A DNA stretch of 64,000 nt from a phage: the NCBI GenBank assembly GCA_020279385.1, contig GCA_020279385.1_4762.1; one strand, given 5' to 3'. Below are positions 1-64,000 of this stretch, one piece after another; position 1 is the first letter of the stretch, and the number at the start of each line of letters is the position of its first letter. The notes below the pieces were generated by a model that ran no database searches, was not told the origin of the DNA, and saw only the letters and a list, made by a program, of their open reading frames with translations. The translations under genes were made by a program, and so were the position numbers.

Positions 1-1
1 T

Positions 2-2065
2 AACTTTGTTGCATATCATCATGTTTCTGGTTATGACAATCAATTTTGTGCCATTAATACAAGTGATGACACTTATGATATCTATGCATACTACTCCGAA
101 TTTACTAATATGGTAATGGCTGAATATCAAGCGTCCAGCGATGTTAATTTAACTGTGCTTGACCGTCCTGAATATGTAGGAGAAAAACCTGTAGCTGATC
201 ATATCTATGATGCATATACAATACGCTCTTTTAACAGTTTCAGTAACCGTGGAACATTAAATTTTGCTGGCAACCATCAAGGACAATATGACATTGAGCA
301 TATGAACGAACAACCGACAAATGCTAAAAAGATGTTACGTCGGTTTAGAAGCTCTGCCATCGCGACAATCTGGCATGAAACCGTTGATGACCAGAATTAT
401 CGTCTTGCTACTGGCGGTACAGATTCAGGTCAACAATTATTGTTGTCTTCTGGGACCGGTTTGCATATTCGTAGATTGACCATCGATGGTGGCTTAGGTT
501 CCGGTTCTAATGCTGGTATTGATATTCGTCGAGGACCAAACGAATCAAGCCATTTTAATTTTATGGATTATCGCACTGGTCAAGATGTTCGTAATGGCTG
601 GTTTGGTTTTGGTGATTTGACGACCAAAGATTTTATTTGGTGGAACGATAACGGTCAAAACTCGATAAACTTGATCGAAAATGGTGAATTACATATTACT
701 GGCGGTAAAGGCCAGAAAATTGTAATGAATAGCGAAGTTGCATTATCTGAAAATGCTCGTTTGGCTGTTAAAGGTGGCAATTATGGATTAATTTTTAGAA
801 ATGATGGCGTTGGCTTCCATATTCTTACCACAGACCTCGGTGATTCATTTGGACCGTGGAATACTCGTAGACCATTCAGCTATAATTTTGCTGACGGTGG
901 ATTATATTTAGGTGGTACTAAAACTGCTCGTTGTTTGCATCTTGGAATTGATGGTAGCACTCGTCTTGAAGACAACCTGTTCTTTAAAGCTGGTTCTCGT
1001 CAATCTATGGACTATATGGAACTCGTCCATTGGGGGGCAAGCAATACAGGTCGAAATAACGTTTTAAGTCTTCGTGACTCAAAAGGATTTTTAGCAGAAT
1101 TTGAACGATTGGGTGATAATACCATTAAAAACTCCTTCTTTGGTAAACTTAAAGTTAATCGTGGTTCTGACGCAATCGTCATGAATGCCGAAACGGGTGA
1201 TTCGTCTATATATTTGCTGGGTACTTGTGCTGATAATAACAACTGGTATATCGGTAAAGGTGGTGCTGATAATGGATTAGCGTTCTATAGCTATGCTACT
1301 AATGCTGCTATCAATATTACAAACGCGGGTGATATCGCGCTAAGTCCAAAAGGCGTCGAAATGACTCATGTCAATAACGTTCGATTTTATGTTCATGGTG
1401 AACGTTGGACTGCTAGCCAATCTGGAGGTTGGAACGACCAATGGAGATTAGAAGCGCCGATATTTGTTGACCACGGCTATGTTGGACCAGACAGTTATTA
1501 TCCGATTCTTAAAGGAAGAAGTTTGATCACCAATCAAGGGTATACAACTGCCGTCGATTTTGGTATGCGTCGTGTTCCTCGAAATTGGGGGCAAGCAATT
1601 ATTCGTGTTGGATCTGCGGAGAACTCGCCAGCGGCTGGTCATCCTCAAGCTGTATTCGAGTTCCATCATGATGGTACTTTTTACTGTCCTTCCAATGGCA
1701 ACTTTAACGATGTTTATATTCGTTCTGATGACCGTCTTAAGATTAATAAAGAAGAGTTAGAAAACGGAGCACTTGAAAAAGTATGCCGTCTGAAAGTTTA
1801 TACTTACGATAAAGTTAAGTCTATTAAAGATCGTAGTGTGATTAAACGTGAAGCTGGTATTATTGCTCAGGATCTTGAAAAAGAATTGCCGGAAGCTGTA
1901 TCTAAGGTTGAAGTTGATGGATCTGCTGTTCTGACAATTTCTAATTCGGCAGTGAATGCTCTTTTAATTAAGGCTATTCAGGAAATGAGTGAAGAAATTA
2001 AAGAATTGAAAACTCCTTTCTTTACTAAAATTGCTCGCAAAATTAGTAAATATTTTAAATTCTAA
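2..2065 (+). CDS. 37: Long tail fiber distal subunit gp37, 5'-truncated at window edge, with C-terminal intramolecular chaperone (S74-like auto-cleaving) domain
   Basis: Frame open from window start to stop at 2065; C-terminal ~100 aa carry the intramolecular chaperone signature (SDDRLKINKEEL...IIAQDLEKELPEAV...NALLIKAIQEM); followed by gp38 and holin as in T2/T4. Confidence 0.8.
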   Translation, partial: NFVAYHHVSGYDNQFCAINTSDDTYDIYAYYSEFTNMVMAEYQASSDVNLTVLDRPEYVGEKPVADHIYDAYTIRSFNSFSNRGTLNFAGNHQGQYDIEHMNEQPTNAKKMLRRFRSSAIATIWHETVDDQNYRLATGGTDSGQQLLLSSGTGLHIRRLTIDGGLGSGSNAGIDIRRGPNESSHFNFMDYRTGQDVRNGWFGFGDLTTKDFIWWNDNGQNSINLIENGELHITGGKGQKIVMNSEVALSENARLAVKGGNYGLIFRNDGVGFHILTTDLGDSFGPWNTRRPFSYNFADGGLYLGGTKTARCLHLGIDGSTRLEDNLFFKAGSRQSMDYMELVHWGASNTGRNNVLSLRDSKGFLAEFERLGDNTIKNSFFGKLKVNRGSDAIVMNAETGDSSIYLLGTCADNNNWYIGKGGADNGLAFYSYATNAAINITNAGDIALSPKGVEMTHVNNVRFYVHGERWTASQSGGWNDQWRLEAPIFVDHGYVGPDSYYPILKGRSLITNQGYTTAVDFGMRRVPRNWGQAIIRVGSAENSPAAGHPQAVFEFHHDGTFYCPSNGNFNDVYIRSDDRLKINKEELENGALEKVCRLKVYTYDKVKSIKDRSVIKREAGIIAQDLEKELPEAVSKVEVDGSAVLTISNSAVNALLIKAIQEMSEEIKELKTPFFTKIARKISKYFKF

Positions 2066-2071
2066 CAACAA

Positions 2072-2089
2072 GGGGGCAACGCCCCCTTT
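2072..2089 (+). terminator. Short GC hairpin between gp37 and gp38 (weak terminator or stability element)
   Basis: GGGGGC-AAC-GCCCCC then TTT; only a short U-tract. Confidence 0.35.
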
Positions 2090-2101
2090 GGAGTATAAAT
2101 T

Positions 2102-2884
2102 ATGGCAGTAGTTGGTGTTCCTGGTTGGATTGGAAGTTCAGCCGCAAATGAAACAGGGCAACGATGGATGAGTCAAGCGGCTGGTCAATTAAGATTGGGT
2201 GTTCCTTGCTGGATGAGTCAATTTTCAGGTCGCTCGCGAGAAATTATTCATACACTTGGCGCAGACCATAACTTCAATGGTCAGTGGTTCCGTGATAGAT
2301 GCTTTGAGGCAGGTAGTACACCTATAGTGTTTAATATTACAGGTGATTTGGTATCATATTCTAAAGATGTTCCTTTATTCTTTATGTACGGAGATACACC
2401 GAATGAATATGTTCAGTTGAATATACATGGCGTAGCGATGTATGGTCGTGGCGGGAATGGCGGTAGCAAGGGTCCTGGATCAGCCGGGGGGCATTGTATT
2501 CAAAATGATATTGGTGGGAGACTAAGAATTAATAATGGCGGAGCTATTGCTGGTGGCGGTGGCGGTGGCGGTGGCGGGTATTATTCTCCTTTTCCACAAA
2601 TGAGATTAACCTTTGGCGGTGGCGGTGGGCGTCCGTTTGGTGCGCCGGGCGGATCTATTAATATGCAATCAGGCGCAACTGCTGGTACTCTTTATGCGCC
2701 CGGATCGGGGTCCGTGAACGGTATCTATAATGGCGGAAGCGGTGGTGAGGTAGGTGCTGCTGGAGGTAGATGTAATATTCGTGGTCAAGGTTCTGAATAT
2801 AATGGCGGTGATTCTGGATATGCTGTTATAGGGTCTTCTCCAACGTGGCAAAATCGCGGAGCTATTTACGGACCGGCTGTTTAG
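2102..2884 (+). CDS. 38: gp38 receptor-binding adhesin (T2-type) with glycine-rich motifs
   Basis: N-terminus [13 protein letters not shown]...[22 protein letters not shown] matches T2/T6 gp38 from memory; poly-Gly runs ([20 protein letters not shown]) separated by variable segments; SD GGAG upstream. Confidence 0.85.
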
Positions 2885-2949
2885 ACGCAATTATAAAAAG
2901 AATTAAGGAAAACTCCCACGGAAGGGGAAACTACTAAGGAGAAACGGCT

Positions 2950-3189
2950 ATGGTCTATAATATCGTCATTGGTGCTTTGTCTAATTTCGGAATGAAATTA
3001 TTATCAAAGTTAATTAGTGAAAAGATGCTCACTAAAATTTTCTTCTATTGCGCTCGTCGTCTTGCGGCTTATACCAATACGCCAATTGATGATCGTTTTG
3101 TGGAAGAACTTTATAAGGAGTTTAATAAAGATCAGTCAGAAGATAGCAACGAGCAAGATAAACCTAGTGATAGTCAACTACCTAAATAA
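2950..3189 (+). CDS. Small protein (79 aa), hydrophobic N-terminus and acidic C-terminus, between gp38 and holin
   Basis: Strong SD AAGGAG 7 nt upstream of ATG; late-strand orientation. Confidence 0.55.
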   Translation: MVYNIVIGALSNFGMKLLSKLISEKMLTKIFFYCARRLAAYTNTPIDDRFVEELYKEFNKDQSEDSNEQDKPSDSQLPK

Positions 3190-3222
3190 GAGTACACTGT
3201 CATAGTTATCTTAGGGCATTAT

Positions 3223-3879
3223 ATGCAAGTTTCTGAAAAAGGGAAAGACTTTGCTATCTCAAATGTCCTGCGCGCTATTTTCACAACTAAAAGCACGGAG
3301 TTGCTCGTACTTCGTGTTTTTGCTGCCGTCGTGTTGTCTATATTAGCATTTGTCGTTTATAGCAAAAACGAGTTATTTGCGCTTTATAAAGAGACTCGTT
3401 ATGAGACGTATGCTCACGTTCTCCAGATAGAGAAAGACCGCAATTTTGATAATGCAGCACAGGAGCAGTTACAGATAGTTCATGTGTCGGCTGATGCCGA
3501 TTTTTCTGTTGTTTTTAGTTTTCGTCCGAAAAACCTAAACTATTTTGTTGATTTGGTGGCATATGAAGGAAAGCTACCGCATACAATCGATGAAAAAAAT
3601 TTAGGCGGATTCCCTATCAATAAAACGAGTGAAGAATATCGTAGGCATCTTTTAGGTAAATCCTATTTTACCGATAAAGATTTCCAGTATATTCCATCAA
3701 GAGAAAAGAAATTAGAGAGTATCGATATAGGGTTTATGTATTCTTGCCCTATATTCAATCTCGATAATGTCTATTCTGGTAGTATCGCCATTGCATGGAA
3801 GAATAAACCGGATATTGACATTGAGAATTTAGATACTCTTTGCAATCAATCTGCCAGAATCCTCGGAAGGATTAGATAA
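3223..3879 (+). CDS. t: Holin t
   Basis: 218 aa, N-terminal TM segment; conserved T4 holin blocks (LEQLQIVHVS, FRPKNLNYFVD, AYEGKLP, MYSCPIFNLDN, ARILGR). Confidence 0.9.
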   Translation: MQVSEKGKDFAISNVLRAIFTTKSTELLVLRVFAAVVLSILAFVVYSKNELFALYKETRYETYAHVLQIEKDRNFDNAAQEQLQIVHVSADADFSVVFSFRPKNLNYFVDLVAYEGKLPHTIDEKNLGGFPINKTSEEYRRHLLGKSYFTDKDFQYIPSREKKLESIDIGFMYSCPIFNLDNVYSGSIAIAWKNKPDIDIENLDTLCNQSARILGRIR

Positions 3880-3885
3880 CTTAAA

Positions 3886-3917
3886 GGGGAAGCCTTTCGG
3901 CTTCCCCTTCTTTTTTT
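3886..3917 (+). terminator. Rho-independent terminator after holin t
   Basis: GGGGAAGCC-TTTC-GGCTTCCCC hairpin followed by TTCTTTTTTT. Confidence 0.8.
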
Positions 3918-4164
3918 ATTGACGCATAGACGCGCCTGAATCGCATTTTGACGCTGTGTGATGAAAACAGGTAGCGTACCAGTCATCGGCTTGTTTGTCT
4001 TCGTCAGAAAACGCGTAATTTCGTTGTACGCCGTTTTCTACTTTGACCAGTGCAATAGCTGTTTCTGGAAGATCAATCAATCGGACAAAATCGCCATCTT
4101 CCCATTCTACACGAGCAATATCATAGCCCATCTCAAAGTATACAATCGCTTGTTCTAATTTCAT
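3916..4164 (-). CDS. Hypothetical protein (82 aa)
   Basis: ORF on early strand; ATGA overlap with upstream gene. Confidence 0.55.
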   Translation of the reverse strand: MKLEQAIVYFEMGYDIARVEWEDGDFVRLIDLPETAIALVKVENGVQRNYAFSDEDKQADDWYATCFHHTASKCDSGASMRQ

Positions 4165-4472
4165 TCTGGAAACTTCCCGTAAATGTTCTCTGCCAACATA
4201 CGCGCATCGCTAATGATATCTTTCATGCTATGACCGTAGTGTTCAGCCATTGAGTTGACACAATCAACAAAGAAATTATAACGGCGACGGTTTAAGATTT
4301 CTTCTCTGTTATAGTTTTCATATTTGACGGTCGAGTGTGCTTTCTCGATTGCCTTGATCGCTATATTGACTTCATTGATAATGGTTTTAGCATTGTATGC
4401 GCCACGACGGATCAGGATATTTGTCAATTCTCTTGCAATATCTTGCAATTCTTCATATTCATGTTCAAACAT
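4161..4472 (-). CDS. Hypothetical protein (103 aa; start moved to internal ATG with SD)
   Basis: SD GAGAGGT before ATG at 4472; track ORF extends to 4493 from a TTG. Confidence 0.55.
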   Translation of the reverse strand: MFEHEYEELQDIARELTNILIRRGAYNAKTIINEVNIAIKAIEKAHSTVKYENYNREEILNRRRYNFFVDCVNSMAEHYGHSMKDIISDARMLAENIYGKFPE

Positions 4473-4496
4473 AATCAACCTCTCAAAATACAATCC

Positions 4497-4829
4497 TTAC
4501 AGATGAAAACCTGTTACAATTACCGCATCGATCGTACCGCTAGGAATAAACGGTTCACCCTCTTTTATTTCAACTTTGAATTGATGCCATTTCGCTAATA
4601 CTTCTTCCGGTACACCCAGCGATTCGGCGTCTGCTTTAGTTTCATCCATAATCCAACTAGGCTGCATGAGAGCATAGTTTACATAGTCCATTTCTGGGGT
4701 CATGTCATCAATGTTAATATATTTGCAGTTGACGCGTTTCAGAATTTCAAATTCTTTATTATCAACCTGTACCATGTATAATTCAGTAGTTTCTGGAATC
4801 AGTTCCCACACAATCAGTACATTTTTCAT
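4497..4829 (-). CDS. Hypothetical protein (110 aa)
   Basis: SD GAGGTGA upstream of ATG. Confidence 0.6.
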   Translation of the reverse strand: MKNVLIVWELIPETTELYMVQVDNKEFEILKRVNCKYINIDDMTPEMDYVNYALMQPSWIMDETKADAESLGVPEEVLAKWHQFKVEIKEGEPFIPSGTIDAVIVTGFHL

Positions 4830-4837
4830 AGTTCACC

Positions 4838-5206
4838 TCACTTAACAAAGATTTTCTTTAATGCTTTCAGGATCGTTGCTTCCGGTGCTTCTTCCGGTGG
4901 AGGAAGCAATTCTACCACTTCCTCTTCCAACTCGATATAGTCTACCAGATATTCTACATAGAATGCAAGTGCTTCCATGAAATTAGATGCTACATCCGAT
5001 TCACCACAAGCTCCTACATGCATTGTATAAACATCACTGCGATCAAGTTTGTGGATGCTTCCCAGATAGTTTCGGTTATACCAGACTTCCCACACTTTCA
5101 GCTTTCCGGTTTTGGTTGCTGTTTTATAATCGGTTTCGTAATGATGCAATTGACGTTGCAAATCATTGATAATAACACATTTTTCGTAATTGTTTTGAAT
5201 TTCCAT
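4838..5206 (-). CDS. Hypothetical protein (122 aa)
   Basis: SD GAGGA upstream of ATG. Confidence 0.6.
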   Translation of the reverse strand: MEIQNNYEKCVIINDLQRQLHHYETDYKTATKTGKLKVWEVWYNRNYLGSIHKLDRSDVYTMHVGACGESDVASNFMEALAFYVEYLVDYIELEEEVVELLPPPEEAPEATILKALKKIFVK

Positions 5207-5216
5207 GATGTAATCC

Positions 5217-5408
5217 TCACTTATCGTTAAGAAGTTCTAAAACTTTCTGTCGTACTTTGTCAATATTAGTTGATTCAAAAACTGTACGGTATCCCCAGCT
5301 TTGACCGTATGAGCGCGAGCAATCCCCATATCCCCATTGTTCAACCTGATAGTATTCAAGGAATGGGTGTTGCCGAACTATGATACCATCACGGTTAAAA
5401 ATTACCAT
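5217..5408 (-). CDS. Hypothetical protein (63 aa)
   Basis: SD GAGGA upstream of ATG. Confidence 0.5.
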   Translation of the reverse strand: MVIFNRDGIIVRQHPFLEYYQVEQWGYGDCSRSYGQSWGYRTVFESTNIDKVRQKVLELLNDK

Positions 5409-5431
5409 AATATAATCCTCATGTCAACAAC

Positions 5432-5719
5432 TTATTTTCGGTTGTGGTCACGATATGTTTTAAAATATCCCTCGTACCACGGTAAAACATCTGGATTTTT
5501 ACCACTATACAGACCTTTAACCATCATGTCAATAAGACCGTCCGGTGTTTGATAATTACCAGCTTTTATAAGCTCTCTGATTAAAATTTCCTTGTATATG
5601 TCTTTCGGATCTTCGTAATCAACTTGTATTGTGGTTGTTGTCCCGCTTAATTTGGTTTCTGGAGTATCTTGCATCGCCTTCCACCAATCTTTTGTAATCT
5701 TCATGCTGTTGAATTTCAT
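5432..5719 (-). CDS. Hypothetical protein (95 aa)
   Basis: ATG at 5719 just after stop of upstream gene; track ORF starts from GTG at 5731. Confidence 0.5.
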   Translation of the reverse strand: MKFNSMKITKDWWKAMQDTPETKLSGTTTTIQVDYEDPKDIYKEILIRELIKAGNYQTPDGLIDMMVKGLYSGKNPDVLPWYEGYFKTYRDHNRK

Positions 5720-5721
5720 AA

Positions 5722-6489
5722 TTATCTGCACCCGTACTGGTCAACATAGATTTTAGAGTGTCCTTGTTCGCGGACTTCTAAGCGAATGATATCGCTATCC
5801 TGTTCACGCCACACATAATACTTTTTATTTTCTTTCCAGCCGCTAAAAACGATCATTCCGTTGTCATCAACTACTCGTTTTGTGTTTGCCTTATGAACAT
5901 CATTATTGTCGATGTATGTAAAATGGATAATCTGACCATCTTTTACTTTCAGAGTCAATTCACCTGGATTGTATTCTTTATAAAAAGGCTGTTCTTTCGG
6001 CTTAGTGTTTGCTCCGTCGATATTTTTCCATTTAAAGTGAGATTCACATTGCAAGGTAAACTCGCTGGTTTGTGGTTTCTTTTCTTTCTTCGGTTGCTCT
6101 ACCACTTTTTCTTCCTGTTTCGGTTGTTCTTCTTCAACCTTCGCAGAAGTCTCTGAATCGCTTTCTGACGCTGTTTCTTCTTTAGGTAATACATTCATCA
6201 AGTTTTGGATTTGAGCGTTATATACAGCCTCCAGTGGCTGAATCTGCCCGATATTGATCATTGTATCACGAACGGTTTTATTCCAGTTGCGTTGCTCTTG
6301 TTTCAGAGACGGATCAATCTTAACAGCCTTAACATATACTTCATGAAGTTTAGAATCCAGTGCTGAGATTGACTCATTAGCACAAATAAACTTCTCTGAT
6401 TTGGTAGTAGCTTTAGCGCAATCAAAGGACGCAGCATTAGCACCGAAAGCAGTAGCGGAAAGAACGATAGCAGCGATAATGTTTTTCAT
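5722..6489 (-). CDS. Secreted DUF1311/LprI-like domain protein (255 aa) with signal peptide
   Basis: N-terminal signal peptide MKNIIAAIVLSATAFGANA; DUF1311-like pattern FDCAKA...EKFICANE...LDSKL...VY...EQRNW; acidic/Lys-rich linker; C-terminal domain. Confidence 0.7.
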   Translation of the reverse strand: MKNIIAAIVLSATAFGANAASFDCAKATTKSEKFICANESISALDSKLHEVYVKAVKIDPSLKQEQRNWNKTVRDTMINIGQIQPLEAVYNAQIQNLMNVLPKEETASESDSETSAKVEEEQPKQEEKVVEQPKKEKKPQTSEFTLQCESHFKWKNIDGANTKPKEQPFYKEYNPGELTLKVKDGQIIHFTYIDNNDVHKANTKRVVDDNGMIVFSGWKENKKYYVWREQDSDIIRLEVREQGHSKIYVDQYGCR

Positions 6490-6517
6490 AATATATTCCT
6501 TAATGTTTTGTCTTGAT

Positions 6518-6552
6518 GGGAGTATCTTACTACTCCCTTAATCCGGTGTCAA
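6518..6552 (-). promoter_or_regulatory. Early sigma70-type promoter with stem-loop (PeSL-like) upstream of the LprI-like gene
   Basis: rc reads TTGACA-17nt-TAAGAT; inverted repeat GGGAGTA/TACTCCC flanks the -10. Confidence 0.65.
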
Positions 6553-6560
6553 CTATTTTT

Positions 6561-6716
6561 TTAAATTTCTTCTACAGTAAAGTCTTCAATGTTATTGTGC
6601 TCGGAGAACGTTGCCAGACCAGCATTCCATGCATCATCCTCAGAGAAGAATACACCGTAACGTTCATATCCTTTAGCGCCTTCAAATTTAACCATTAATT
6701 TGTGAGTATGTTTCAT
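6561..6716 (-). CDS. Hypothetical small protein (51 aa)
   Basis: SD AAGGAG before ATG at 6716; longer track ORF would overlap its own promoter. Confidence 0.5.
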   Translation of the reverse strand: MKHTHKLMVKFEGAKGYERYGVFFSEDDAWNAGLATFSEHNNIEDFTVEEI

Positions 6717-6747
6717 TTTGATTCTCCTTCGTTGTCTTGATGAGTTC

Positions 6748-6776
6748 ATTGTAGGGGATCGGCGATCCCCTGTCAA
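6748..6776 (-). promoter_or_regulatory. Early promoter with spacer palindrome (PeSL-like)
   Basis: rc TTGACA-GGGGATCGCCGATCCCC-TACAAT; perfect palindrome fills the 17-nt spacer. Confidence 0.65.
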
Positions 6777-6786
6777 CAACTATTTT

Positions 6787-6999
6787 TTAATTTTTACCCG
6801 CTCGTGCATTAATACGCATTTTCTGAATAGCCATGATCTGGCTTACTGCTTCTTCTTTACGTTCTTGCGTGATAACGTGACCAGATTCCGCAAACTCTCC
6901 CGCAACTTCTTCTACGATCTCGCGAACTTGAGAACGTCCAAAGATGCGGTTTCCTTCGTAGCCCATAAATTCAGTCACTACTTGCTCAATAGATTTCAT
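6787..6999 (-). CDS. Hypothetical protein (70 aa)
   Basis: SD AAGGAG upstream. Confidence 0.55.
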   Translation of the reverse strand: MKSIEQVVTEFMGYEGNRIFGRSQVREIVEEVAGEFAESGHVITQERKEEAVSQIMAIQKMRINARAGKN

Positions 7000-7026
7000 G
7001 TGATTCTCCTTCTTTCGTTTCGGTAT

Positions 7027-7061
7027 GGGAGTATCTTACTACCGACGACCTTTGGCGTCAA
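7027..7061 (-). promoter_or_regulatory. Early sigma70-type promoter
   Basis: rc TTGACG-17nt-TAAGAT followed by ACTCCC as in other cassettes. Confidence 0.6.
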
Positions 7062-7235
7062 CTAATTTTTATGGAATTTTAAATTATCTTCGACCTTCAC
7101 CCATTCCGCGTATTCTTGCGCGGCTACTTTCGGATTTAGGCCGTCTTCGTACATTGCTTCAAGTAATTCTTCGTCGGTGGGCTTATACCCTAGATAAGCC
7201 TCCACCTGATTTTTCCAAATTTTATACCAGTTCAT
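7062..7235 (-). CDS. Hypothetical small protein (57 aa)
   Basis: Internal ATG following stop of upstream gene; start uncertain. Confidence 0.4.
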   Translation of the reverse strand: MNWYKIWKNQVEAYLGYKPTDEELLEAMYEDGLNPKVAAQEYAEWVKVEDNLKFHKN

Positions 7236-7239
7236 ATTA

Positions 7240-7512
7240 TCACCAATCAAGAGCGCGTGTCTCTGCGTCTTCCCATGCTTGATCCATAACAGCCTTGAAA
7301 ACATATTCTAAAGTATCATCTTTCGAGAATCCGAAGATCTTAGACGGAATATCTTCAATTGCTACTCCCGCGACTTCCGCATTACGCGCTTGGCAATAAT
7401 GCAACTCTAAGTTATCGAGATAGCGACCGCCTAATTTCTCCATATCATCCCAGCATTTCCAGTAACCTACTTTATCTGCAATTGCCAACACTTTGCTGTT
7501 TTCGTTGTTCAT
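7240..7512 (-). CDS. Hypothetical protein (90 aa)
   Basis: SD AAGGAG before ATG at 7512. Confidence 0.55.
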   Translation of the reverse strand: MNNENSKVLAIADKVGYWKCWDDMEKLGGRYLDNLELHYCQARNAEVAGVAIEDIPSKIFGFSKDDTLEYVFKAVMDQAWEDAETRALDW

Positions 7513-7543
7513 CTTTGATTCTCCTTTTGTTTGGTATGGGTGT

Positions 7544-7572
7544 ATTATGCAATGCTGGATTATGGAAGTCAA
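7544..7572 (-). promoter_or_regulatory. Early sigma70-type promoter
   Basis: rc TTGACT-17nt-CATAAT. Confidence 0.55.
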
Positions 7573-7583
7573 ACAACTTTTCA

Positions 7584-7612
7584 AATAAAAAAGCCGACCA
7601 CAAGGATCGGCT
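7584..7612 (-). terminator. Rho-independent terminator (- strand)
   Basis: Hairpin AGCCGACC-ACAA-GGATCGGCT with A-run on + strand (U-run on - strand transcript) just after stop at 7623. Confidence 0.7.
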
Positions 7613-7622
7613 TAATAGTCAG

Positions 7623-8003
7623 TTACTTACTAAATTTCTTTTTGGCTTCGTCTACTGCATGAGATGCCAGCACCGCTGCCGCATGTGCACTTTTATCTGT
7701 GTTGCATAGAACACCCAGATAAACATCACGCCAAAGTTTAATCATCTCGTAGATCATATCAATATCATTTTCTTGTTTGTTGGCGATGCTATTCGTCGTT
7801 ATCTGGTAAGGCAACGGCTTGATCTGTACTGGTTCCGCCATCGGGCTAATCGGTTTCGGATCAGTCATAGGCTTTACATCCCATACGCCATTATGCCACG
7901 GTTTAATCGTTGTATCGTAAAGTTTATAAGGATTTTTGTCTGGATTAACCATCCAGGCATGATGAGTACCCAAACCATTTGAAGTAATGCGTCGTTCAGT
8001 CAT
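7623..8003 (-). CDS. Hypothetical protein (126 aa)
   Basis: SD GGAGGG upstream of ATG. Confidence 0.6.
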   Translation of the reverse strand: MTERRITSNGLGTHHAWMVNPDKNPYKLYDTTIKPWHNGVWDVKPMTDPKPISPMAEPVQIKPLPYQITTNSIANKQENDIDMIYEMIKLWRDVYLGVLCNTDKSAHAAAVLASHAVDEAKKKFSK

Positions 8004-8199
8004 ACTTTCCCTCCAAAAATTCTTTCATCAAATAGTCTATCGTTGCTCTGTGTTCTGGTGTGTTTGTTATCTCTGCTAACTTGTTCAGAGATTCAATAGT
8101 GATCCGGTTGGCTTCTTCCATAGTCTCAACGACCATCGGTACAATCTTTTTATTGTTGTACACGAAAGCCACATAACCGCCTTCTGGATATTCTTTCAT
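7996..8199 (-). CDS. Hypothetical protein (67 aa)
   Basis: ATG at 8199 just after gp52 stop. Confidence 0.5.
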   Translation of the reverse strand: MKEYPEGGYVAFVYNNKKIVPMVVETMEEANRITIESLNKLAEITNTPEHRATIDYLMKEFLEGKYD

Positions 8200-8201
8200 A
8201 A

Positions 8202-9566
8202 TCAACCCTTCTTAAGTTCTTTAAGATCTTTCTTATATTCCTTCATTGCGGTCGTCTTTGTCCAATACTCATATTCACTATGATGTTTATCGGCATCTTT
8301 GACCAGTCGATCATACTCTTCTTGAGTAACGCTATACAATGGCATAGAAACTAGCTTATCGGCGTATGGACGCAGTTTTTCATGTCCATTGATGGATTGC
8401 ATTACCTCGGCCTTTTTCTTTCCCTGTAGCTCGATTTCGCCCTTAATTACAAGGTCGATAAATTCAGCTTTAGCCATTGCATAATTGTATGCTTCCAGTG
8501 TTTCCGCTTGCATCAATTCAATGCGTTTATCTACATAGCCTAATCGGATTTCGACGAATCGACGGATCAGATCGCTCGCTTTTTCGAATACTTCTACTAA
8601 ACCACGTTCGTTAACTACTACGATATTCTGGGCTACTAACTGCGTTAGTTTAAAATCCTTCATGATTTGCTCATGTCGAGCGGATTCATCTTCGCTTTTG
8701 AAATAATCACGTTTCAGTGTTACTTCAAATCTGAATCCGTCCTTAGAGCAACGGTCATTATACGATACAATCAGATCTTTTTCTTCCAGTGCATCCAGTA
8801 CCGCTACATATTCTTCACGGTCGAACTTATAAGGAACTTCTGATATTGTCAGTTTAGTCTTGCCGTTTAGTTCATATGTACCCTCAAGAATCACACCATC
8901 GCGATCATCTCGCGGGATAACTTTACCCGTGAATTTCGGGAATTGAACACTAGGTTCTTTATCCAGTTTTCCGGCAAGTGCTAGCTCTGTGCATTCAATA
9001 AGGCTTTCCAGTGAATGCGGTAAAATGTCAGTTTTATACCCTGTAGCAATACCACTAATACCATTAGCCAATACCATTGGCACAACTGGCAAGTAGAACG
9101 CTGGCGGGATGTGTTCCAGATCTTCGTGTTTAGGTGCGCAATTCATATCTTTATAGATTTTAAAGAAGTTTTCATGAACACGAGCAAAGATATAACGTGC
9201 CGCACCTGCTTTCTGGACTAAACGCGATCCGAAGTTACCTTGACCGTCAAGCAGTGGAGTATTATTGCTCCATGTATTCGCCATGAGTGATCCGGCTTCT
9301 ACGGCATTAGTTTCCCCGTGGTGATAACCCAACTCAGCAACACCAGATCCAATATCTGCCATCTTACGGAATTTCTTACGGTCGCCTTTACTCTTTTGAA
9401 GTGCGCACTCCATAACAAAGCGTTGCACTGGTTTAAGCCCATCCACTAATTGAGGAATCCCGCGTTCCTCGGCAGAATAGATCGCATATTCCTTAGCTTC
9501 ATTATGTACAATGCTTTCAAGGCTGCGGTAAGTAAATGTGTTTACAATTTGACTAATTTTATCCAT
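8202..9566 (-). CDS. 52: DNA topoisomerase II medium subunit gp52
   Basis: GyrA/ParC-like breakage-reunion region (PQLVDGLKPVQRFV, HGETNAVEAGSLMANTW, GQGNFGS, ARYIFARV) colinear with T4 gp52. Confidence 0.9.
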   Translation of the reverse strand: MDKISQIVNTFTYRSLESIVHNEAKEYAIYSAEERGIPQLVDGLKPVQRFVMECALQKSKGDRKKFRKMADIGSGVAELGYHHGETNAVEAGSLMANTWSNNTPLLDGQGNFGSRLVQKAGAARYIFARVHENFFKIYKDMNCAPKHEDLEHIPPAFYLPVVPMVLANGISGIATGYKTDILPHSLESLIECTELALAGKLDKEPSVQFPKFTGKVIPRDDRDGVILEGTYELNGKTKLTISEVPYKFDREEYVAVLDALEEKDLIVSYNDRCSKDGFRFEVTLKRDYFKSEDESARHEQIMKDFKLTQLVAQNIVVVNERGLVEVFEKASDLIRRFVEIRLGYVDKRIELMQAETLEAYNYAMAKAEFIDLVIKGEIELQGKKKAEVMQSINGHEKLRPYADKLVSMPLYSVTQEEYDRLVKDADKHHSEYEYWTKTTAMKEYKKDLKELKKG

Positions 9567-9573
9567 CTTCACC

Positions 9574-9936
9574 TCATACACGCTTACAAATCACATTCTT
9601 TACTTTATCAGATTTATCAGCCCAATCCAATAGCCATTTTAACGGAAGGATTGACACAATAAACGGGGCAGCAATCAAAGCAAACATGATACACCGGATA
9701 ATCAGGAAAGCGCAAGTAACAAAGCTAGCGATAGTGATCCCGACAAAACAAAATACCATAGAAAACAGAGTAATGATATAGAAAGGCCAGAATACCCACT
9801 CCCGCATCTTAACTCCTTTGTATTCTCTGAATTGCTTAAAATCTACAAACAACTCTCGGATAGACGCGTACAGGACCGAAAAATCATCTTTCATTGCTCT
9901 GAATGAGCAATCTTCTATTTTAGAATGACCTAGCAT
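9574..9936 (-). CDS. Small integral membrane protein (120 aa)
   Basis: Several hydrophobic helices (FYIITLFSMVFCFVGITIASFV, ALIAAPFIVSILPL). Confidence 0.55.
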   Translation of the reverse strand: MLGHSKIEDCSFRAMKDDFSVLYASIRELFVDFKQFREYKGVKMREWVFWPFYIITLFSMVFCFVGITIASFVTCAFLIIRCIMFALIAAPFIVSILPLKWLLDWADKSDKVKNVICKRV

Positions 9937-9938
9937 TA

Positions 9939-10232
9939 TTAACCGCCTTTAACCATTGATACAGGAATTGTTTTCTGATTTGTGTATAATTGGCCTACTT
10001 CAATTTTTTCTTGAATCACCACGACGTTACAATATCCACTGTCTTTAAGTTTTCTGATAATGACTCGCTTTTGTTCGTCGGTGATAGGATTGACTGTTCT
10101 CACCAATTCACCGCAAATAATAGCACCATCTTTACAATTACCAGTAACTTTCATGCTACGACCGTGAACAACAACCACATCACCGTAAATCACATTTTCG
10201 TCGTCGTATTTGGTAATAACCGTGACCGTCAT
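9939..10232 (-). CDS. Hypothetical protein (97 aa)
   Basis: SD GAGGGAA upstream. Confidence 0.6.
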   Translation of the reverse strand: MTVTVITKYDDENVIYGDVVVVHGRSMKVTGNCKDGAIICGELVRTVNPITDEQKRVIIRKLKDSGYCNVVVIQEKIEVGQLYTNQKTIPVSMVKGG

Positions 10233-10244
10233 AATGTATTCCCT

Positions 10245-10270
10245 CTAAGAAAGGCCGCGCAAAGCGGCCT
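10245..10270 (-). terminator. GC-rich hairpin, probable intrinsic terminator or attenuator
   Basis: AGGCCGC-GCAAA-GCGGCCT between two - strand genes; short U-tract on - strand. Confidence 0.45.
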
Positions 10271-10277
10271 ATGTTTA

Positions 10278-10604
10278 TTATTGTTCTACAGTATAACCGT
10301 TGTTTTCAAGCCATGCAATAACAATCTTTTCGCCAATTTCATCGAGCATTTCATCAGCGCCGTATTCTTTGATGAAAATCGATGGATCGTTATTGCTTAC
10401 TACGTGCTGGATCACAACATGTTCAGGAATTGCGTCTAGCAGTTCGCTATGATCATACTCATTAACGATATCTTCAACACTAACATTATTAACCAAATCA
10501 ACATCATCCATAGTCACAGTAACGCGACCGGACGGACGAAGTGAATATTGGCTACTTTCAACTTCAACATGTGCACTTTCGCAAGTAACTTTCATATCAA
10601 CCAT
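10278..10604 (-). CDS. Hypothetical acidic protein (108 aa)
   Basis: SD AGAGGAA upstream. Confidence 0.6.
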   Translation of the reverse strand: MVDMKVTCESAHVEVESSQYSLRPSGRVTVTMDDVDLVNNVSVEDIVNEYDHSELLDAIPEHVVIQHVVSNNDPSIFIKEYGADEMLDEIGEKIVIAWLENNGYTVEQ

Positions 10605-10618
10605 AATTAATTCCTCTG

Positions 10619-11611
10619 TTAGTAATGGCTAAAACCTTCGGTTACATCTTCAACCACATAGTAACGATGACAGCGCATTTTGGCATTCGCATAATCTTTC
10701 GGGATACTTACAACGTGACGCGGATCAACTTTACATTTAATGATTCGGCCTCGTCCACCGCCATAGTGCGGAATATAGTGTTTCGCTGCAACGTGGAGGC
10801 CATTAGAGCAAGTGCGATCATCATCTGGGTCCACGTCTTTACGCTTCATTTTAACCGTGCGCCCTGGGCTATTATCAAACGTATGCGTAAAGAAATCTTT
10901 ATAATCAACATCAACACGTTTCCATGCATAGAAACAACCATCTTCCACGATCTCAATGTCGTTGTGCTCTAAGAAGTCAAACAGACGATCTACCGCCTTA
11001 CGGCTAGGGTTTTTCTTGCACTTCTCAAAGAAGTTCAGATAGTGCGTATATGGCTTATTCTCTTTAATCGACTCCACAACTCGACGAGTCAGATTATTAT
11101 CAAGAACAATATTATGATAATACACAATACCATTTTCGATACGGAAAGCGCCGTGATAATATACTTCAACCGCTTTCTTAATGTCAATCAGCGTAATAGC
11201 TTTGATGAAATCATTATGTTTAATCGCTTCCAGTGCTTCATTAAAGTTAACATGTGATGGGTCAGCAGTATAAACAATGTCACCACATGTAATAGTAATA
11301 AATTTAGATGAGGCTATTGCTACGATTTTTGAGGAAGTAGTCACGGGCTTTTTTGCGCGTTCACCGCCTTTTCCTTTACTGGTTTTACGGCGTGCTTTAC
11401 GGTTTTCCAGTGCCTTGCGACCTTCCGCTACTGCGTCTTTCTGAATCAGTAATACACGGGAGGCAGTACGACGAGATACCCCAAATGCTGCCGCAAGTGC
11501 TTCGCGGGTAGTAAACTTACCTTCACCCCACTGTTTAGCCAGTTTGATTTGTTTCGCAGAATCCAGGCATTGAACGTTACGGTCAGAGACGGTGATTTTT
11601 GCTTTAGTCAT
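10619..11611 (-). CDS. rIIB: rIIB-like protein (by position) with N-terminal HTH-like segment
   Basis: Immediately downstream of rIIA in T4 order; ~330 aa; sequence not independently recognised. Confidence 0.5.
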   Translation of the reverse strand: MTKAKITVSDRNVQCLDSAKQIKLAKQWGEGKFTTREALAAAFGVSRRTASRVLLIQKDAVAEGRKALENRKARRKTSKGKGGERAKKPVTTSSKIVAIASSKFITITCGDIVYTADPSHVNFNEALEAIKHNDFIKAITLIDIKKAVEVYYHGAFRIENGIVYYHNIVLDNNLTRRVVESIKENKPYTHYLNFFEKCKKNPSRKAVDRLFDFLEHNDIEIVEDGCFYAWKRVDVDYKDFFTHTFDNSPGRTVKMKRKDVDPDDDRTCSNGLHVAAKHYIPHYGGGRGRIIKCKVDPRHVVSIPKDYANAKMRCHRYYVVEDVTEGFSHY

Positions 11612-11673
11612 AGTATTCATTCCTCTATTAGTTGGGCGACTATCGCCGCCCGATTCACATCATTATACCAGAA

Positions 11674-11805
11674 TTACTTTGCTTCGACAACCTTGCGGAT
11701 TGTGCGGTCTGATACATTATAGATTCGTGCCAGTTCGCCTTTAGTCAAGCCGCGAGCGTATTGTTTACGGATGGTTTCTTTCTGGATAGCGGTCAGTTTA
11801 GTCAT
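11674..11805 (-). CDS. 43-aa helix-turn-helix microprotein between rIIA and rIIB (not in ORF track)
   Basis: rc reads MTKLTAIQKETIRKQYARGLTKGELARIYNVSDRTIRKVVEAK; SD GAGGTGA upstream. Confidence 0.5.
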   Translation of the reverse strand: MTKLTAIQKETIRKQYARGLTKGELARIYNVSDRTIRKVVEAK

Positions 11806-11816
11806 AATATCACCTC

Positions 11817-13925
11817 TTAAAATTTAACATTCTTAACCAGTTTCATAAAGTCTTGTGCGCGTTTGTCGTTATGCAGAATACGATACCAGTTATCTACAAT
11901 ATCATACAGTAACGGGCTATTCTCTTTAAACTTCGCACAAACTGCTTTAATTCGTTCGTTTGCTACCGTGAATTTTTCATCACAGATCTTTTTAGTTTCT
12001 TCGTCCATAATCCAACGAGTACGAAGGAGTAACTTGGAAACCTCTTTATTATAATGACGACCGTACAGTCTGTCAATAAATTCTGGAACACAGCGTTCTA
12101 GTTCATCGTCATGAAACAACATAGTGATCACACCCAGATATTCGCCATACCCCAGATGATTGGTCTTAACCTTCTTAGCCAGACCAGCCAGCTTACCGCG
12201 AACAAATTCTAGCGCACATTCCAATTGTTCGTCAACGAGATATTTTTGTGTCTCGTTTCGAGTAATAATATACTTTGTTACCCCGAAGTAGTCAAGCGCC
12301 GTGTGTAATGTATTTTCACTATAGATCGATTTACGACTACGGCTTTCGAATGCATCACCTACGCGGAACATGTGCAAGCCTGATAACTCGCGAATCTCTG
12401 CCGCTTTCATGTGATGGCTGGTTTTATGCCAACTGTCACCAATCTTTTCCATGATATACACGTTAGGCAGCTTGGGAGTCGCTTCACGTTGTGTACGCTC
12501 GGTCTTTTCCGGTTTAACTGCTTTAGCACGCAGATCATCGGCCTCTGATACCTTAATCACGGTCATTTCAGAATCATCATAATACTGTTTGATGTACTCG
12601 AACGTCTCCATATGTTTTTCGTTGTTCTGACGGAACACCAGTACCTTTTTATTGATTCCGTATTCCTGGACCATGCCGTTAAGAGTCAGTGCACGCAGTT
12701 TCGGTTTATCGGTATCATCAATAAGACACGTAATATCTTCTTTATGCATCCATACAAAATGCGTAATGTTGTATTGACTGCTAACGAAAGCAGGGCGCAA
12801 TTTACTGATTGTGTGACGAGTACGATACAGAGTATACACCTGACCTTCTACGTCATTAGGAGAATCTTTACCCGCATTAACAAACTTATTATAGATTGCT
12901 ACCGGATCATCCCATTGTCCGATCTTACCCATCTTGCTAATAATATTGCGTTGAGTCGATGAATACTCGCTCATAAATTGCGCAAGTTTACGCTCTGTTT
13001 TAATGTTGGCGATCTTTTCTTTAACCTTTTCCAACATCATTTCATTGATTTCTGCAATGCGTTTTTCGATGTTCGCTTTAGTCTCAATTGACAAGTGAAC
13101 TTCTTCACGCGATGGCATAAGGTCCAGATCACCCAACTCAAAATTAATGTAAATGGTCTGGTGCTGGCGGTTTACAGCTTCTAACCATGTTCCGCGAACA
13201 TATTCATACGGGATCGGATACTGGATCTTACCCATGATTGCATATACTACATAGGAATCGTTATCACGCCCATTACAAACATAATAATTATCAAAGCTAG
13301 GGAAATAATTAATTTCGATTGCATTGATATTAGGTTTGTGTTCCCCAAAATGACGCAGTACAAACTGTGCTTCTCGATGCCACGTCTGAATGTCTTTTTC
13401 TTTCACCGGAATAGTGATTTTCAGACCATTGTCTTCATAGGTCGGTTCGTCGAAAATCTGCACCATTTTCGGCATAGAGTTTTGCACAAATGCCGTAAAG
13501 CCATAAGCGCGACCATTGTAATAGTTTACGATTGTAAAGGTGTCGGTATAGCTATAAGCAGACTTCGCACCTAAACCAAAAGATCCGATATAATCATTAG
13601 TCTGGTCTTTGGTTGATTCAAAGTAAACAGTAAACAGTTGTTCTAATTCTTTCTTAGATGGAATACCAGTACCATAATCGCGCACAGAAAAATACGGTTC
13701 GATTGCAGTCGGTAAATGAATGTCAAACGGACGATCTAAGGTTCCGGCTTCTTTGTGAGTGTCGGTAGCATTGCACGAATACTCACGGACGCAAGCACGT
13801 TCACAATATTGATAAGTGTTCTTAGAAAGCACCATAAAAGCCTTGCTACTTGCTTTCAGTGAAAAATCAACCGCACCGCTCAAGTCACTGCCAAATACTT
13901 CTTCATTATCAATATGCATTTTCAT
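11817..13925 (-). CDS. rIIA: rIIA protein (GHKL-type ATPase fold N-terminal region)
   Basis: 702 aa; GHKL motifs (N-box NATDTH, G1 DYGTGI, G2 GSFGLGAKS); T4 synteny between 39 and rIIB. Confidence 0.8.
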   Translation of the reverse strand: MKMHIDNEEVFGSDLSGAVDFSLKASSKAFMVLSKNTYQYCERACVREYSCNATDTHKEAGTLDRPFDIHLPTAIEPYFSVRDYGTGIPSKKELEQLFTVYFESTKDQTNDYIGSFGLGAKSAYSYTDTFTIVNYYNGRAYGFTAFVQNSMPKMVQIFDEPTYEDNGLKITIPVKEKDIQTWHREAQFVLRHFGEHKPNINAIEINYFPSFDNYYVCNGRDNDSYVVYAIMGKIQYPIPYEYVRGTWLEAVNRQHQTIYINFELGDLDLMPSREEVHLSIETKANIEKRIAEINEMMLEKVKEKIANIKTERKLAQFMSEYSSTQRNIISKMGKIGQWDDPVAIYNKFVNAGKDSPNDVEGQVYTLYRTRHTISKLRPAFVSSQYNITHFVWMHKEDITCLIDDTDKPKLRALTLNGMVQEYGINKKVLVFRQNNEKHMETFEYIKQYYDDSEMTVIKVSEADDLRAKAVKPEKTERTQREATPKLPNVYIMEKIGDSWHKTSHHMKAAEIRELSGLHMFRVGDAFESRSRKSIYSENTLHTALDYFGVTKYIITRNETQKYLVDEQLECALEFVRGKLAGLAKKVKTNHLGYGEYLGVITMLFHDDELERCVPEFIDRLYGRHYNKEVSKLLLRTRWIMDEETKKICDEKFTVANERIKAVCAKFKENSPLLYDIVDNWYRILHNDKRAQDFMKLVKNVKF

Positions 13926-13939
13926 AATATAATCCTCAC

Positions 13940-14197
13940 TTAATTAAAATCTTCTTTGTCCATCTCTGCGTAGATTACATCCCACGCCCATAAATCAATA
14001 AACGCATTATATGTCACGGTGCAATCGTTGTCAATCACTTCTTTCGCATATTTCTTGATGTTTTCGTAGGAAACTTGCGGATCAATTTTGTGTTTACGAA
14101 GGTGTGCATATTCATACCTCAAACATTTCATAAACAGGTCCATCGATTTCTTTTCTCGATGACACTTGGCGATCAGAAAATCAAAACTTCGACTCAT
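13940..14197 (-). CDS. Hypothetical protein (85 aa)
   Basis: ORF on early strand. Confidence 0.55.
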   Translation of the reverse strand: MSRSFDFLIAKCHREKKSMDLFMKCLRYEYAHLRKHKIDPQVSYENIKKYAKEVIDNDCTVTYNAFIDLWAWDVIYAEMDKEDFN

Positions 14198-14207
14198 TTT
14201 CTACTCC

Positions 14208-14402
14208 TTATACATTTTCAATCACCCATTGCAGATGGGCTTCTGCGTCAACCAGTTCAGCGCGGCTTTTCTCTAAGCACTTGCTGTATTCTTTACGTTC
14301 CCAATCAGCAATTTCGTTTTTCAGGACTTCTTCATAGTAAGCAATTACGCCTTTCAGATCGGAAACTTTACGGCTTGCCAGTTCGATGTAATGGTTACGC
14401 AT
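14208..14402 (-). CDS. Hypothetical protein (64 aa)
   Basis: ORF on early strand. Confidence 0.5.
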   Translation of the reverse strand: MRNHYIELASRKVSDLKGVIAYYEEVLKNEIADWERKEYSKCLEKSRAELVDAEAHLQWVIENV

Positions 14403-14589
14403 TTTGATTCTCCTTTGTTACTAGATAACGAATTTGGTCTTGCATTGCGATCAGTTCCCAGCGTGCTACTTTCATCATGGAAACTGACTCTTTGAACATA
14501 ATATTAGCTTTTTCCATCTCCCCTGTCAAGTAGATTTCTGCAATTTTTTCACAAAATTTTTGAGTTTCTTCATTCTTAAACGGTTTCAT
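14395..14589 (-). CDS. Hypothetical protein (64 aa from first ATG)
   Basis: Track ORF begins with TTG at 14598; first ATG at 14589. Confidence 0.5.
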   Translation of the reverse strand: MKPFKNEETQKFCEKIAEIYLTGEMEKANIMFKESVSMMKVARWELIAMQDQIRYLVTKENQNA

Positions 14590-14619
14590 ATAAGTCAACC
14601 TTTTGTTTTCGATGGGGAC

Positions 14620-14648
14620 ATTATGATATATCCCCGATCCAGTGTCAA
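14620..14648 (-). promoter_or_regulatory. Early promoter with inverted repeat around -10 (PeSL-like)
   Basis: rc TTGACA-17nt-CATAAT; GGGGA/TCCCC arms flank the -10. Confidence 0.6.
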
Positions 14649-14655
14649 CAGATTT

Positions 14656-14955
14656 TTAATCTTTTTTCAATGCATCCATTACTCGCTCTGCGATCAGTTC
14701 TCGTAAGCACTGATAACCATGATATTTGATGGCAATGTCACGCAGATCATTAACCAGTTCCCGTACTTCATGGTCTTTCAGATCGTCTCTGTATTTCGAT
14801 TTAATCGTATCTTTAGGTGGATTGCGGATAACCTGAAAACCTTGTTCTGCAATCACTGCGGCTTCTCGCTGGCGTTCATGCTGTACTGTATTTTTGATCA
14901 GGTCTGCTTCCATGAACTTTGCCATACTCATCATCATGTTATTCTTTTTGCTCAT
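14656..14955 (-). CDS. Hypothetical protein (99 aa)
   Basis: SD GAGGA before ATG at 14955; longer track ORF overlaps the promoter. Confidence 0.55.
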   Translation of the reverse strand: MSKKNNMMMSMAKFMEADLIKNTVQHERQREAAVIAEQGFQVIRNPPKDTIKSKYRDDLKDHEVRELVNDLRDIAIKYHGYQCLRELIAERVMDALKKD

Positions 14956-14978
14956 TATTAAATCCTCATAAAAGAAAA

Positions 14979-15017
14979 GGGAGACTCCCATTATAGAGAA
15001 TCTCCCTTGTATGTCAA
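14979..15017 (-). promoter_or_regulatory. Early promoter with flanking inverted repeat, immediately downstream of gp39 stop
   Basis: rc TTGACA-16nt-TATAAT; GGGAGA/TCTCCC arms flank the -10. Confidence 0.6.
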
Positions 15018-15020
15018 GTG

Positions 15021-16844
15021 TTATGATTGCATCCAAATTTTGCGGCGGTTTGAATCTTCGCTATAGAGCAAATCGAATAGCTCTTTATAGTTTTCCGGTA
15101 ACGTGATGATCTCCATTACAGGATCGTTGATCACGCGATGATAGTCTGATTCTGTGAGCGATGCTAAACCTTTGATATATCGAATGTTGTAACCTTTGAT
15201 ATTATCTCGATCGTTCTCGAAATCTTCTAGGTCATAATACCATCGAACATCATCACCTTTCTTTGGTTCAGCAATGATAATAGGTGTTTTGATAAACCGG
15301 ATTCGTCCATCTTCGAACAATTCAGGCCAACGTGCAAAGAAAGAGATCAGACTAGGTTTAATAGACCCGATCCCGTCAGTATCAGCGTCGGTCATAATCG
15401 CAATATTTTTGTATTGCATAACTTCCAATGCATCAACACCAAATTGCAAGCCAGTGATCGCCATGATGTTAAAAATTTCGGCGTTCTTAACGATCTTTGC
15501 CTCTGGTTGTTCCCACGTTGTAAGAGTTTTGCCTCGCAACGGGAAACCGCCATGTAAATCTTGATCACGTACAGAGATCAGATAGTTGATCGCGGAATCA
15601 CCTTCCGTCAAAAACAGGGTAGTTTCTGCGTCAGTTCCAATAAGGTTAGCTTTAACGTGTTTTGCTACCTTAGCCCGTTTCGCTGCCTTTGCTGCCTTAG
15701 TCGCTGCCGCTTTATCTGCTGCCTCTTTGCGTGCCAGGACTACAGCAATAATAGGCATGATAATGTTTTCTTTCTTCGCAATGACTTTAGCCAGTTTTTT
15801 AAAATCCAGATCAATATGACGCTTGATATCACCAGTTGGATTAGTCAATCGTTCTTTTGTCTGTGAATCAAAGCGCAAGTTAGGCAATTCACGAACAATA
15901 AGAATACAGGTCAATCCAGATTTAACCGCAGCTTTAGTAACATCAACCTTATATTCTTTCTTGATTCGTTTTACAATCTCTTCACAAAGATCATCTGTCA
16001 CATAATCAACGTGTGTTCCCCCGTTTTTGGTAAACAGACCATTAGCAAAGGATACTGATTTAAAACCTTCACCCTCAACCGCAGGAACTAGGGCAAGTGA
16101 AAAGTTTTTATCTTCAATGACAAACGGATCATCATTGTATAGTTTAGCATAATCCTTGAACTTACTAACAATGCGTTTACCATTAAACTTAAACGTGATC
16201 TTAGGAAAGATTACGCTCAATGATTGCAGACGATCATGAACAATATCTAAAACAGAGTTGTCCATCATATAACCTTCGAAGTGGTCGAAGTCTGGACAAA
16301 ATGTAACCTTCGTTCCCTTCAATTTTGATGGTTTTGATGACCATGTGATATTTTCAGCACCGTTTGTGCATTGAACGGTCATTTCTGTTTCGCCGTCACA
16401 GGTCACACCAGTAAACCAATCGCTAAAGAAATTTGATAACGACGACCCAACACCGTTCATCCCTTGCGTTAATCGATTGGTATCATCAAAGTTAGACCCT
16501 GCTTTTGTTCGTGTCCATGCGGCTACAGGTTGCGGAATCTGCGTGCCCTCTGGGGTAGTAACCATATGTTGAGGAATACCGCGACCATTGTCTGTTACCG
16601 TAACAATATTGTTTTGGATATCGACGCTAATCACATTGGCAAATTCAAAGTTAGTGCGGATCGCCTCGTCTACAGAGTTGTCGATGATCTCATCAATGAT
16701 TTTAACCAGTCCAGGAACGTATGAAATTTTTGTCCATTTACCGAACAGGAAACGTTGATGTTCTTCGTAAGTTGTTGATCCTATATACATTCCTGCACGC
16801 TTAAGGACATGTTCACGATCAGATAAAATGCGAAACTCACTCAT
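15021..16844 (-). CDS. 39: DNA topoisomerase II large subunit gp39 (GyrB-like ATPase + Toprim; uninterrupted 39+60 type)
   Basis: 607 aa; GyrB-like N-terminus (ILSDREHVLKRAGMYIGS), ATPase and Toprim regions. Confidence 0.9.
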   Translation of the reverse strand: MSEFRILSDREHVLKRAGMYIGSTTYEEHQRFLFGKWTKISYVPGLVKIIDEIIDNSVDEAIRTNFEFANVISVDIQNNIVTVTDNGRGIPQHMVTTPEGTQIPQPVAAWTRTKAGSNFDDTNRLTQGMNGVGSSLSNFFSDWFTGVTCDGETEMTVQCTNGAENITWSSKPSKLKGTKVTFCPDFDHFEGYMMDNSVLDIVHDRLQSLSVIFPKITFKFNGKRIVSKFKDYAKLYNDDPFVIEDKNFSLALVPAVEGEGFKSVSFANGLFTKNGGTHVDYVTDDLCEEIVKRIKKEYKVDVTKAAVKSGLTCILIVRELPNLRFDSQTKERLTNPTGDIKRHIDLDFKKLAKVIAKKENIIMPIIAVVLARKEAADKAAATKAAKAAKRAKVAKHVKANLIGTDAETTLFLTEGDSAINYLISVRDQDLHGGFPLRGKTLTTWEQPEAKIVKNAEIFNIMAITGLQFGVDALEVMQYKNIAIMTDADTDGIGSIKPSLISFFARWPELFEDGRIRFIKTPIIIAEPKKGDDVRWYYDLEDFENDRDNIKGYNIRYIKGLASLTESDYHRVINDPVMEIITLPENYKELFDLLYSEDSNRRKIWMQS

Positions 16845-16947
16845 TATTAAACCTCTTCATAACATAACCATAACTTACTGCAACCGCCACAAAGACGGCT
16901 GCAACAATCATATTAAAAATTGAGTGATTGTCAAGTATATGACTCAT
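16837..16947 (-). CDS. Possible 36-aa hydrophobic microprotein coupled to gp39 start
   Basis: rc reads MSHILDNHSIFNMIVAAVFVAVAVSYGYVMKRFNNE; ATGA overlap upstream, stop overlaps gp39 start. Confidence 0.3.
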   Translation of the reverse strand: MSHILDNHSIFNMIVAAVFVAVAVSYGYVMKRFNNE

Positions 16948-17117
16948 GACACGCGCACATTTTTATCATAGTACCCGCCATTAATCCCGCGCGGGGCAGT
17001 TAATCCCTGTTTGCATTCTTTACCACATTCAGGGCATTCTGCCTTTTCACGCTCGGAAATTTTGCGGATTTTCTGAAATTGACCGTGTTCTTCACAAGAA
17101 TAATCGTATAATGGCAT
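16944..17117 (-). CDS. Zinc-ribbon small protein (FmdB-like CxxC...CPxCG)
   Basis: MPLYDYSCEEHGQF...CPECGKEC; start moved to internal ATG after dexA stop. Confidence 0.55.
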   Translation of the reverse strand: MPLYDYSCEEHGQFQKIRKISEREKAECPECGKECKQGLTAPRGINGGYYDKNVRVS

Positions 17118-17118
17118 A

Positions 17119-17787
17119 TTATCCCCTTTGTTTCTTAACTGAATTTGGATCTGGATTTTCTGGTAGGTCTTCCAGACCCATAGCATAACGTTGTGCATAG
17201 ATTAGCATAAGAATATCGCGAGCGCAATCATGAATTGCATCATGTGCGATAAAACCATCTAGCGTACCCATTGGTAACGGACACTCACACATCCCGCGAT
17301 GCATCAATGTACGCTCAATGGCGGTGCGAACATCTCGGATATTCCAGAATCGCACAGGTTCAAGGCTGAACGTCTCTCGTGTATTGTGTGCACGGCGGAT
17401 CATATCAACTAGTAACGGAATATCAAACGCATTACCGCGTGACCACAATACGGATTTAACCGGATCTACTCCTACGGCTTCACAGAATGCGTTAAAACGC
17501 GCTAAACCTTCTTTAGTTGATACTTCCGTACCATTTGTGATTAATTGCTTTCTCATGCCTTCTGAGGCGGTATTCTTCCACCATTCAACCACACCATGAT
17601 CAAACACCCTTACACCTTTCTGGGAAGGAATATCAAATTTTACCAGAAAGGAATTGTCAACCAGTTCTTTAAATGTAGGTGGATTGTGCGGATCTTCTTT
17701 AAATCCGATTGCCGCCATATTGATAACCGCCCCATCAGGCGGATAACCTAAACTTTCAAAGTCAATCATTAAATCCACTGGAAGCAT
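17119..17787 (-). CDS. dexA: Exonuclease A (DexA, DnaQ-like 3'-5' exonuclease)
   Basis: N-terminus MLPVDLMIDFESLGY resembles T4 DexA; SD GGAGG upstream; position between 39 and dda. Confidence 0.75.
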   Translation of the reverse strand: MLPVDLMIDFESLGYPPDGAVINMAAIGFKEDPHNPPTFKELVDNSFLVKFDIPSQKGVRVFDHGVVEWWKNTASEGMRKQLITNGTEVSTKEGLARFNAFCEAVGVDPVKSVLWSRGNAFDIPLLVDMIRRAHNTRETFSLEPVRFWNIRDVRTAIERTLMHRGMCECPLPMGTLDGFIAHDAIHDCARDILMLIYAQRYAMGLEDLPENPDPNSVKKQRG

Positions 17788-17788
17788 T

Positions 17789-18031
17789 TTAAATATCCTC
17801 CGCGATATGCCGGAACAACTCCAGATCGTTTTTATCCAGAATGAAACCGCTACAATCAATAATCCCGTTACCGTAATTATCGGTTAACAGTCGTTCCGTT
17901 GCCATGTATGCGCGTACTTTGTTGTTAAAATTCATTACATGTTGTGCATAGTCACAATGAATCTTTTGACGGTTCCACGCGACAATTGATTGTAGATGTA
18001 TTACATTAGCCACATTATTAATAACAACCAT
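17789..18031 (-). CDS. Hypothetical protein (80 aa)
   Basis: ATG coupled (TGAtATG) to upstream small ORF. Confidence 0.5.
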   Translation of the reverse strand: MVVINNVANVIHLQSIVAWNRQKIHCDYAQHVMNFNNKVRAYMATERLLTDNYGNGIIDCSGFILDKNDLELFRHIAEDI

Positions 18032-18087
18032 ATCAAAACCCTCGCTTAGTGGAATGTTCTGGCATTTTATTGATACATTCAGCTTGG
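18028..18087. repeat. Direct repeat copy A (~60 bp)
   Basis: catatcaaaacc-ctcgcttagtgg-aatg...attttattgatacattcagctt; ~85% identical to copy B. Confidence 0.6.
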
Positions 18088-18209
18088 TAGTCACGAGATT
18101 TTTTTGACGAATTAAGAGCTACAGCCAAAAAATCCTGTAACTGTTCGTTTGTCATTTTTGGCTTACACCGCGTATCTAAACCCTTCGTTCTTCTAGCTTC
18201 ATTAGCCAT
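18033..18209 (-). CDS. Hypothetical small protein (58 aa) with repeated C-terminal module
   Basis: rc reads MANEARRTKGLDTRCKPKMTNEQLQDFLAVALNSSKKSRDYQAECINKMPEHSTKRGF; not in ORF track. Confidence 0.45.
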   Translation of the reverse strand: MANEARRTKGLDTRCKPKMTNEQLQDFLAVALNSSKKSRDYQAECINKMPEHSTKRGF

Positions 18210-18266
18210 ATCAAAAACCTCGCTTAGTGAAATGCTCGATCATTTTATTGATACATGCAGCTTCAC
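18207..18266. repeat. Direct repeat copy B (~60 bp)
   Basis: catatcaaaaacc-tcgcttagtga-aatg...attttattgatacatgcagctt. Confidence 0.6.
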
Positions 18267-18378
18267 TATCGCCGGACACGTTCCAGCCGTATAGACCCCA
18301 TCTAAAGCACATGGTAACAGTTCCATTGTGACGGCTTACCGTCACATCATTAAATTCTGGGATACTTCGCATAATCAT
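18211..18378 (-). CDS. Hypothetical small protein (55 aa) with repeated C-terminal module
   Basis: rc reads MIMRSIPEFNDVTVSRHNGTVTMCFRWGLYGWNVSGDSEAACINKMIEHFTKRGF; SD GAGGAAA upstream. Confidence 0.45.
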   Translation of the reverse strand: MIMRSIPEFNDVTVSRHNGTVTMCFRWGLYGWNVSGDSEAACINKMIEHFTKRGF

Positions 18379-18388
18379 AATAATTTCC

Positions 18389-19780
18389 TCAAATATAGTC
18401 TACTCGATACCTCGCACGGGTAACACCCACATATAATAACTGCATTGCCAATTCAAAGTCAACATTGTCTGTACACATGCAAGGAGTATACAGGAACACT
18501 CGGTCTACGCTGATCCCTTGTGACTTATGAATGGTGCAAGCTGGTAATGCTTTTACATTCAAGAACATACGCTTCATCGTCCAGAATGAATCCCAATCTG
18601 GTTTAAATTTTGGATTCTCTTTCTTCATTTCGCGATATTGTCCGGCGACCGTATTCAGATAGATAGAGAAAATGTTCTTCTGACGTTGTTCTGTCAGAAT
18701 GTTGATTTCTACTAAATCTGGTTTATCTGTAGTGATTCCGACTGCATCTAAACCTACTTTCTGATTTAGGATTTCTTTGTCTTCGTCATCATCGACGCTT
18801 TCCACTTTCAGAGTATATCCTAAAACTGGTTGCGGATCTACCCCCGTGCAACGTAATGTAAATTCACGCGGGATGACCTCTTTAACTCGGATCATCTCAC
18901 CATTGTTAAAAATAACATTGGGAATCTTCTTCCCGCGTTCATCTCGCAGATATTCGATCAATGGTTCCTGAGTAACCAGAATTTCATCTACAATCACTGG
19001 TTCATCGGTGTTATAAACGCGCTTACGTACAATTTCATTGAGTTTTTCGACGCTCTTGTTAGTGTAGGCCAGAATACGGTTTTCTAGAAGGTCTTCCGGC
19101 GTTTTAACGGTTTCGAAATAATGCTTCATAAACTCCGGCAGAGTTGAGCTATGGAATACACCCTCGTTACCGCACTGCTTTTCGAATACCCATTTACCAT
19201 TACGGACAGCGGTCGCCACATCAATTATTGGCGCATTAGATCGTTTAATCTCTGTAAGTTCTACATTCTGGAATCTTTCATCGGTGAAGAAAGGAGAGAT
19301 CGACGTTGCACCGCTCGGATCAACTGGTCGTAACTGGTACAGATCACCCACGGCAATAATAACAATTCGACCGTTGATACTCTTCATGAGAATATCAAAT
19401 AGTTTCTTATCGACCATACTCGCTTCATCAACAATGATGATCTGAACATCATCTAGCTTAGGAGTATCTTTTTGCTCAAATACTTGAGTATCTTCATAGT
19501 TGGTCGGGTTTAGTCGCAGTAGTGCATGTAAAGTAAATGCTTGACGACCTACCGCTTTACTCAAAACTTTTTTAGCCTGGTGGGTAGGCGTTGCCAAAAC
19601 CACACCAGTTACACCACGGCGGACCATTTCCTGAACAATGAATTTCATCATTGCGGTTTTACCAGTACCCGCCGCACCACGGACAGTTGTATGCTTCTTT
19701 TGTTCAATGCGTTTCATTAGAACATCAAAAGCATGTTTTTGCCCGTCTGTTAACATATCGAAAGTTAATACTCTGCTCAT
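18389..19780 (-). CDS. dda: Dda-like SF1 DNA helicase
   Basis: Walker A GAAGTGKTAM, Walker B IIIVDEASM; T4 synteny. Confidence 0.85.
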   Translation of the reverse strand: MSRVLTFDMLTDGQKHAFDVLMKRIEQKKHTTVRGAAGTGKTAMMKFIVQEMVRRGVTGVVLATPTHQAKKVLSKAVGRQAFTLHALLRLNPTNYEDTQVFEQKDTPKLDDVQIIIVDEASMVDKKLFDILMKSINGRIVIIAVGDLYQLRPVDPSGATSISPFFTDERFQNVELTEIKRSNAPIIDVATAVRNGKWVFEKQCGNEGVFHSSTLPEFMKHYFETVKTPEDLLENRILAYTNKSVEKLNEIVRKRVYNTDEPVIVDEILVTQEPLIEYLRDERGKKIPNVIFNNGEMIRVKEVIPREFTLRCTGVDPQPVLGYTLKVESVDDDEDKEILNQKVGLDAVGITTDKPDLVEINILTEQRQKNIFSIYLNTVAGQYREMKKENPKFKPDWDSFWTMKRMFLNVKALPACTIHKSQGISVDRVFLYTPCMCTDNVDFELAMQLLYVGVTRARYRVDYI

Positions 19781-20094
19781 TATCCTAAAATCCTCACCTT
19801 GCGAACACAGATAGTATTGAGTTCTCGCCGTACCCGTTCTTTTTCATAATCAGGAATTTTATATTCGATACCATCCCGAACAATTTCAGAAGACCGGATT
19901 ATACCAAATTTTCGTTTAGGCACAACCTTGTATTTCGGTTCACCTGCCAATAGACTCTCACAATAATCTATCTGATCACACATTGACGCTAACGCAGCAT
20001 CATGTGTTTCGCAAGTTAGGACGCGACCCTTCGCGTCCACTGAGTATTGAAAGAATCCGTCTTTATCACGATAACATACAGCAAATACATGCAT
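19780..20094 (-). CDS. Hypothetical protein (104 aa)
   Basis: ORF on early strand, coupled to dda. Confidence 0.55.
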   Translation of the reverse strand: MHVFAVCYRDKDGFFQYSVDAKGRVLTCETHDAALASMCDQIDYCESLLAGEPKYKVVPKRKFGIIRSSEIVRDGIEYKIPDYEKERVRRELNTICVRKVRILG

Positions 20095-20849
20095 TATAAA
20101 CCTACCTTCGCTTTCATCAATTCAATCCACGACGCATCAATCGGAAGCCCGTATTTCACGCGTTCTTTTTGTGCTGGCGTTAAGTTCTCATACTTAGAAA
20201 GAGATTCAATCAAAACGCTGGTATATTTTAGCACGATTTCGGTATTGTTTGCAATAGCCTTAAGTTTTTCTTCTTTCTTGTTGATTTCGCTAAGGGCTTG
20301 CTTGAGATCTGCAATTTTCTGATAACGTTCTTCCATACGTAAGAGAGTATTTTTAATCGCTCGCTCGGCTGCCTCTGCTTTCTCCGGTTCGTTGTGCTTT
20401 TTGTGGCGCTCTATTGCTAATTTCTTTTCTTCGATTGCCATTTCCTGATTTTTGATGCGATTCTCGTTAAGTTCGATCCACTCGATGTACTTCGCACGTA
20501 GGGCAATTTCATCATCAGAAAGTTTACCGTTAGTTCCTAGTTCCTGGATCTCTTTAAGAGATTCGATAGTGTGATTGCCATGGAAAGAATTGTATTTCAG
20601 TTTAACCGGAATTACATTGCCATCAACATATCCCAGATTGCAATCAATGCGCTCTAAGGAGAGTCCATCATCACCTTCACCGAAAGCCTCACCGGAATAG
20701 GCGCAATGAGTCTGACGGTAAATGTTACGCACAGTGACTAAGCTCATAGAGAAGTCTTTGTTGCGACGTGAAGCGCCAGCCATGATAGAGTTCAGACGGA
20801 AAACAACCAGCGCCAATTCTTCGTTAGATTTAAAAGCAAACAGTTTCAT
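20094..20849 (-). CDS. Hypothetical coiled-coil protein (251 aa; T4 dda.1/srd position)
   Basis: SD AAGGAG upstream; identity not established. Confidence 0.55.
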   Translation of the reverse strand: MKLFAFKSNEELALVVFRLNSIMAGASRRNKDFSMSLVTVRNIYRQTHCAYSGEAFGEGDDGLSLERIDCNLGYVDGNVIPVKLKYNSFHGNHTIESLKEIQELGTNGKLSDDEIALRAKYIEWIELNENRIKNQEMAIEEKKLAIERHKKHNEPEKAEAAERAIKNTLLRMEERYQKIADLKQALSEINKKEEKLKAIANNTEIVLKYTSVLIESLSKYENLTPAQKERVKYGLPIDASWIELMKAKVGL

Positions 20850-20878
20850 AATTGATTCTCCTTAGTTGGTATGTGTGT

Positions 20879-20907
20879 ATTATTGTCTATCTGGTTTGTG
20901 CTGTCAA
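20879..20907 (-). promoter_or_regulatory. Early sigma70-type promoter
   Basis: rc TTGACA-17nt-AATAAT. Confidence 0.5.
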
Positions 20908-20910
20908 CAC

Positions 20911-21414
20911 TTAAATTAAAGAAAATTTGTAAATCTCTATCAGATCGCCGTTACACGCGTAAACTTCCTCGATCTCATCAAGGATCATGGTCGTCCCTGT
21001 CTTGTATATGCACTCGCGCTCATCTGCCAACATAGCATACAAAGACAGTCGAGTAGTCGGATTGTCATACTCTTTAGACACCACTCGGTCAATAGCATGT
21101 TCGTAATAATTCATGCAAGGCTTGGTAGGTTTTATTGCAATAATCTTTCCTGTTGCATAAACATCGGTTGCAAAGTCCTCTGCTGTTGATTGCAGTGGCG
21201 TAAAGCTCATAGGACGCTCTACAACGAAAGAATCGCCTACAATTAAGGTATCCAGCTTACGGCCTTCTCTTTTGCTCACACCGCGATACAAGGCTTCATG
21301 ATGCACTAACCGCTCAGTCTTTTCGATCAATCCATTAAGGATCGACATATCGATATTTTCTTTAGAGTTCATCACTTCATCAATGATGTTAAGTTCTTCT
21401 GGTGTAAATTGCAT
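20911..21414 (-). CDS. modA: ADP-ribosyltransferase, ModA/ModB-like
   Basis: ART signature: R (ALYRGVS), S-T-S-like (SFTPLQST), E-x-E (ADERECIY); start at internal ATG with SD GGAGG. Confidence 0.7.
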   Translation of the reverse strand: MQFTPEELNIIDEVMNSKENIDMSILNGLIEKTERLVHHEALYRGVSKREGRKLDTLIVGDSFVVERPMSFTPLQSTAEDFATDVYATGKIIAIKPTKPCMNYYEHAIDRVVSKEYDNPTTRLSLYAMLADERECIYKTGTTMILDEIEEVYACNGDLIEIYKFSLI

Positions 21415-21418
21415 AATA

Positions 21419-21448
21419 AAAAAAGCCTCCAATCTTTCGACGGGAGGC
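21419..21448 (-). promoter_or_regulatory. Hairpin plus U-tract in the modA leader that sequesters the SD (terminator/attenuator-like)
   Basis: - strand RNA GCCUCC-loop-GGAGGC then UUUUUUUAUU then AUG; the 3' arm is the SD. Confidence 0.45.
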
Positions 21449-21496
21449 ATAATAAAACCATTATAGAGTAGTGTCAATCACAAAGTGTATGTGATC

Positions 21497-21504
21497 TATA
21501 AATA
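21497..21504 (+). promoter_or_regulatory. T4-type late promoter TATAAATA upstream of HNH endonuclease gene
   Basis: Exact TATAAATA about 30 nt upstream of ATG at 21534, then SD AGGAG. Confidence 0.6.
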
Positions 21505-21533
21505 AGTTTGCTAGAACTAAAGGAGACCACAAA

Positions 21534-22463
21534 ATGAACTATAAACGTATTTATGATAACCTGATTGAACGTGCTAAGACTAGAACTATCGACGGATATA
21601 CAGAAAAGCATCACATCATACCACGTTGTATGAATGGAAGCGATGATGATAGCAATCTAGTTAGACTCACCCCAGAGGAACATTACATTGCTCACCTTCT
21701 GTTAGTTAAGATTTACCCAGATAACAGTAAATTGGTTTATGCTGCAAATATGATGTGCGTTTCTTCTGATTCACATAATGGAGAAAGACAGTCAAATAAA
21801 CGTCATGGTTGGTTGCGTAGAAAAATGGCAGAGGCACATAGTAAAAGAATCCGCGATAGAATGGAGAACGATCCTGAATATAGAGCTAAGGTTTCGGAAT
21901 GGGCTAGAAAAATGGGTAAAGCCATGAAAGGAGTTAAGCGAGGACCGGAATTTAGCAGAAAGTTGGCAGAAAGAAACAGAAATACCGTGATGAAAGAAGA
22001 AACTAAACGTAAAATCGGGGAAGCCAACAAAGGAAGGAAACGTACAGAAGAATATAAAAGAAAACATAGTGAGCGGTATAAGGGTGAAGGTAATCCGATG
22101 TATGGTAAACGAGGAAAGGAACATCCGGCATATGGTACTAAACCGTGGAACAACCAAACATCATTTGTTGAGCAGAAAGCATGGTGGCGGTTCGCTGGCA
22201 TGTTCTATGACTGGTATCAGATGGATATTGACCGTGGGAAACATAAACGCCACGGTCATAAAAGAATGCTTGATGAATTGGGTTTTGTTGGTTGGCGAGA
22301 AAAAGAGCCAGCCGCAGCAAGACGATCAATTGAAATGTTTGCTAAAGGCTGGAATCCTTATGAAGACCAAGAATGGTTAGATTATATTAATACCCGCTTT
22401 CCAAACGACGATAGTTTTCCGCGTTCTTCAACATATACAAAACAAACAAATCCTTTGCAGTAA
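21534..22463 (+). CDS. Free-standing HNH homing endonuclease with NUMOD-like repeats
   Basis: HNH motif (EKHHIIPRCMNGSDDDSNLVRLTPEEHYIAH); repeated basic NUMOD-like modules; opposite strand to neighbours; 3' end overlaps gp56 3' end. Confidence 0.85.
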   Translation: MNYKRIYDNLIERAKTRTIDGYTEKHHIIPRCMNGSDDDSNLVRLTPEEHYIAHLLLVKIYPDNSKLVYAANMMCVSSDSHNGERQSNKRHGWLRRKMAEAHSKRIRDRMENDPEYRAKVSEWARKMGKAMKGVKRGPEFSRKLAERNRNTVMKEETKRKIGEANKGRKRTEEYKRKHSERYKGEGNPMYGKRGKEHPAYGTKPWNNQTSFVEQKAWWRFAGMFYDWYQMDIDRGKHKRHGHKRMLDELGFVGWREKEPAAARRSIEMFAKGWNPYEDQEWLDYINTRFPNDDSFPRSSTYTKQTNPLQ

Positions 22464-22911
22464 GACCTAATGCTAGGAATTTACACATAATAAAATGGAG
22501 TTGGTCCACCGCCTCTAGGTATGTTTCGAGACGATCCGCCTCTGGCAAATCACTAAAGAGGCGGTTTCGTGCTTCCATGTGATTTGCTTTCCAGTGTTTC
22601 CATACCGCGCTCGCGTCCTTCCCGTTAGACATTCCACCTAATGCAGTATACAATTCTCGTGTTTCGTCGTCAAGAGCATTATCATTCGCTCGAATAAAAT
22701 CTAAAATTTCTCCACACGTTTTCAATTCGTCAATTTTTGCTACCCACGGACGGTCCTTAGACACCTGATCCTGTAACGCTTTTTGCATATTCATCATGTG
22801 TTGGAACGGGTTATCACCGTTGGCGATGATTTCTTTATATTTTTCTTCTGCAAAATTCAGAGTTTCCGCATTTACTAAGTGTGCACAAGAATTAAATTCT
22901 GACATATTCAC
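22387..22911 (-). CDS. 56: dCTP pyrophosphatase gp56-like
   Basis: 174 aa, size and position (next to primase 61) match T4 gp56; assignment by synteny. Confidence 0.6.
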   Translation of the reverse strand: MNMSEFNSCAHLVNAETLNFAEEKYKEIIANGDNPFQHMMNMQKALQDQVSKDRPWVAKIDELKTCGEILDFIRANDNALDDETRELYTALGGMSNGKDASAVWKHWKANHMEARNRLFSDLPEADRLETYLEAVDQLHFIMCKFLALGLTAKDLFVLYMLKNAENYRRLESGY

Positions 22912-22919
22912 CTCATTAA

Positions 22920-23948
22920 TTAAAATTTACAATATTTCATAAACCGCATTTTAGCCATCAGACCTTGTACGGTGTTCTCTTTGATATATTCCATGATCTG
23001 GTCGCGTGTAGCGCCCTCGTCCTGAATCATGGCGTTAACGTCTTTAGAATGCCACGGGCAACGGTCCCACAATACAATCTTTTCCCCTGCATTGATAAAC
23101 TTTTCCAGTCGGTGCATTGTATCGGCAGACCGTGGTTCCGCATCAAGTACAAACACTCGCTGATCAGGGAAAGGAATTTCATCTAATCCCAAAGTACCGC
23201 CAGTAATTGCACACCCGTTATCAATAAACAATGAATCGATCGGACCTTCTAAGAAATACACTGGTTTACTCGGATCGGCGCGTTCAAGACCATAGACCTT
23301 ACTCGCTAACTCATGAGTTTTAATCGTCATATATTTGGTCTTTCCGTAATCCTTTCTCAATGCTCGCCCCTGAATGGATTCTATCTTGTTCTCGCGGTTA
23401 AAGATAGGAATCACTAAACGCGGTTCAGGTTGTGGATTCTTGAAAGTATCAGCCTTAATGTGATTTGCTACCTTTTGCCATTCTCTCGTGAAATACAGAA
23501 GATCCCATTTATCGTGAGGGATGCAACGATCACTGACATACTTTATTATAGGATGATTAGCCGGAAGAGTATCTAATCTCTCGCAGAAAGGCAATGTTTG
23601 CACTTTCTTAATCTCCGGCTTTTCTACCTTTTTCAGTGGCTTGAACGTGGTGTTCTTGTGGTCGCCTTGTTCCTTCCGTCGTTCCATAAGCCATTCCCTG
23701 AATAGGTCCGGCTTATACTGTTTGAGAAATTCACCTAACGGCTGATTGTAGTTACAGTTGAAACAACCACAACGCAAACTATCCTTATAGGTATAGATAC
23801 GGAATCGCGCTTGAGTATGATTTTTCTTTGAGTCACCGCAGATCGGACAACTACAGACCAGCGTAAATGAGCTAGTATGCAACCGTTTAAAATTTCGTTC
23901 GCCGTATATGGCTTTTTCCGCTATTTCATAATCTGCGTAGTAAATCAT
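22920..23948 (-). CDS. 61: DNA primase gp61
   Basis: 342 aa; zinc ribbon (CSCPICGDS...CFNC); Toprim motif (EGPIDSLF). Confidence 0.9.
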   Translation of the reverse strand: MIYYADYEIAEKAIYGERNFKRLHTSSFTLVCSCPICGDSKKNHTQARFRIYTYKDSLRCGCFNCNYNQPLGEFLKQYKPDLFREWLMERRKEQGDHKNTTFKPLKKVEKPEIKKVQTLPFCERLDTLPANHPIIKYVSDRCIPHDKWDLLYFTREWQKVANHIKADTFKNPQPEPRLVIPIFNRENKIESIQGRALRKDYGKTKYMTIKTHELASKVYGLERADPSKPVYFLEGPIDSLFIDNGCAITGGTLGLDEIPFPDQRVFVLDAEPRSADTMHRLEKFINAGEKIVLWDRCPWHSKDVNAMIQDEGATRDQIMEYIKENTVQGLMAKMRFMKYCKF

Positions 23949-23957
23949 AATAACCTC

Positions 23958-24161
23958 TTATAGCTCAAATTTCATGAAAGTTCCTACACTTTCATTTTCA
24001 TTCTCTCCGTTTTCATCTAAGCCAAATTTGTAGACACTGCCATCTGGCGATGTGTAAGAGAATACACGAAAACGGCCTACCGAATCAAGTTCTGTAAATT
24101 CATATTCTTTTCCGGCTTCAAAAAGTGCATATGTGCTTTTAAGACATTTCATCGTAATCAT
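23958..24161 (-). CDS. Hypothetical protein (67 aa)
   Basis: ATGA coupling to upstream small ORF. Confidence 0.55.
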   Translation of the reverse strand: MITMKCLKSTYALFEAGKEYEFTELDSVGRFRVFSYTSPDGSVYKFGLDENGENENESVGTFMKFEL

Positions 24162-24316
24162 TTAAGCGCCACCGACAACAGAATGAGAACTACACCAACA
24201 TACATTGTGATCTCGGATAACTTTTCTGTTTTTGTTTTGTGTCCAGATAATCCGAAAACAACAACACCGACAATAGCGGACAGCAAGCCAACGATAAACA
24301 TGATGATACTAAGCAC
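24158..24316 (-). CDS. Possible small membrane protein (~50 aa)
   Basis: rc reads (V)LSIIMFIVGLLSAIVGVVVFGLSGHK...; GTG or ATG start; not in ORF track. Confidence 0.3.
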   Translation of the reverse strand: MLSIIMFIVGLLSAIVGVVVFGLSGHKTKTEKLSEITMYVGVVLILLSVALK

Positions 24317-24485
24317 CGTCTTTCTCCTTTTTGCGTTTTTCTTTACCCGCTACACTAGGTCCACGATTGGTAATAGATCCGCTCGTTTCACCTGCTGCGA
24401 TCTTCTCAGGATTGCCGCCACCATCGCCAGCGGTCATATCTTCTTTGAGTTTATTTTCTTCAACAAACTGTTTAAATCCAATCAT
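24309..24485 (-). CDS. Possible small protein (58 aa), Gly-rich
   Basis: rc reads MIGFKQFVEENKLKEDMTAGDGGGNPEKIAAGETSGSITNRGPSVAGKEKRKKEKDGA; ATGA overlap upstream. Confidence 0.35.
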   Translation of the reverse strand: MIGFKQFVEENKLKEDMTAGDGGGNPEKIAAGETSGSITNRGPSVAGKEKRKKEKDGA

Positions 24486-24859
24486 AGAATAATCTCTTTC
24501 AGTAAGTCAACAATCTGGTCTTTCGTCAGTTTATCCTGATTCTCTACAATCTTGATAACACAAGCATTAACATCTTTTCGAGTCACGCGGGAGATCGTTT
24601 TAATACGATGAAACGGTTCGTAGAAATATACTGCTTCATTATAGAGCGCAGCAATTTTTCGACGCATTTGATCTTTATCTGACAAGAAAACAAGTGCTGT
24701 TTTATGACCTTCTACACCCGCCACGTTATATAGTTCAGCAACACCCCAGCGACCTTCCGGTTCAATCATTCCGGCGTGTTTACCGTCGATAAAAATAAGA
24801 ATATCTCCGTTGAATGCGGTTTTGAATGCTACATCTTCCGGCGTAATCATATTTTTCAT
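24482..24859 (-). CDS. Hypothetical protein (125 aa)
   Basis: ORF on early strand. Confidence 0.6.
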   Translation of the reverse strand: MKNMITPEDVAFKTAFNGDILIFIDGKHAGMIEPEGRWGVAELYNVAGVEGHKTALVFLSDKDQMRRKIAALYNEAVYFYEPFHRIKTISRVTRKDVNACVIKIVENQDKLTKDQIVDLLKEIIL

Positions 24860-24889
24860 AATATAGTCTCCTTAGAGTTTCATTATAGA

Positions 24890-25525
24890 TCAAGCGAACG
24901 TAGAAAGCAAATGTTTTGTTTCTTTCAGTTGTCTTTCAAGATCTTTGCGTTTCTCTTTAAGTTGCATTTTAGCATTATTTCGCTGTTTTTCAACATCTTT
25001 ATCGATGTGCTTAGTCCAATTATCAATATCAGAATAAGTTGGCATACCCAATTCTAGACCTAATGCGGTTGGATACAGGGTAACAGTCCATAAACCGCTA
25101 ATCTTCTTAAATAGGTCTGGGTGTAGTGTACTATCTACATCTTCCGGTGTCAACTCTTTTTCTTCTTTCAGTGGTGGGATCTCGTCATATGGTTCCAGTG
25201 CATTTACTTTAATATCAGATACCTCATCAAAGAATCCGCGTACATCCGCAGGAAATACACAAGCAATTTCCCAACCGTGATCACGCAGAGAAGTAATATT
25301 TTTCACTCCCCCACCATGTGTGATGATTGATGTGACATTGCCATCAAGGTCCACCGAATTTACGAGAAATGGCTTATCGTCTGTCAGATCATTATAAAAC
25401 TGTGCTTCGGCTGTAGTCATCTCCAGAAACAGATCTCGGATCGGACGACCATCCGGTGCGTTACCTTCCTTGAGAGTATAAAAGCGACTTACGATCCATT
25501 TTGGCGGTAAAGCATTAGCGATCAT
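24890..25525 (-). CDS. Hypothetical protein (211 aa) in the T4 61.x position
   Basis: SD AGGAG upstream; between primase and helicase. Confidence 0.6.
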   Translation of the reverse strand: MIANALPPKWIVSRFYTLKEGNAPDGRPIRDLFLEMTTAEAQFYNDLTDDKPFLVNSVDLDGNVTSIITHGGGVKNITSLRDHGWEIACVFPADVRGFFDEVSDIKVNALEPYDEIPPLKEEKELTPEDVDSTLHPDLFKKISGLWTVTLYPTALGLELGMPTYSDIDNWTKHIDKDVEKQRNNAKMQLKEKRKDLERQLKETKHLLSTFA

Positions 25526-25575
25526 GTTATATCTCCTATCAAATCATTCACCAGCGCCCCGCAGGGCGCATTTTA

Positions 25576-26988
25576 TTAGAAAGTCATGTTATTTGCTAGC
25601 TCGTCGAGTTTTTCTCGTTTCTCGGCTTGCTGTGCGCTTTGTGGTTTAACTTGTGCATTCTCCTGATCTGCGATCTGGTTTGGTACTTCATACCAACGCT
25701 GATTGCCTTTCTTCACACCAACGTTAAACCGTGAATAGTAGTTCTTATCACCGTAACGAGACTTGATCTGCTTCATGAGTTGGACGCCCATTTTAGCCAA
25801 GTCTTCGGTTTCGATAACACCCAACATAAAGTCGGCAGTAGCCGGAAGACCTGCTGATTCAGCGGTATCACTCATGTTAAGGTCGGAAGCATCCCAACCC
25901 GCGCGGGTAGTCTGTGCCGCAGTCCAACCAACAACATCCCACTTAACAAAAAATCCTCGCAGTTCTTCCGCAATCGCCTTAACTAGTGTGTAACTATTTT
26001 CAGAGTATACACGCAAGCGAGACGATGCGCAAATCCCCAGATAGTCAACAATCACAACATCAGGTTTAAACTGTTTCTTGAGTCGCAATTCATTCATTAA
26101 CGCCTCAAAGTGATTGGAGTTTGCGCCACCAGTCGGATACTGCTTGATCATCAATTTTCCAACCGGACGATCTCCGATCTTCTTATTCTTAACACGCTTC
26201 ATGCGTGCGGAATATTCCGCAAAAGAAACATTACCATTATCCAATTCATCTAATGTAATGTCAAGCAAGTTTGCGTCGATACGTTTGGCTACGACATGCT
26301 CTGCCATCTCCATTGAGATATACAATACATCATAACCACATTCCATATAATCCGCAGCAAGAGAACACAAGCCAAGCGATTTACCAACATTTACACCAGC
26401 AAGCAACACATTTAGCGTTTTTCTTTCCGCCCCTCCTTTCGTGATTTTATTCAACATCGGCAGCTTAAACGGGATCTTATTCGCCTTAGTCTGATATAAC
26501 AAGAATCGTTTTTCGAAGTCATTAAACCAGTCATGACCCACATCAGAATCAAACGTAATTGATAGTGCTTCCTGCATAATTTCAGGAATAGCGCCCTCAC
26601 TAGGCAATTTCTTATTCTGTTTCTCTTTTGGTAGTTGTGCGTTCGCCTGAATCTCTAGCGCCCGTGACATTGCATTGTACATAGCACGGTCACGAATAAA
26701 TTTTTCGGTTTCCTTCATTAACCAATCAAGGTCTTCCGGTGTATTCTCCAGCGAATCGAGAAGAGTTTTAGCCCCTTCATATGTTGTCTGACTGCCTCTC
26801 TCCTTGTCTAAAGCAATCTGTAATGCAGTTGGCGTAGGAATATTGGAATATTCGTCTACGTGCTTTTTAATCAGCTTATAAATCAGTTTTTCTTCGTCTT
26901 CGGTGAAGTAGTCCGCTTTAAGGTGAGGCCATACATTCGTAAAGAATGCGCCATTGTAAATCAACTGTGAAAAGATAGTTTTAATCAT
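25576..26988 (-). CDS. 41: Replicative DNA helicase gp41 (DnaB-like)
   Basis: 470 aa; Walker A LLAGVNVGKSLG; position next to primase. Confidence 0.9.
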   Translation of the reverse strand: MIKTIFSQLIYNGAFFTNVWPHLKADYFTEDEEKLIYKLIKKHVDEYSNIPTPTALQIALDKERGSQTTYEGAKTLLDSLENTPEDLDWLMKETEKFIRDRAMYNAMSRALEIQANAQLPKEKQNKKLPSEGAIPEIMQEALSITFDSDVGHDWFNDFEKRFLLYQTKANKIPFKLPMLNKITKGGAERKTLNVLLAGVNVGKSLGLCSLAADYMECGYDVLYISMEMAEHVVAKRIDANLLDITLDELDNGNVSFAEYSARMKRVKNKKIGDRPVGKLMIKQYPTGGANSNHFEALMNELRLKKQFKPDVVIVDYLGICASSRLRVYSENSYTLVKAIAEELRGFFVKWDVVGWTAAQTTRAGWDASDLNMSDTAESAGLPATADFMLGVIETEDLAKMGVQLMKQIKSRYGDKNYYSRFNVGVKKGNQRWYEVPNQIADQENAQVKPQSAQQAEKREKLDELANNMTF

Positions 26989-27302
26989 ACATAGCCCCCA
27001 ACTACACGCATAACAAAGGTCTTGAGTTTATACCAGAAAGTTTCTTTTTTCAACTTTTCTTCTGCTTCTTTGATCTGCGCGGTTAACGCCTTAATGACGT
27101 GTGGATATACCACATCACGATCTGACGGCGTGGAGTAGTCGACCACAATACCTTTAGTGTCTGGATCGTATTCAACATTATGAATATAGACAATATGATG
27201 TTCTCCCTCTTCATCAACAATTATCAGTTCCTGGATAACTGTCTTCATTGCTTCTTGAATCAAGCTGTGTGCTTCTTCTAAACTTGTTGGTTTCTTATCC
27301 AT
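26985..27302 (-). CDS. Hypothetical protein (105 aa) at the gene 40 position
   Basis: Coupled to gp41; identity by position only. Confidence 0.5.
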   Translation of the reverse strand: MDKKPTSLEEAHSLIQEAMKTVIQELIIVDEEGEHHIVYIHNVEYDPDTKGIVVDYSTPSDRDVVYPHVIKALTAQIKEAEEKLKKETFWYKLKTFVMRVVGGYV

Positions 27303-27357
27303 AATATAATCCTCTCTAGATATGAAAAAGGGGCACGTAGCCCCTTTACTACCATTG

Positions 27358-28428
27358 TTATGCTAACATATCTTCGATTTCTTTGTCAACTGCTTCGTCG
27401 CTGATCACTTGCCCCAGTTTATAATGATCGTTGATTGCTTCGTTAAACTTATCGTTTGTCAGAAGTGGTTTCCAGAACTCAATGCTATTGGTTTCTTTAG
27501 CACGGAACTTGCGTTCTTCGGTTTCCATCTCTCCGGTCTCGGTATTTAGGATTGAACGAGAATACCAGCCGTTTGACGGTTTCACTACCCAGCCTAACTC
27601 TACAGCCAATTCCAGCAAGCCGGAATAAGGATCGATGCCACCGCTAAATGTTACGCTAATCGGGAACTTCGATTTTTCTTTAACTGTTCGTGATTTTTCC
27701 GCATTCAGGATAAAATCATAACCAGTAATTTCGGTTCCTTCTTTCTGCTGACGACGACCAATAATGAAAACTTCATTGGCTGAATACATCGCGCCCGTAC
27801 CGCCGGACATAACGGTCTTACTAAACATTTCTTGCGTTTCGTAAGTGTGGTTAATAGCGATGCACGGGATATCATTCATAGTCAGATATGGCGTCACCAT
27901 ACGGAACAAGCCTTTAAGTGCTTTAGCTCGCGTCATATCCTGTGCGGATTTCTCATTAATCGCGTCTTCAACTTCTTTTTTACTTGCTAAGTTACCGATT
28001 GAGTCAATAAAGATGATCACTTTATCTTCACGGGTAATTTGCTCAAGCTGGTTCATGATTTCAAATTTAAGTTCTTCGATGTTCTTGATTGGAACATGCA
28101 CCACGCGATCAGGATCTACACCCATAGATTCCAGATATGCGGAAGTAATACCGAACTCAGAATCAAAGAACAAACAAGCCGCATCGGGATTCTGTTTCAT
28201 GTATGCACTAACACAAGTTAATCCCATGTTTGATTTAAAGTGCTTAGACGGACCAGCAAAGAAAATCAGACCAGATTGAAAGCCCTTTTTAAGATCACCT
28301 GAAAACGCAATATTCAGCATCGGGATCTTAGTGCGAGTATTTGTTTTTTCGTTAAAGAAGCTGGATTTAGACAGTACCGCAGTAGTTTTCAGGGTAGAGT
28401 TCTTTTTCAGTTTTTCCAGTACAGACAT
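27358..28428 (-). CDS. uvsX: UvsX recombinase (RecA-like)
   Basis: Walker A FAGPSKHFKS; RecA-like core; T4 synteny. Confidence 0.85.
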   Translation of the reverse strand: MSVLEKLKKNSTLKTTAVLSKSSFFNEKTNTRTKIPMLNIAFSGDLKKGFQSGLIFFAGPSKHFKSNMGLTCVSAYMKQNPDAACLFFDSEFGITSAYLESMGVDPDRVVHVPIKNIEELKFEIMNQLEQITREDKVIIFIDSIGNLASKKEVEDAINEKSAQDMTRAKALKGLFRMVTPYLTMNDIPCIAINHTYETQEMFSKTVMSGGTGAMYSANEVFIIGRRQQKEGTEITGYDFILNAEKSRTVKEKSKFPISVTFSGGIDPYSGLLELAVELGWVVKPSNGWYSRSILNTETGEMETEERKFRAKETNSIEFWKPLLTNDKFNEAINDHYKLGQVISDEAVDKEIEDMLA

Positions 28429-28439
28429 TATTAATACCT

Positions 28440-28667
28440 CTATTCAGTTAATCCGTAATACTTTAATTGCTTCATTGTTATTCGATCTTTGTAGTGCTCT
28501 TGAATTAACTTTTTCATCGCACCAACATCGATCGTCACAAATACTTCGTTGCTGTGATTTCCGTGAACTTTCTTGAAATGCTCTATGCCTTCCTCACGTT
28601 CACGTTTAATCTTTTCAATGTCTCTCATAGTATATTTCTCACATTGGCGGGTATCGTCACCCAACAC
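28440..28667 (-). CDS. Hypothetical protein (75 aa; start uncertain)
   Basis: Only ORF between uvsX and gene 43. Confidence 0.45.
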   Translation of the reverse strand: MLGDDTRQCEKYTMRDIEKIKREREEGIEHFKKVHGNHSNEVFVTIDVGAMKKLIQEHYKDRITMKQLKYYGLTE

Positions 28668-28689
28668 CCGCCATTATACACACTTTATC

Positions 28690-31368
28690 TTAAATGTCAA
28701 ACAGGTCTGTAAGAGATGCCACTTTTTCATATTGCAGCTTTGTAGCCGTGGTAATGTTCTCCAGTGGTTTGACAAAAGTCTTATTAAACAACAAAGGCCA
28801 GTCTAACCACTTTAACACCTCGCTTTCAATTTCTGGAGGAATACGAGTACCGGACAACCAACCAAAACAGATTTCTCCAAACGGATTTCGATCTTTAAGC
28901 GGTACAATCATAACCTTCTCGCCCTCACGAATCGGATCTAGTCCAAATTTTCGAGCATTACGATTATAACACAATACACTCTTAACCGCATACGGACAAC
29001 CCTTAATCGGATACCCGTTTGAATCGCTGTATTTCTGTAGGTTGTTTGCAGATGATACCGCAGCAACCTCAAGATAGTCAAGTTTTCTAAACTCTTGCTC
29101 AAAAATACCGTAGTATTCCTGTAGCGATTCTTCCCCTTCCTGCAACATACGGCGAATACATTCTTTCAGTGATTTCTGACATGCTTTAGGGGTAGAGCTA
29201 CGTTGCGTTTCCAAGCCCATGATTTTTAGCTTAGGTTCAGCAAATCGCGTTCCTTCCATATCCCAAACATTAAGAGCATAACGCTTTTTACCAGTCCAGA
29301 ATCCACCGATACCCGCAGATTTCAACGGAGGACCAGCAATTGCTTCACGGTCCATAAACATCAAGTGCTCATAGTTGTTCATGTACTCGCATAACTCGCG
29401 ATATCCCTTGTCGATAATAGGTTCCATTCGATGTTTACCGAAATTATCAAGGAAGTCAACAAGTTTTTCGGTATCGTCGAAACGGTCTTCCCCGCCAACC
29501 TTATCAACAACATTGTTAACCAGCACATAAACGGAGTCAGTATCACAATAACGAACATATGCAAAATCGGTTGTTCCGCAAAGCTCGTTTAAGTATTCGT
29601 TAATCTTACGCTCAATCCACTGAATTGCAAGCTGACCGAACAGTGTGATCGCACTAGCGTTACGGAGATCATAAAAACGGAATTTAGGATTCCCCAACGC
29701 ACCATAAAGGGAGTTGATCAAAACTTTTCGAGAAAGCTGGTTTGTATTGCACAAGATCGACTCGTCTTTACATTCTTCCAGCAATTTCTCTAAGGTATCT
29801 TTGCTTAATTCAGAAAGCATCGATTTAAACGCTTCATCGAAGTCGTGACGCACTTCAACGCTATAGCTAATGGTTCCCCCATAAACATGATTTTCATCGT
29901 GTAGAATCGCTTTACATAGTTCAGCATTGCGATCACATGCCAACATCATGTTTTTGTACTGCTTACGCTGATCGAATACCTTTTTAATCTCAATCGGTAC
30001 GATACCATGAATATCTTTTCTATACATCCATCCGTTAGGCGAGCAAGAATACTCATCACTCGGACGTGGTGCAGTTTTATTGATATACTCGTGCATCGGT
30101 GCAGCATCAAAAGATCCGGCGATTGTTTCAGGCGAAATATTAACCTGTCGAATAATAGATGGATACAGACTTGTTAAGTCAAAGCTCATCATCCAACGGT
30201 AAGCATTAGGTACTGGCTCTTTTACAAATGCGCCCGGATAAGTCTGCTTAGGCTGTATCTTGTTCTCCGGTACTACTTTACCCTCAGCTTTCAGAGATCC
30301 GAAAATAATAGCATCCCATACTTTCATCGGGTTATAAACATGGTTAAATTTAATCTTTGCATAGAAACATAGACTATACACAAGATCGATAAATCCACGC
30401 TTTTTATCAATCGCCAGCACACGATCAACGTCGCCGATGTTATAATCGATGTAAAGTTGATGGTTATCATCGCGCAATTTCTTTAACGGACCATCATAAT
30501 CAACCTTACCGATTCCTGTCTCATATTCAGCAACATAATCTAACGCATATGTTGGTTGAGTCGTAAAGCTAAATTTCTTGTACAGGTCAATATAATCAAG
30601 GCTTTCGATCCCCATGATCGTAAATGCTTCACGCTCGTTACCAAAATCATCCTGTGAGATTCGGGATTTAATCTTACCGCACGGGCTTAGACGGTTAGCG
30701 GTTCTACTTCCGAACTTATTACTGATACGTTTAATGATATATGGAATATCGAATGTTTCTGTGTTCCAGCCAGTGAAACCAACGGGTCGGTTTTCCTCAA
30801 AGAATCGGATGTATTCTAACAGCAATTCATCTTCTGTGTCATAGACGTTATAAACAACGCGCTCTACAATATCAGGTCGAAGAATAGACTTGCTAGATTC
30901 CCAGATTTCACCGTTTTTTCCTTTCAAATCAAATACAAAGAAACGATCATGTACGGAATCATAATGCGTAATTGCATCGATAGGATATTTCGCTTCTTCT
31001 GGTTTAGGAAATTCTGGGGCAGTGACCTCAATATCAACCCATGCTACACGGATTTTATTTCGGTCATATCGAATCTCGCCTTTATATGTATCGGACAGAT
31101 AGGAGATGATAAAATCATCCATCCCTAGTGCCTCCTGCCCCATTTCTCCCATCTTTTTACGCCATTTGTTGGCCTCGTTCATAGATGGGAATTTTTTAGC
31201 AATGCAAGGCTTGCCGTAGATATCTTTATAATTCGTAACCATACCAGGCGCGGCATGATGAAATAAAGTTGGCGTATATTCAACGTAACGCTCTTGTTCT
31301 TGTCCAGCATCATCAATATAACGCTCGTAGATCTTATCACCCACTCGCTCACATGACAGAAAATACAT
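28690..31368 (-). CDS. 43: DNA polymerase gp43 (family B)
   Basis: Exo motifs (FDIE), pol motifs (SLYPSII, YCDTDSVYV); N-terminus aligns with T4 gp43; SD AAGGAG before ATG at 31368. Confidence 0.95.
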   Translation of the reverse strand: MYFLSCERVGDKIYERYIDDAGQEQERYVEYTPTLFHHAAPGMVTNYKDIYGKPCIAKKFPSMNEANKWRKKMGEMGQEALGMDDFIISYLSDTYKGEIRYDRNKIRVAWVDIEVTAPEFPKPEEAKYPIDAITHYDSVHDRFFVFDLKGKNGEIWESSKSILRPDIVERVVYNVYDTEDELLLEYIRFFEENRPVGFTGWNTETFDIPYIIKRISNKFGSRTANRLSPCGKIKSRISQDDFGNEREAFTIMGIESLDYIDLYKKFSFTTQPTYALDYVAEYETGIGKVDYDGPLKKLRDDNHQLYIDYNIGDVDRVLAIDKKRGFIDLVYSLCFYAKIKFNHVYNPMKVWDAIIFGSLKAEGKVVPENKIQPKQTYPGAFVKEPVPNAYRWMMSFDLTSLYPSIIRQVNISPETIAGSFDAAPMHEYINKTAPRPSDEYSCSPNGWMYRKDIHGIVPIEIKKVFDQRKQYKNMMLACDRNAELCKAILHDENHVYGGTISYSVEVRHDFDEAFKSMLSELSKDTLEKLLEECKDESILCNTNQLSRKVLINSLYGALGNPKFRFYDLRNASAITLFGQLAIQWIERKINEYLNELCGTTDFAYVRYCDTDSVYVLVNNVVDKVGGEDRFDDTEKLVDFLDNFGKHRMEPIIDKGYRELCEYMNNYEHLMFMDREAIAGPPLKSAGIGGFWTGKKRYALNVWDMEGTRFAEPKLKIMGLETQRSSTPKACQKSLKECIRRMLQEGEESLQEYYGIFEQEFRKLDYLEVAAVSSANNLQKYSDSNGYPIKGCPYAVKSVLCYNRNARKFGLDPIREGEKVMIVPLKDRNPFGEICFGWLSGTRIPPEIESEVLKWLDWPLLFNKTFVKPLENITTATKLQYEKVASLTDLFDI

Positions 31369-31450
31369 AATATAAACTCCTTCACTTACGAAAGACACTC
31401 ATTATAGGGGAATCGACTTAGTTTGTCAATACCCCTATCCCATCAGTATC

Positions 31451-31813
31451 TTAGCGTCCGATCTGATATTTCTCGATCAGCGTCCACTCTTCTTTCTGTT
31501 TGAAAGACAGTACACGGAAATTATTAACTTCGGTAGTTTCAAAATCACTATCAATCAGGGTACACAGATTCCACTGCGCCAGAAGTTTTGCAATGTTATT
31601 ACGGCGTAATTCATCTTCCCACGTCATTTTAACACTACGACCATCTAATTTCAACAACTCCTTGAAATGAACGATGTAATAGCGCCCCTTCTTCTGGAGA
31701 ATATGACAAGACTGATACAGTGTCTTGTCTCGATTGTTGGCAATGCCGCAGCGGGTTAAAGTCTCCTTAATTTTAAGGAAGTTTTCAGGACTAATTAAAT
31801 TAATTTCAATCAT
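31451..31813 (-). CDS. regA: Translational repressor RegA
   Basis: 120 aa, near-identical blocks to T4 RegA (KETLTR.GIANN.DK.LYQSCHILQKKG.YYIVHFKE). Confidence 0.95.
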   Translation of the reverse strand: MIEINLISPENFLKIKETLTRCGIANNRDKTLYQSCHILQKKGRYYIVHFKELLKLDGRSVKMTWEDELRRNNIAKLLAQWNLCTLIDSDFETTEVNNFRVLSFKQKEEWTLIEKYQIGR

Positions 31814-31814
31814 T

Positions 31815-32393
31815 TTACCACCTTTCTATAATCTTTTTAAGTCGTTTCCTTTCTGTCTGATTCTTAGTAACACCCGCCAAAAGTTCATCGGTCGCATACG
31901 GTTTAATGTGCTTCAATAACTTGTCCATATATCCCTTTTCATTAGCCAAATCGAGATAAAACCGGGCGTCATCCATATTTACACAATATGCTTTCGCCAC
32001 TGCCATTAAAACCAATTTTTGGTCCAATTCTTCTGTTAGTTTAGCCCATTTACCGTATCGTTTCCCCTTAGAAATACTCTGTAAGAGATAATCAAAATGC
32101 ATTTGATCTGGGAGGCCATGACCGATTAAATTCATCACATACGCGCTATATAGGCAATCTGCGTGCTGGGAAAGAGCGGTATTAATCCATCTCTGATTGT
32201 ATGCAGAATTATTCCCAACATTCACGCGCTGTTTATCTAAGGTGATATGATCCATCAGAGCAAATAATGCATTGTCGGTTTTCTCGGTGAATGTATCCGC
32301 TAATTCAGACACCTTTTCCCAATCACGAGAGCGCCATGCAATTTCATGCTCGTTTAATTGTGTATCATCTTCACCGAAAAATTGACCTAACAT
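31815..32393 (-). CDS. 62: Clamp loader small subunit gp62
   Basis: 192 aa; position between regA and 44. Confidence 0.8.
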   Translation of the reverse strand: MLGQFFGEDDTQLNEHEIAWRSRDWEKVSELADTFTEKTDNALFALMDHITLDKQRVNVGNNSAYNQRWINTALSQHADCLYSAYVMNLIGHGLPDQMHFDYLLQSISKGKRYGKWAKLTEELDQKLVLMAVAKAYCVNMDDARFYLDLANEKGYMDKLLKHIKPYATDELLAGVTKNQTERKRLKKIIERW

Positions 32394-33367
32394 TATACGA
32401 ACTCCAATTCAACCATTAATTGCATTAACAAAAAGACAATGTGAATCTCTTTATCAGCCGCGTGCGCAAACATCTGATTATTTTCACCGATAATCTCGGT
32501 CAGACGAATAATCGACGCTGGCTTAACTTGAGTATACAACTCATTATAAAGTTTCTTGACAAATTGAGAGTATGTATTGGTATATCGCGGTGCAAGTTTA
32601 CGCACATTAGCAAACTGTTTAGTTTTAAGTGCTTCCACCACTTCGGTTACTTCGGTATTGCTACTTTCGATAACCATGCTCAATACGCCAGCATCAATTT
32701 TACCATGTTTAGCGTAGCGGTCCAAAAGTTTCATTACGCGTCGGAAGTCGGGGAAGTTCTGCTTAACCAATTCCGCTAATACGCGCATTTCTTCTACTGG
32801 CACACCTTCTTTATCAAGAATTGCTTTACACCGGACGATCATTTCTTTCATCATGCGAAGCTGATCATCTTTAGTCGGAGATCCAAACGTGATGGGGTCA
32901 AATCGAGATCGTAACGCTGGGATAATACCTTCTAGATCGTTTGCTGTGATAATGAATGTCACGTTGTTTGAGTATGCCTCAGAGAAACTACGCAAGTGTC
33001 TTTGAGCGTCAGCCAACCCCGCTCGGTCATACTCATCGATAATAACAACTTTGCCTTTTTCTCTTTTTTCTTCATCGAGTGATACACTCTGCGCAAAGCG
33101 TGTAATCTCATCGCGGATAAAATCAATCTTACAATCTGCGCCGTTAACAAACAGATAATCAACACCCACATCTTCGCAAAGCGCCTTAGCAACGGTTGTT
33201 TTACCAGTACCTGGCGATGGGCTATGCAGGATCATAGAAGGGATTCGGCCTTGCTTAACAATCTGCGCGAAGATCTTTTTATCTGCTTCCGGCAGAATAC
33301 ATTCAGAAATTGATTTCGGACGGTATTTCTGTTCCCACTGAAACTCATTTTCATTAACACTCAGCAT
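32393..33367 (-). CDS. 44: Clamp loader ATPase gp44 (AAA+)
   Basis: Walker A SPSPGTGKTT, Walker B VVIIDEYD; colinear with T4 gp44; SD GAGGTGA before ATG at 33367. Confidence 0.9.
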   Translation of the reverse strand: MLSVNENEFQWEQKYRPKSISECILPEADKKIFAQIVKQGRIPSMILHSPSPGTGKTTVAKALCEDVGVDYLFVNGADCKIDFIRDEITRFAQSVSLDEEKREKGKVVIIDEYDRAGLADAQRHLRSFSEAYSNNVTFIITANDLEGIIPALRSRFDPITFGSPTKDDQLRMMKEMIVRCKAILDKEGVPVEEMRVLAELVKQNFPDFRRVMKLLDRYAKHGKIDAGVLSMVIESSNTEVTEVVEALKTKQFANVRKLAPRYTNTYSQFVKKLYNELYTQVKPASIIRLTEIIGENNQMFAHAADKEIHIVFLLMQLMVELEFV

Positions 33368-33432
33368 ATAATCACCTCTCACAAATTACATCATTAAAAC
33401 GGGGAGTATTTACACTCCCCACAAACATTATA

Positions 33433-34122
33433 TTAGTCGGTGTAGCTGGAGTCAAGGTCACACGCGATCATATAAGATACGGTTTCACTTGCCAGCCATA
33501 CAGCCTTACGGCGAGTGAAGCTCAGTTTGTAATCTCCGAAGTCCGTAGCAACCAGTTTCATGTTATCTTTACGAATAAAGAAATGGAAGTCGGCGGTTCC
33601 GGTATATTCGCCCATATCAAGACAAAACATCTCATTAGGATTATTTTTGTCAATCTCTTCCCAACCTTTGATCATCAGACGACCATCAATCGGTAGAAAT
33701 TCAAGGCGATCCACTTTAAGCTGATTGCTCATTTTCATAAGCTGTTTCAGATCGTCGTTGCTCAGTTCGTAATCTACATCGCTTGCCGGTGGAGTAACTC
33801 GGCCTTTCGGTGATACGATAGCAGCAGCACTAGCACCAGGATAATTAATTTTCAGACGATCATTAGACACACGAATGTTACCAGTGCGGTTATCAACCGT
33901 AATATCTGCTTCATCGCCTACCAGATTCAGAATACCCAAGAAAGAGTTAAGATCATAGATCCCAATTTCGTGTTCCAGTTCTTGATTCAGAGTCGCTTCA
34001 CCATATACAACGTTTGTCATGTTTTTGGTGATCAGGACGTTTCCTTTTTTCAGGATGATACCTGGGTTAATAGCGGAAAAGTTTTTCAGGGTAGCAATGG
34101 TTTCTTTAGTCAGTTTCATCAA
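33433..34122 (-). CDS. 45: Sliding clamp gp45
   Basis: 229 aa; N-terminus MKLTKETIATLKNFSAINPGI resembles T4 gp45. Confidence 0.9.
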   Translation of the reverse strand: MMKLTKETIATLKNFSAINPGIILKKGNVLITKNMTNVVYGEATLNQELEHEIGIYDLNSFLGILNLVGDEADITVDNRTGNIRVSNDRLKINYPGASAAAIVSPKGRVTPPASDVDYELSNDDLKQLMKMSNQLKVDRLEFLPIDGRLMIKGWEEIDKNNPNEMFCLDMGEYTGTADFHFFIRKDNMKLVATDFGDYKLSFTRRKAVWLASETVSYMIACDLDSSYTD

Positions 34123-34149
34123 ATCACCTTTATCATGTTAATCAATTAA

Positions 34150-34548
34150 TTACGGGTTTACTTCGTGCTCATTTTGAATCTTTAGCATTCTTTCGATAAA
34201 TTTTTTCTCGGCTTCCTTATCGGATGAGTGAGTATACTTCAATCCAATGTAAGCTGTCAAGTATTGTTGCAGAGCATAGACAGTAACAGGATTCTTTGCG
34301 GTCTTTTTTCCGTCGAGATATACCAGATCACCACGAACATCAAACGCAAGTTTACGACGAATCACATCATCAACAAATTTATCTAGGACAAAATACCACT
34401 CAATACACTCTATCCCGTGACGGTAGTTCATTACATCATTATCTTTGATATAGTCAAACGGAATATGACATAATTTACTATTTTGTAGGATGAATAGCAT
34501 TTGTTCTTTTAAGCTCATACGTTTCATTCTATCACTTCCCATCAGCAA
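34150..34548 (-). CDS. Hypothetical protein (132 aa) at the rpbA position
   Basis: Position after gene 45; identity not established. Confidence 0.5.
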   Translation of the reverse strand: MLMGSDRMKRMSLKEQMLFILQNSKLCHIPFDYIKDNDVMNYRHGIECIEWYFVLDKFVDDVIRRKLAFDVRGDLVYLDGKKTAKNPVTVYALQQYLTAYIGLKYTHSSDKEAEKKFIERMLKIQNEHEVNP

Positions 34549-34924
34549 TTGCGATCAGACGAGTTACTACTACGCTAGCGGCTTCAATCAGCAGTTCATC
34601 AGTGTCAATCTGATAACCCTTTTCGAGAATATCTTTACCTCGAATAGTTTTAGCGCCTTTAGCAATTGAATCATCGTAATACTTGCGCATTGCCGCGATC
34701 CATTCTTTTTGCACCATATCATCAATATGCGCGTACAGTTCAAAGCGTGCTTGCTGCGGGATAACCTTCATTTTAGCTTTCTCGCTTTCCGGCATTTGTA
34801 GTACCCACGCTTTACGGATCTTGTTCATTGCTCGGTCAAATTCGAGACTGGTTTTCTTGTTCTGAATGTCTGCTACAGTAATTTTAGCCAGGTTTGCGGA
34901 AGTAGTCATAATATTAATCTCCAA
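34532..34924 (-). CDS. Hypothetical protein (130 aa)
   Basis: ORF on early strand. Confidence 0.55.
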   Translation of the reverse strand: MEINIMTTSANLAKITVADIQNKKTSLEFDRAMNKIRKAWVLQMPESEKAKMKVIPQQARFELYAHIDDMVQKEWIAAMRKYYDDSIAKGAKTIRGKDILEKGYQIDTDELLIEAASVVVTRLIAIADGK

Positions 34925-34939
34925 AATAAAATCAGTATA

Positions 34940-35170
34940 TCACGTTCTAAAGTTTGTTGCAACCCCAGCATCAGGGTAATCGAGTTTATCAAAGTTGGGG
35001 ACCAGCATAAACTCATGATGACGACAAGACAACATTTTTGTTATGTCTGCATCGCTGTATATGCTGTTTTTCATATCCCCCATACTAACTACATATTCTT
35101 CACCGGAATATAGATTGATTAAGGTATACAATTCTAACTCCGGCTGCGTTACTCTATCAAATGTTAACAT
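34940..35170 (-). CDS. Hypothetical protein (76 aa)
   Basis: ORF on early strand. Confidence 0.5.
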   Translation of the reverse strand: MLTFDRVTQPELELYTLINLYSGEEYVVSMGDMKNSIYSDADITKMLSCRHHEFMLVPNFDKLDYPDAGVATNFRT

Positions 35171-36839
35171 TCATTTCAGTGAATCGCCCACGTTTAACCA
35201 TCTTGAGATGACGGCTAAAATCATCAGGGTTATGGTCACGATGGCTGATAATATACACGTTATCATCTAACTTGTCAATGATGGAATCAAGTGCTTTTAC
35301 GCCCTGAACGTCCGTAGCCCCATCATAAATTTCGTCGAGTACCAACAAAGAAATATTAGTACCAGATACTTTACCAGCAACATCACGCCATGTAAAGAGC
35401 ATCGCAAGGTCAATACGTGCCTTTTCGCCTTGACTGAATGATGTATACGAAAACGATTCACGCCCCCGTGATTTGATTGTTTCGTTAAACTCTTCATCTA
35501 GCGTAAAGATATAATCCGCTTCCATGATATCAAGATAATACGCAATCCGATCATTGAAATATGGAATATATTTCTTGACGATAGACGCCTTAACACCGGA
35601 ATCCTTCAACATTTCTGTTACAAATCCACGATGATATTTTTCAAGAACTAGCTTTGATTTTTCATTAGTAATCTCTACCAGTTCGTGTTCCAGTTTAGCA
35701 AGTTCTTCGGAATTGTCAACCCTTTCTTTTTGCAATTCTTGCATTGCTTTCTGGATCTGTTTAGCCCGGCCTACAGATGCCGTTAAATTCGCTCTCTGTG
35801 ACTCTATAGCGCGTTTAATTTCCAAGACCTTAGTTTGTGCTGTCTGGAAAGAATTGGCCTTCTCCGCGTATTCTACGCGTTTCTCGTCAATCAGAGACAG
35901 TTTATGTTCTGCTTGTGCTTTTTGTTCGCGTACAGCTTGATCATTACCCTGAATGATCGGTTGTGTGCACGTAGGACAGATCCCGCCTTTCTCGTGCATA
36001 TGGATAACACGGTCAAAGTTCTGGATCTGCGCACCAATCTGTGCGATAGCAGTATTAATTTTAGCCAATGCCGCGCTAGGATCTTCCGGCATAACAACAG
36101 CCAATAGCTCATCGGTCAAGCGCGTTTCTTCGGCTTTAAATGCTTTAGCCGATTCTACCTCTTTATCATACATATTCTGCAAACGCTGTAGATTCTCGGC
36201 ACTAGCCTTGCTCGCGTCCTCTATGTACTTTTTATGAGTGTTGATTTGTTGCTGAACGTGATTAGCTTTCATTTCCTGCATTTGGATATTCTGGGTAATC
36301 TCGCGCACATACGCTTTATTCAGTTTATCCATTTCGCCTAGCGTAGCAATATCAAGCAAATCCTCGACCAGTTTACGGCGACCCGCTGCCGGAAGACTCA
36401 TAAACGGAACATAACCAGCAGTGCCTAAAACAACGATCTGTTTAAAGCTGGCTAGGTTCATTCCTATGATACCTTCAAAATATTCCTGAAAGTCTTTGGT
36501 GCTTGCGCTCTCGTCGATCTTTTGACCGTCGCGATGCACTTCGAATACTTCCGGTTTTTGACCACGTTTGATATAAAACTCTTTCCCGTCCAGTTCAAAC
36601 CAGACTTCGACTAACAGTTTCTTTTTGTTGACGCTGTTAATCAATTGGCCTTTCTTGATACTACGAAACGGTTTACCGAACAACACAAAGCAAAGCGCCT
36701 CGATCATTGTTGATTTACCAGCACCGTTAACACCAGTGATTAGTGTCTTTTTGAATCCGTCTAGCTGAATCTCTACAGGTTCAGCACCCACGCTCATTAT
36801 ATTTTGATAGCGCAAGGTTTTAAAATTTAACTTTGCCAT
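35157..36839 (-). CDS. 46: Recombination endonuclease subunit gp46 (Rad50/SbcC-like)
   Basis: 560 aa; N-terminal Walker A GVNGAGKST; coiled-coil middle; C-terminal ABC signature/Walker B (LLVLDE). Confidence 0.9.
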   Translation of the reverse strand: MAKLNFKTLRYQNIMSVGAEPVEIQLDGFKKTLITGVNGAGKSTMIEALCFVLFGKPFRSIKKGQLINSVNKKKLLVEVWFELDGKEFYIKRGQKPEVFEVHRDGQKIDESASTKDFQEYFEGIIGMNLASFKQIVVLGTAGYVPFMSLPAAGRRKLVEDLLDIATLGEMDKLNKAYVREITQNIQMQEMKANHVQQQINTHKKYIEDASKASAENLQRLQNMYDKEVESAKAFKAEETRLTDELLAVVMPEDPSAALAKINTAIAQIGAQIQNFDRVIHMHEKGGICPTCTQPIIQGNDQAVREQKAQAEHKLSLIDEKRVEYAEKANSFQTAQTKVLEIKRAIESQRANLTASVGRAKQIQKAMQELQKERVDNSEELAKLEHELVEITNEKSKLVLEKYHRGFVTEMLKDSGVKASIVKKYIPYFNDRIAYYLDIMEADYIFTLDEEFNETIKSRGRESFSYTSFSQGEKARIDLAMLFTWRDVAGKVSGTNISLLVLDEIYDGATDVQGVKALDSIIDKLDDNVYIISHRDHNPDDFSRHLKMVKRGRFTEMNVNI

Positions 36840-37083
36840 TAATCCACTCCGCGATCACACATTCCATAATATTAAATGCTAACACATCTTCATCAATGTT
36901 GTAAACACTTGCCGCCTTCACTTTAACTAGTGTGTCTCTGCGATCTGGCAACATGATCACATAATCCAGTGTCGCCGGATCATATGTCATAAAGGGATCA
37001 ATGTAAATCCCTTTATTCAATGCCAGATATTCGCGAAGACCTTCTATAACCCTGTGTCTAAGGTAGGTCATCGATAGAATCAT
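36820..37083 (-). CDS. Hypothetical protein (87 aa)
   Basis: ORF between 46 and 47. Confidence 0.5.
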   Translation of the reverse strand: MILSMTYLRHRVIEGLREYLALNKGIYIDPFMTYDPATLDYVIMLPDRRDTLVKVKAASVYNIDEDVLAFNIMECVIAEWINGKVKF

Positions 37084-37664
37084 TTTAGTTTATGTTCCTC
37101 TAAAAATTCTTCAATTTCACCTTGCAGGTCTTCCGCTTGTTGTTCCAGAATATCACGAAATTCACCTACAGTCAAGCGGTGATCACATTTCACCAGTCGA
37201 TGCGGGAGAATATATCCCTTGTACATTGTCTCTGACGCTTCCAGGAATACACCGCTATGCATGACAGAGATCCAACCTGTTAGCGTCAACGGAGTATTCG
37301 GAAAATAATATTTGCTGGATTGTTTCCACTGGACGAAAGCACCATATACAATCGGATTATATTCACCAACCACACTCCTAATAATGGATTCTACTTTGTC
37401 TTTTACAAAGTCGCCAATGTCCATAGTTATCATCAACTCTTTTGGATGAATGATTTTAAGGTAACGACGGTAGCCGTCATCATACCACATCTTAACAACT
37501 GACCGTTCAATATTCGCTTTCAGATAGCCATAGATCGGATTCTTGTAATATGATTGTTTTAGTGTGTATGTGTGCACCAATTTAATAAAATGTTCCATTA
37601 CCAGCAAATCAGAATCAGCCGCGACCATAGTCGTATTCATAATATGTTCCTCGTTCAATCTCAT
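37080..37664 (-). CDS. Hypothetical protein (194 aa)
   Basis: ORF between 46 and 47. Confidence 0.55.
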   Translation of the reverse strand: MRLNEEHIMNTTMVAADSDLLVMEHFIKLVHTYTLKQSYYKNPIYGYLKANIERSVVKMWYDDGYRRYLKIIHPKELMITMDIGDFVKDKVESIIRSVVGEYNPIVYGAFVQWKQSSKYYFPNTPLTLTGWISVMHSGVFLEASETMYKGYILPHRLVKCDHRLTVGEFRDILEQQAEDLQGEIEEFLEEHKLK

Positions 37665-37932
37665 ATTGTTTCAGGTCTTCTAAAAGTTCATCCACTGCTT
37701 GTTTCAGCACATGACGCAGCGTAAAGTAATAACTTTCATCAAATTCTATTTCCGCGCGAGGAATAGAGCGAAACTTACACTTAACAGTAGTATCGGTGAG
37801 TCGCTTTTCGACCATCATCCGAACTTCTTCATGCTCTTTGGAATACCATACATCAACGGAGATCCCCTTGCGTCGAGCAAACATAGGCAACGCTGCATTA
37901 AATTCCATTACTTTTTGTGCAAGTGTTTTCAT
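37615..37932 (-). CDS. Hypothetical protein (105 aa)
   Basis: ORF between 46 and 47. Confidence 0.5.
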   Translation of the reverse strand: MKTLAQKVMEFNAALPMFARRKGISVDVWYSKEHEEVRMMVEKRLTDTTVKCKFRSIPRAEIEFDESYYFTLRHVLKQAVDELLEDLKQYEIERGTYYEYDYGRG

Positions 37933-38180
37933 CGTACAGACCCCATAGATCCACGCGCAATAACATTCTGGGTAATATCAGCAACCTTACGAGATACGAT
38001 GTTTGTTAGCCCCTCTTTGGTGATATTTTCACGATCAAATGGGATTTCGTCATGAGTCCACAAACCATAGTTAGACCGAAATGATAGCATATACTGACCA
38101 TCTCGCACAACCTCAAATACATGGATCTTAGTGAATTTCGATAAACCTTCGTTGATTTCTTTCAGTGCATTAGTAATCAT
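37929..38180 (-). CDS. Hypothetical protein (83 aa from ATG)
   Basis: SD GGAGG before ATG at 38180; track ORF starts from TTG at 38192. Confidence 0.5.
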   Translation of the reverse strand: MITNALKEINEGLSKFTKIHVFEVVRDGQYMLSFRSNYGLWTHDEIPFDRENITKEGLTNIVSRKVADITQNVIARGSMGSVR

Positions 38181-38205
38181 AACAACCTCCAATCAATTTT
38201 TAGAG

Positions 38206-38234
38206 AGTATAACGGGGATTTCTCCCCGCGTCAA
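38206..38234 (-). promoter_or_regulatory. Early promoter with spacer palindrome (PeSL-like)
   Basis: rc TTGACG-CGGGGAGAAATCCCCG-TATACT; same palindrome as the cassette near 58090. Confidence 0.6.
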
Positions 38235-39260
38235 CTAACTTTTTGCGTTATTTACTTCGGCTAAAAGTTCATCAGAAATACGCTTGACCGCCGCAAGTTC
38301 TTCCGGTTCTAGGTTTTGTTCTTCCAGATATTCATAGACCATCTGAATAGTGCTTTTAACTTCAATAACACCTGTTTCCTGTGATGCGCTACTCTCCAGT
38401 TTATGGACCACTTTTAGCTTGTGTACAACGGCCTCTAACGCGCTTTCTAACTTAGTTAATCCATTATCAGCGACCGTTGCGATAAGACGCACACTAAGCC
38501 CTTTAAAGCGTTCTACATCGATTTTATCATCTGACGGGTAAGTGATACGCACATGATAAGTTTTGTCATTCTGAATAAACTCTTTTTTGTGTGTATCGGT
38601 ATCGAATACCCAAAACCCACGCGGATCGTTTTCGTCACCCGCCGTTAGTGTGTATGGTGCACCAATATACGTTACGTTACCGCCATCACTGATAGTATGA
38701 AAGTGACCCGAAAACACTTCACGGTATTTCTTGAGGAAGTCCGCGCTATAACCTTCGGATTTTAGCCCTTTATAGAAATAGTAACCGGACAATTCCCAAT
38801 GGCCTACACAATATTCGCTGAATGAGTTTTGAATAAACTCTAAAATCTCTGATTTATTGTCATCACAAAACCACGGGAACAGATCAAATGATACACCATC
38901 AAAGGTAACTGTTTCAGGTTTATCAATGACCTTAATGCAATCATACTGGCTTAACACTTCACGCGGTGCGTTAGGCTGGATCTTGTTTCGTTTAAACATA
39001 TCATGATTCCCGACCGTGGTATAACAAGTAATATCAGCCTCTTCCAGTAACGGGATGACCTTAGTACGGTTAAATTTCATGGTTTCATGGGTAATTGCTT
39101 TTCGGCAATCAAACCAATCCCCTGTTTGAATCCATGTCTTAATATTATGCTCTTTGGAGTATTCAACCGCTTTCTTGATGGTATCAAGAATATACTCATG
39201 CACCCACGGATCATCGCCACCGATACCAGTATGCAGATCACCTAAAAGCAAAATTTTCAT
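38235..39260 (-). CDS. 47: Recombination nuclease subunit gp47 (Mre11/SbcD-like)
   Basis: 341 aa; metallophosphatase motifs (LGDLH, GNHD, GHFH) and extensive identity to T4 gp47 (ITHETMKF, PNAPRE, FCVGHWEL, TAGDENDPRGFW). Confidence 0.95.
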   Translation of the reverse strand: MKILLLGDLHTGIGGDDPWVHEYILDTIKKAVEYSKEHNIKTWIQTGDWFDCRKAITHETMKFNRTKVIPLLEEADITCYTTVGNHDMFKRNKIQPNAPREVLSQYDCIKVIDKPETVTFDGVSFDLFPWFCDDNKSEILEFIQNSFSEYCVGHWELSGYYFYKGLKSEGYSADFLKKYREVFSGHFHTISDGGNVTYIGAPYTLTAGDENDPRGFWVFDTDTHKKEFIQNDKTYHVRITYPSDDKIDVERFKGLSVRLIATVADNGLTKLESALEAVVHKLKVVHKLESSASQETGVIEVKSTIQMVYEYLEEQNLEPEELAAVKRISDELLAEVNNAKS

Positions 39261-39351
39261 AGTCTCTTCCTCTCTTCGTTTTCGATGCTCTCACTATATC
39301 ACAGAAAAATAAAAAGGGAAACCCCTTTCAGAGTCTCCCTTATAAAAGCCA

Positions 39352-39639
39352 TTACAGCATACTTAATACCGTTTGCCGTGTACTGACCCACATAGCAGAA
39401 AGCAGTTCTGGCGTGTGTGGCTGTTTGTAGATATCACGTAATTTTCCGATAGCGTAGATATACGCATCACGGTTATCATCGATGATAGCTTGTTCAGCCC
39501 ACCGCTTAAGGCGTGCAATCTCTCGCGAGTTCTTACGCAAGATCTTTTCCGCTTTCTTAGCGGCTTTAGCCTCTAGTTCTGCTTGTACTTTGTCTACTTC
39601 ATTCACTGCAATCTGGTCATGCTGTTCATTGCAAGTCAT
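39352..39639 (-). CDS. Hypothetical protein (95 aa)
   Basis: ORF on early strand. Confidence 0.55.
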   Translation of the reverse strand: MTCNEQHDQIAVNEVDKVQAELEAKAAKKAEKILRKNSREIARLKRWAEQAIIDDNRDAYIYAIGKLRDIYKQPHTPELLSAMWVSTRQTVLSML

Positions 39640-39640
39640 A

Positions 39641-39874
39641 TTATTTTACCTCTGGGATATAATCAATTATTAAAGAAAATTCATCTTCTGATACATTATA
39701 GCTATGTGAGATTGTACCCGTCAAGACCTCAAGATCCGGTGATTTGATATTGCACGGATCGATAATCACCGGAACGCCGCAATCTCTCAAAAATAATTTG
39801 GCGAAATACGGCACGAGGTCAGTTTCAAACTCTGCTTCTTCCAGCAAACGGGAAATGTTAATTTTCAATCTCAT
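39641..39874 (-). CDS. Hypothetical protein (77 aa)
   Basis: ORF on early strand. Confidence 0.5.
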
Positions 39875-40391
39875 AAAATTGGTCCAGGCTAGGCAATTCC
39901 TCAGTCAATACATCTTCAACCTTTGGCGCTTTCGGTTTATTGACCGATTCCTCGTAGTTGTTGATTTTATCGTAAATGTCCTGTATGAATGCCTCATCAG
40001 CAATCTGGCACATATCAGCGTCGCGTTCGTCATATACATGATGCACAAAATATTTGTATTTTGCGGCTGTCGCTGTTCTCTCTTTTTTAATGCGCTGTAC
40101 AAAAGCATTAAAGCACGCTTGCGTGATGTAAGCATGAGGATTTTTATACTTTGTCTCGTCAAAATTAATCAAACCCTTGACCGCCGCTTCGATTCCGTCG
40201 TCGATCATTTCTTCGCGCCATGTTTGACTATAACCAGAAAAGTTAAAACGACGTGATAGATTTTTAGAGATTTGCATAATTGCTAGGCCGATTTGATCGC
40301 TCATTGGAACTTGCCGACCTTCTGCTGCAATTTGTTGTTTCCAACGGCAAATTTCTTCGTAAAGCTCTTTATTGTTTACATAATCAGACAC
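39858..40391 (-). CDS. 55: Late transcription sigma factor gp55
   Basis: 177 aa with long identity to T4 gp55 ([64 protein letters not shown]); GTG start with SD GAGGGTG. Confidence 0.95.
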
Positions 40392-40431
40392 TTCGCACCC
40401 TCGCTATTATTTAGGAAATAACCCTTTCGGG

Positions 40432-41901
40432 CTATTCCCCATTGCCATTATACTTTCTTTGCTTAGTTATCCACACTCTAACCATCTCTACTGATTCACC
40501 GTCAGACGGATCAAGAGTTTTTCCTTTTTTCTTCATGCGGTACTTAAATCCGTTAAATCTTGCATTCTCTTGCTCGTTAAAGTCGAACATCTTTTTAAAT
40601 GATTTTCGCCCTTTACGCTCACCGCATTCTAGCGGAATCATTCGGTCTGTTATTACATTGGCATCAGGTAGAAACGTTTTTAGATAATCTACCAACGCCC
40701 AATCAGGAACATATAGATTAACATTCTCCTTGCTCTCGTTGTCTCTCAGGTTACAACGCAAACATAATTGAAATGCTGGTTCCAGATAATCAGACACATG
40801 ACGCGCTTTCAAAAACTCGTTTGTTGGGAGATCGCAACTATTAGCAAGACCTTTTAAAATATCAATCTCCCATCGTTGAGGGTTAAAGCTGAACATCACA
40901 GCAACATTTTTATGATGAATGTAAGAGTTAAGACCATAAGATCCGTAAGGTATCCGCTCACCAATACCATTTGTGCACGCTTCTCGGTCCCGATTAACGG
41001 TATAAATGAAGTCATCGCCACATTCATTTTTAACCATATCAACAAGACGTTCAAAGGTATTGTTTGTTTCTGACTGGTGACGCGACCAGCGTTCGGAGTC
41101 AGTCATAAGGATGATGTTAACTCTATCTGTATTTTTATACTCTTTGAAATATAGTCTGGATTCTAGCGCACTCGGAACAAAATCGCAATTTGCATAGTAT
41201 CGTAGATACTTCCCGCTATATGTATCAAAGAGATTTGCACATGCTATCGTAACCTTTTTAAAGTCTCCCCACGTACCGTGTTTGTTATCGTTCAAGAAAA
41301 CAATTTTCGACCCATTCTTCCGGTGTCCTTCGTTATGTTTTACCATAACGTTGATTTTCTTCTCTAATAACGCCTCATAAAGCCCTCTAAGAGAAGAATC
41401 GATCATATCAGTACCATCCTTTGCACTTTCTATCTTTTCTTTGATAGCGGCCTTCTCAGAGTCTTTTAGAACTAAGTTCTGTAGGCATTCCGATTCGTCG
41501 GCGATTGGTTCGCAATGCTTCGTGATAAGTTCAAGATTAGACTTAAACGGATACTCATTAAATTCAACCAGTTGAGGAACTTCATCAATGTAAAGAGCAT
41601 AATCACCAAACATTTTTGAACGTTCCATATTAGATAACGCTGTATGTGTAATGAATATCACATCAGCACCGTCTTTAACTGATTGCATTATCGACGCTTG
41701 CACTGTCTTAAGGCTTCTTAGTCTGGTGCTATCAATCAAGACAGCACGACCGCCCATTCTTTTAAACTTATTGTAAGATTGTTCACTTAAAACACGAGAT
41801 GGCGAAGCAATAACCGCTTTTTCTTTTGTCTCTAGGACGTGGGAAAGTATAGCATCAGTTTTCCCCGCCGCTGGCAATGCGATTAATGTTTCAATCTTCA
41901 T
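40432..41901 (-). CDS. P-loop NTPase of unknown function (489 aa)
   Basis: N-terminal Walker A (ALPAAGKTDA), Walker B-like (ALYIDEVPQ); no confident family match by eye. Confidence 0.65.
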   Translation of the reverse strand: MKIETLIALPAAGKTDAILSHVLETKEKAVIASPSRVLSEQSYNKFKRMGGRAVLIDSTRLRSLKTVQASIMQSVKDGADVIFITHTALSNMERSKMFGDYALYIDEVPQLVEFNEYPFKSNLELITKHCEPIADESECLQNLVLKDSEKAAIKEKIESAKDGTDMIDSSLRGLYEALLEKKINVMVKHNEGHRKNGSKIVFLNDNKHGTWGDFKKVTIACANLFDTYSGKYLRYYANCDFVPSALESRLYFKEYKNTDRVNIILMTDSERWSRHQSETNNTFERLVDMVKNECGDDFIYTVNRDREACTNGIGERIPYGSYGLNSYIHHKNVAVMFSFNPQRWEIDILKGLANSCDLPTNEFLKARHVSDYLEPAFQLCLRCNLRDNESKENVNLYVPDWALVDYLKTFLPDANVITDRMIPLECGERKGRKSFKKMFDFNEQENARFNGFKYRMKKKGKTLDPSDGESVEMVRVWITKQRKYNGNGE

Positions 41902-42188
41902 TAGAAACCCTTACGTCGTGCTTTCTGGCATTTCTTGATCATTTTATCAGAAATTTCGCGCTTAGGTGCAATCTCTTTCACACCGAAAGCACTAATGCCA
42001 AATTCAGAGAGAATATATTCAACTAACAATTCACGCACACGCGCTTTACCGATATTCACGCCGTTATTTTTCAGATATGTCTGGCCTTCGACTTGCATCA
42101 GATCTAAATCTGCGTCGGTAATATTGATTTCTTCCATGCGCCCAAATCGAGAATAAACCATGTGTGCGATTGCATTGTGTACTAACAT
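41901..42188 (-). CDS. Hypothetical protein (95 aa), coupled to the P-loop NTPase gene
   Basis: SD GAGGAA before ATG at 42188; stop overlaps the NTPase start (ATGA). Confidence 0.5.
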   Translation of the reverse strand: MLVHNAIAHMVYSRFGRMEEINITDADLDLMQVEGQTYLKNNGVNIGKARVRELLVEYILSEFGISAFGVKEIAPKREISDKMIKKCQKARRKGF

Positions 42189-42209
42189 AATATATTCCTC
42201 ACTCAAGAA

Positions 42210-42368
42210 TTACTTAATGATACTTACTTTACCAGATCCATGACAATGAGCGCAACACCCATCACCACGCAATCCTGTTCCGTTACAGTGTTTACACTTC
42301 TTCAACGGTAAAGCCATTATAGCAAATAAAGCAATAATGAATACCGAAACTAAATTCTCAATAATCAT
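42210..42368 (-). CDS. 52-aa membrane microprotein with DnaJ-like Cys-rich zinc-finger motif (not in ORF track)
   Basis: rc reads MIIENLVSVFIIALFAIMALPLKKCKHCNGTGLRGDGCCAHCHGSGKVSIIK; TM helix then CxxCxGxG...CxxCxGxG. Confidence 0.5.
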   Translation of the reverse strand: MIIENLVSVFIIALFAIMALPLKKCKHCNGTGLRGDGCCAHCHGSGKVSIIK

Positions 42369-42627
42369 AAATCGCCCTCAGTTCTTTATAGCCTCCAATG
42401 TGCTCGTTGTCAATGAATATCTGGGGGTATACAAACCGGAGGCTCTTTGAGTTTAGCCTCCCCGCCAGTTCTTCAATCATATCACGGTCGGGAATAATGT
42501 CAACCCCGACCTGCTTGAATACTGGTTTAAGTGTATACGGAATACCCAGATCATCCAGTAGCTTCATTGCACTAATACAACCATAACAATGATAAGCCTC
42601 TTTCGGTATACCGTATATCTCGATCAT
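42358..42627 (-). CDS. nrdH: Glutaredoxin-like protein (NrdH-like)
   Basis: 89 aa; CxxC redox motif (HCYGCISA); thioredoxin-fold size; near nrdG/nrdD. Confidence 0.65.
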   Translation of the reverse strand: MIEIYGIPKEAYHCYGCISAMKLLDDLGIPYTLKPVFKQVGVDIIPDRDMIEELAGRLNSKSLRFVYPQIFIDNEHIGGYKELRAIYDY

Positions 42628-43130
42628 TTCTCAGCCTTTAATCTTTCTAGTTCTTCTTCCAGTTCCTTGATCCGTTGGTCACGTTCAAAGTCACGCTGTA
42701 ACTTAGTGGCAAATACTCGCTTAAACTGATTGTAATCATCGATTTTAAACACTTCTTCTTCGCCATAGCGACGCACAGAAACTTCGTAGTTATTGAAGAA
42801 TTGTTGCATCATTGCATCAGTAGTCAGTTCTGACGACACCACTTTAAAATAACGTTCTTCTGATTGCAAAAACCAGTTGTGCGCGTATTCCCGTACATCA
42901 TCAACATTGCGGCAGGGGTATACCGTGCCATCAATTTCAATCACAGAAACATAATCGATATCTGGTTCATGGCGATCAAACGCAATAACTTTAAATGGAC
43001 GGTCTCCGATAAACTCTGCTATTGCATCATTTGCAACGCTAGAGTTTGCAAAATCTTCTCTCGTTTTATAATCTTTCCACTGATAGGTCATACCAACAAC
43101 AAACATATTACCAACCTCGCTCTTCACCAA
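42624..43130 (-). CDS. Paralog family A member 1 (168 aa)
   Basis: Shares PFKV...IDG..Y core and C-terminal coiled coil with neighbours. Confidence 0.6.
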   Translation of the reverse strand: MVKSEVGNMFVVGMTYQWKDYKTREDFANSSVANDAIAEFIGDRPFKVIAFDRHEPDIDYVSVIEIDGTVYPCRNVDDVREYAHNWFLQSEERYFKVVSSELTTDAMMQQFFNNYEVSVRRYGEEEVFKIDDYNQFKRVFATKLQRDFERDQRIKELEEELERLKAEK

Positions 43131-43656
43131 TCAAAAATTCAACTTCACGACGTTTAATATCTTCTTGAAGGTCTTTAATCTTCTGGCGATCTTGCATGAT
43201 TTCGTCCATCTTGTCAAGTGCTGCAATAAAATCATCGAAACGTTCAAAGGTTTTACCTTCATTTGCTTCGCCAAATTTAACCATTGTCAGACCATAACGA
43301 CTACTAAACAGACGTTTCAACTGTCCAACGATCTTAGAATCATCGTTCACCTTTTCTTCTGGTTCTTTCACTGTTTCAACTTCACGAAAGAATTTTCTAT
43401 CGAATGGACTAAAGAAATATGTTGCAGTCCAAATGTCTTTTCCTGTAGCAGTTTTCGCCGTATGATAAACACCGTCTAGCTCTATTGCATCAATCCATCC
43501 GTTACCCTCGATCTCGATGATGGTAAATGGCTTGTCACCAATAGCTGCACTAATATCGCTGTTAAGTGGAGAAAGAACACCTTCTCCGTTAGTAATAAAC
43601 TCAGTTTTAGCGTTTTCATCTTTCCAAGTGTAAGTTTTACCAATTTCCCATTTCAT
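43108..43656 (-). CDS. Paralog family A member 2 (182 aa)
   Basis: N-terminus MKWEIGKTYTWKD; PFTIIEIEG...IELDGVY core. Confidence 0.6.
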   Translation of the reverse strand: MKWEIGKTYTWKDENAKTEFITNGEGVLSPLNSDISAAIGDKPFTIIEIEGNGWIDAIELDGVYHTAKTATGKDIWTATYFFSPFDRKFFREVETVKEPEEKVNDDSKIVGQLKRLFSSRYGLTMVKFGEANEGKTFERFDDFIAALDKMDEIMQDRQKIKDLQEDIKRREVEFLIGEERGW

Positions 43657-43668
43657 AATATATTCCCC

Positions 43669-44148
43669 TTAACCGATTTTATCAAGTTCGTTTAATGCTT
43701 TCTCTGCTTCCTGTATAGCTTGCACCCTTTCCGGCATTTTGTCAAGAAAATCTTTCAACTCTTCAAAACTGGAGATATGACGCAAGGCGTTAGCACCGAT
43801 AGCCGCATGTGATTTGCATTCAAAGCGGATTTTATAATTATCCATCGCCAACTTGAGAAGATCAATTAATTTAGATTCTTCTGGAATAATAATTTCTTCA
43901 AATCTGCTACGGTCATGATCCAGAAACCAACAAGATAGACCTACATCGGTTGAACTCATATAAGTTCCATCATGAAGATAAACAGACCGCACGTATCCTT
44001 TTTTCGCATCAACCGACGCAACTTTAAACGGTAATCTCAGATATTTCAAATAATCAACATCATACCATTTAAAAAATTGGTTTGCATCTTTTACATCTTT
44101 CCACGCATAGGTCTTACCAGCTTCCCATTTCATAATATCATCTCTCAT
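43669..44148 (-). CDS. Paralog family A member 3 (159 aa)
   Basis: MKWEAGKTYAWKD motif (after short N-extension); PFKVASVD core. Confidence 0.6.
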   Translation of the reverse strand: MRDDIMKWEAGKTYAWKDVKDANQFFKWYDVDYLKYLRLPFKVASVDAKKGYVRSVYLHDGTYMSSTDVGLSCWFLDHDRSRFEEIIIPEESKLIDLLKLAMDNYKIRFECKSHAAIGANALRHISSFEELKDFLDKMPERVQAIQEAEKALNELDKIG

Positions 44149-44674
44149 TTTTGATACGTGATTCTAATTGGATCATACGGTCGCGCGTTTGTTTGTATTC
44201 TCGGATAGCACCGATCCGGCTAGGCATACCATCCAGTACGCTCTTAATACCTTCTAGGGTAGTAATTTTGGCAATGCTATTATGTAACCCCATCTTATCG
44301 ATCAACTGAATGTCGTAGGCTTCCATAAGCAGACCCAGTCGTTCTAAAGTTAGGTCTTCTTCTTTTTCTTCCGAATCTGGAATCTTAGGTTCAATAGTAA
44401 CTTCGGTAAAGAAACGACGCTCACCTGCCCAAAACCACACGCCGGAACAGCCAATAGGGGATTCTTTTAACGTCATAGAGTCGAAATTACTACCAATAAT
44501 AGTAATTTCTCTAACATCACCATCATCGTCAAGGTCTTCTACCCTAAACGGGCGACCAGCCAACAAGTCAACAATACATCTGTTAATAGACGACGAAAAT
44601 TTAGTCAGTTCGGCTTTCGACGCTTCGCATTCAATCTTGTAAGTTTTACCAACTTCCCATTCCATAATAATCAC
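44138..44674 (-). CDS. Paralog family A member 4 (178 aa)
   Basis: MEWEVGKTYKIE motif; PFRVEDLD core. Confidence 0.6.
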   Translation of the reverse strand: MIIMEWEVGKTYKIECEASKAELTKFSSSINRCIVDLLAGRPFRVEDLDDDGDVREITIIGSNFDSMTLKESPIGCSGVWFWAGERRFFTEVTIEPKIPDSEEKEEDLTLERLGLLMEAYDIQLIDKMGLHNSIAKITTLEGIKSVLDGMPSRIGAIREYKQTRDRMIQLESRIKNER

Positions 44675-44675
44675 C

Positions 44676-45179
44676 TCAAATAATTTTCACTGGAATACTA
44701 TTAACAATCTTGTATTGTACTTGATTGTCAGACCCCCGCCACGGCTTCTTCGTTGGCATATCTTTAATATAACGACCATCTATGAACATGTCAACTGATT
44801 CTACAATTTTTCTTTGCTCATCATTCAATTGGTCAAGGGTATAACCGGACCATAGCCAAATATCTTTATTTGGCATCCATGATTTTACTTCATCGATGAT
44901 CCGCTGTACACCCTTTAAATTGCGTTTATACAGTGGATCGCCACCTAAGAATGTTAGCCCCTGAATAAAATCAGGTCTAAGCAGATCCAGAATCAATCCC
45001 ATTGTATCATCTGTGAATGGTTCCCCGTTCTTAGGATTGAGTAGACTGGAATTAAAGCAACCATCACATGCGTGTGAACATCCGGTAACGTAAAGGGAGA
45101 CTCTCACTCCCTCACCGTTAACCATATCACAATCTTTAATATCGGCATAGCGTAGTTTGCCGTATGTATCAGAACTCAT
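44676..45179 (-). CDS. nrdG: Anaerobic ribonucleotide reductase activating protein NrdG (radical SAM)
   Basis: CxxxCxxC cluster (GCSHACDGC); ~165 aa; adjacent to nrdD region. Confidence 0.85.
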   Translation of the reverse strand: MSSDTYGKLRYADIKDCDMVNGEGVRVSLYVTGCSHACDGCFNSSLLNPKNGEPFTDDTMGLILDLLRPDFIQGLTFLGGDPLYKRNLKGVQRIIDEVKSWMPNKDIWLWSGYTLDQLNDEQRKIVESVDMFIDGRYIKDMPTKKPWRGSDNQVQYKIVNSIPVKII

Positions 45180-45321
45180 ATTCAATTACCCCGAACTCGT
45201 TTACAATCTGCGCTTTATAGTAACCACCGCGAGATGCTAATAGATAAGCTGGGCTTAGGTATTCGTATTCACGGATTTCTACTTGTGCGTTTTCAGTTTC
45301 CCAAATCAGTAAAGTCCACAT
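45169..45321 (-). CDS. Possible small protein (50 aa) overlapping nrdG start
   Basis: rc reads MWTLLIWETENAQVEIREYEYLSPAYLLASRGGYYKAQIVNEFGVIEYEF; SD AGGAG upstream. Confidence 0.3.
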   Translation of the reverse strand: MWTLLIWETENAQVEIREYEYLSPAYLLASRGGYYKAQIVNEFGVIEYEF

Positions 45322-45363
45322 GTTCGATTCTCCTGTAAAGTTGTATCTCGTCTTGATGAATAT

Positions 45364-45392
45364 AGTATAGGGGATCTCGCGATCCCCGTCAA
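45364..45392 (-). promoter_or_regulatory. Early promoter with spacer palindrome (PeSL-like)
   Basis: rc TTGACG-GGGATCGCGAGATCCCC-TATACT. Confidence 0.6.
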
Positions 45393-45396
45393 GCGT

Positions 45397-45930
45397 TTAT
45401 TTTAAATTTTTTCGAATGTATTCAGACCATTCCTTCCCTGTCATTTCGGACCCGTTCTGGAAACTGAAATATTCATACGGCATCGAGTCAAGATAAAACA
45501 GGATCATACATCGCGCCATATAATACCAATCACGATTAAAGTAAACTACGTTATCACCAGTACCATCAGCACCTTTATCATAACCATCTCGGGTACGGGC
45601 GACCCATTGAATAGTATCATTTTTCTCACGGATAGTCACAGGTTCCCAATATCCAGCACATCCAGCATGACCACACGAACAAGTAAGGAAATATTGCCCT
45701 TTTGCTTTGTTGTCATCCCATTCACGATGGATTGGTTCGATCTCGTGAAACAGTGCCAAACAATCATGATTATGCAACACTGGCTTACCATCAATCAATG
45801 CATGGAATGTATACAAACGACCAGTAGACAAATAGCTATCCTCGCGCTCACAGAGTTCAATAGCAATCTTTTTAGCTCGTTCTTTGTGTCGTTGTGCTTT
45901 ACGTTTACGGTTTAATGATTTCATAGTCAC
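45397..45930 (-). CDS. Hypothetical protein (177 aa), Cys/His-rich
   Basis: ORF on early strand. Confidence 0.55.
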   Translation of the reverse strand: MTMKSLNRKRKAQRHKERAKKIAIELCEREDSYLSTGRLYTFHALIDGKPVLHNHDCLALFHEIEPIHREWDDNKAKGQYFLTCSCGHAGCAGYWEPVTIREKNDTIQWVARTRDGYDKGADGTGDNVVYFNRDWYYMARCMILFYLDSMPYEYFSFQNGSEMTGKEWSEYIRKNLK

Positions 45931-45941
45931 CTCACATTATT

Positions 45942-46346
45942 TCAAAGATCGCGATATTGTACATTATGAAAATGAGAACTTGCATTACCAATATTGTAGA
46001 TAATAAATTCTTCATCCGGCGCTTGCGCTACAAATTGAGTATGAGCAACCGCCACAACCTTAAAAATACGATCCGTGATCTTGTGTTTAATTTCTGCCCC
46101 TACTTCCATAGGAACATATTCATTTGTTTCTGTTTCAGTCGCAAAACAGCCATCTTCTTCATAAGCACGAACAAATCGGTCGCAATCAGTACGCTTAACA
46201 AATTCAAGAGTATATAATTCTCGTGAATTGTCGGTATAGACCAATACAGAATTATTATGATAGCGAATCACATACAGGTTATTATCATCGTCAATTACGC
46301 AAAAGCTACGGATTCCTTCGCCTTGACTCCAGCAGATATTAACCAC
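45942..46346 (-). CDS. Hypothetical protein (134 aa)
   Basis: ORF on early strand. Confidence 0.55.
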   Translation of the reverse strand: MVNICWSQGEGIRSFCVIDDDNNLYVIRYHNNSVLVYTDNSRELYTLEFVKRTDCDRFVRAYEEDGCFATETETNEYVPMEVGAEIKHKITDRIFKVVAVAHTQFVAQAPDEEFIIYNIGNASSHFHNVQYRDL

Positions 46347-46480
46347 CGTTCCTCTAATAAAAAACTTTCCTTTAAATTAAAACTAGTCAATGTGCTAGCG
46401 TGCATTTTAACAACAACACCATCGCCAATTTCCAGTTTACGAAGTTTAACTTCTTTGCTCAGTACACAAAACATCATCAT
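46295..46480 (-). CDS. Hypothetical protein (61 aa from ATGATGATG)
   Basis: SD AGAGAGG upstream; longer track ORF overlaps the promoter. Confidence 0.45.
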   Translation of the reverse strand: MMMFCVLSKEVKLRKLEIGDGVVVKMHASTLTSFNLKESFLLEERWLISAGVKAKESVAFA

Positions 46481-46508
46481 GTTGTCCTCTCTTTGTTTCG
46501 ATGTGAGC

Positions 46509-46536
46509 ATTATACATGAGCTAATCATGTTGTCAA
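46509..46536 (-). promoter_or_regulatory. Early sigma70 promoter (part of repeated terminator-promoter module)
   Basis: rc TTGACA-16nt-TATAAT directly downstream of the nrdD terminator. Confidence 0.6.
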
Positions 46537-46542
46537 CACCCC

Positions 46543-46574
46543 AAAACGAAAAAGCCGACCCTTTCGGATCGGCT
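46543..46574 (-). terminator. Rho-independent terminator after nrdD
   Basis: - strand RNA AGCCGAUCC-GAAA-GGGUCGGCU then UUUUCGUUUU. Confidence 0.75.
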
Positions 46575-46579
46575 AAAAA

Positions 46580-48442
46580 TTACATGTGCTTAACGCGGTT
46601 TACCATCTCGGAGTGTTTCCCGTGGTTAAATGGACGCAGATCAACAGATCCAAGATATCCACTAACGCGACGGATAACATTCATATTTTCCAGATTGTCA
46701 TTTCCGCAATCAGGGCAAACAAAACCCAACTCGGTCGCTCTCATTTCCTTATTAGATCCGCATACATGACATACATCAGAAGGAGTATTAACACCGAAGT
46801 AGTGCAATTTATCCATTGCATAGTCTACTACAGTTTCAAGACCTTTCAGGTTGTTTTTCATGTCTGGGAACTCAACATAAGAGATCATGCCACCGGACGC
46901 CAGCCAGTGATAATCTTTCTCAAAGTCGATTTTCTCAAATGGTGTGACTTTCCGGTCTACGTCAAGGTGGAATGAGTTGGTGTACCAGTCTTTATCGGTA
47001 GCACCCTTAACAATACCAAATTGCGCTCGGTCCAGTCGATTAAATCGATAGCAAAGGCTCTCGGCTGGCGTACCGTAAAGACTAAACCCAAGTCCGGTTT
47101 CATCCTTCCATTTTTCAGTATAATGACGCAAGATCTTAAGAATATGTTTACCGTATCGCTGCGCATCTTCCGAATCAAACGGATGAACACCAAACAGGAC
47201 GCTCAATACCTCATGTAAACCAATATATCCAAGAGAGATACTAGCGCGACCATCTTTCAACACTTCCAAAATTTCATCGTTTTGATGAATACGGAAAAAT
47301 GCACCTTCTGTATACAGCACCGGAGCAACATTGGCTTTAGCCCCTTTTAAAGCGTCTACGCGACTCATGAGCGCATCAAAACAAATAGGCATACGATTAG
47401 CTAGCTCTTGTTCGAATAGCTCAATTCTGCGCATTACAGACGCTTTACCAGCACGACGCGCGGCAATAATGGCAATACGCGGAAGATTTAGAGTCACAAC
47501 ACCTAAGTTATTACGTCCGTCTAATACTTCTTCGCCTTTCTCATTATGCCACACACCCAGGAAGCTACGACAACCCATCGGGCTAACCGGAACACTAGAT
47601 CCGGTGATACTACGGTTATTCTTCGCAGAGATATAATCAGGGTAAAGACGCTTACTAGAACATTCCAATGCAAGTTGCTTAATGTCGTAGTTCGGATCTT
47701 CCGGTTTAAGGTTTAATCCTTCTTCTAAGAACATCACCAGCTTAGGAAACACCGGAGTGATACCATCTTTACCTAAACCTTTAGTTCGAACTTTCAGGAT
47801 CGCTTTCTGAATCAGTTTTTCTTCCCAGCTAGTCCCCATACCAAAGGTTAAAGTCACAAAAGGCGTTTGACCGTTGGTGGAGAACAAAGTGTTGATCTCA
47901 TATTCCAACGCCTGATATCCGTCTAGCGTTTCTTTTTCTGTCTTCTCTTGTGCATAGAGAGTATCAGCTTTGATTCCGTAGGTTTCGGCATCAGCAAGGT
48001 GTTTATGATATGTTTTCTCAACGTATGGCGCTAAAACCTGATCGATGTTTGCAATTGTGGTCCCTCCATATTGATGACTCGCCACCTGTGCGATAATTTG
48101 AGCGGTTACAGCACATGCAACACCGATCGATTTCGGACTTTCGATTTGTGCGCTACCCAATTTAAAACCATTCTCTAACATGTCTTTGAGATTAACAAGA
48201 CAGCAGTTAGTAAACGGCATAGCGGGTGCATAATCCATATCATGATAATGAATGTCACCGTCTACATGCGCTTTATAGATGTGCTCAGGTAACACGGTTT
48301 TAGCAATCTGTTTAGACACAGCACCAGCAATCAGATCTCGACGTGTCGGGAATGTTCGCGCGTCTTTGTTCGCGTTCTCTTTGCTTACTTCGTTTTCTTT
48401 ACCCGTTGCGATCTCTGTAATGTCTTTGATTAGTTTTTCCAT
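46580..48442 (-). CDS. nrdD: Anaerobic ribonucleoside-triphosphate reductase NrdD (uninterrupted)
   Basis: 620 aa; C-terminal glycyl-radical motif (IRRVSGYLGS) and Cys cluster (CHVCGS...CPDCGN). Confidence 0.9.
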   Translation of the reverse strand: MEKLIKDITEIATGKENEVSKENANKDARTFPTRRDLIAGAVSKQIAKTVLPEHIYKAHVDGDIHYHDMDYAPAMPFTNCCLVNLKDMLENGFKLGSAQIESPKSIGVACAVTAQIIAQVASHQYGGTTIANIDQVLAPYVEKTYHKHLADAETYGIKADTLYAQEKTEKETLDGYQALEYEINTLFSTNGQTPFVTLTFGMGTSWEEKLIQKAILKVRTKGLGKDGITPVFPKLVMFLEEGLNLKPEDPNYDIKQLALECSSKRLYPDYISAKNNRSITGSSVPVSPMGCRSFLGVWHNEKGEEVLDGRNNLGVVTLNLPRIAIIAARRAGKASVMRRIELFEQELANRMPICFDALMSRVDALKGAKANVAPVLYTEGAFFRIHQNDEILEVLKDGRASISLGYIGLHEVLSVLFGVHPFDSEDAQRYGKHILKILRHYTEKWKDETGLGFSLYGTPAESLCYRFNRLDRAQFGIVKGATDKDWYTNSFHLDVDRKVTPFEKIDFEKDYHWLASGGMISYVEFPDMKNNLKGLETVVDYAMDKLHYFGVNTPSDVCHVCGSNKEMRATELGFVCPDCGNDNLENMNVIRRVSGYLGSVDLRPFNHGKHSEMVNRVKHM

Positions 48443-48486
48443 TGTATCACCTATGAAAAAGCGGGATTTCTCCCGCTCGTTGATAG

Positions 48487-48981
48487 TTATTTTACCAGTT
48501 CTGCTAATTCTTTTTCCGCCGCTTCCAGTTCAGCTTTCAGTTGTTTGATCTCTTGTCGCTTCTTATTAGCGGCTTCCTGCTTACTATTTCGGATAATCTG
48601 ATCTAGATATGAATCCCACTCCTGAATATTTTTGATAATGTAACCGTCAACATTAATTGGTCGGAGATTTAGTACAGCTTCCAGTTTAGTTGCAAAAACT
48701 TTAATTGCTGGTGTGAAGTATTCATACTCGTTATCTTCAAACCAATAACCTAGACTTGCATTATCAATACGAAGACGAAGTTTAAGATCAAGGTCTTTAT
48801 CTTCGGTGTAAAGATCTTTCACCTGCCCCATCGAGCTAACAACAACTTTAAAACGAATTTTATCTACACCGCCAAAAACATCTTCAAGAATATCAGCAAT
48901 TGAGCTATTAGCGCAAGATTGGTCGCTGAATGCGTCAAGATTTTCTTTAGTTACAGTATACCAAATATCTTGTTTCCACAT
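48487..48981 (-). CDS. Paralog family A-related protein (164 aa)
   Basis: ANSSIADILEDVFGG...IRFKVVV core and C-terminal coiled coil resemble 42624-44674 genes. Confidence 0.55.
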   Translation of the reverse strand: MWKQDIWYTVTKENLDAFSDQSCANSSIADILEDVFGGVDKIRFKVVVSSMGQVKDLYTEDKDLDLKLRLRIDNASLGYWFEDNEYEYFTPAIKVFATKLEAVLNLRPINVDGYIIKNIQEWDSYLDQIIRNSKQEAANKKRQEIKQLKAELEAAEKELAELVK

Positions 48982-49011
48982 AATATAATCCTCTCGTTGT
49001 TAAGTGGGAGT

Positions 49012-49039
49012 ATTATAGCATACTCCCTTTGCATGTCAA
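49012..49039 (-). promoter_or_regulatory. Early promoter with inverted repeat around -10 (PeSL-like)
   Basis: rc TTGACA-16nt-TATAAT; GGGAGTA/TACTCCC arms. Confidence 0.65.
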
Positions 49040-50214
49040 GCACCAACTTTTTTCTTTACTGCTTTCACCTTCTGGCGAATTGCTCGAATCTCTTCGATCT
49101 CTTTTTCAGTCTCTTTAACAATTTCTTTGCGATTCTGAATATCTGTATCGAGATTATCATCAAGTTTAGGCAGCATGTCAATCAAGAACTTTTTAAGGTC
49201 TTTCAGGTTTCGGATAACAGCACCTTCACCCATTACCGCAACACCAACACCATCCGGCAGATCACCAAACAGTTTAACCAGTTCAGACAGATGATCATGG
49301 TCTTCTAATGCTTCCTCCGGTTCAGATGGCAGTTCAACAAAGTTATAACGTTCATCATTGCTGATCAAGTGATACCAGCAAAGCCCGAAAGATTTCGGTG
49401 TATATTCTACACCATCAATTTCAACCGCGTCAACACTTCCATAATCATCTACTTTAGTTACCTTAAATCCTTGTCCCAGCTTTTGAACAATTTCAACAAC
49501 ATGACTTGATACAGTTTCAGCGGTAAACCAATATGGCAAATTATGCTGATTTGGCTTGTAGCGTTCACCTACTTTAAATCTCTGACCATCCGCTTGCATA
49601 GAATGAAATTGTTGTTTCGTGATTTCCGCGAAGTATTCAAATTCGCCACCATCAAACACACAAGCCCATTGATCACAAAAACGATCTGCCTTAACAGTTT
49701 CACCTTTCGCGGTGATCATGGTAGCCGATCCATGAAATTCTTCTTCAACTAAAAAGCCATATTCGACAAAATCAACAAGTTTCATAGCTTCTTTGTGGTC
49801 TGGATCATGCTCTCCCCAGAATCGCTTAAATTCTTGCAAACCTTCTGGGGTAAACGAATAACATTTACCTTTTTCAAAGTAAGTCGGCATTGCATCCTCT
49901 TTCTTGTTCATCGCTTCGTATGCCTCTTTTGAGATGCGTTTAAAGTATTTACGCTCATTGTGCATAATCATAGTGGCCCAATAATCAACAATATCATTAG
50001 CGGAATAAACTACATCTCCAGCTTCAATAGTAATAACATGACCGTGGTCATCTTTTTCTAATACTTTAAAGCCCTTTTCTACGATTTCAGCAACCCGAAT
50101 ATGACCACGGCGCGAAGCATCGGTCAGAATAATTGAATAGCGAGAAAAGTCTAGAAACTCATCTTTACCGCCTTCACGGAATGCATAGTAATGACCTTCA
50201 AAGAATTTAGCCAT
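49036..50214 (-). CDS. Paralog family A-related protein (392 aa) with internal duplication
   Basis: Two copies of KGFKV...G.V..IE.DG.EY module. Confidence 0.6.
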   Translation of the reverse strand: MAKFFEGHYYAFREGGKDEFLDFSRYSIILTDASRRGHIRVAEIVEKGFKVLEKDDHGHVITIEAGDVVYSANDIVDYWATMIMHNERKYFKRISKEAYEAMNKKEDAMPTYFEKGKCYSFTPEGLQEFKRFWGEHDPDHKEAMKLVDFVEYGFLVEEEFHGSATMITAKGETVKADRFCDQWACVFDGGEFEYFAEITKQQFHSMQADGQRFKVGERYKPNQHNLPYWFTAETVSSHVVEIVQKLGQGFKVTKVDDYGSVDAVEIDGVEYTPKSFGLCWYHLISNDERYNFVELPSEPEEALEDHDHLSELVKLFGDLPDGVGVAVMGEGAVIRNLKDLKKFLIDMLPKLDDNLDTDIQNRKEIVKETEKEIEEIRAIRQKVKAVKKKVGA

Positions 50215-50244
50215 AATATAATCCTCTCGTTGTTAAGTGGGAGT

Positions 50245-50273
50245 ATCTTACTACTCCCGTTTCATCATGTCAA
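50245..50273 (-). promoter_or_regulatory. Early promoter with inverted repeat around -10 (PeSL-like)
   Basis: rc TTGACA-17nt-TAAGAT; GGGAGTA/TACTCCC arms. Confidence 0.65.
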
Positions 50274-50836
50274 GCGTTAAATGACTTTTGGATCTCTTTC
50301 AGTTCAGCTACTTTATCGGCGCTGAATTTAGCGTAGGTATCATGTCGAATAATTTCACTTTCAAGAAAGGTTTCCAGCCGAGATCTATTTTCAATAAGGA
50401 ACTCTTTCAGGTCTTCCGCGTTCTTGATAAAGATTTTATTGTCAGTAATGTCATCTTCAATCGCAAAGGAGATAGAGCGAACTTTACCAAACAAGTTAAT
50501 CAGATCTTCCAGCGATTCTTCTTTCTTAACTGGTTTCATTTCTTCAAACTGCTTTTTAGTGATTCGTTTAAAGTATTTGCGCTCGCTTGCGTCAATCATG
50601 ATTGACGCGCCCTCATAATCATGAGTTTCTACCAAATACACTTTACCCATAACATTAACCGTAAGAACTTTAAAGCCCCTGTGAAGCACACCATACAGGA
50701 ACTTGTTATGTTGTGGATAGCGTTTGATAAATTCCTCTGCGGACTCAGCATTACGGAAAGTGTAATAACGACCTCGTTCAAAAACAGCATCATTTGAAGA
50801 CTTAGCTGGATACAATTTATACGTTTTCTGTACCAT
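50270..50836 (-). CDS. Paralog family A-related protein (188 aa)
   Basis: RGFKVLTVNVMGKVYLVETHDYEG and ERKYFKRITK shared with the 49036 gene; SD GAGGA. Confidence 0.55.
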   Translation of the reverse strand: MVQKTYKLYPAKSSNDAVFERGRYYTFRNAESAEEFIKRYPQHNKFLYGVLHRGFKVLTVNVMGKVYLVETHDYEGASIMIDASERKYFKRITKKQFEEMKPVKKEESLEDLINLFGKVRSISFAIEDDITDNKIFIKNAEDLKEFLIENRSRLETFLESEIIRHDTYAKFSADKVAELKEIQKSFNA

Positions 50837-50850
50837 AATATAATCCTCTA

Positions 50851-51123
50851 TCATTTCACTAATTGAACAGCACGAAACAGAATGCGGTCACACGGAAGAA
50901 GCATAAATTCCCAACGCGGATCAAAGTCTTTAGCGGTATATGTTTTCCCATCAACCGAGATTTCACTTACATAACCAATAGGTGACACTTTAAGAACAGT
51001 AAACCCATTCTTGATGACTTCGTAGGTATCTTTCAATCCTTCGTAGTCATCCTCTAGGAAGTCTTTACGTGCTTGCTCAGATTTAAAAACATAGGCCACA
51101 CCGGATTTAAACATCTTACGCAT
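50851..51123 (-). CDS. Paralog family A-related protein (90 aa)
   Basis: NGFTVLKVSPIGYVSEISVDGKTY module; SD AAGGAG before ATG at 51123. Confidence 0.55.
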   Translation of the reverse strand: MRKMFKSGVAYVFKSEQARKDFLEDDYEGLKDTYEVIKNGFTVLKVSPIGYVSEISVDGKTYTAKDFDPRWEFMLLPCDRILFRAVQLVK

Positions 51124-51154
51124 TGTTGATTCTCCTTCTTGATTAGATGGGAGT

Positions 51155-51183
51155 ATTTTACTACTCCCATTTCTTATTGTCAA
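51155..51183 (-). promoter_or_regulatory. Early promoter with inverted repeat around -10 (PeSL-like)
   Basis: rc TTGACA-17nt-TAAAAT; GGGAGTA/TACTCCC arms. Confidence 0.65.
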
Positions 51184-51186
51184 CTA

Positions 51187-51660
51187 CTATCTTAATCTTT
51201 GTATAAATTGTTTCTTATACTTCTTCGTGATCTCTTCTCTTGTATCCGCGTCACAGTAATCGAAACCTTCTGCGTCCATAATAGCAACCATCTCCGAGCG
51301 TGTCAAGCGTGAAAATCGTTTTACTTTATCAACAGCATATTGAGGATGTAAATGATTGTTGGTGTAGTCTCCTTTGATGTAATTAACATAGTTTGTAGCC
51401 CAAACAACGAAATCAGCACCTAAAGCACCAACACCAAACCGTTTAAAGTCTCCGGTCAACGATCCTTCTAGGCGGTTGCAACACGAATGAAGCAATCCCC
51501 TTACGCGGCCTTGCCCTTTCCCATCTAGATCATGATCATGGTCAAGATGGTTTTTGCTCATATCCTCAAAAAGTGGCAATTGACAAAGGGGGCAAATGCC
51601 CCCCTGTTTTTCGAATAGTTCTTGTTTATACTCTTTAGCACTCTTAGCAGTCAGTAACAT
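51187..51660 (-). CDS. 49: Endonuclease VII gp49 (Holliday junction resolvase)
   Basis: Zinc-binding CPLCQ...HLDHDHDLDG...VRGLLHSCCN and C-terminal identity to T4 gp49; SD GGAGGGTGA. Confidence 0.9.
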   Translation of the reverse strand: MLLTAKSAKEYKQELFEKQGGICPLCQLPLFEDMSKNHLDHDHDLDGKGQGRVRGLLHSCCNRLEGSLTGDFKRFGVGALGADFVVWATNYVNYIKGDYTNNHLHPQYAVDKVKRFSRLTRSEMVAIMDAEGFDYCDADTREEITKKYKKQFIQRLR

Positions 51661-51684
51661 AAATTCACCCTCCAAAGAAGGTAT

Positions 51685-51966
51685 TTAACCATTAATCTTG
51701 TTTTTGACTACAAAGGATCGGAACTCATCAAAACCACCTATATAATCACCATTATAGAAAATCTGCGGCATGGTGGCAATAACTTCTACCCCTGCGCGAT
51801 CCTGAATGTCGGCAATGATAGAATCAATCTTTACCGGACGACCGTTTTCGTCCACACCATCATTAACCGGAATGTAGATGTAAGGGATCTTACGCGATTC
51901 ACAAAGGCGCTTTGCATTCTGGCAATACTTACAGTTATAACCTTCAAAACCAAAAATTTCTACCAT
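51685..51966 (-). CDS. nrdC: Phage thioredoxin/glutaredoxin NrdC
   Basis: CKYCQNAKRL active-site region and PQIFYNGDYIGGFDEF match T4 NrdC pattern. Confidence 0.8.
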   Translation of the reverse strand: MVEIFGFEGYNCKYCQNAKRLCESRKIPYIYIPVNDGVDENGRPVKIDSIIADIQDRAGVEVIATMPQIFYNGDYIGGFDEFRSFVVKNKING

Positions 51967-51967
51967 G

Positions 51968-52723
51968 TTATACCTCATTCAGTTCTATATCAAGTTCATT
52001 TTCAATAATATAGGCATTAACTGCCCGTGCCGCATCATCTTCTGTGTCAAATCTTCCTATATACACACCGCGAACTTTAGCACCGTAATTACCTTGTTTT
52101 GGTACTTTGTAAACGTATCTATGACGGGAACTTGCTGCTTTTTGGAGCTTCTTGCCATATTCAGACTTTGCATATTCTATATCATCAATCTCGTTTATAC
52201 AAGACCTATCACCAAAATGTTTCAACGCTGCAAGATTATATGCATACGCCGCACCGATCTCGGAGGGAAAATATCCTAAATGTATAGACTTCCCATCCAA
52301 CATTATTGCACCAGTCCAATAACCTTTATTCTTATTAAACGACACACCTTTATACTTCGAATATGTTTTGCATTTGGTCTTGCTCATATTCATATTATTT
52401 TGTTTGCTTGTCGTCTCTCTAAGGTTTTCAATGCGGCTATTATAACGATCTCGGTCTTTATGATCTATATACTTAGGACAATGACCATGAAACATATGAT
52501 AGATAACACGGTGCATACGTTCGTATCGCTCGCCAGTCCATACAATACGATACCCATCGGGGGTATCACTTCCAGCTAATCCGTTTATAACACCTTTTCG
52601 GTGCGGGTGAATCTTCCACCTAAGAAAACCATCATCATAATAAAACCGTGAATGATATAAATCATACAAACGTTTATCTTCTGGAGTCTTGTGTATAACA
52701 TCATATTTTAACATTGGTGACAT
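51968..52723 (-). CDS. HNH endonuclease with AP2 DNA-binding domains (homing endonuclease-like)
   Basis: HNH motif (IDHKDRDRYNSRIENLRETTSKQNNMN); two AP2-like segments (YKGVSFNKNKGYWTGAI..., KVRGVYIGRFDTEDDAARAVNAY). Confidence 0.8.
   Translation of the reverse strand: MSPMLKYDVIHKTPEDKRLYDLYHSRFYYDDGFLRWKIHPHRKGVINGLAGSDTPDGYRIVWTGERYERMHRVIYHMFHGHCPKYIDHKDRDRYNSRIENLRETTSKQNNMNMSKTKCKTYSKYKGVSFNKNKGYWTGAIMLDGKSIHLGYFPSEIGAAYAYNLAALKHFGDRSCINEIDDIEYAKSEYGKKLQKAASSRHRYVYKVPKQGNYGAKVRGVYIGRFDTEDDAARAVNAYIIENELDIELNEV
51968..52723 (-). mobile_element. Free-standing HNH-AP2 endonuclease gene inserted between nrdC and dam
   Basis: Homing-endonuclease architecture in an intergenic position of conserved genes. 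Confidence 0.6.
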
Positions 52724-53516
52724 AAACTTCCTTAGTATCGGATTTTTTACCCCCGCTACGATCTAAACAATATGTTTTATCCAGTTCAACAACAGAAACA
52801 TCATTACGTTCGATAAAATCAAGCAAATGGTTGTTAACTTTCCCTTTGTGGTGAGTAACATTGCTTAATCCAAACTTAGTACCGCTAGACATTAATGATT
52901 CTATCCACATGTAGAATTTAATCTCTTCTTCTTCACTCCAGAACTTATTATATTCTGCCGACGTGATCCAATATGGCGGATCAAGGAAAACGAAATCATC
53001 CGGCAAGATCTCGATCTCGTCATAGCGACCAGACGTAAAACTGATTCGACCGTCTTTGTTTTCTTCCTTAAAATTCAGGACACGCTCTACCGCGTTTTCG
53101 TTAAAAGTCCGGCGACCAAAATTAGCATTAAATTCTCCCTTCCGGTTATGGCGGTTAATGTTGCTAAAACTGTGCTGAATCAGAACAAACAGAGATAGCG
53201 GATCTGGATTCTCGTTATACTTCTTGCGGAATGCCATGTAAGCATCTTTATCATCACGAGACAAATCATTTTCGGCAATAATCCGCTTGATCGTAGAAAC
53301 CGGATCAGGACACTCGTCAATCGCTTTGTACGCGTCAATTAAGCGGTGATCATAGTCATTCGCCAGAACATCCCCTTCGACGTACAGAGACACGCTCAAG
53401 CCGCCACAAAAGGCATCAACAAAGCGGTTATAGTGCTTAGGGAAATACTTACTAACACCTGGCAATAACTTTTCCTTATTGCCAGTATAGGGAATTAAAC
53501 CTAATGCTTTCTTCAT
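52701..53516 (-). CDS. dam: DNA adenine methyltransferase (Dam-like, N6-adenine)
   Basis: SAM-binding FxGxG (DAFCGGLSVS) and catalytic DPPY (FLDPPYW); 271 aa. Confidence 0.85.
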   Translation of the reverse strand: MKKALGLIPYTGNKEKLLPGVSKYFPKHYNRFVDAFCGGLSVSLYVEGDVLANDYDHRLIDAYKAIDECPDPVSTIKRIIAENDLSRDDKDAYMAFRKKYNENPDPLSLFVLIQHSFSNINRHNRKGEFNANFGRRTFNENAVERVLNFKEENKDGRISFTSGRYDEIEILPDDFVFLDPPYWITSAEYNKFWSEEEEIKFYMWIESLMSSGTKFGLSNVTHHKGKVNNHLLDFIERNDVSVVELDKTYCLDRSGGKKSDTKEVYVTNVKI

Positions 53517-53947
53517 TATCCCTTCCTCAAATAAGTTCGCTCAATCTCTACCAGTTCGAAAAATTCATCCCAATCACACGGAAAGTTGCAGTTTCCAAAA
53601 TGGTCTTCGTTATAGAGTTCTTTACCGGATGGCAGCTTAATATCTGTTACAGTATACCAACCGCAACAATCGCAATCACCCTCAGCAACAGAAACCTTCG
53701 TAGGAATTTGCATCATTGCTAGATAGGTCGGTACGTCAGACTGTTCAAAGATCATGTAACCTTCATGGTCAAACGAGACAAAATTGTCATCACCCAAAAA
53801 AGGAATGTAATGGTCATAATCGGTTACAGGTTGACCGTGCAATTCCCACTCTACAATTTTAACATTACCGCTAAACTTGATACCCATAATGTCAACAAGA
53901 AAATGAGTATCGTCAATGTAAATCTTACTAGGAGTTGGATAAACCAT
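53516..53947 (-). CDS. Hypothetical protein (143 aa), Cys cluster
   Basis: ORF coupled to dam. Confidence 0.55.
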   Translation of the reverse strand: MVYPTPSKIYIDDTHFLVDIMGIKFSGNVKIVEWELHGQPVTDYDHYIPFLGDDNFVSFDHEGYMIFEQSDVPTYLAMMQIPTKVSVAEGDCDCCGWYTVTDIKLPSGKELYNEDHFGNCNFPCDWDEFFELVEIERTYLRKG

Positions 53948-53957
53948 TATATAATCC

Positions 53958-54254
53958 TCATATCTCAGAGAATAGAATCTCTGTTAGCTTCACTGACTGC
54001 TCTCTGAATGTTAGCGTATACTCGAAAGGAAAGTCAACACCTAATTTCAGAAGAGAATAGCCTACCGCCTCTTTATGCTTATCGGTTAGGGCGATCCTAA
54101 CCAATTCCCGTTGAATCTCTTTAGGCGGTGAATGGATAGTAACACGGGTATCATGCAATGTCCAGTCACCATTACGAATCAAGATTAACGGGTTATCATC
54201 ATTGAAGATCACCGACCCCTTTCCGGTCGGTGAGTGTTTTATACTAATCATCAA
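53958..54254 (-). CDS. Hypothetical protein (98 aa)
   Basis: ORF on early strand. Confidence 0.5.
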   Translation of the reverse strand: MMISIKHSPTGKGSVIFNDDNPLILIRNGDWTLHDTRVTIHSPPKEIQRELVRIALTDKHKEAVGYSLLKLGVDFPFEYTLTFREQSVKLTEILFSEI

Positions 54255-54465
54255 ATTCTAAGAAATATTCTGGAACGATATACCCGTTAAAGTCATTGCA
54301 CTTATAAAAATGTGGTGCATTTAATGCTGGATGAGCATTAGTAAAGAGTTTACCCTCTAGAAACAGAATGTAATTAATAGGTCTAATACCTACAGAATCA
54401 GGGTCTAAACCTTTTTCTTTCAGTTCAGCCAGCGTTAAAACTCGTCCAGATCGTAACTTAGCCAT
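54244..54465 (-). CDS. Hypothetical protein (73 aa)
   Basis: ORF on early strand. Confidence 0.5.
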   Translation of the reverse strand: MAKLRSGRVLTLAELKEKGLDPDSVGIRPINYILFLEGKLFTNAHPALNAPHFYKCNDFNGYIVPEYFLEFDD

Positions 54466-54751
54466 GATTTACCCCTAATTCATCAAGATTATGTCGCAGC
54501 ATTTCAGAGTATTTTTCTACTTCCTTGATCTTAGTGTGGATCTCCACGATCTCATCTTCACTATCAGATAGTTTAATGGCAATCGCGAGCGTGCTTTTAC
54601 CAGCTTTCATAGTCTCTTTCCGTTCAACCAATAGATCCGCGTGTTTCAATAGCAATTCTTCACGTTGAACATAAGCGACGGTCAAAGCCTCATCAGCAAT
54701 TTCTAAAGCGTTTTCAGCGACACCAACAACCATTTTACGAGTAGACAGCAT
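54458..54751 (-). CDS. Hypothetical protein (97 aa)
   Basis: ORF on early strand. Confidence 0.5.
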   Translation of the reverse strand: MLSTRKMVVGVAENALEIADEALTVAYVQREELLLKHADLLVERKETMKAGKSTLAIAIKLSDSEDEIVEIHTKIKEVEKYSEMLRHNLDELGVNHG

Positions 54752-54765
54752 AAATTCACCTCACA

Positions 54766-55074
54766 TTATTTCACGTTAACGCCGTCATCAATCCAGCCGA
54801 CGCTATTTGGTTTAACAGTTTTACCATAGGATGCATACTTAATCAAGCATGGTTTAACATCATTATCAAATCTTCCTAAACGTACTCCCAAATCAGGAAT
54901 ATCCATGTATGCGGCTTTATATCCCCATGTACCGTATTCAGAATCAATCTCAACCGGACGGCCTTTAAAAGCATACACTACACCGTGACGGTCAACGATA
55001 ACATAGCGATAGCCAGCCGGAAGATACACAGTTTCGCCGTAAACTTTAACTGGAGTAGCAGAAGAGATAAACAT
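54766..55074 (-). CDS. Hypothetical protein (102 aa)
   Basis: SD GAGGA before ATG at 55074. Confidence 0.55.
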   Translation of the reverse strand: MFISSATPVKVYGETVYLPAGYRYVIVDRHGVVYAFKGRPVEIDSEYGTWGYKAAYMDIPDLGVRLGRFDNDVKPCLIKYASYGKTVKPNSVGWIDDGVNVK

Positions 55075-55108
55075 AATATAATCCTCACATCGTTCATTTG
55101 ATGCGGTC

Positions 55109-55137
55109 ATTATATGATAACCGCATTTTCATGTCAA
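55109..55137 (-). promoter_or_regulatory. Early promoter with inverted repeat around -10
   Basis: rc TTGACA-17nt-TATAAT; GCGGT/ACCGC arms. Confidence 0.6.
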
Positions 55138-55144
55138 CAGTTTT

Positions 55145-55567
55145 TTAAAAATCTTCTTCCGGTTTATATCGACCGTCATCGACTGGTTTTGGACTGAATC
55201 CTTTATGCGTGCGCGGCTTCGCTTCCGGTTTACCAGCAATCATCAAACCAAAACATTTCAGCCCCTTATAACACATAACAATATCAACCACGATCCACGT
55301 TATAGGCCATAAGATTGCAGCAATACAAAATGCTCCTGTATCGACCTCTTTGGTGTCCTTGTCGAATCTGGCGTACAAGCAGAATACTAGATACGAGATC
55401 ATTGCACCAGTAGTCCAGATATAAAGCACATTAACAATATCTTGTGTTGTCACATTATCCTCCTTACATGTCTTGCAGTGCATAAAAGCATTTTTCTTCA
55501 TAGTCATAGAAAATGTCAAAGTATGCTTTTTCCACATACTCGCCATTAATCCAAGCGGCAGTAACAA
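55145..55567 (-). CDS. Membrane protein (up to 140 aa; start uncertain)
   Basis: Two hydrophobic helices; overlaps upstream ORF, true start probably internal. Confidence 0.45.
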   Translation of the reverse strand: MLLPLGLMASMWKKHTLTFSMTMKKNAFMHCKTCKEDNVTTQDIVNVLYIWTTGAMISYLVFCLYARFDKDTKEVDTGAFCIAAILWPITWIVVDIVMCYKGLKCFGLMIAGKPEAKPRTHKGFSPKPVDDGRYKPEEDF

Positions 55568-55742
55568 TCAGAGTGGTCCAGTTAGATCCGCTCTCAACGG
55601 TAAAGGTTTTAATACCCAGCTTCGCTGCCAAGTCGAACGCAAACCGGACGCAACCACGGCAGGAAGTGATATTGGAAGTTTTTATTTTAAAGCCACCGCG
55701 AGTTTTAGAAATTTCTACTTTAGCGAAAGACAGGTTGCTCAT
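55464..55742 (-). CDS. Hypothetical protein (92 aa)
   Basis: SD AAGGAG upstream. Confidence 0.55.
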   Translation of the reverse strand: MSNLSFAKVEISKTRGGFKIKTSNITSCRGCVRFAFDLAAKLGIKTFTVESGSNWTTLIVTAAWINGEYVEKAYFDIFYDYEEKCFYALQDM

Positions 55743-55784
55743 TTTGATTCTCCTTAAGAAAGTGTGTTTCGTTTTGATGTGTGT

Positions 55785-55813
55785 AGTATAGGGGATACGT
55801 GATCCCCTGTCAA
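55785..55813 (-). promoter_or_regulatory. Early promoter with spacer palindrome (PeSL-like)
   Basis: rc TTGACA-GGGGATCACGTATCCCC-TATACT. Confidence 0.65.
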
Positions 55814-55821
55814 CAATTTTT

Positions 55822-56085
55822 TTATGATTTTAGTGAATTAACCACTACATCAAAATGATGTACAGAGCACACCCTACGAAACACATATTCATCATGTTTC
55901 GGAATCGCCCCCAACCGCTTTATTTCGCTCGCTGACACGATAAACCGTTTATCAGGTGCATTTACCTTATATGCTTCAACAACGCACGGAAAACGCGTTT
56001 TAGAGAGTTCGGGATAGTTTTCTGACTCCATCAGGACAATGAATACCCTATTACATTGATTGTAGAATCCGGTTTTTGATTTCAT
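55822..56085 (-). CDS. Hypothetical protein (~87 aa; start uncertain)
   Basis: ORF on early strand. Confidence 0.45.
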   Translation of the reverse strand: MKSKTGFYNQCNRVFIVLMESENYPELSKTRFPCVVEAYKVNAPDKRFIVSASEIKRLGAIPKHDEYVFRRVCSVHHFDVVVNSLKS

Positions 56086-56392
56086 CAAGTTTTCTTCTCT
56101 GTGAAATTCGTGCAATCTTCCTTTCATGATTTCGTTGGTTCTTGTCTTCACAGTTTACCCACTCAACAAGGTCTTTGCCTAACTCGAAAGCCCATTCTCG
56201 GTCCTGCTTTACGTTTTGTAGGTATGGACTTTCCGACACTCGACGAAGTGATCTTGTCGTAACAAGAATGATCCCAGGAATGTTCGGATGTTCCTTTCCA
56301 TATACAATAGGACGCGAGTCACTATCAATACCCTGTAAGAAGGTGTATCCTGAATCACTTAGGATCATATACATTTTCATTTCATCCATCAC
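56051..56392 (-). CDS. Hypothetical protein (113 aa)
   Basis: ORF on early strand. Confidence 0.5.
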   Translation of the reverse strand: MMDEMKMYMILSDSGYTFLQGIDSDSRPIVYGKEHPNIPGIILVTTRSLRRVSESPYLQNVKQDREWAFELGKDLVEWVNCEDKNQRNHERKIARISQRRKLDEIKNRILQSM

Positions 56393-56646
56393 AGTTTCCT
56401 CAACCAGTTATTAAAGCGAGTAAACCATGATGCTTTTCGTGCTTCTTTTACTTTATGTGCCCGCAAACCACTGAAACACCATTCATAATCATCACTGAAA
56501 CATGATTCAACAGGAACACCCGCATTTCGTAGTTCTCTGGTCTTTATCATGAATCCTTGACATAAGGGGCGACCTTCAACAATGATAGGAAGTTTAACTT
56601 TTTCCATGAAAGTATACCCAGCACGGTCAATAATTTCAATCTTCAT
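56389..56646 (-). CDS. Paralog family B member (85 aa)
   Basis: GYTFMEKVKLPIIVEGRP...AGVP motif shared with 56665 and 58115 genes. Confidence 0.55.
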   Translation of the reverse strand: MKIEIIDRAGYTFMEKVKLPIIVEGRPLCQGFMIKTRELRNAGVPVESCFSDDYEWCFSGLRAHKVKEARKASWFTRFNNWLRKL

Positions 56647-56664
56647 AATATAATCCTCAATTGA

Positions 56665-56868
56665 TTACACTTCCCAGGCTTCTTTGCTAAGAAAACACCA
56701 TTTATACTCAGGAGAATAACCTTTAATCGGTACTCCAGCTTTTTGTAATTCCTGCGTTTCAACAACATAATCATGCCCATACGGTCGGCCTTCCACGATG
56801 ATAGGAAGTTTAACACCTTTCATGAAAGAATATCCACCATCGTCAAAAATTTCAATTTTAATTTTCAT
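56665..56868 (-). CDS. Paralog family B member (67 aa)
   Basis: GYSFMKGVKLPIIVEGRP...AGVP motif. Confidence 0.55.
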   Translation of the reverse strand: MKIKIEIFDDGGYSFMKGVKLPIIVEGRPYGHDYVVETQELQKAGVPIKGYSPEYKWCFLSKEAWEV

Positions 56869-56891
56869 TTTACATTATCTCCATAGTTCTT

Positions 56892-57113
56892 TCAATCAAT
56901 ATCAATTTCACCAGCACGAACATCTAGGATAAGATGCGGTAGGTGTATGCAATTTTCCCAACCAATGCGCTTCATTTCTTCTACGGTAACGTAAGCCCAC
57001 CCGTTCGCTGTAATAAAGTCTACTTCAACCTTGAGAGGAAAGCAAGACTTTTCTATGTCTTCAAATCCGATAATGTGTTTTGTCGTTGAATATGGAATAT
57101 ATCCGGTGATCAT
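56892..57113 (-). CDS. Hypothetical protein (73 aa)
   Basis: ORF on early strand. Confidence 0.5.
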   Translation of the reverse strand: MITGYIPYSTTKHIIGFEDIEKSCFPLKVEVDFITANGWAYVTVEEMKRIGWENCIHLPHLILDVRAGEIDID

Positions 57114-57571
57114 TTTGTGATCTCCTTATACTCAACACACCATAAGCGGGTAGCCCATGATAAACGCTCATAACGCTGGCAGAAATTGGACCATAGATAT
57201 TGTGTACCGTCTTGCATGGTTGAAATATGCGTTTTCTCACCTAATTTCACGAAAGAAGTATTCGATTTTGTGATCTCGACCGGAGTATATCCGAAAGCGG
57301 GTTCCAACTCAACATCTGAACTAAATGCCAATTTAACAGAATTTGTTTTCCTGACCGCTGTCCGGTTTCCTTCTGGGTATAGCACAGCAGGTTTAGCGCC
57401 TAAGCGGATAAACTCAGTGTTTTTAATAAACAGAATATCATGATAACCGTCATATTCCGACACTTCCATAGTAACAGGAAAATCGATATGTGCTAAACCT
57501 GGTAGATCTCGCATATCATGAAATGTAGCCATCAACTTTTTCATCTTGTATTCCTCACTCTTCTGTTTCAT
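57110..57571 (-). CDS. Hypothetical protein (153 aa)
   Basis: ORF on early strand. Confidence 0.55.
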   Translation of the reverse strand: MKQKSEEYKMKKLMATFHDMRDLPGLAHIDFPVTMEVSEYDGYHDILFIKNTEFIRLGAKPAVLYPEGNRTAVRKTNSVKLAFSSDVELEPAFGYTPVEITKSNTSFVKLGEKTHISTMQDGTQYLWSNFCQRYERLSWATRLWCVEYKEITK

Positions 57572-57752
57572 TTCTTTTATATGGTACTATAACAGGATTA
57601 ATACAGCAAGCACCAATTACGTTATGAGCACCACAATTTAAGCATTTATAATCATGGAACTTATTAAGGAATCGCCCGAACTCATAACCGACTAACGCCG
57701 CGTGTACTTGAGTCTCGATCTCATCCATATCAGCCAATGTTTTAACCTTCAT
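57555..57752 (-). CDS. Small Cys-rich protein (65 aa)
   Basis: CLNCGAHNVIGACC motif; SD GAGGA before ATG at 57752. Confidence 0.5.
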   Translation of the reverse strand: MKVKTLADMDEIETQVHAALVGYEFGRFLNKFHDYKCLNCGAHNVIGACCINPVIVPYKRNETEE

Positions 57753-57762
57753 AATATAATCC

Positions 57763-58053
57763 TCAAATACTGGTTTTGCGAAGATGGTCATTACATGCTT
57801 TTAATGCATCAGTCGCGGTGTCATAGCGAGTATTATCATAGCACCAGTAACCATCTGTCAACTGATAAATTAATCCATCCTTTTTAGCGTCGATGAAAGA
57901 CAATTCTTTGAAAGTTTCTACTTTCTTTGCTGATACTCCACGGTCACGGCGTTTATAGAGTTTAGCTAAAATGCGTTCAGCTTGTTCCTCTTTATCGCCA
58001 GACAGATCTCAGATGATGTTTCTGATATGCTTGATTAATTGTTCAGTGGTCAT
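57763..58053 (-). pseudogene. Early ORF interrupted by in-frame TGA at codon 15 (pseudogene or read-through candidate)
   Basis: Promoter and SD AAGGAG intact; ATG...14 codons...TGA (58009-58011) then 81 further in-frame sense codons. Confidence 0.5.
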
Positions 58054-58083
58054 ATTTGATTCTCCTTAGTTGGTATGGTTATC

Positions 58084-58111
58084 ATTATACGGGGATTTCT
58101 CCCCGTGTCAA
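58084..58111 (-). promoter_or_regulatory. Early promoter with spacer palindrome (PeSL-like)
   Basis: rc TTGACA-CGGGGAGAAATCCCCG-TATAAT. Confidence 0.65.
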
Positions 58112-58114
58112 CAA

Positions 58115-58336
58115 TTAAATGATCTCTGCTTCACCGTTAAGGAAGAAAGACCATGTTTTGTTAGGATAACGAAGCGCCCACGATTCAGCAGTTTTAACAC
58201 CAGCTTCGAACAATTGACGGCTGGTTACTTTAGCCATACCATCTTCGATGGCAACGTTTTCAATAATCATCGGGTACTTAGCGCCACGCATGAAACCGAA
58301 GCCAGCGGAAGATTTGATAATTTTAACAGTTGCCAT
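58115..58336 (-). CDS. Paralog family B member (73 aa from ATG)
   Basis: GFGFMRGAKYPMIIEN...AGV motif; SD AGGAG. Confidence 0.55.
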   Translation of the reverse strand: MATVKIIKSSAGFGFMRGAKYPMIIENVAIEDGMAKVTSRQLFEAGVKTAESWALRYPNKTWSFFLNGEAEII

Positions 58337-58375
58337 TTTTGATTCTCCTAGAAAGTGTCGTGTTTCGATGGGTGT

Positions 58376-58404
58376 ATTATGCAATAACACCGGATCGCTG
58401 TCAA
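58376..58404 (-). promoter_or_regulatory. Early sigma70-type promoter
   Basis: rc TTGACA-17nt-CATAAT. Confidence 0.55.
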
Positions 58405-58423
58405 CACTTTCTAAGAAAAATTT

Positions 58424-58708
58424 TTAAACTAATCGAATATAACCAAGAATTTCAGCGCCTTTAGCCAGTCCTAAAACTTCCCATTCAAGGTCGCCGTAGT
58501 CATAATTTGCAACCATCAACTGACCATTTTTCATGCAGCAATCATGAGAGAAAATTTGCCCCGCATAAACTACGATAGTAATAAACTTTCCTGATTCTGG
58601 CGGTGTGGAAGACAAAGCGACCATATGACCATTCAGCTTAGTAACCAGTGATGGAACAATAAAATTCGGGCTTACCTTAATACCGTTAAATTCGTTTGTG
58701 TCTTTCAT
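58424..58708 (-). CDS. Hypothetical protein (94 aa)
   Basis: ORF on early strand. Confidence 0.5.
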   Translation of the reverse strand: MKDTNEFNGIKVSPNFIVPSLVTKLNGHMVALSSTPPESGKFITIVVYAGQIFSHDCCMKNGQLMVANYDYGDLEWEVLGLAKGAEILGYIRLV

Positions 58709-59055
58709 GCCAGACCTCGCAAAACACTAATAGCATAATCATGCTGGTTATTCATAATATCAATTGCATTGTGATAACGAGCTAAACCATCAAGGATAAA
58801 TTCTTGTTTATCCTGTTTCAGTTTGGTATCACGCGCAGCCATAAGAGCATCAAGAACAGGTCCAAAGTGATTATCTAATTCATCTTCGGTTGCAATGTTT
58901 CCTATTGCCTCGTCGATCCGTGATTCTAATGCTTGCTTTTCGTTGATCACTTGCTGGGTATATTCCAACACATCAAGAATATCGCGGGTAACGTCGCCAT
59001 GATAAGGTATTCCCGCATGAAGATGATCAATTAATCGCTGAATATCAATGTTCAT
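58705..59055 (-). CDS. Hypothetical protein (116 aa)
   Basis: ORF on early strand. Confidence 0.55.
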   Translation of the reverse strand: MNIDIQRLIDHLHAGIPYHGDVTRDILDVLEYTQQVINEKQALESRIDEAIGNIATEDELDNHFGPVLDALMAARDTKLKQDKQEFILDGLARYHNAIDIMNNQHDYAISVLRGLA

Positions 59056-59390
59056 TTGTAACCCTCCTCTGAAAGCACATCCCAGATCGTTGAGTCAAGA
59101 TGCATTAAATTCCACATAATAGAGTCATAACTACCGAAGCCAGAAGTAAAAATTACATCACACTGGCGATAGGTCTTATGAAAATCGGTGGCTGTCTCTG
59201 CATCAATCGGCATATCGTCACCTGAAAGCACCAGACATTTAAGAATCATAACTCTGTTAGCCGTTGGCGCTTGCTTAGTCTTTTCAGCATATTTTTCGAT
59301 GATCCGTTTTGCCTTTTCTTCTTTGATACGTCCAGACCAAATCCGGTTTCGGTATTGATTCATAATAATTTCAATCACATCATTTTGCAT
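59052..59390 (-). CDS. Hypothetical protein (112 aa)
   Basis: ORF on early strand. Confidence 0.55.
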   Translation of the reverse strand: MQNDVIEIIMNQYRNRIWSGRIKEEKAKRIIEKYAEKTKQAPTANRVMILKCLVLSGDDMPIDAETATDFHKTYRQCDVIFTSGFGSYDSIMWNLMHLDSTIWDVLSEEGYK

Positions 59391-59589
59391 TCTTCACGGT
59401 CTCCATAATGGTTTTGTAAGCCAGTTTAAGATGATCACCGAAAAACTTTGCGGTGTTACCCTTCGGATCGCGGAGCATGGTTTCTACGATCTCATCGGCA
59501 GTAACAATTTCTCCTTTCTTTGCTGAATGTTCTACCATATACTTCAAAGTTTCTTCGGAAGCAAGTGCTGCCGCTACTGGATTAATCAT
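59380..59589 (-). CDS. Hypothetical protein (69 aa)
   Basis: ORF on early strand. Confidence 0.5.
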   Translation of the reverse strand: MINPVAAALASEETLKYMVEHSAKKGEIVTADEIVETMLRDPKGNTAKFFGDHLKLAYKTIMETVKNAK

Positions 59590-59619
59590 TTTTGATTCTC
59601 CTTTGTTTTCGATGTGTGC

Positions 59620-59648
59620 ATTATGCTATACCCTATTCCGGTTGTCAA
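59620..59648 (-). promoter_or_regulatory. Early sigma70 promoter (part of repeated terminator-promoter module)
   Basis: rc TTGACA-17nt-CATAAT directly downstream of the terminator hairpin. Confidence 0.6.
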
Positions 59649-59652
59649 CACC

Positions 59653-59684
59653 TAAAAACGAAAAAGCCACCCTTTCGGATGGCT
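59653..59684 (-). terminator. Rho-independent terminator
   Basis: - strand RNA AGCCAUCC-GAAA-GGGUGGCU then UUUUUCGUUUUU; near-identical to the module at 46543-46574. Confidence 0.7.
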
Positions 59685-59917
59685 TTTGATTATATTTTAT
59701 TCACGTCCATTTGTATAGTAGTGTTTGAATCGACCTTTGCTAAACTAGTTAAACATAGTAACCAATTCACCATCCCTTTCCAATGATAACCCTTCCTCGT
59801 CTTAGACGGGTCTTCCGATTCGGCAGTAATTGAACACGCGAAAGTATGAGGAAGCCAAATAGTTGTGTTAATGCTAGTATTCTTTTACTTCTGGTATGCA
59901 TCCCACGGTGACTAACA

Positions 59918-60316
59918 TTAAGACAGTCGAGTGAGTTTATAAATTGTTTTAAAACATAGAGCTTTGATATCGTCTAAAACGCTCTGTAACGAGCTATCAA
60001 CATCATTATAAATCTCACTAGCCATTTGCGTTAACTCTTGCAAATAGGCAATTTCGCTAATCTCCTTGCGGACGACCAACGTTGGCTGATAACGACCAGT
60101 GATCCCAATATTGGTTTCAGTGAAATCATCAACCAATTCTTGCATTTCAAGATAGAACTCTTCTAGAGCCTTATGTTTTGCATAAGATCCAGGACCAGTT
60201 ACCCCAAAATGCGCAGAATGCATATAAGTAACACTCATCAGACATTCACCGATAAAGCGGTCAACTTTATTAGCTTTCCCCTCTTCGGACGTCTTTCGAA
60301 AATCACTGAATTTCAT
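59918..60316 (-). CDS. Hypothetical protein (132 aa)
   Basis: ORF on early strand. Confidence 0.55.
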   Translation of the reverse strand: MKFSDFRKTSEEGKANKVDRFIGECLMSVTYMHSAHFGVTGPGSYAKHKALEEFYLEMQELVDDFTETNIGITGRYQPTLVVRKEISEIAYLQELTQMASEIYNDVDSSLQSVLDDIKALCFKTIYKLTRLS

Positions 60317-60606
60317 GTTCTCGATTCTCCATATTTATGCAACATAACAAACTGTTGTGCGGCATATTCCCCCATAATAAAACACTGCTTAGAATCCATA
60401 CATTTACTACGAGCATACATCTTCATAATATGGGCATGAAATTTCTGGCTGGTTTCAATGGAAGGAGATATTTTGTTTACATATACTATCATTGCACCGT
60501 CGAAATAATCAGTAAAGTCACCAGTTGGATCATATTGATCAGCACTGACACTTCCGACCGCAGTCAAGCATATTGCCGCTGTTAGAGTTTTACGAATAAA
60601 TGACAT
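60313..60606 (-). CDS. Small secreted protein (97 aa) with signal peptide
   Basis: N-terminal MSFIRKTLTAAICLTAVGSVSA; preceded by a late-type promoter. Confidence 0.6.
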   Translation of the reverse strand: MSFIRKTLTAAICLTAVGSVSADQYDPTGDFTDYFDGAMIVYVNKISPSIETSQKFHAHIMKMYARSKCMDSKQCFIMGEYAAQQFVMLHKYGESRT

Positions 60607-60639
60607 AAGTCATTCCCCCAGATTAAAAATATTCAGTTA

Positions 60640-60647
60640 TATTTATA
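60640..60647 (-). promoter_or_regulatory. T4-type late promoter TATAAATA (- strand) within a 10-bp inverted repeat
   Basis: rc TATAAATA ~34 nt upstream of ATG at 60606; flanked by CCCCAGATTA/TAATCTGGGG inverted repeat. Confidence 0.5.
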
Positions 60648-60674
60648 ATCTGGGGCTTTATTTATGATTAACTC

Positions 60675-61271
60675 TTATTTGGTAGTACCGTCAATAAAAT
60701 GTTTACGGCACACAGAGACATATTTATCCTCTGCACCAACTTCTATTTGAGCACCATCGCGAATAACATTACCATCTTTATCTACGCGAAGGACCATAGT
60801 CGCTTTCTTGCCACAATGACAAATACCCTTCATTTCGACCAGTTTATCAGCAAATGCCATTAATGCCGCAGATCCTTCAAATAGATTGCCCTGAAAGTCA
60901 GTGCGAAGGCCATAGCACAGTACAGGGATATTTGCATCATCAACAAGCGCACACAAGCCTAAAACATGCTCTTTAGTCATAAATTGGGCTTCATCTACAA
61001 ATACTGCATCTGGACGCCAGCGATCCGTTCTACGCTTACCTAGTGATTCACGATAAACCAAGTCGAAAAGATCATCCGATTTAGTGAAGGTGATCGCTGG
61101 AGCACTTAGACCAATTCGGGAAACGACTTCACTTTCTGAATCTCGATTATCAATCGCTGGCTTAAGAATTAATACTCGCATATCACGTTCGGTATAGTTA
61201 TAAGCACTTTGTAACAGAGAAGTTGATTTGCCAGCGTTCATAGATGCATAGTAGAAATATAATTGCGCCAT
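60675..61271 (-). CDS. tk: Thymidine kinase
   Basis: Walker A YASMNAGKST; zinc-binding cysteines near C-terminus; ~198 aa. Confidence 0.9.
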   Translation of the reverse strand: MAQLYFYYASMNAGKSTSLLQSAYNYTERDMRVLILKPAIDNRDSESEVVSRIGLSAPAITFTKSDDLFDLVYRESLGKRRTDRWRPDAVFVDEAQFMTKEHVLGLCALVDDANIPVLCYGLRTDFQGNLFEGSAALMAFADKLVEMKGICHCGKKATMVLRVDKDGNVIRDGAQIEVGAEDKYVSVCRKHFIDGTTK

Positions 61272-61564
61272 TAATTAATCTCCAAAAATCCAACAAGACC
61301 TAAACCGATATAAGTCCAGATACCAATAAAAAAGATGTTAATGCTCATGGCAAGGATAAACCCTTTCAGAGTTTTGGGATACCCGACCCAATATTCCCGA
61401 CCATCTTCTAACCGGATCAACTTATTTCCTTGCGAGTCCATATCAACCACAACATGTTTATTTCGAGATTGCAATAGATATTGTTTTACAATCTCTACAC
61501 CCGCCATAATAACAATAACGAAAATAAAAGTCCACACAACAAGATTAATGATAGTCTCAAGCAT
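61271..61564 (-). CDS. Small membrane protein (97 aa)
   Basis: Two hydrophobic helices; coupled to tk. Confidence 0.55.
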   Translation of the reverse strand: MLETIINLVVWTFIFVIVIMAGVEIVKQYLLQSRNKHVVVDMDSQGNKLIRLEDGREYWVGYPKTLKGFILAMSINIFFIGIWTYIGLGLVGFLEIN

Positions 61565-61799
61565 TTTCTATCACCTCCACCCAATCAGGTGTTTCCTGAA
61601 AGACTCCTTCACCTTCATGATGGTCGCAACCTTTATTGCTGCAATACATCCACCAATCCCACATTCCCCACGGTAAACGCTGCATATCGTCGTTACAGCA
61701 AGTGAAGATGATAGGCCAACCACATCTAACACATCGGCAGTTTTCCTTCATGTGAGCGGTATTAGACTTCTTCATAGATGACTCCAATATAATCGACAT
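61557..61799 (-). CDS. Hypothetical Cys-rich protein (80 aa)
   Basis: ORF on early strand. Confidence 0.5.
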   Translation of the reverse strand: MSIILESSMKKSNTAHMKENCRCVRCGWPIIFTCCNDDMQRLPWGMWDWWMYCSNKGCDHHEGEGVFQETPDWVEVIENA

Positions 61800-62002
61800 T
61801 TACATTTAGGACAATGCGGTTCTTTAATATAATACCCGTCTGTCTTTGGAACACTAACAGGAGCGGTTTTTATATTGTATTCAGTGAAACAACGAAAACA
61901 AGTTACGTTTTCTACAGACTGACGTTTCACCCAATCACCGGAATATAGATCATTTTTATTTGTCATATTCAACCACCACAATGTTAATGTCTGGAGTAGC
62001 AA
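61772..62002 (-). CDS. Hypothetical Cys-rich protein (76 aa)
   Basis: ORF on early strand. Confidence 0.5.
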   Translation of the reverse strand: MLLQTLTLWWLNMTNKNDLYSGDWVKRQSVENVTCFRCFTEYNIKTAPVSVPKTDGYYIKEPHCPKCKCRLYWSHL

Positions 62003-62411
62003 TATTAATGATCTCTTCTACACATTCCCACTCAAGGCCACCGATACCGCAACCGATTTTAGGAATATAGAAAGGCTGTATAGCACCTTCAAAAACATCA
62101 TTGATAGTCTCAAATCCTTTCAGGATAGCACCATATTCAGCATTTGGACCCGGTCGGAATTGGGTATATAGATTCACCCCGCACCAGTTATAACCATTAA
62201 CTTGATGCGTCCAGACACTAAACCCACCCAGCTTTTCTACCTTACCGCGAGAAGTTTGCTTGTCAATCTCTAACGCTTGCGGGAACTCTTTCGCGATCTT
62301 TGCAGCAATACCAGCACCCATAGTATGAAAACAATTACAACCATGAATTAAATGACCGTTTCCTTGTTTAAACAGGGCGATGAGATCGCCCTTTACAGTA
62401 TCAATAATCAT
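61956..62411 (-). CDS. Macro-like domain protein (ADP-ribose binding/processing family, tentative)
   Basis: Motif LIHGCNCFHTMGAGIAAKIAKEFP resembles macro-like (Macro_2-type) domains; 151 aa. Confidence 0.55.
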   Translation of the reverse strand: MIIDTVKGDLIALFKQGNGHLIHGCNCFHTMGAGIAAKIAKEFPQALEIDKQTSRGKVEKLGGFSVWTHQVNGYNWCGVNLYTQFRPGPNAEYGAILKGFETINDVFEGAIQPFYIPKIGCGIGGLEWECVEEIINIATPDINIVVVEYDK

Positions 62412-62426
62412 AATATAAACCTCTCA

Positions 62427-62786
62427 TTAGTCACGGGAAGACAACCCAGCCATAAAACGGCTTAACAGTGTGTCGCGATAAGCAAAGCATAATTGCTTAT
62501 CAGGGGCAGTATCACAAAGGTTGCGTTTTGTTTTAGCAAAGCTGGCAATACTCAGATCCCATGCTCGATTTTTTCGTTTTTCGTCTCGACCTTGTTTGTA
62601 TGCTTCGTCAAGTTCGAGCGCGATAAAATCGCTACACATGTTATCATCATCACAGAAGGTTTTAATGATCTTTTTGTTGATCTCAAATCCTTTGTATTCG
62701 AACTTTGGATAAGGGCGCTCATTACTAGCAAGCGCACCAGCAGAGAACATCATAGCAATCATAGCAATTATTGTCAACTTTTTCAT
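62427..62786 (-). CDS. Secreted small protein (119 aa) with signal peptide
   Basis: N-terminal MKKLTIIAMIAMMFSAGALA; several Cys. Confidence 0.6.
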   Translation of the reverse strand: MKKLTIIAMIAMMFSAGALASNERPYPKFEYKGFEINKKIIKTFCDDDNMCSDFIALELDEAYKQGRDEKRKNRAWDLSIASFAKTKRNLCDTAPDKQLCFAYRDTLLSRFMAGLSSRD

Positions 62787-62793
62787 ATATTCC

Positions 62794-63384
62794 TCAATAG
62801 CGTTTAGTTTTAAGAATGCCTTTACTCTTTAGATGGTTAGCCTTTTTTAGTACGTCATCAGCATAACCTAAACCGGCTTTATAGTTCCACCCAGCATTGT
62901 AAGAAGCTAGCGCGAGTCGGATATTACCGTTTCGAACATCCAGCCAGTATGCTAACTCATCCATCGCGTAGAATGCAGAAACCTCGCGATTCATGATAAA
63001 GTTGATAGTCTGGCGATCACTCATTTTAACACCGCGCTTTGCATTTTTCGCTTTCACCGTTTTAAGGTAATTTTGAAATAATCCATAAGCATGATGATTT
63101 TTCTTTGGTGCTAAGTTTGCACCCGCGCTTGATTCTTGCCATGCGATACCCGCCAGGATGTGACCTAAACCCTTTCCGTTATAGCGAATATTCGGATGGT
63201 ACTTTTTCAACTTACCGCTTTTCTCGAATTGCTCGCCGTATTGATAGGCGAAATGTAAATTATCTAGTTGGTGTGCTGTAAAGTTGTCTATCGGCGCTTT
63301 TTTGATCGGTGCGCTAGTCGATGCGTGTGTAGCACCAACGGCTAGTGACAGACTCAATAATATCGCTTTTAGAACTTTTAACAT
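62794..63384 (-). CDS. Secreted lytic transglycosylase (SLT domain)
   Basis: Signal peptide MLKVLKAILLSLSLAVGATHA; SLT motifs (AWQESS, GLFQ, SYNAG); SD AGGAG. Confidence 0.7.
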   Translation of the reverse strand: MLKVLKAILLSLSLAVGATHASTSAPIKKAPIDNFTAHQLDNLHFAYQYGEQFEKSGKLKKYHPNIRYNGKGLGHILAGIAWQESSAGANLAPKKNHHAYGLFQNYLKTVKAKNAKRGVKMSDRQTINFIMNREVSAFYAMDELAYWLDVRNGNIRLALASYNAGWNYKAGLGYADDVLKKANHLKSKGILKTKRY

Positions 63385-63418
63385 TAATTTCTCCTGTTTG
63401 GCTTAACTTTCTGATTCC

Positions 63419-63447
63419 ATAATATAGCCAGATCACCAGAAAGTCAA
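63419..63447 (-). promoter_or_regulatory. Early sigma70-type promoter upstream of the SLT gene
   Basis: rc TTGACT-17nt-TATTAT. Confidence 0.5.
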
Positions 63448-63470
63448 GCATTATTTTTAACCAATTTCCA

Positions 63471-63893
63471 TTATTGGTCTACCTTCAAAACAACCGCCGA
63501 CATTTTACCCGCCAGTCGTTTTGGATTCTCTATAATCATTCGGCAGCATAGACCGTGATATGGCTTACCCTCTTCGATTAGATCTACTGTCATCCCGATC
63601 CACATGTTACCGTCAGTAATTTCTAATCGATTCGGTCGGTCTTCCATTTTCAGGAAGTCGAAGATCTCCGGCAAACGAGTTTCTATCTTATTGAATAGTT
63701 CCATTGTCTTATGTTCATCAATATGACGATCGGTTAGACGGTCGATCATATGCGGACTAAAGCGAATGAAAATATACTCACCGTAACCATCATTCAAGCA
63801 CTTTTCTTTGATCTGCGCATTGGTTTTGCGCATTTCGGTTTCGAAGAATCTACGCAGCTTACTACGGCGAACATGTACGTTAATTGTTTCCAT
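63471..63893 (-). CDS. regB: Endoribonuclease RegB
   Basis: Strong identity blocks to T4 RegB (RRSKLRRFFE, RLEITDGNMW, CRMIIENPKRL.GK); start at internal ATG. Confidence 0.9.
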   Translation of the reverse strand: METINVHVRRSKLRRFFETEMRKTNAQIKEKCLNDGYGEYIFIRFSPHMIDRLTDRHIDEHKTMELFNKIETRLPEIFDFLKMEDRPNRLEITDGNMWIGMTVDLIEEGKPYHGLCCRMIIENPKRLAGKMSAVVLKVDQ

Positions 63894-64000
63894 TTTATTA
63901 TCCTTTCTTAAACAAATTGCGAATCCAGTATACAAACGGGATTTCTTTAAACTTGAATTTCTCTATAGTTAATTCTTTAGTAGCAAAATGAATACCATAA

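What the first reader, a model, noticed from the sequence alone, without database searches (positions are those of the whole stretch)
5722..6489. Early-expressed secreted DUF1311/LprI-like protein
The 255-aa ORF has a clear signal peptide, an N-terminal region with the DUF1311/LprI (lysozyme-inhibitor-like) Cys/Trp pattern, an acidic Lys-rich linker and a C-terminal domain, and is driven by its own early promoter. T4 protects infected cells from lysis from without using the periplasmic lysozyme inhibitor spackle; an unrelated periplasmic lysozyme-inhibitor-fold protein here could be an analogous superinfection-exclusion or envelope-protection factor.
Basis: partly seen in the sequence, partly recalled or inferred. 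Interest (0 to 1): 0.65.

Follow-up and report, generated by a model that had tools for sequence, protein, structure and literature searches.

The report
Polymorphic secreted LprI-like phage protein
An early gene of an RB49-like (T4-type) coliphage encodes a periplasm-targeted protein with an almost invariant DUF1311/LprI head and a beta-barrel tail that is swapped among deeply diverged versions; an E. coli prophage has captured the same gene, which suggests a factor acting in conflicts at the cell envelope (most likely superinfection exclusion or immunity), but its function is untested.

Summary
Window 5722-6489 (minus strand) is a real 255-aa gene, the ortholog of RB49p262. It has a Sec signal peptide (ANA|AS), a DUF1311/LprI domain above Pfam's threshold, a disordered acidic/Lys linker and a C-terminal domain. 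It sits behind a sigma70-type promoter plus stem-loop (PeSL) cassette.

New points:
- The C-domain is a confidently predicted small up-and-down beta-barrel (pLDDT 92) with no relatives outside this family. It is not demonstrably MliC-like.
- The N-module is under strong purifying selection (dN/dS 0.17 or below, 0-5 aa changes). The C-domain exists as deeply diverged cassettes, exchanged precisely between the linker and the stop codon.
- The gene is also the terminal cargo gene of a prophage inserted in hicB, in 26 of 5426 complete E. coli genomes. A decaying stub of the Krischvirus downstream gene shows transfer from virulent to temperate phage.
- The C-domain type does not track the fibre tip, the holin or the genus's near-invariant gp5 tail lysozyme.

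The spackle-like reading is plausible but unproven. "LprI" does not establish lysozyme inhibition. The best model is an autonomous periplasmic exclusion/immunity protein with a variable specificity domain (confidence about 0.4).

The parts
6524..6552 (-). Sigma70-type promoter: -35 TTGACA (6552-6547), 17-nt spacer, -10 TAAGAT (6529-6524), with an AT-rich tract upstream
   Evidence: 10 of 12 matches. One search shows the same -35, hairpin, -10, SD and ATG layout at four sites in the window. PeSL definition from PMC2839356.
6518..6537 (-). PeSL stem-loop GGGAGTA-gtaaga-TACTCCC, overlapping the -10 hexamer. Probable attenuator of read-through and a recombination site.
   Evidence: 4 copies against 0.01 expected.: -13 kcal/mol, z = -3.3. 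The attenuator and recombination roles are taken from PMC2839356 and were not tested here.
6497..6501 (-). Shine-Dalgarno AAGGA, 7 nt before the ATG
   Evidence: Sequence
5722..6489 (-). Complete CDS, 255 aa plus stop; ortholog of RB49p262 (NP_891833) and UniProt Q7Y3G7
   Evidence: phrog_14799 full length, E 2.6e-122
6433..6489 (-). Sec signal peptide, aa 1-19, predicted cleavage ANA|AS
   Evidence: Read from the sequence. pLDDT below 50 for residues 1-20.
6181..6432 (-). DUF1311/LprI-type helical module, aa 20-103 (Pfam match aa 24-76). It carries the FDCxKAxxxxEKxIC Cys pair and a QRxWxxxxRD motif, and lacks the second Cys pair typical of the family.
6073..6180 (-). Disordered acidic/Lys-rich linker, aa 104-139. 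It varies in length between alleles and contains the 5' recombination junction.
   Evidence: Breakpoints at query positions 782-826.
5725..6072 (-). C-terminal 9-strand up-and-down beta-barrel, aa 140-255, bracketed by C148 and C254. This copy is the 'type A' allele.
   Evidence: pLDDT 92.3. (fold searches). (only C, G and C invariant across all types).
5724..6087 (-). Replaceable cassette. There is no nucleotide similarity to RB49, ECD7 or JSE here, although the flanks are 96-97% identical upstream and 75-94% downstream.
   Evidence: identity ends at query position 813-826 and resumes at 1178-1182, i.e. at the stop codon
5788..5877 (-). Most variable stretch within class-I C-domains, aa 205-234 (strands b4 to b6 and their loops, with indels)
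   Evidence: Per-column entropy on alignment A5. Treating it as a binding surface is inference.
5432..5719 (-). Downstream gene (RB49p261 homolog, phrog_15915), starting 2 nt after the stop codon. Its first ~20 codons travelled with the cassette into the prophage.

Best explanation
The gene encodes a soluble periplasmic protein, probably stabilised by disulfides, that is made straight after infection from a PeSL early promoter. I propose it is an autonomous envelope-level exclusion or immunity factor. It would bind and neutralise something that arrives in the periplasm of an already infected or lysogenised cell. The most likely targets are the wall-penetrating apparatus (tail lysozyme or spike) or other periplasm-acting proteins of superinfecting phages.

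The almost invariant DUF1311/LprI head would contact a conserved partner. Candidates are a peptidoglycan hydrolase such as the genus's equally invariant gp5 lysozyme, or a host wall enzyme. The beta-barrel tail, held on a flexible linker, would be the specificity module. It exists as several ancient allelic cassettes shuffled by homologous recombination between the linker and the start of the downstream gene.

Shown here: the gene and its layout; DUF1311 membership; the barrel prediction; the selection pattern; the exact cassette boundaries; presence in both a virulent and a temperate phage lineage; and the direction of transfer.

Inferred: periplasmic location, early timing, disulfides, binding function, and the exclusion/immunity role.
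For: 1. Targeting and timing. AXA signal peptide without a lipobox. Cys pairs at C24/C36 and C148/C254. PeSL promoter (PMC2839356).

2. Autonomy. Only the segment from -6 of the ATG to about +75 nt past the stop is shared with the prophage, at 94-97% nt identity in the N-module. There it is the last gene before the hicB attachment junction in all three chromosomes inspected. It has its own promoter-like and terminator-like sites. It is present in 26 of 5426 complete E. coli genomes. So it needs no other Krischvirus gene, and it is useful both to an infecting lytic phage and to a lysogen. Superinfection exclusion is the classic function with that property.

3. Conflict signature. In the N-module dS is 0.09-0.20 but dN is 0-0.02. 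Between C-domain types dS is saturated and dN is 0.36-1.5. Within type A, dS is only 0.048, below that of the N-module, which indicates recent cassette spread. The cassette boundaries are sharp. Related types occur in both lifestyles: A/A', D/D', and E in a 175-kb Krischvirus-like contig and in prophages.

4. DUF1311 proteins have experimental or contextual links to neutralising periplasm-acting wall-targeting toxins: Etsi4 (PMC12981562), Pantoea orphan immunity genes (PMC9796082) and WHIX effector neighbours (PMC12135965).

5. Secreted LprI-type head plus variable C-domain proteins recur in other T4-like phages of Klebsiella and Aeromonas.

6. The nearest viral structural neighbours of the barrel are small phage proteins; two, from Erwinia jumbo phages, are named 'Lipoprotein', the others are unnamed.
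Against: - No functional data exist for any member, and no partner was identified.
- The LprI domain alone has not been shown to inhibit lysozyme, and ScwA does not.
- The C-domain type does not co-vary with the fibre tip or holin or with gp5, which is at least 98.8% identical in all 60 Krischvirus-type records listed. The polymorphism is therefore not an arms race with the genus's own tail lysozyme.
- Marfa carries both spackle and an LprI-type gene.
- There are no PADLOC or NCBIfam hits.
- The N-domain model is only moderately confident (pLDDT about 70).
- Class-II C-domains (JSE type) are not demonstrably homologous to class I (hhalign probability 4%).
Confidence: 0.4

Rival explanations
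1. Immunity against bacterial weapons. The protein would neutralise periplasm-acting peptidoglycan hydrolases delivered by T6SS or bacteriocins (lysozyme-like effectors, pesticin-like toxins). That would benefit the lysogen and, incidentally, keep a lytically infected cell intact until burst. The C-domain alleles would match different effectors.
For: DUF1311 proteins are T6SS immunity proteins: Etsi4 rescues Etse4 toxicity (PMC12981562), and there are contextual cases in Pantoea and next to WHIX effectors. The gene occupies a moron position in a prophage. Its polymorphism resembles that of orphan-immunity repertoires.
Against: No effector or T6SS gene lies next to any copy. The gene originates in, and is nearly universal in, a strictly virulent genus, where a roughly 30-minute infection gains little from T6SS immunity. 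The closest relatives are confined to Krischvirus and one prophage family.
Confidence: 0.15
2. Modulator of host cell-wall enzymes, as for ScwA. The LprI head would bind or stabilise endogenous lytic transglycosylases or other PG hydrolases. This would adjust wall integrity during infection, for example preventing premature lysis or supporting lysis inhibition.
For: Salmonella ScwA is a periplasmic, disulfide-bonded LprI-domain protein that controls MltD levels and, when overproduced, causes lysis (PMC7933661). The strongly conserved head fits a conserved host partner. The gene lies 1.8 kb from holin t.
Against: This does not explain the ancient cassette polymorphism of the C-domain. The holin is 98% identical across C-domain types. 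The ScwA architecture is different: its LprI domain is C-terminal, it has four Cys, and it has no barrel.
Confidence: 0.12
3. Exclusion by acting on a host envelope component rather than on the incoming phage. The variable barrel would bind the periplasmic face of an outer-membrane receptor or a surface-polysaccharide assembly protein, as T5 Llp does with FhuA. This would block adsorption or DNA-entry triggering.
For: Precedent: Llp (PMC9586334 and a 2026 preprint, both listed). Two of the barrel's structural neighbours are phage proteins named 'Lipoprotein'. Variable alleles could match variable host surface machinery.
Against: The protein is soluble, not a lipoprotein. The window phage and UPWr_E1 share the type-A barrel (2 aa differences) but have different fibre tips and adhesin arrangements, so the allele is not coupled to receptor specificity in this n = 2 comparison.
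Confidence: 0.12
4. A canonical c-type lysozyme inhibitor built like M. tuberculosis LprI (LprI domain plus MliC barrel). The C-terminal barrel would insert into the lysozyme active site.
Confidence: 0.05

Closest known systems
M. tuberculosis lipoprotein LprI (Rv1541c; Pfam LprI + MliC)
   Same: An exported protein with an N-terminal DUF1311/LprI domain followed by a small beta-barrel. The head belongs to the same Pfam family.
   Different: LprI is a lipoprotein; this protein has a signal-peptidase-I site. The phage barrel has no MliC sequence signal or motifs. The phage head lacks the second Cys pair. There is a long disordered linker and a cassette-polymorphic tail.
T4 Spackle (gp61.3), periplasmic inhibitor of the gp5 tail lysozyme
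   Same: A small early-expressed secreted phage protein. Proposed role: protecting the infected cell's wall against superinfecting phage (PMC7677548, listed).
[not shown]
   Same: Signal peptide plus DUF1311 domain, periplasmic, neutralising wall-targeting toxins.
   Different: Those are single-domain proteins encoded next to their effector. This one has an extra barrel, no neighbouring effector, and lives in phage genomes.
Salmonella ScwA
   Same: Soluble periplasmic LprI-domain protein, dependent on disulfides and horizontally acquired.
   Different: In ScwA the LprI domain is at the C-terminus of a 275-aa helical protein. ScwA regulates MltD levels and has no known role in phage biology.
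PeSL-flanked ORFan cassettes of RB49/phi1 hyperplastic regions (Arbiol et al. 2010)
   Same: The gene sits in the t-to-gene-52 hyperplastic region behind a canonical PeSL.
   Different: The exchange unit is not the PeSL-to-PeSL ORF but an intragenic cassette, running from the linker to the stop codon. This gene is not discussed in that paper.
Prophage morons and lysogenic-conversion exclusion genes (e.g. T5 Llp, phi80/T1 Cor, P22 SieA)
   Same: A stand-alone transcription unit at the prophage end, encoding an envelope-targeted product.
   Different: No homology to any of these. The protein is soluble rather than membrane-bound or a lipoprotein. It is shared at about 95% nt identity with a virulent T4-type genus.

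Membership tests
LprI / DUF1311 (Pfam PF07007) | HMM score at or above the gathering threshold | tested here: met
   26 bits against a cut-off of 22, E 1.2e-5, covering model positions 1-71 of 106. All 21 homologs match.
LprI / DUF1311 (Pfam PF07007) | Reciprocal retrieval of family members by the domain's own profile | tested here: met
   The N-module profile A4 retrieves 917 proteins at E 1e-3 or better. The 120 best listed are 57-183 aa and mostly carry PF07007.
LprI / DUF1311 (Pfam PF07007) | Helical-bundle fold like PDB 3gi7 | tested here: met
   [not shown]
LprI / DUF1311 (Pfam PF07007) | Conserved cysteines (four in ScwA-type members) | tested here: inconclusive
   The first pair, C24/C36, is present and invariant. 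The position after the W..RD motif is Thr, not Cys, so the second pair is absent, as in Marfa and CC2 (for the family statement).
LprI / DUF1311 (Pfam PF07007) | Lysozyme or PG-hydrolase inhibition | not testable with these tools
   A biochemical assay is needed. The literature attributes inhibition in Mtb LprI to its MliC domain.
MliC/PliC lysozyme inhibitors (PF09864) | Sequence-profile match | tested here: not met
   No hit in any of 21 members at E up to 10. A C-domain profile against PDB sequences gives only spurious hits.
MliC/PliC lysozyme inhibitors (PF09864) | Eight-stranded barrel specifically similar to MliC/PliC structures | tested here: inconclusive
   [not shown]
MliC/PliC lysozyme inhibitors (PF09864) | Conserved active-site-inserting loop motifs | tested here: not met
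   Only C148, G159 and C254 are invariant across types. The class-I invariant residues look like framework positions. The motif definition comes from my own knowledge of the MliC literature.
T4 Spackle (gp61.3) | Sequence homology to Sp | tested here: not met
   tblastn of Marfa Sp against the window gives no hit to this ORF; the best hit is E 0.13, elsewhere.
T4 Spackle (gp61.3) | Binds and inhibits the gp5 lysozyme domain | not testable with these tools
   Indirect only: gp5 is at least 98.8% identical across all C-domain types. If gp5 is a target, it would have to be contacted by the invariant head.
PeSL regulatory cassette (RB49-type phages) | AT-rich tract, sigma70 -35/-10, GC-rich stem-loop, SD and start codon within about 80 nt, repeated in hyperplastic regions | tested here: met
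   definition
T6SS immunity gene | Encoded adjacent to a cognate effector or inside a T6SS island | tested here: not met
   The neighbours are phage early ORFans or prophage terminase genes and the hicB junction.
Prophage moron | Stand-alone unit at the prophage periphery with its own promoter and terminator and atypical composition | tested here: met
   It is the last gene before the truncated hicB in 3 of 3 chromosomes inspected. Promoter-like TTGAAA-16-TAAAGT and a terminator-like hairpin are present. The Krischvirus copy of the gene is 39% GC, below the ~51% typical of E. coli (from my own knowledge); the prophage copy's GC was not computed. Expression in lysogens was not tested.

The most novel reading that the evidence does not exclude
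The gene defines a recombination-shuffled exclusion-specificity system shared between virulent T4-type phages and a temperate phage. The invariant DUF1311 head would be a generic effector that blocks wall penetration or DNA entry. Each barrel allele would recognise a different incoming phage component or bacterial toxin. This would create exclusion groups analogous to plasmid entry-exclusion or colicin-immunity types. The prophage copy would act both as a resident defence gene and as a reservoir from which infecting Krischviruses pick up new alleles, through the conserved head and the retained downstream stub.
Probability: 0.15. Interest if true: 0.8.

Novelty: new variant of a known kind. Interest (0 to 1): 0.55.

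Why it matters
Superinfection exclusion in T4-type phages is understood mechanistically only for Spackle and Imm in T4 itself. RB49-like phages are common in therapy cocktails, and their early periplasmic functions are unknown.

A secreted protein with a frozen head and ancient, swappable tails, moving between a strictly lytic genus and an E. coli prophage, offers two things:
- A tractable candidate for a new periplasmic exclusion/immunity mechanism.
- A clean natural example of intragenic cassette exchange and gene flow from lytic to temperate phage.

If the alleles set exclusion specificity, they would matter for cocktail design, because of phage-phage interference, and for predicting prophage-conferred resistance. 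The work would also give the large DUF1311 family, whose 'lysozyme inhibitor' name rests on weak evidence, a testable phage-encoded member.

Tried and rejected
- Relatives of the C-domain outside the family. phmmer against 1.8 billion representatives found only two long proteins matched over short stretches (E 1.7e-6 and 1.4e-4, 31% and 28% identity, not followed up). A class-I profile search found three short proteins (66-130 aa): one 99% identical, the others about 30%. No convincing relative outside the family was found.
- Coupling of barrel type to other loci. No association with the tail-fibre tip or gp38 (window versus UPWr_E1), holin T (98% identical across types) or gp5 (at least 98.8% identical in 60 records).
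- Homology between class-I and class-II (JSE-type) tails. hhalign probability is 4%, so it is left open whether they share a fold. No structure jobs remained.
- Spackle in this phage. None was found in the window. The other ~100 kb of the genome was not available, so absence from the genus is not established.
- Defence and annotation libraries. PADLOC and NCBIfam gave nothing.
- GTDB species-representative scan. Only an irrelevant 28% hit.
- Unavailable resources. The afdb50 fold library was not available, and the Sethi 2016 LprI paper is not held, so its content is cited second-hand via PMC7933661.
- Paralogs in the window. None.

Full report
WHAT THE WINDOW IS

The region is 93-97% identical in nucleotides to RB49-like T4-type coliphages (genus Krischvirus). 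The finding's ORF lies on the minus strand (5722..6489, 255 aa). It is the ortholog of RB49p262, annotated 'hypothetical protein', in the hyperplastic early region between holin t and topoisomerase gene 52. PHROGs places it in phrog_14799, of unknown function.

CHECK OF THE OBSERVATION

- Signal peptide. The N-terminus MKNIIAAIVLSATAFGANA|AS is a textbook Sec signal peptide with an AXA site and no lipobox. This is read from the sequence, as no predictor was available.
- Linker. The 36-residue acidic/Lys linker is predicted disordered.
- Upstream region. The sequence reads AT-rich tract, TTGACA, 17 nt, TAAGAT, with the -10 hexamer inside the hairpin GGGAGTA/TACTCCC, then AAGGA and ATG. The hairpin folds at -13 kcal/mol, z = -3.3. 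The whole layout recurs at four sites in the window against 0.01 expected by chance. This is the 'promoter-early stem-loop' (PeSL) cassette shown experimentally in RB49 and phi1 to be a strong sigma70 promoter plus attenuator (PMC2839356). Early expression is thus well founded but inferred.
- Prior annotation. A weak DUF1311 match for RB49ORF260c, presumably this gene (the identity was not checked), was listed in 2006 (PMC1524935). UniProt and NCBI name homologs 'LprI-like'. The annotation itself is therefore not new.

THE C-TERMINAL DOMAIN

Modelled alone with 15 homologs, it gives pLDDT 92.3 and pTM 0.84. The model is a nine-strand up-and-down barrel with one short helix. The only residues invariant across all types are C148, G159 and C254, so a disulfide closing the first and last strands is likely. 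That disulfide is inference.

Search results for the domain:
- Sequence searches find essentially nothing outside the family: a single sequence against 1.8 billion representatives, a class-I profile and PDB sequences.
- Foldseek against the PDB gives only weak lipocalin and FABP matches (best E 4e-3, TM at most 0.52).
- In the viral library, after RB49's own protein (TM 0.86), the best neighbours are small phage proteins; two, from Erwinia jumbo phages, are named 'Lipoprotein'.

This matters because M. tuberculosis LprI has the architecture LprI domain plus MliC barrel, and the MliC part is the experimentally sufficient lysozyme inhibitor (PMC7933661). The phage protein mimics that architecture. 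It shows no MliC profile signal and no conserved loop motif. I therefore class the tail as a generic calycin-like barrel, not an MliC member.

THE KEY NEW FEATURE: FROZEN HEAD, SWAPPED TAIL

Across 20 homolog clusters, residues 1 to about 125 are almost invariant. The tail falls to 10-57% identity.

Nei-Gojobori estimates:

| Region and comparison | dS | dN |
|---|---|---|
| Head, all comparisons | 0.09-0.20 | 0-0.02 (0-5 aa changes) |
| Tail, between types | saturated | 0.36-1.5 |
| Tail, within type A (window vs UPWr_E1 or an IMG/VR contig) | 0.048 | 0.007 |

The head values indicate strong purifying selection, not merely recent identity. The within-type tail dS is lower than that of the head attached to it, so the tail cassette has recently spread onto different head backgrounds.

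blastn locates the junctions precisely. Against RB49, ECD7 and JSE, identity is 96-97% from the upstream gene through codon ~134-138 in the linker. It then vanishes and resumes at the stop codon (window 5723). The replaceable cassette is window 5724-6087.

At least five class-I types share 16 framework residues: A (this window), A', B (RB49, the majority), C (phi1, GEC-3S) and E. Their variation peaks in strands b4-b6 and the connecting loops (aa 205-234), where there are also indels. A class-II tail (JSE, P0017, P0019) shares only the first-strand motif F.Y.C...IDG and the terminal Cys (hhalign probability 4%).

SHARED WITH A TEMPERATE PHAGE, AND THE DIRECTION OF TRANSFER

The head-encoding DNA is 91-96% identical to a gene in 26 of 5426 complete E. 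coli chromosomes. In the three chromosomes inspected it is the last gene of the same prophage. It lies next to a gene I read as a small terminase subunit (annotated 'hypothetical protein'), directly abutting a truncated hicB. IMG/VR holds the same element as ~35-kb contigs with the gene at the contig end.

Homology with the Krischvirus starts 6 nt before the ATG. In the class-I prophage copies it extends about 75 nt past the stop. That extension encodes MKFNSMKITKDWWDAMKANH.... This is the first ~20 codons of the Krischvirus downstream gene, best matching the JSE allele at 92% over 61 nt. The stub is truncated after that point and carries an in-frame stop in one lineage. The downstream gene is intact in the virulent phage but only a decaying stub in the prophage. 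The cassette therefore moved from a Krischvirus-like phage into the temperate phage.

The prophage copy has its own promoter-like and terminator-like sites. Prophage copies themselves carry A', D' or E tails. Type E also occurs in a 175-kb Krischvirus-like contig between gene 52 and holin. Exchange across lifestyles has therefore been repeated. The conserved head (~380 nt) and the stub provide flanking homology. That last point is inference.

WIDER FAMILY

Secreted proteins with the same head motif (ASFDCxKAxxKxEKxIC...QRxW) and unrelated Cys-containing C-domains occur in other T4-like phages:
- Klebsiella Marfavirus-type phages, where the gene sits between primase gene 61 and dCTPase gene 56, about 2 kb from spackle.
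- Aeromonas T4-like phages.
- A few other phages.

Head plus variable tail is therefore a recurring phage design, and it can coexist with spackle.

TESTS OF SPECIFIC MECHANISTIC IDEAS

1. Coupling to the receptor-binding apparatus. The window phage and UPWr_E1 have tails differing at 2 residues but different distal-fibre tips (50% and 35% identity), and only the window has a gp38-type adhesin. There is no coupling, from this n = 2 comparison.
2. Coupling to the holin periplasmic domain. Holins are 98% identical across types A and B. There is no coupling.
3. Arms race with the genus's own tail lysozyme. gp5 is at least 98.8% identical in all 60 Krischvirus-type records listed, covering types A-D. 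The tail polymorphism does not track gp5. If gp5 is a target, the equally invariant head is the candidate contact.
4. Spackle in this phage. There is no homolog in the 64-kb window, including the canonical position upstream of gene 61. The rest of the genome was not available.
5. Known defence and annotation models. No hits.

INTERPRETATION

Five facts need a joint explanation:
- The protein is exported and made early.
- It needs no other phage gene.
- It is useful both to a lytic infection and to a lysogen.
- It has one module under strict constraint.
- It has one module maintained as ancient, recombining alleles.

These are best explained by a periplasmic binder that protects the occupied cell against something arriving from outside. 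I favour superinfection exclusion or protection from lysis-from-without (confidence about 0.4). Literature on DUF1311 proteins as neutralisers of periplasmic wall-targeting toxins makes a peptidoglycan-hydrolase target for the head reasonable. ScwA shows that the domain does not by itself imply lysozyme resistance.

The rivals cannot be excluded computationally and are scored individually: T6SS or bacteriocin immunity, ScwA-like control of host wall enzymes, receptor or surface masking, and a true MliC-type inhibitor.

NOVELTY AND SCORE

The gene and its weak DUF1311 label are known, and its function is not. I found no description of the intragenic cassette polymorphism, the barrel fold, or the virulent-to-temperate capture in the held literature. 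I rate it a new variant of a known kind: an exported DUF1311 immunity- or inhibitor-like protein with a novel polymorphic specificity domain in phages. Interest is 0.55: a specific, testable lead with a striking evolutionary signature but no functional evidence.

Noticed in passing
window 3916-4164 (minus strand): An 82-aa early ORF next to the holin matches Pfam Tad2-like (Thoeris anti-defense 2, PF11195) at 28.4 bits against a cut-off of 25, E 2.4e-6. The precomputed annotation of a related Krischvirus contig shows the same family. It suggests this early gene string carries counter-defence cargo.
   Followed up: partly
window 6518-6537, 7027-7046, 50239-50258, 51149-51168 (minus strand): The same -35, hairpin (GGGAGTAGTAAGATACTCCC), -10, SD and ATG PeSL cassette precedes at least four genes in the window (0.01 copies expected by chance). 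It marks modular early-gene units in two separate hyperplastic regions.
   Followed up: partly
window 110-2884 (plus strand); compare L001 1-1345 and L022: The tail-fibre module is mosaic. This phage has a distal fibre C-terminus followed by a 260-aa gp38-type adhesin with Gly-rich motifs (2102-2884). RB49 has no gp38, and UPWr_E1 has a different fibre tip followed by three ~100-aa ORFs.
   Followed up: partly
window 24158-24316 (minus strand): A 52-aa ORF with two predicted transmembrane stretches (phrog_18360, unknown function) lies just upstream of primase gene 61. T4 carries spackle and the 61.x genes in that region. It may be another envelope-directed early protein.
   Followed up: no
window 3884-3909: A strong GC-rich hairpin (11 bp, 7 GC pairs) with a T-run sits between the convergent holin t (plus strand) and the minus-strand early gene string. 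It is a likely bidirectional terminator separating late from early transcription.
   Followed up: no
L005 1-13330 (E. coli H2, NZ_CP028733.1); also L020, L021, L003: A ~35-kb prophage (annotated Rha-family regulator, terminase gpA-type subunit, portal and major capsid genes) is integrated into the 3' end of antitoxin gene hicB. That leaves hicA next to a truncated hicB in 26 of 5426 complete E. coli genomes. The consequences for the HicAB toxin-antitoxin pair are unknown.
   Followed up: partly
L018 2501-3259 (Klebsiella phage Marfa, CPT_Marfa_026) and L019 2474-3193 (Aeromonas phage CC2): Other T4-like phages encode secreted proteins with the same LprI-type head but unrelated, two-Cys C-terminal domains (read from the sequences; Marfa's looks helix-rich, neither was modelled). 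In Marfa the gene sits between primase and dCTPase, 2 kb from an annotated spackle gene.
   Followed up: partly
window 5504-5532 (minus strand): An 11-of-12 sigma70 consensus (TTGACA-17-TATAGT) lies inside the coding sequence of the downstream gene (5432-5719). It has no accompanying PeSL hairpin and could be an internal promoter for the next small ORFs.
   Followed up: no

Follow-up and report, generated by a model that had tools for sequence, protein, structure and literature searches.

Promoter-early stem-loops (PeSLs) were described in the coliphages RB49 and phi1 (Arbiol, Comeau, Kutateladze, Adamia and Krisch, 2010, Genome Biol Evol 2:140; PMC2839356). As defined there, a PeSL consists of an AT-rich upstream stretch containing the stop codon of the previous gene, a sigma70-consensus promoter, a stem-loop, and a Shine-Dalgarno (SD) sequence followed by an ATG. 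The stem-loop can take five positions, namely within the promoter spacer, overlapping the -10, overlapping the -35, in the upstream AT-rich tract or downstream of the -10, and its arms are often polyG and polyC (PMC2839356). PeSLs are intergenic and concentrate in hyperplastic regions ahead of ORFans, with others flanking gene 43 (PMC2839356). For RB49, the promoter activity of PeSL206/205 was about 13,000 Miller units, a single stem-loop was tested as a terminator and on its own lowered the expression of a downstream reporter, and PeSL mini-circles were reported (PMC2839356). According to PMC1524935, the RB49 early promoter consensus agrees with 5'-end mapping.

Here we analysed a stretch of phage DNA of 64,000 nucleotides (the window), which is 94-97% identical to RB49, JSE and Phi1 and thus belongs to Krischvirus, the RB49-like, T4-type coliphages. 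The promoter and hairpin units that recur along the window are very probably the PeSL cassettes of such a phage, together with a three-step scheme of early expression, insulation and recombination. Their reading as PeSLs is correct, but the system has been known from RB49 and phi1 since 2010. A first-pass annotation of the sequence had pointed to the PeSLs of RB49-like phages, and this interpretation is borne out by the presence of all sequence-level parts of the PeSL definition and by homology to named RB49 PeSLs. The cassette at 55813 (cassettes are named here by the start of their -35) matches RB49 PeSL211/210 almost base for base over about 85 nt, from the A-tract to the ATG, and the cassettes at 6776 and 45392 form one family with RB49 PeSL206/205 and PeSL192/191. 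Early promoters are annotated at the same sites in the RB49 and GEC-3S records; Rfam covariance models, applied to the whole window at the gathering score, gave no match. With RB49 and phi1 the window shares the genus, the cassette architecture, the GGGG..CCCC stems, and the location ahead of ORFans and to either side of gene 43, which is flanked here by the cassettes at 28700 and 31429. Nothing essential differs; the window has its own pattern of occupied and empty sites: it lacks g38 at 58111 as well as ORF263.1, and its hairpin at 7061 is degenerate.

Scanning both strands of the whole window for the pattern TTGAC[AGT]-N16/17-TA[TA][AG][AC]T, of which at least 19 - strand instances had been claimed, yielded 22 matches on the - strand and none on the + strand. 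About six of the matches are intragenic and have neither hairpin nor SD (62777, 42503, 35719, 22673, 14034 and 12076), and the -10 of some cassettes lies outside the pattern (TACAAT at 6776; CATAAT at 7572, 14648, 58404 and 59648). In 300 dinucleotide-preserving shuffles the strict pattern occurred 0.53 times on average and at most five times. Sites agreeing with the consensus at 10 or more of 12 positions numbered 70 on the - strand versus nine on the + strand; 27 promoters of this quality are intergenic. Each of the 13 positions listed by the first-pass annotation holds a promoter (-35 starts at 6552, 6776, 7061, 14648, 15017, 38234, 45392, 49039, 50273, 51183, 55137, 55813 and 58111), and the span 6518-7572 contains four cassettes, at 6552, 6776, 7061 and 7572. 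The strong SD expected downstream was likewise seen: in most cassettes a Shine-Dalgarno sequence (AAGGAG or GAGG before the ATG) and a start codon follow 25-42 nt past the -10, and two conserved ribosome-binding modules occur in nine copies each, exclusively on the - strand. The -35 is preceded by an AT-rich tract with the stop codon of the upstream gene, as can be read from the sequence at 6552 (TAAAAAAATAGTTGACA) and 6776 (TAAAAAATAGTTGTTGACA).

Such sites might also arise by chance in AT-rich DNA if the promoter consensus is loose, and a generic scan of the first 20 kb with both strands pooled (at least 9 of 12 positions) indeed showed no excess, with 53 sites found and 56.9 expected; strand-specific strict patterns are needed to reveal it. 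The probability of this explanation is nevertheless practically nil: it is refuted by the strict pattern (22 matches versus 0.53 expected, on the coding strand only), by the co-occurrence of hairpins (18 versus 0.46) and by the clustering of hairpins in the promoter footprint, and the positions of the cassettes are conserved across relatives.

The hairpin figures are as follows. Contiguous hairpins of -9 kcal/mol or below are present in 18 of the 27 intergenic promoters, whereas shuffles of the same segments average 0.46 and never exceed three, so that the palindromes noticed earlier are indeed enriched relative to shuffled sequence; the corresponding rates are 12% for intragenic promoter-like sites (5 of 42) and 9.2% for random windows. 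Among the 54 strongest hairpins of the window, 19 lie inside the promoter footprint, which covers 4.7% of the sequence (binomial P = 2e-12), and RNAfold z-scores of 13 cassettes range from -2.0 to -5.4. Hairpin counts by strand (54 versus 37) were left out of the evidence because base-composition skew confounds this comparison. All inverted repeats quoted by the first-pass annotation were recovered: GGGGATCGCCGATCCCC at 6776, CGGGGAGAAATCCCCG at 38234 and 58111, GGGAGTA..TACTCCC at 6552, 49039, 50273 and 51183, and GCGGT..ACCGC at 55137.

According to their place, the hairpins fall into four classes, which fill the spacer (class A), enclose the -10 in a 6-nt loop (class B), form a terminator-like structure upstream (class C) or lie just past the -10 (class D). 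Relative to the -35 they start at +5 (five copies), +9 to +15 (seven), +27 to +33 (three) or -38 to -41 (three), and also at -23; these discrete offsets match the published positional subclasses of PeSLs. A search pattern with a fixed loop found nothing for class A because loop lengths differ between copies. Table 1 lists the cassettes together with the strong promoters without hairpin.

Table 1. Promoter cassettes and related promoters of the window, in order of position. Hairpins are given as left arm/loop/right arm where the arms are specified; z, RNAfold z-score.
Span	Strand	Type	-35 start or span	Hairpin	-10	SD, start codon and remarks
6487..6575	-	class B PeSL (-10 in hairpin loop)	TTGACA 6552-6547	GGGAGTA/GTAAGA/TACTCCC 6537-6518	TAAGAT 6529-6524	upstream ORF stop and A-rich tract; SD AAGGA; ATG 6489 (RB49p262 homolog); z -2.66; repeat family D2
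6714..6800	-	class A PeSL (spacer-filling hairpin)	TTGACA 6776-6771	AGGGGATC/GCC/GATCCCCT 6771-6753	TACAAT 6753-6748	SD AAGGAGAATCA; ATG 6716 (RB49p263 homolog); z -4.03; reference copy of repeat family D1
6997..7085	-	degenerate class B PeSL	TTGACG 7061-7056	right arm TACTCCC kept, left arm replaced	TAAGAT 7038-7033	SD AAGGAGAATCA; ATG 6999 (RB49p264 homolog); z -1.97
7510..7620	-	class C PeSL (putative intrinsic terminator upstream of -35)	TTGACT 7572-7567	AAGCCGATC..GGTCGGCTT 7613-7591, then TTTTATTT	CATAAT 7549-7544	SD AAGGAGAATCA; ATG 7512 (RB49p266 homolog); z -4.39
14587..14670	-	class B	14648	GGGGATAT/ATCATA/ATGTCCCC 14635-14614		ATG 14589; GU-to-AU change in Skers
14953..15040	-	class B with T-run	15017	13 bp, 15008-14977, around the -10; tail TTCTTTTAT	TATAAT	ATG 14955; z -5.41
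16842..16960	-	class D	16934	16907-16875		upstream of gene 39
20847..20930	-	sigma70-like early promoter without hairpin	20907			SD AAGGAGAATCA; before srd
21412..21500	-	sigma70-like early promoter	21477			upstream of modB; adjoins inserted homing endonuclease
28626..28725	-	class D	28700	28673-28645		3' side of gene 43; 'hypothetical early promoter' in RB49 record
31366..31455	-	promoter with long-range pairing	31429	ATAGGGG..CCCCTAT across -35 and spacer		upstream of gene 43; RB49-annotated early promoter
33365..33480	-	class D	33455	GTGGGGAGTGTAAATACTCCCCGT 33422-33399		upstream of gene 44
38178..38260	-	class A	TTGACG 38234	GCGGGGA/GAAA/TCCCCGT 38229-38212		ATG 38180
42186..42275	-	weaker member	TTGTCA 42246	GU-rich, 42269-42239, overlaps -35		
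45319..45415	-	class A	45392	GGGGATC/GCGA/GATCCCC 45387-45370		ATG 45321; repeat family D1
46478..46580	-	class C	46536	terminator-like, 46574-46553, then TTTTCGTTT		ATG 46480; repeat family D16
48979..49065	-	class B	49039	GGGAGTAT/GCTATA/ATACTCCC 49027-49006		ATG 48981; repeat family D6
50212..50300	-	class B	50273	50258-50239		ATG 50214; downstream partner of KFS-EC PeSL-to-PeSL deletion
51121..51210	-	class B	51183	ATGGGAGTA/GTAAAA/TACTCCCAT 51170-51147		ATG 51123; upstream partner of KFS-EC deletion
55072..55160	-	class B	55137	ATGCGGTTAT/CATATA/ATGACCGCAT 55126-55101		ATG 55074; GU/AU swaps in Skers, KFS-EC and Sf20
55740..55835	-	class A	55813	AGGGGAT/CACGT/ATCCCCT 55808-55790		ATG 55742
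57750..57885	-	sigma70-like promoter without hairpin	57861			ATG 57752, 79 nt past -10
58051..58135	-	class A	58111	ACGGGGA/GAAA/TCCCCGT 58106-58089		ATG 58053
58334..58430	-	sigma70-like promoter without hairpin	58404			SD AGGAGAATCA; ATG 58336
59587..59695	-	class C	59648	terminator-like, 59687-59662, with T-run		ATG 59589; repeat family D16
63382..63470	-	sigma70-like promoter without hairpin	TTGACT 63447			ATG 63384

The downstream genes had been called accessory, which applies to most of them, as they are ORFans of unknown function; the ORFs behind the cassettes of the 6.5-7.6 kb region fall in PHROGs of unknown function. Cassettes are also found before genes 39, 43 and 44, srd and modB.

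The hairpin is not needed for promoter function, as indicated by five strong intergenic promoters without one (20907, 21477, 57861, 58404 and 63447) and by the promoter at 7061, which was kept although the left arm of its hairpin, intact in RB49, Sf20 and KFS-EC, has degenerated. Nor does termination follow from the sequence of every hairpin. The intrinsic-terminator pattern of a G/C-rich hairpin with a T-run is found in four of 19 promoter-associated hairpins (7613, 15008, 46574 and 59687) and in none of the 12 of classes A and B, and the sequence suggests canonical intrinsic terminators only for the upstream class and for the cassette at 15017. A U-tract is absent from class A and B hairpins (the first 8 nt past the stem contain one to four T), so that intrinsic termination is not predicted for them. 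The RB49 stem-loop tested as a terminator is identical in sequence to the hairpin at 55808-55790.

At the class B position at least four unrelated stem sequences are found, all of them fully paired and with a loop of 6 nt, and changes between orthologs lie in loops or convert GU into AU pairs and vice versa. The inverted repeats could alternatively serve, as double-stranded DNA, as operators bound by a dimeric protein of the phage or the host, either a repressor of early promoters or a recombination factor recognising GGGG..CCCC. Perfect palindromes placed exactly in the promoter spacer, such as GGGGATCGCCGATCCCC, GATC Dam sites in three class A copies and the GGGG...CCCC-binding protein speculated upon by Arbiol et al (PMC2839356) would fit an operator. 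We nevertheless consider operators very improbable, given at least six unrelated stem sequences, loops of 3 to 6 nt and positions from -41 to +33 relative to the -35; moreover, several stems contain G-T pairs, the GU/AU swaps between orthologs keep the single-strand fold and not the symmetry of the duplex, and no candidate binding protein was identified. The repeats might also act as DNA structures independently of RNA, that is, as cruciforms or as single-strand hairpins during replication and recombination, and modulate promoter opening with supercoiling or give entry to structure-specific nucleases (endonuclease VII, gp46/47) and so create recombination hot spots. That class B hairpins hold the -10 hexamer in their loop, that endonuclease VII and an SbcCD-like gp46/47 are encoded in the window, and that PeSL structures blocked sequencing reactions on single-stranded DNA (Arbiol et al, PMC2839356) all point in this direction. 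Yet stems of 7-10 bp with loops of 3-6 nt are short for cruciform extrusion, the G-T pairs favour a fold of the sense-strand RNA, and the RB49 stem-loop by itself lowered reporter expression (PMC2839356), which leaves DNA structures quite improbable.

With the stem-loop acting as RNA, the PeSL cassettes can be pictured to work in three steps. Each unit of about 85-110 nt leads from the stop codon of the upstream ORF, set in an A-rich, UP-like tract, to a near-consensus TTGACA-16/17-TATAAT promoter with a G/C-rich stem-loop at a fixed place relative to it, continues with a conserved initial transcribed region (..CATCAAGAC / ..CATACCAAC) and ends in either of the conserved ribosome-binding modules, AAGGAGAATCA..ATG or GAGGATTATATTATG. 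Unmodified host RNA polymerase with sigma70 is predicted to start early transcription about 7 nt past the -10 and thereby to express the downstream, usually small ORF; for the homologous RB49 cassettes, early transcription was shown by reporter assays (PMC2839356) and, according to PMC1524935, by 5'-end mapping. The stem-loop would be transcribed only by polymerase arriving from upstream and would form in read-through RNA. There it would end, attenuate or 3'-protect the upstream transcript, as shown for one RB49 stem-loop and supposed for the others, and each gene would consequently be a transcriptionally insulated module. Finally, the cassettes, which make up most of the dispersed repeats in the early region, could offer short patches of homology to the phage's own homologous-recombination machinery, and an exchange between two of them would delete, insert or swap whole ORFs together with their expression signals.

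In an unbiased repeat search the two largest families were cassettes, and the cassette families are the largest dispersed repeats (44-61 nt, 62-100% identity); in family D6, 35 nt of the cassette at 49039 are 100% identical to 50212-50246. The clearest exchange is seen in KFS-EC, which carries one chimeric cassette that joins the upstream half of the cassette at 51183 to the downstream half of that at 50273, with the crossover inside the shared hairpin/-10 core and the two intervening genes (p059-p060, a goF-like gene and an ORFan) deleted. This deletion occurs in one phage among 59 records; alignments in two pieces in many other relatives had suggested widespread indels but were rejected, as they join to a goF-like paralog, and the cassette is genuinely missing from KFS-EC alone. 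Within the 6.5-7.6 kb region, three of four cassettes coincide with indel junctions elsewhere: a junction at 6785/6797 (cassette 6776) in Skers, E26 and Sf20, an insertion of about 500 nt at 7078/7080 (cassette 7061) in Skers and E26, and an extra ORF of 207 nt in UPWr_E1 and JK32, whose junction overlap corresponds to 7508-7545 of the window (cassette 7572). One indel of this region is the phi1-specific ORF263.1 named in PMC2839356. At the 58111 site, 44 of 59 related records carry a g38 adhesin cassette of about 870 nt that is absent from the window; the RB49 arrangement was not seen to have two homologous PeSLs flanking the insert. In the loop at 55813, a clustered patch of 4 nt equals an RB49 PeSL of another locus and not the positional ortholog. 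A replacement at 21477-22883 seemed to be bounded by PeSLs but was recognised as a homing-endonuclease insertion and counted as such; similarity to RB49, Sf20, Skers and KFS-EC stops exactly at the -35 of the 21477 promoter. The comparison of gene presence and absence among related phages, which had been proposed as a check, returned five cassette-located events, including the chimeric KFS-EC cassette. The junction in KFS-EC, like those found at cassettes in other relatives, is the kind of footprint that cassette exchange would leave.

Whether cassettes attract breakpoints beyond their location between genes depends on the null model, and the statistics rest on the comparison of four genomes. 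Against a whole-sequence null, breakpoints are enriched in cassettes (P = 5e-5 to 5e-4). When gene junctions are taken as the null, five of the 10 whole-gene indels that remain after exclusion of homing-endonuclease events lie at cassettes, compared with 23% of gene junctions with a cassette (P = 0.06), and with all indels counted the figure is five of 15 (P = 0.26). The modular gene shuffling put forward by the first-pass annotation is therefore supported qualitatively by the junction anatomy in relatives but is not separable, in these four genomes, from a null of gene junctions only. Plain regulatory punctuation would explain the same pattern without any special role in recombination: a promoter and the 3' hairpin of the previous transcript adjoin in a packed early region, and indels stop at cassettes for the sole reason that a viable indel has to end between genes. 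Apart from the non-significant enrichment against gene junctions, this explanation draws on the presence of the p059-p060 deletion in a single phage of 59 records and on the other sources of indels, since homing endonucleases (five events) and tandem-paralog recombination (four) together explain more indels than cassettes do. It does not account well for cassettes being the largest dispersed repeat families, for the clean two-cassette chimera of KFS-EC with its crossover in the shared core, for the three of four cassettes that are junctions elsewhere, for the 4-nt loop replacement from another locus or for the PeSL mini-circles in the literature (PMC2839356). We regard pure punctuation as possible, albeit on the unlikely side.

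PeSLs have been proposed as a concrete mechanism for the modular evolution of large virulent phages, in which a self-contained unit of promoter, insulator and ribosome-binding site allows ORFs to be gained, lost or swapped without disturbing their neighbours. Their confirmation in the window is conceptually nothing new. What our analysis adds is the chimeric KFS-EC cassette as a clean natural PeSL-to-PeSL exchange, the use of three of four cassettes within a single kilobase as junctions in other isolates, and the caveat that at least as many indels stem from homing endonucleases and tandem-paralog exchange. Annotations should label the sites as early promoters or PeSLs and treat each small ORF that follows as an early gene with expression of its own.

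Two extensions go beyond the published system. Because the U-tract is missing and substitutions keep sense-strand GU/AU pairing, class A and B hairpins may be no intrinsic terminators; they may instead protect or process the 3' end of the upstream mRNA or pause polymerase at the occupied promoter. In addition, the TTGACA-GGGGAT..ATCCCC-TATAAT arrangement and the -10-enclosing stem are also found in jumbo enterobacterial phages of about 350 kb (Salmonella phage Munch and IMG/VR contigs of 174-366 kb), so that PeSL-type cassettes could serve several families of virulent enterobacterial phages, beyond the T4-likes, as a common currency of regulation and recombination. We consider these extensions speculative and rather unlikely.

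Comparable elements are known from several systems. The PeSL-like elements of T4/PST and KVP40/nt-1 (Comeau, Arbiol and Krisch, 2014; PMC4122927) and those of the T-even internal-protein locus are also composite promoter/terminator motifs between variable genes and proposed recombination linkers; they are analogs and not homologs, with T4-type early promoters and weaker, AT-rich stems without polyG/polyC (PMC2839356, discussion). Rho-independent terminators resemble the class C hairpins (7613-7591, 46574-46553 and 59687-59662) and the hairpin at 15008-14977 in their G/C-rich stem and T-run, whereas class A and B hairpins sit inside the promoter and have no U-tract. As pointed out in PMC2839356, the linker sequences of Botstein and Campbell likewise steer exchange to safe intergenic sites by means of conserved linkers, and lambdoid morons (Hendrix et al, 2000) are single genes with their own promoter and terminator; morons, however, are not thought to move via their regulatory sequences and often lie on the opposite strand, whereas here the regulatory unit itself is the repeat. 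Integron gene cassettes (attC) resemble the PeSL system in their small ORF cassettes associated with promoters, in the imperfect inverted repeats that bound them and in circular intermediates (reported for RB49), but here each cassette has its own promoter, no integrase or site-specific recombinase is evident, and the junctions resemble homologous exchange.

Queries covering 2 kb around positions 6518-7572 and 24 kb further along the window matched 59 phage records, all from the genus Krischvirus (RB49, JSE, Phi1, GEC-3S, Sf20 and others) at 94-97% identity, which places the window in that genus; none of the 59 is identical to it. The window has a G+C content of about 40% and almost all of its genes on the - strand, and its RB49 counterpart begins in the distal tail-fibre genes, crosses the record ends and continues via rIIB/rIIA, 39, 43, 46, 47, nrdD and dam to regB. 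Positions 6518-7572 correspond to the small-ORF block RB49p262-p267, which adjoins gene 52 and whose ORFs all fall into PHROGs of unknown function. The RB49p262 homolog (5722-6489, -), the first gene 3' of cassette 6552 (cassettes are named by the window position at which their -35 hexamer starts), shows a weak LprI/DUF1311 (lysozyme-inhibitor-like) domain, and its N-terminus resembles a signal peptide; compared with each of the four aligned genomes, its 3' third (5723-6088) has been replaced by diverged sequence.

On the - strand, 6518-7572 consists of four consecutive units, each comprising a stop codon within an A-rich tract, TTGAC(A/G/T), 17 nt, a -10, about 20 nt, AAGGAG/AAGGA and ATG. 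The first-pass annotation had described such promoters as recurrent, and its literal pattern, TTGAC[AGT]-N16/17-TA[TA][AG][AC]T, indeed occurs 22 times on the - strand and never on the + strand of the window, against a mean of 0.53 and a maximum of 5 in 300 dinucleotide-preserving shuffles; all 13 positions that it had listed carry a promoter. About six matches are intragenic and have neither hairpin nor SD, and several genuine units fall outside the pattern because their -10 reads TACAAT or CATAAT. Requiring a match at 10 or more of the 12 consensus positions gives 70 sites on the - strand, 27 of them intergenic, and 9 on the + strand. The RB49 record annotates a "hypothetical early promoter" at the counterparts of 28700, 31429 and 33455, and promoters and terminators at other cassettes are annotated in GEC-3S, TB34 and Makalu. 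For RB49, mapped 5' ends are reported to be consistent with the early promoter consensus (PMC1524935).

A contiguous hairpin (dG <= -9 kcal/mol, within -50 to +69 of the -35) accompanies 18 of the 27 intergenic promoters, whereas shuffling the same segments yields 0.46 on average and at most 3, so that the proposed enrichment of inverted repeats is borne out. Chance is ruled out as an explanation. Intragenic promoter-like sites have a hairpin in 5 of 42 cases (Fisher P = 4e-6 versus intergenic promoters), random windows in 9.2%, and the promoter surroundings, 4.7% of the sequence, hold 19 of the window's 54 strongest hairpins (P = 2e-12). RNAfold z-scores of 13 units range from -2.0 to -5.4, the weakest belonging to cassette 7061 (7061-7033), which has lost the left hairpin arm and retained promoter, right arm, SD and ORF (spacer CCAAAGGTCGTCGGTAG versus TAAAGAAATGGGAGTAG in RB49, Sf20 and KFS-EC). 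Because five promoters of the intergenic set have no hairpin and 7061 has lost an arm, the promoter does not depend on the hairpin. Hairpin starts relative to the first -35 base form discrete groups rather than a continuum (classes A to D in the table).

The class B position is occupied by at least four unrelated stem sequences, each fully paired. Stems are kept in the orthologs from RB49, Sf20, Skers and KFS-EC, and the rare changes lie in loops or switch G-U and A-U pairs (e.g. 55137, 14648). These switches and the G-T pairs within stems favour a fold in single-stranded sense RNA over a protein-binding site in duplex DNA; an operator for a dimeric protein is further made unlikely by stem sequences, loop lengths and positions that all differ. 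A role of the DNA structure itself, as a cruciform or nuclease entry point, we likewise consider improbable. We infer with high confidence, from sequence, strand bias, conserved position and RB49 assays, that host RNA polymerase with sigma70 initiates about 7 nt 3' of the -10. The stem-loop lies upstream of or at this start site and would therefore be present only in transcripts reading through from upstream, which it could terminate, attenuate or 3'-stabilise, thereby insulating each gene. Such an effect has been shown for one RB49 stem-loop identical to 55808-55790; for the other stem-loops of the window we infer it. T-runs occur only at class C hairpins and cassette 15017; the canonical intrinsic-terminator model does not account for how classes A and B, with 1-4 T in the following 8 nt, would act.

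We aligned the full-length window with RB49, Sf20, Skers and KFS-EC, and also aligned it locally to five loci. In Skers and E26 there is a further 261-nt ORF, phi1 ORF263.1 (named in Arbiol et al, 2010; PMC2839356), with its junction at 6785/6797 beside the -35 of cassette 6776, together with about 500 more nt (two ORFs) at 7078/7080 within the A-rich tract of cassette 7061. In Sf20, ORF263.1 stands in place of 6567-6797 (one ORF plus cassette 6776), and UPWr_E1 and JK32 have an additional 207-nt ORF whose junction overlap, 7508-7545, is the -10-to-SD part of cassette 7572. In length, this 1.9-kb stretch falls into at least five classes among the 25 records listed. KFS-EC lacks 50273-51139 (a goF-like gene and an ORFan) and has a single chimeric cassette, its upstream half equal to that of 51183 and its downstream half to that of 50273, with the crossover within the shared core GGGAGTAGTAA(A/G)ATACTCCCA. 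This junction, a textbook exchange between two promoter-early stem-loops (PeSLs), occurs in 1 phage among the 59 records. The site of cassette 58111 (58077-58115) holds a g38 adhesin cassette of about 870 nt in 44 of 59 records and is empty, as in the window, in 13. The window's own g38 tail-fibre adhesin lies at 2102-2884 (+), directly after g37 (Pfam GP38, E = 1e-70); RB49 keeps g38 in the early-gene region, where the window has cassette 58111 alone, and the two proteins are 57% identical. Finally, the 4-nt loop of the 55813 hairpin (55808-55790) is ACGT in the window versus GGTG at the orthologous site in RB49 and KFS-EC, within 120 nt that are almost identical apart from it; ACGT is the loop of RB49 PeSL211/210 (L014:11215-11312), from a different hyperplastic region, which suggests patch conversion between cassette copies.

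The 15 early-region indels divide into 5 at cassettes, 5 homing endonucleases, 4 tandem-paralog exchanges and 1 in-gene repeat. The cassette share is significant against a whole-sequence null (P = 5e-5 to 5e-4); against a fairer null, in which viable indels end at gene junctions and about 23% of junctions carry a cassette, it is not significant for these 15 events (P = 0.06 with homing endonucleases excluded, 0.26 with all). The proposed role of cassettes in gene shuffling thus has five cassette-located events, including the KFS-EC chimera, in its favour but no significant excess over gene junctions, and its support rests therefore on junction anatomy and published RB49/phi1 work rather than on window statistics. 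By the same figures, it remains reasonable, as a tentative reading, that the units are regulatory punctuation only and recombination is incidental. Most likely, the 35-60-nt repeated cores of the cassettes serve as homology patches for the phage recombination system, the KFS-EC chimera being the footprint of one cassette-to-cassette exchange.

Genes are also gained and lost by other routes. Between modB and gene 56, an HNH/NUMOD3 homing endonuclease is encoded on the opposite strand (21534-22463, +). Gene 56 (dCTPase; 22387-22911, -) is too diverged in DNA for alignment with RB49, Sf20 and Skers, which may reflect a co-conversion tract, and similarity to relatives picks up again precisely at the modB promoter's -35 (21477). 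A second endonuclease (HNH_3 + AP2; 51968-52723, -), between nrdC and dam, is shared by the window and Sf20, while RB49, Skers and KFS-EC lack it. Tandem paralogous small genes occur at 43108-44665, 56389-56868 and 18033-18378 (repeat families D4, D8 and D11); gene-sized indels in KFS-EC, Skers, RB49 and Sf20 fall at the 58-80-nt stretches that these paralogs share, and exchange between paralogs is a second way, separate from PeSLs, in which genes come and go.

Coordinates of promoter/stem-loop units, repeats, hairpins and indels (window positions unless a sequence is named)
Feature	Position	Strand	Detail
Class A	6776, 38234, 45392, 55813, 58111		offset +5; spacer filled by stem-loop
Class B	6552, 14648, 15017, 49039, 50273, 51183, 55137		offset +9 to +15; -10 enclosed in 6-nt loop
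Class C	7572, 46536, 59648		offset -38 to -41; terminator with T-run 5' of -35
Class D	16934, 28700, 33455		offset +27 to +33; hairpin 3' of -10
-35-overlapping hairpin	42246		single case
Strong intergenic hairpins without sigma70-like promoter	10270-10252, 11651-11634, 25569-25554, 27347-27327, 39341-39314, 40441-40412, 48478-48459, 54233-54209	-	39341-39314 probably a terminator (clear T-run)
Repeat family D1	6734-6794 (reference copy)		5 copies, 61 nt
Repeat family D2	includes 6517-6560, 7026-7069		5 copies, 44 nt
Ribosome-binding modules (examples)	6499-6487, 48995-48979, 50228-50212	-	
Homing-endonuclease indels in window	21534-22463, 51968-52723		
Homing-endonuclease insertions in relatives	16791-16858; 27316-27320; 39257-39261		Skers; Sf20 and KFS-EC; RB49p040
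Tandem-paralog exchanges	18085-18206, 44144-44640, 56646-56783, 4286-4495		last one probable
In-gene repeat indel	43375-43405		
Jumbo-phage-type promoter units	L022:3983-4007; L024:1468-1496, 2200-2224; L026:1990-2014; L029:15221-15249		IMG/VR contigs (L022, L024, L026) and Munch (L029)

In an unbiased repeat search, the two largest families of the window (D1 and D2) were the promoter/stem-loop units, and 48979-49013 and 50212-50246 share 35 nt at 100% identity. Two stereotyped ribosome-binding modules, AAGGAGAATCA..ATG and GAGGATTATATTATG, occur in 9 copies each, on the - strand only, and are found in free combination with promoters of classes A and B. T4 RegB cuts at GGAG and GGAU, and both motifs occur in these modules; the window encodes a homolog of RegB at 63471-63893 (Pfam REGB_T4, E = 1e-48).

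The genomes of RB49 and phi1 each contain about 51-52 PeSLs. A PeSL comprises an early promoter of sigma70 consensus preceded by an AT-rich tract, a stem-loop, often polyG/polyC, in one of five positional subclasses, and, at its 3' end, an SD and start codon; PeSLs concentrate in hyperplastic regions 5' of ORFans, and they flank gene 43 (Arbiol et al, 2010; PMC2839356). Judged by sequence, the window units are PeSLs, with every defining feature at that level present. We aligned them with three RB49 PeSLs that were experimentally tested or flank the model ORF192. Unit 55813 is nearly identical, from A-tract through ATG, to PeSL211/210, whose stem-loop cut lacZ expression to the same degree as rrnB T1, and units 6776 and 45392 belong to the family of PeSL206/205, with a promoter activity of about 13,000 Miller units (both in RB49; PMC2839356), and PeSL192/191. 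The PeSL identity proposed in the first-pass annotation is thereby supported, also by the 94-97% Krischvirus match. Since phenomenon, name, subclasses, proposed function and one indel of the 6518-7572 region are already published for the genus, the finding is a known one: promoter, AT-rich tract, stem-loop subclasses, SD and start codon are alike in the RB49/phi1 PeSLs and the window units.

Exact-pattern scans also located promoters of class A and class B-like type outside Krischvirus, in IMG/VR contigs of 174, 360 and 366 kb, whose proteins are 26-35% identical to those of jumbo phages of about 350 kb. A 41-kb stretch of Salmonella phage Munch has TTGACAGGGGATTATTCATCCCCTATAAT, then ..CCCATCGAC..AAGGAAAC..ATG. 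The architectures seen are a sigma70-consensus promoter with a GGGG..CCCC spacer-filling hairpin or with a -10-enclosing stem, and the units continue with a CATCGAC-type leader and an AAGGAAA SD. Unlike the phage of the window, these contigs and the 350-kb Munch are not T4-like, yet their promoter/hairpin architecture is alike.
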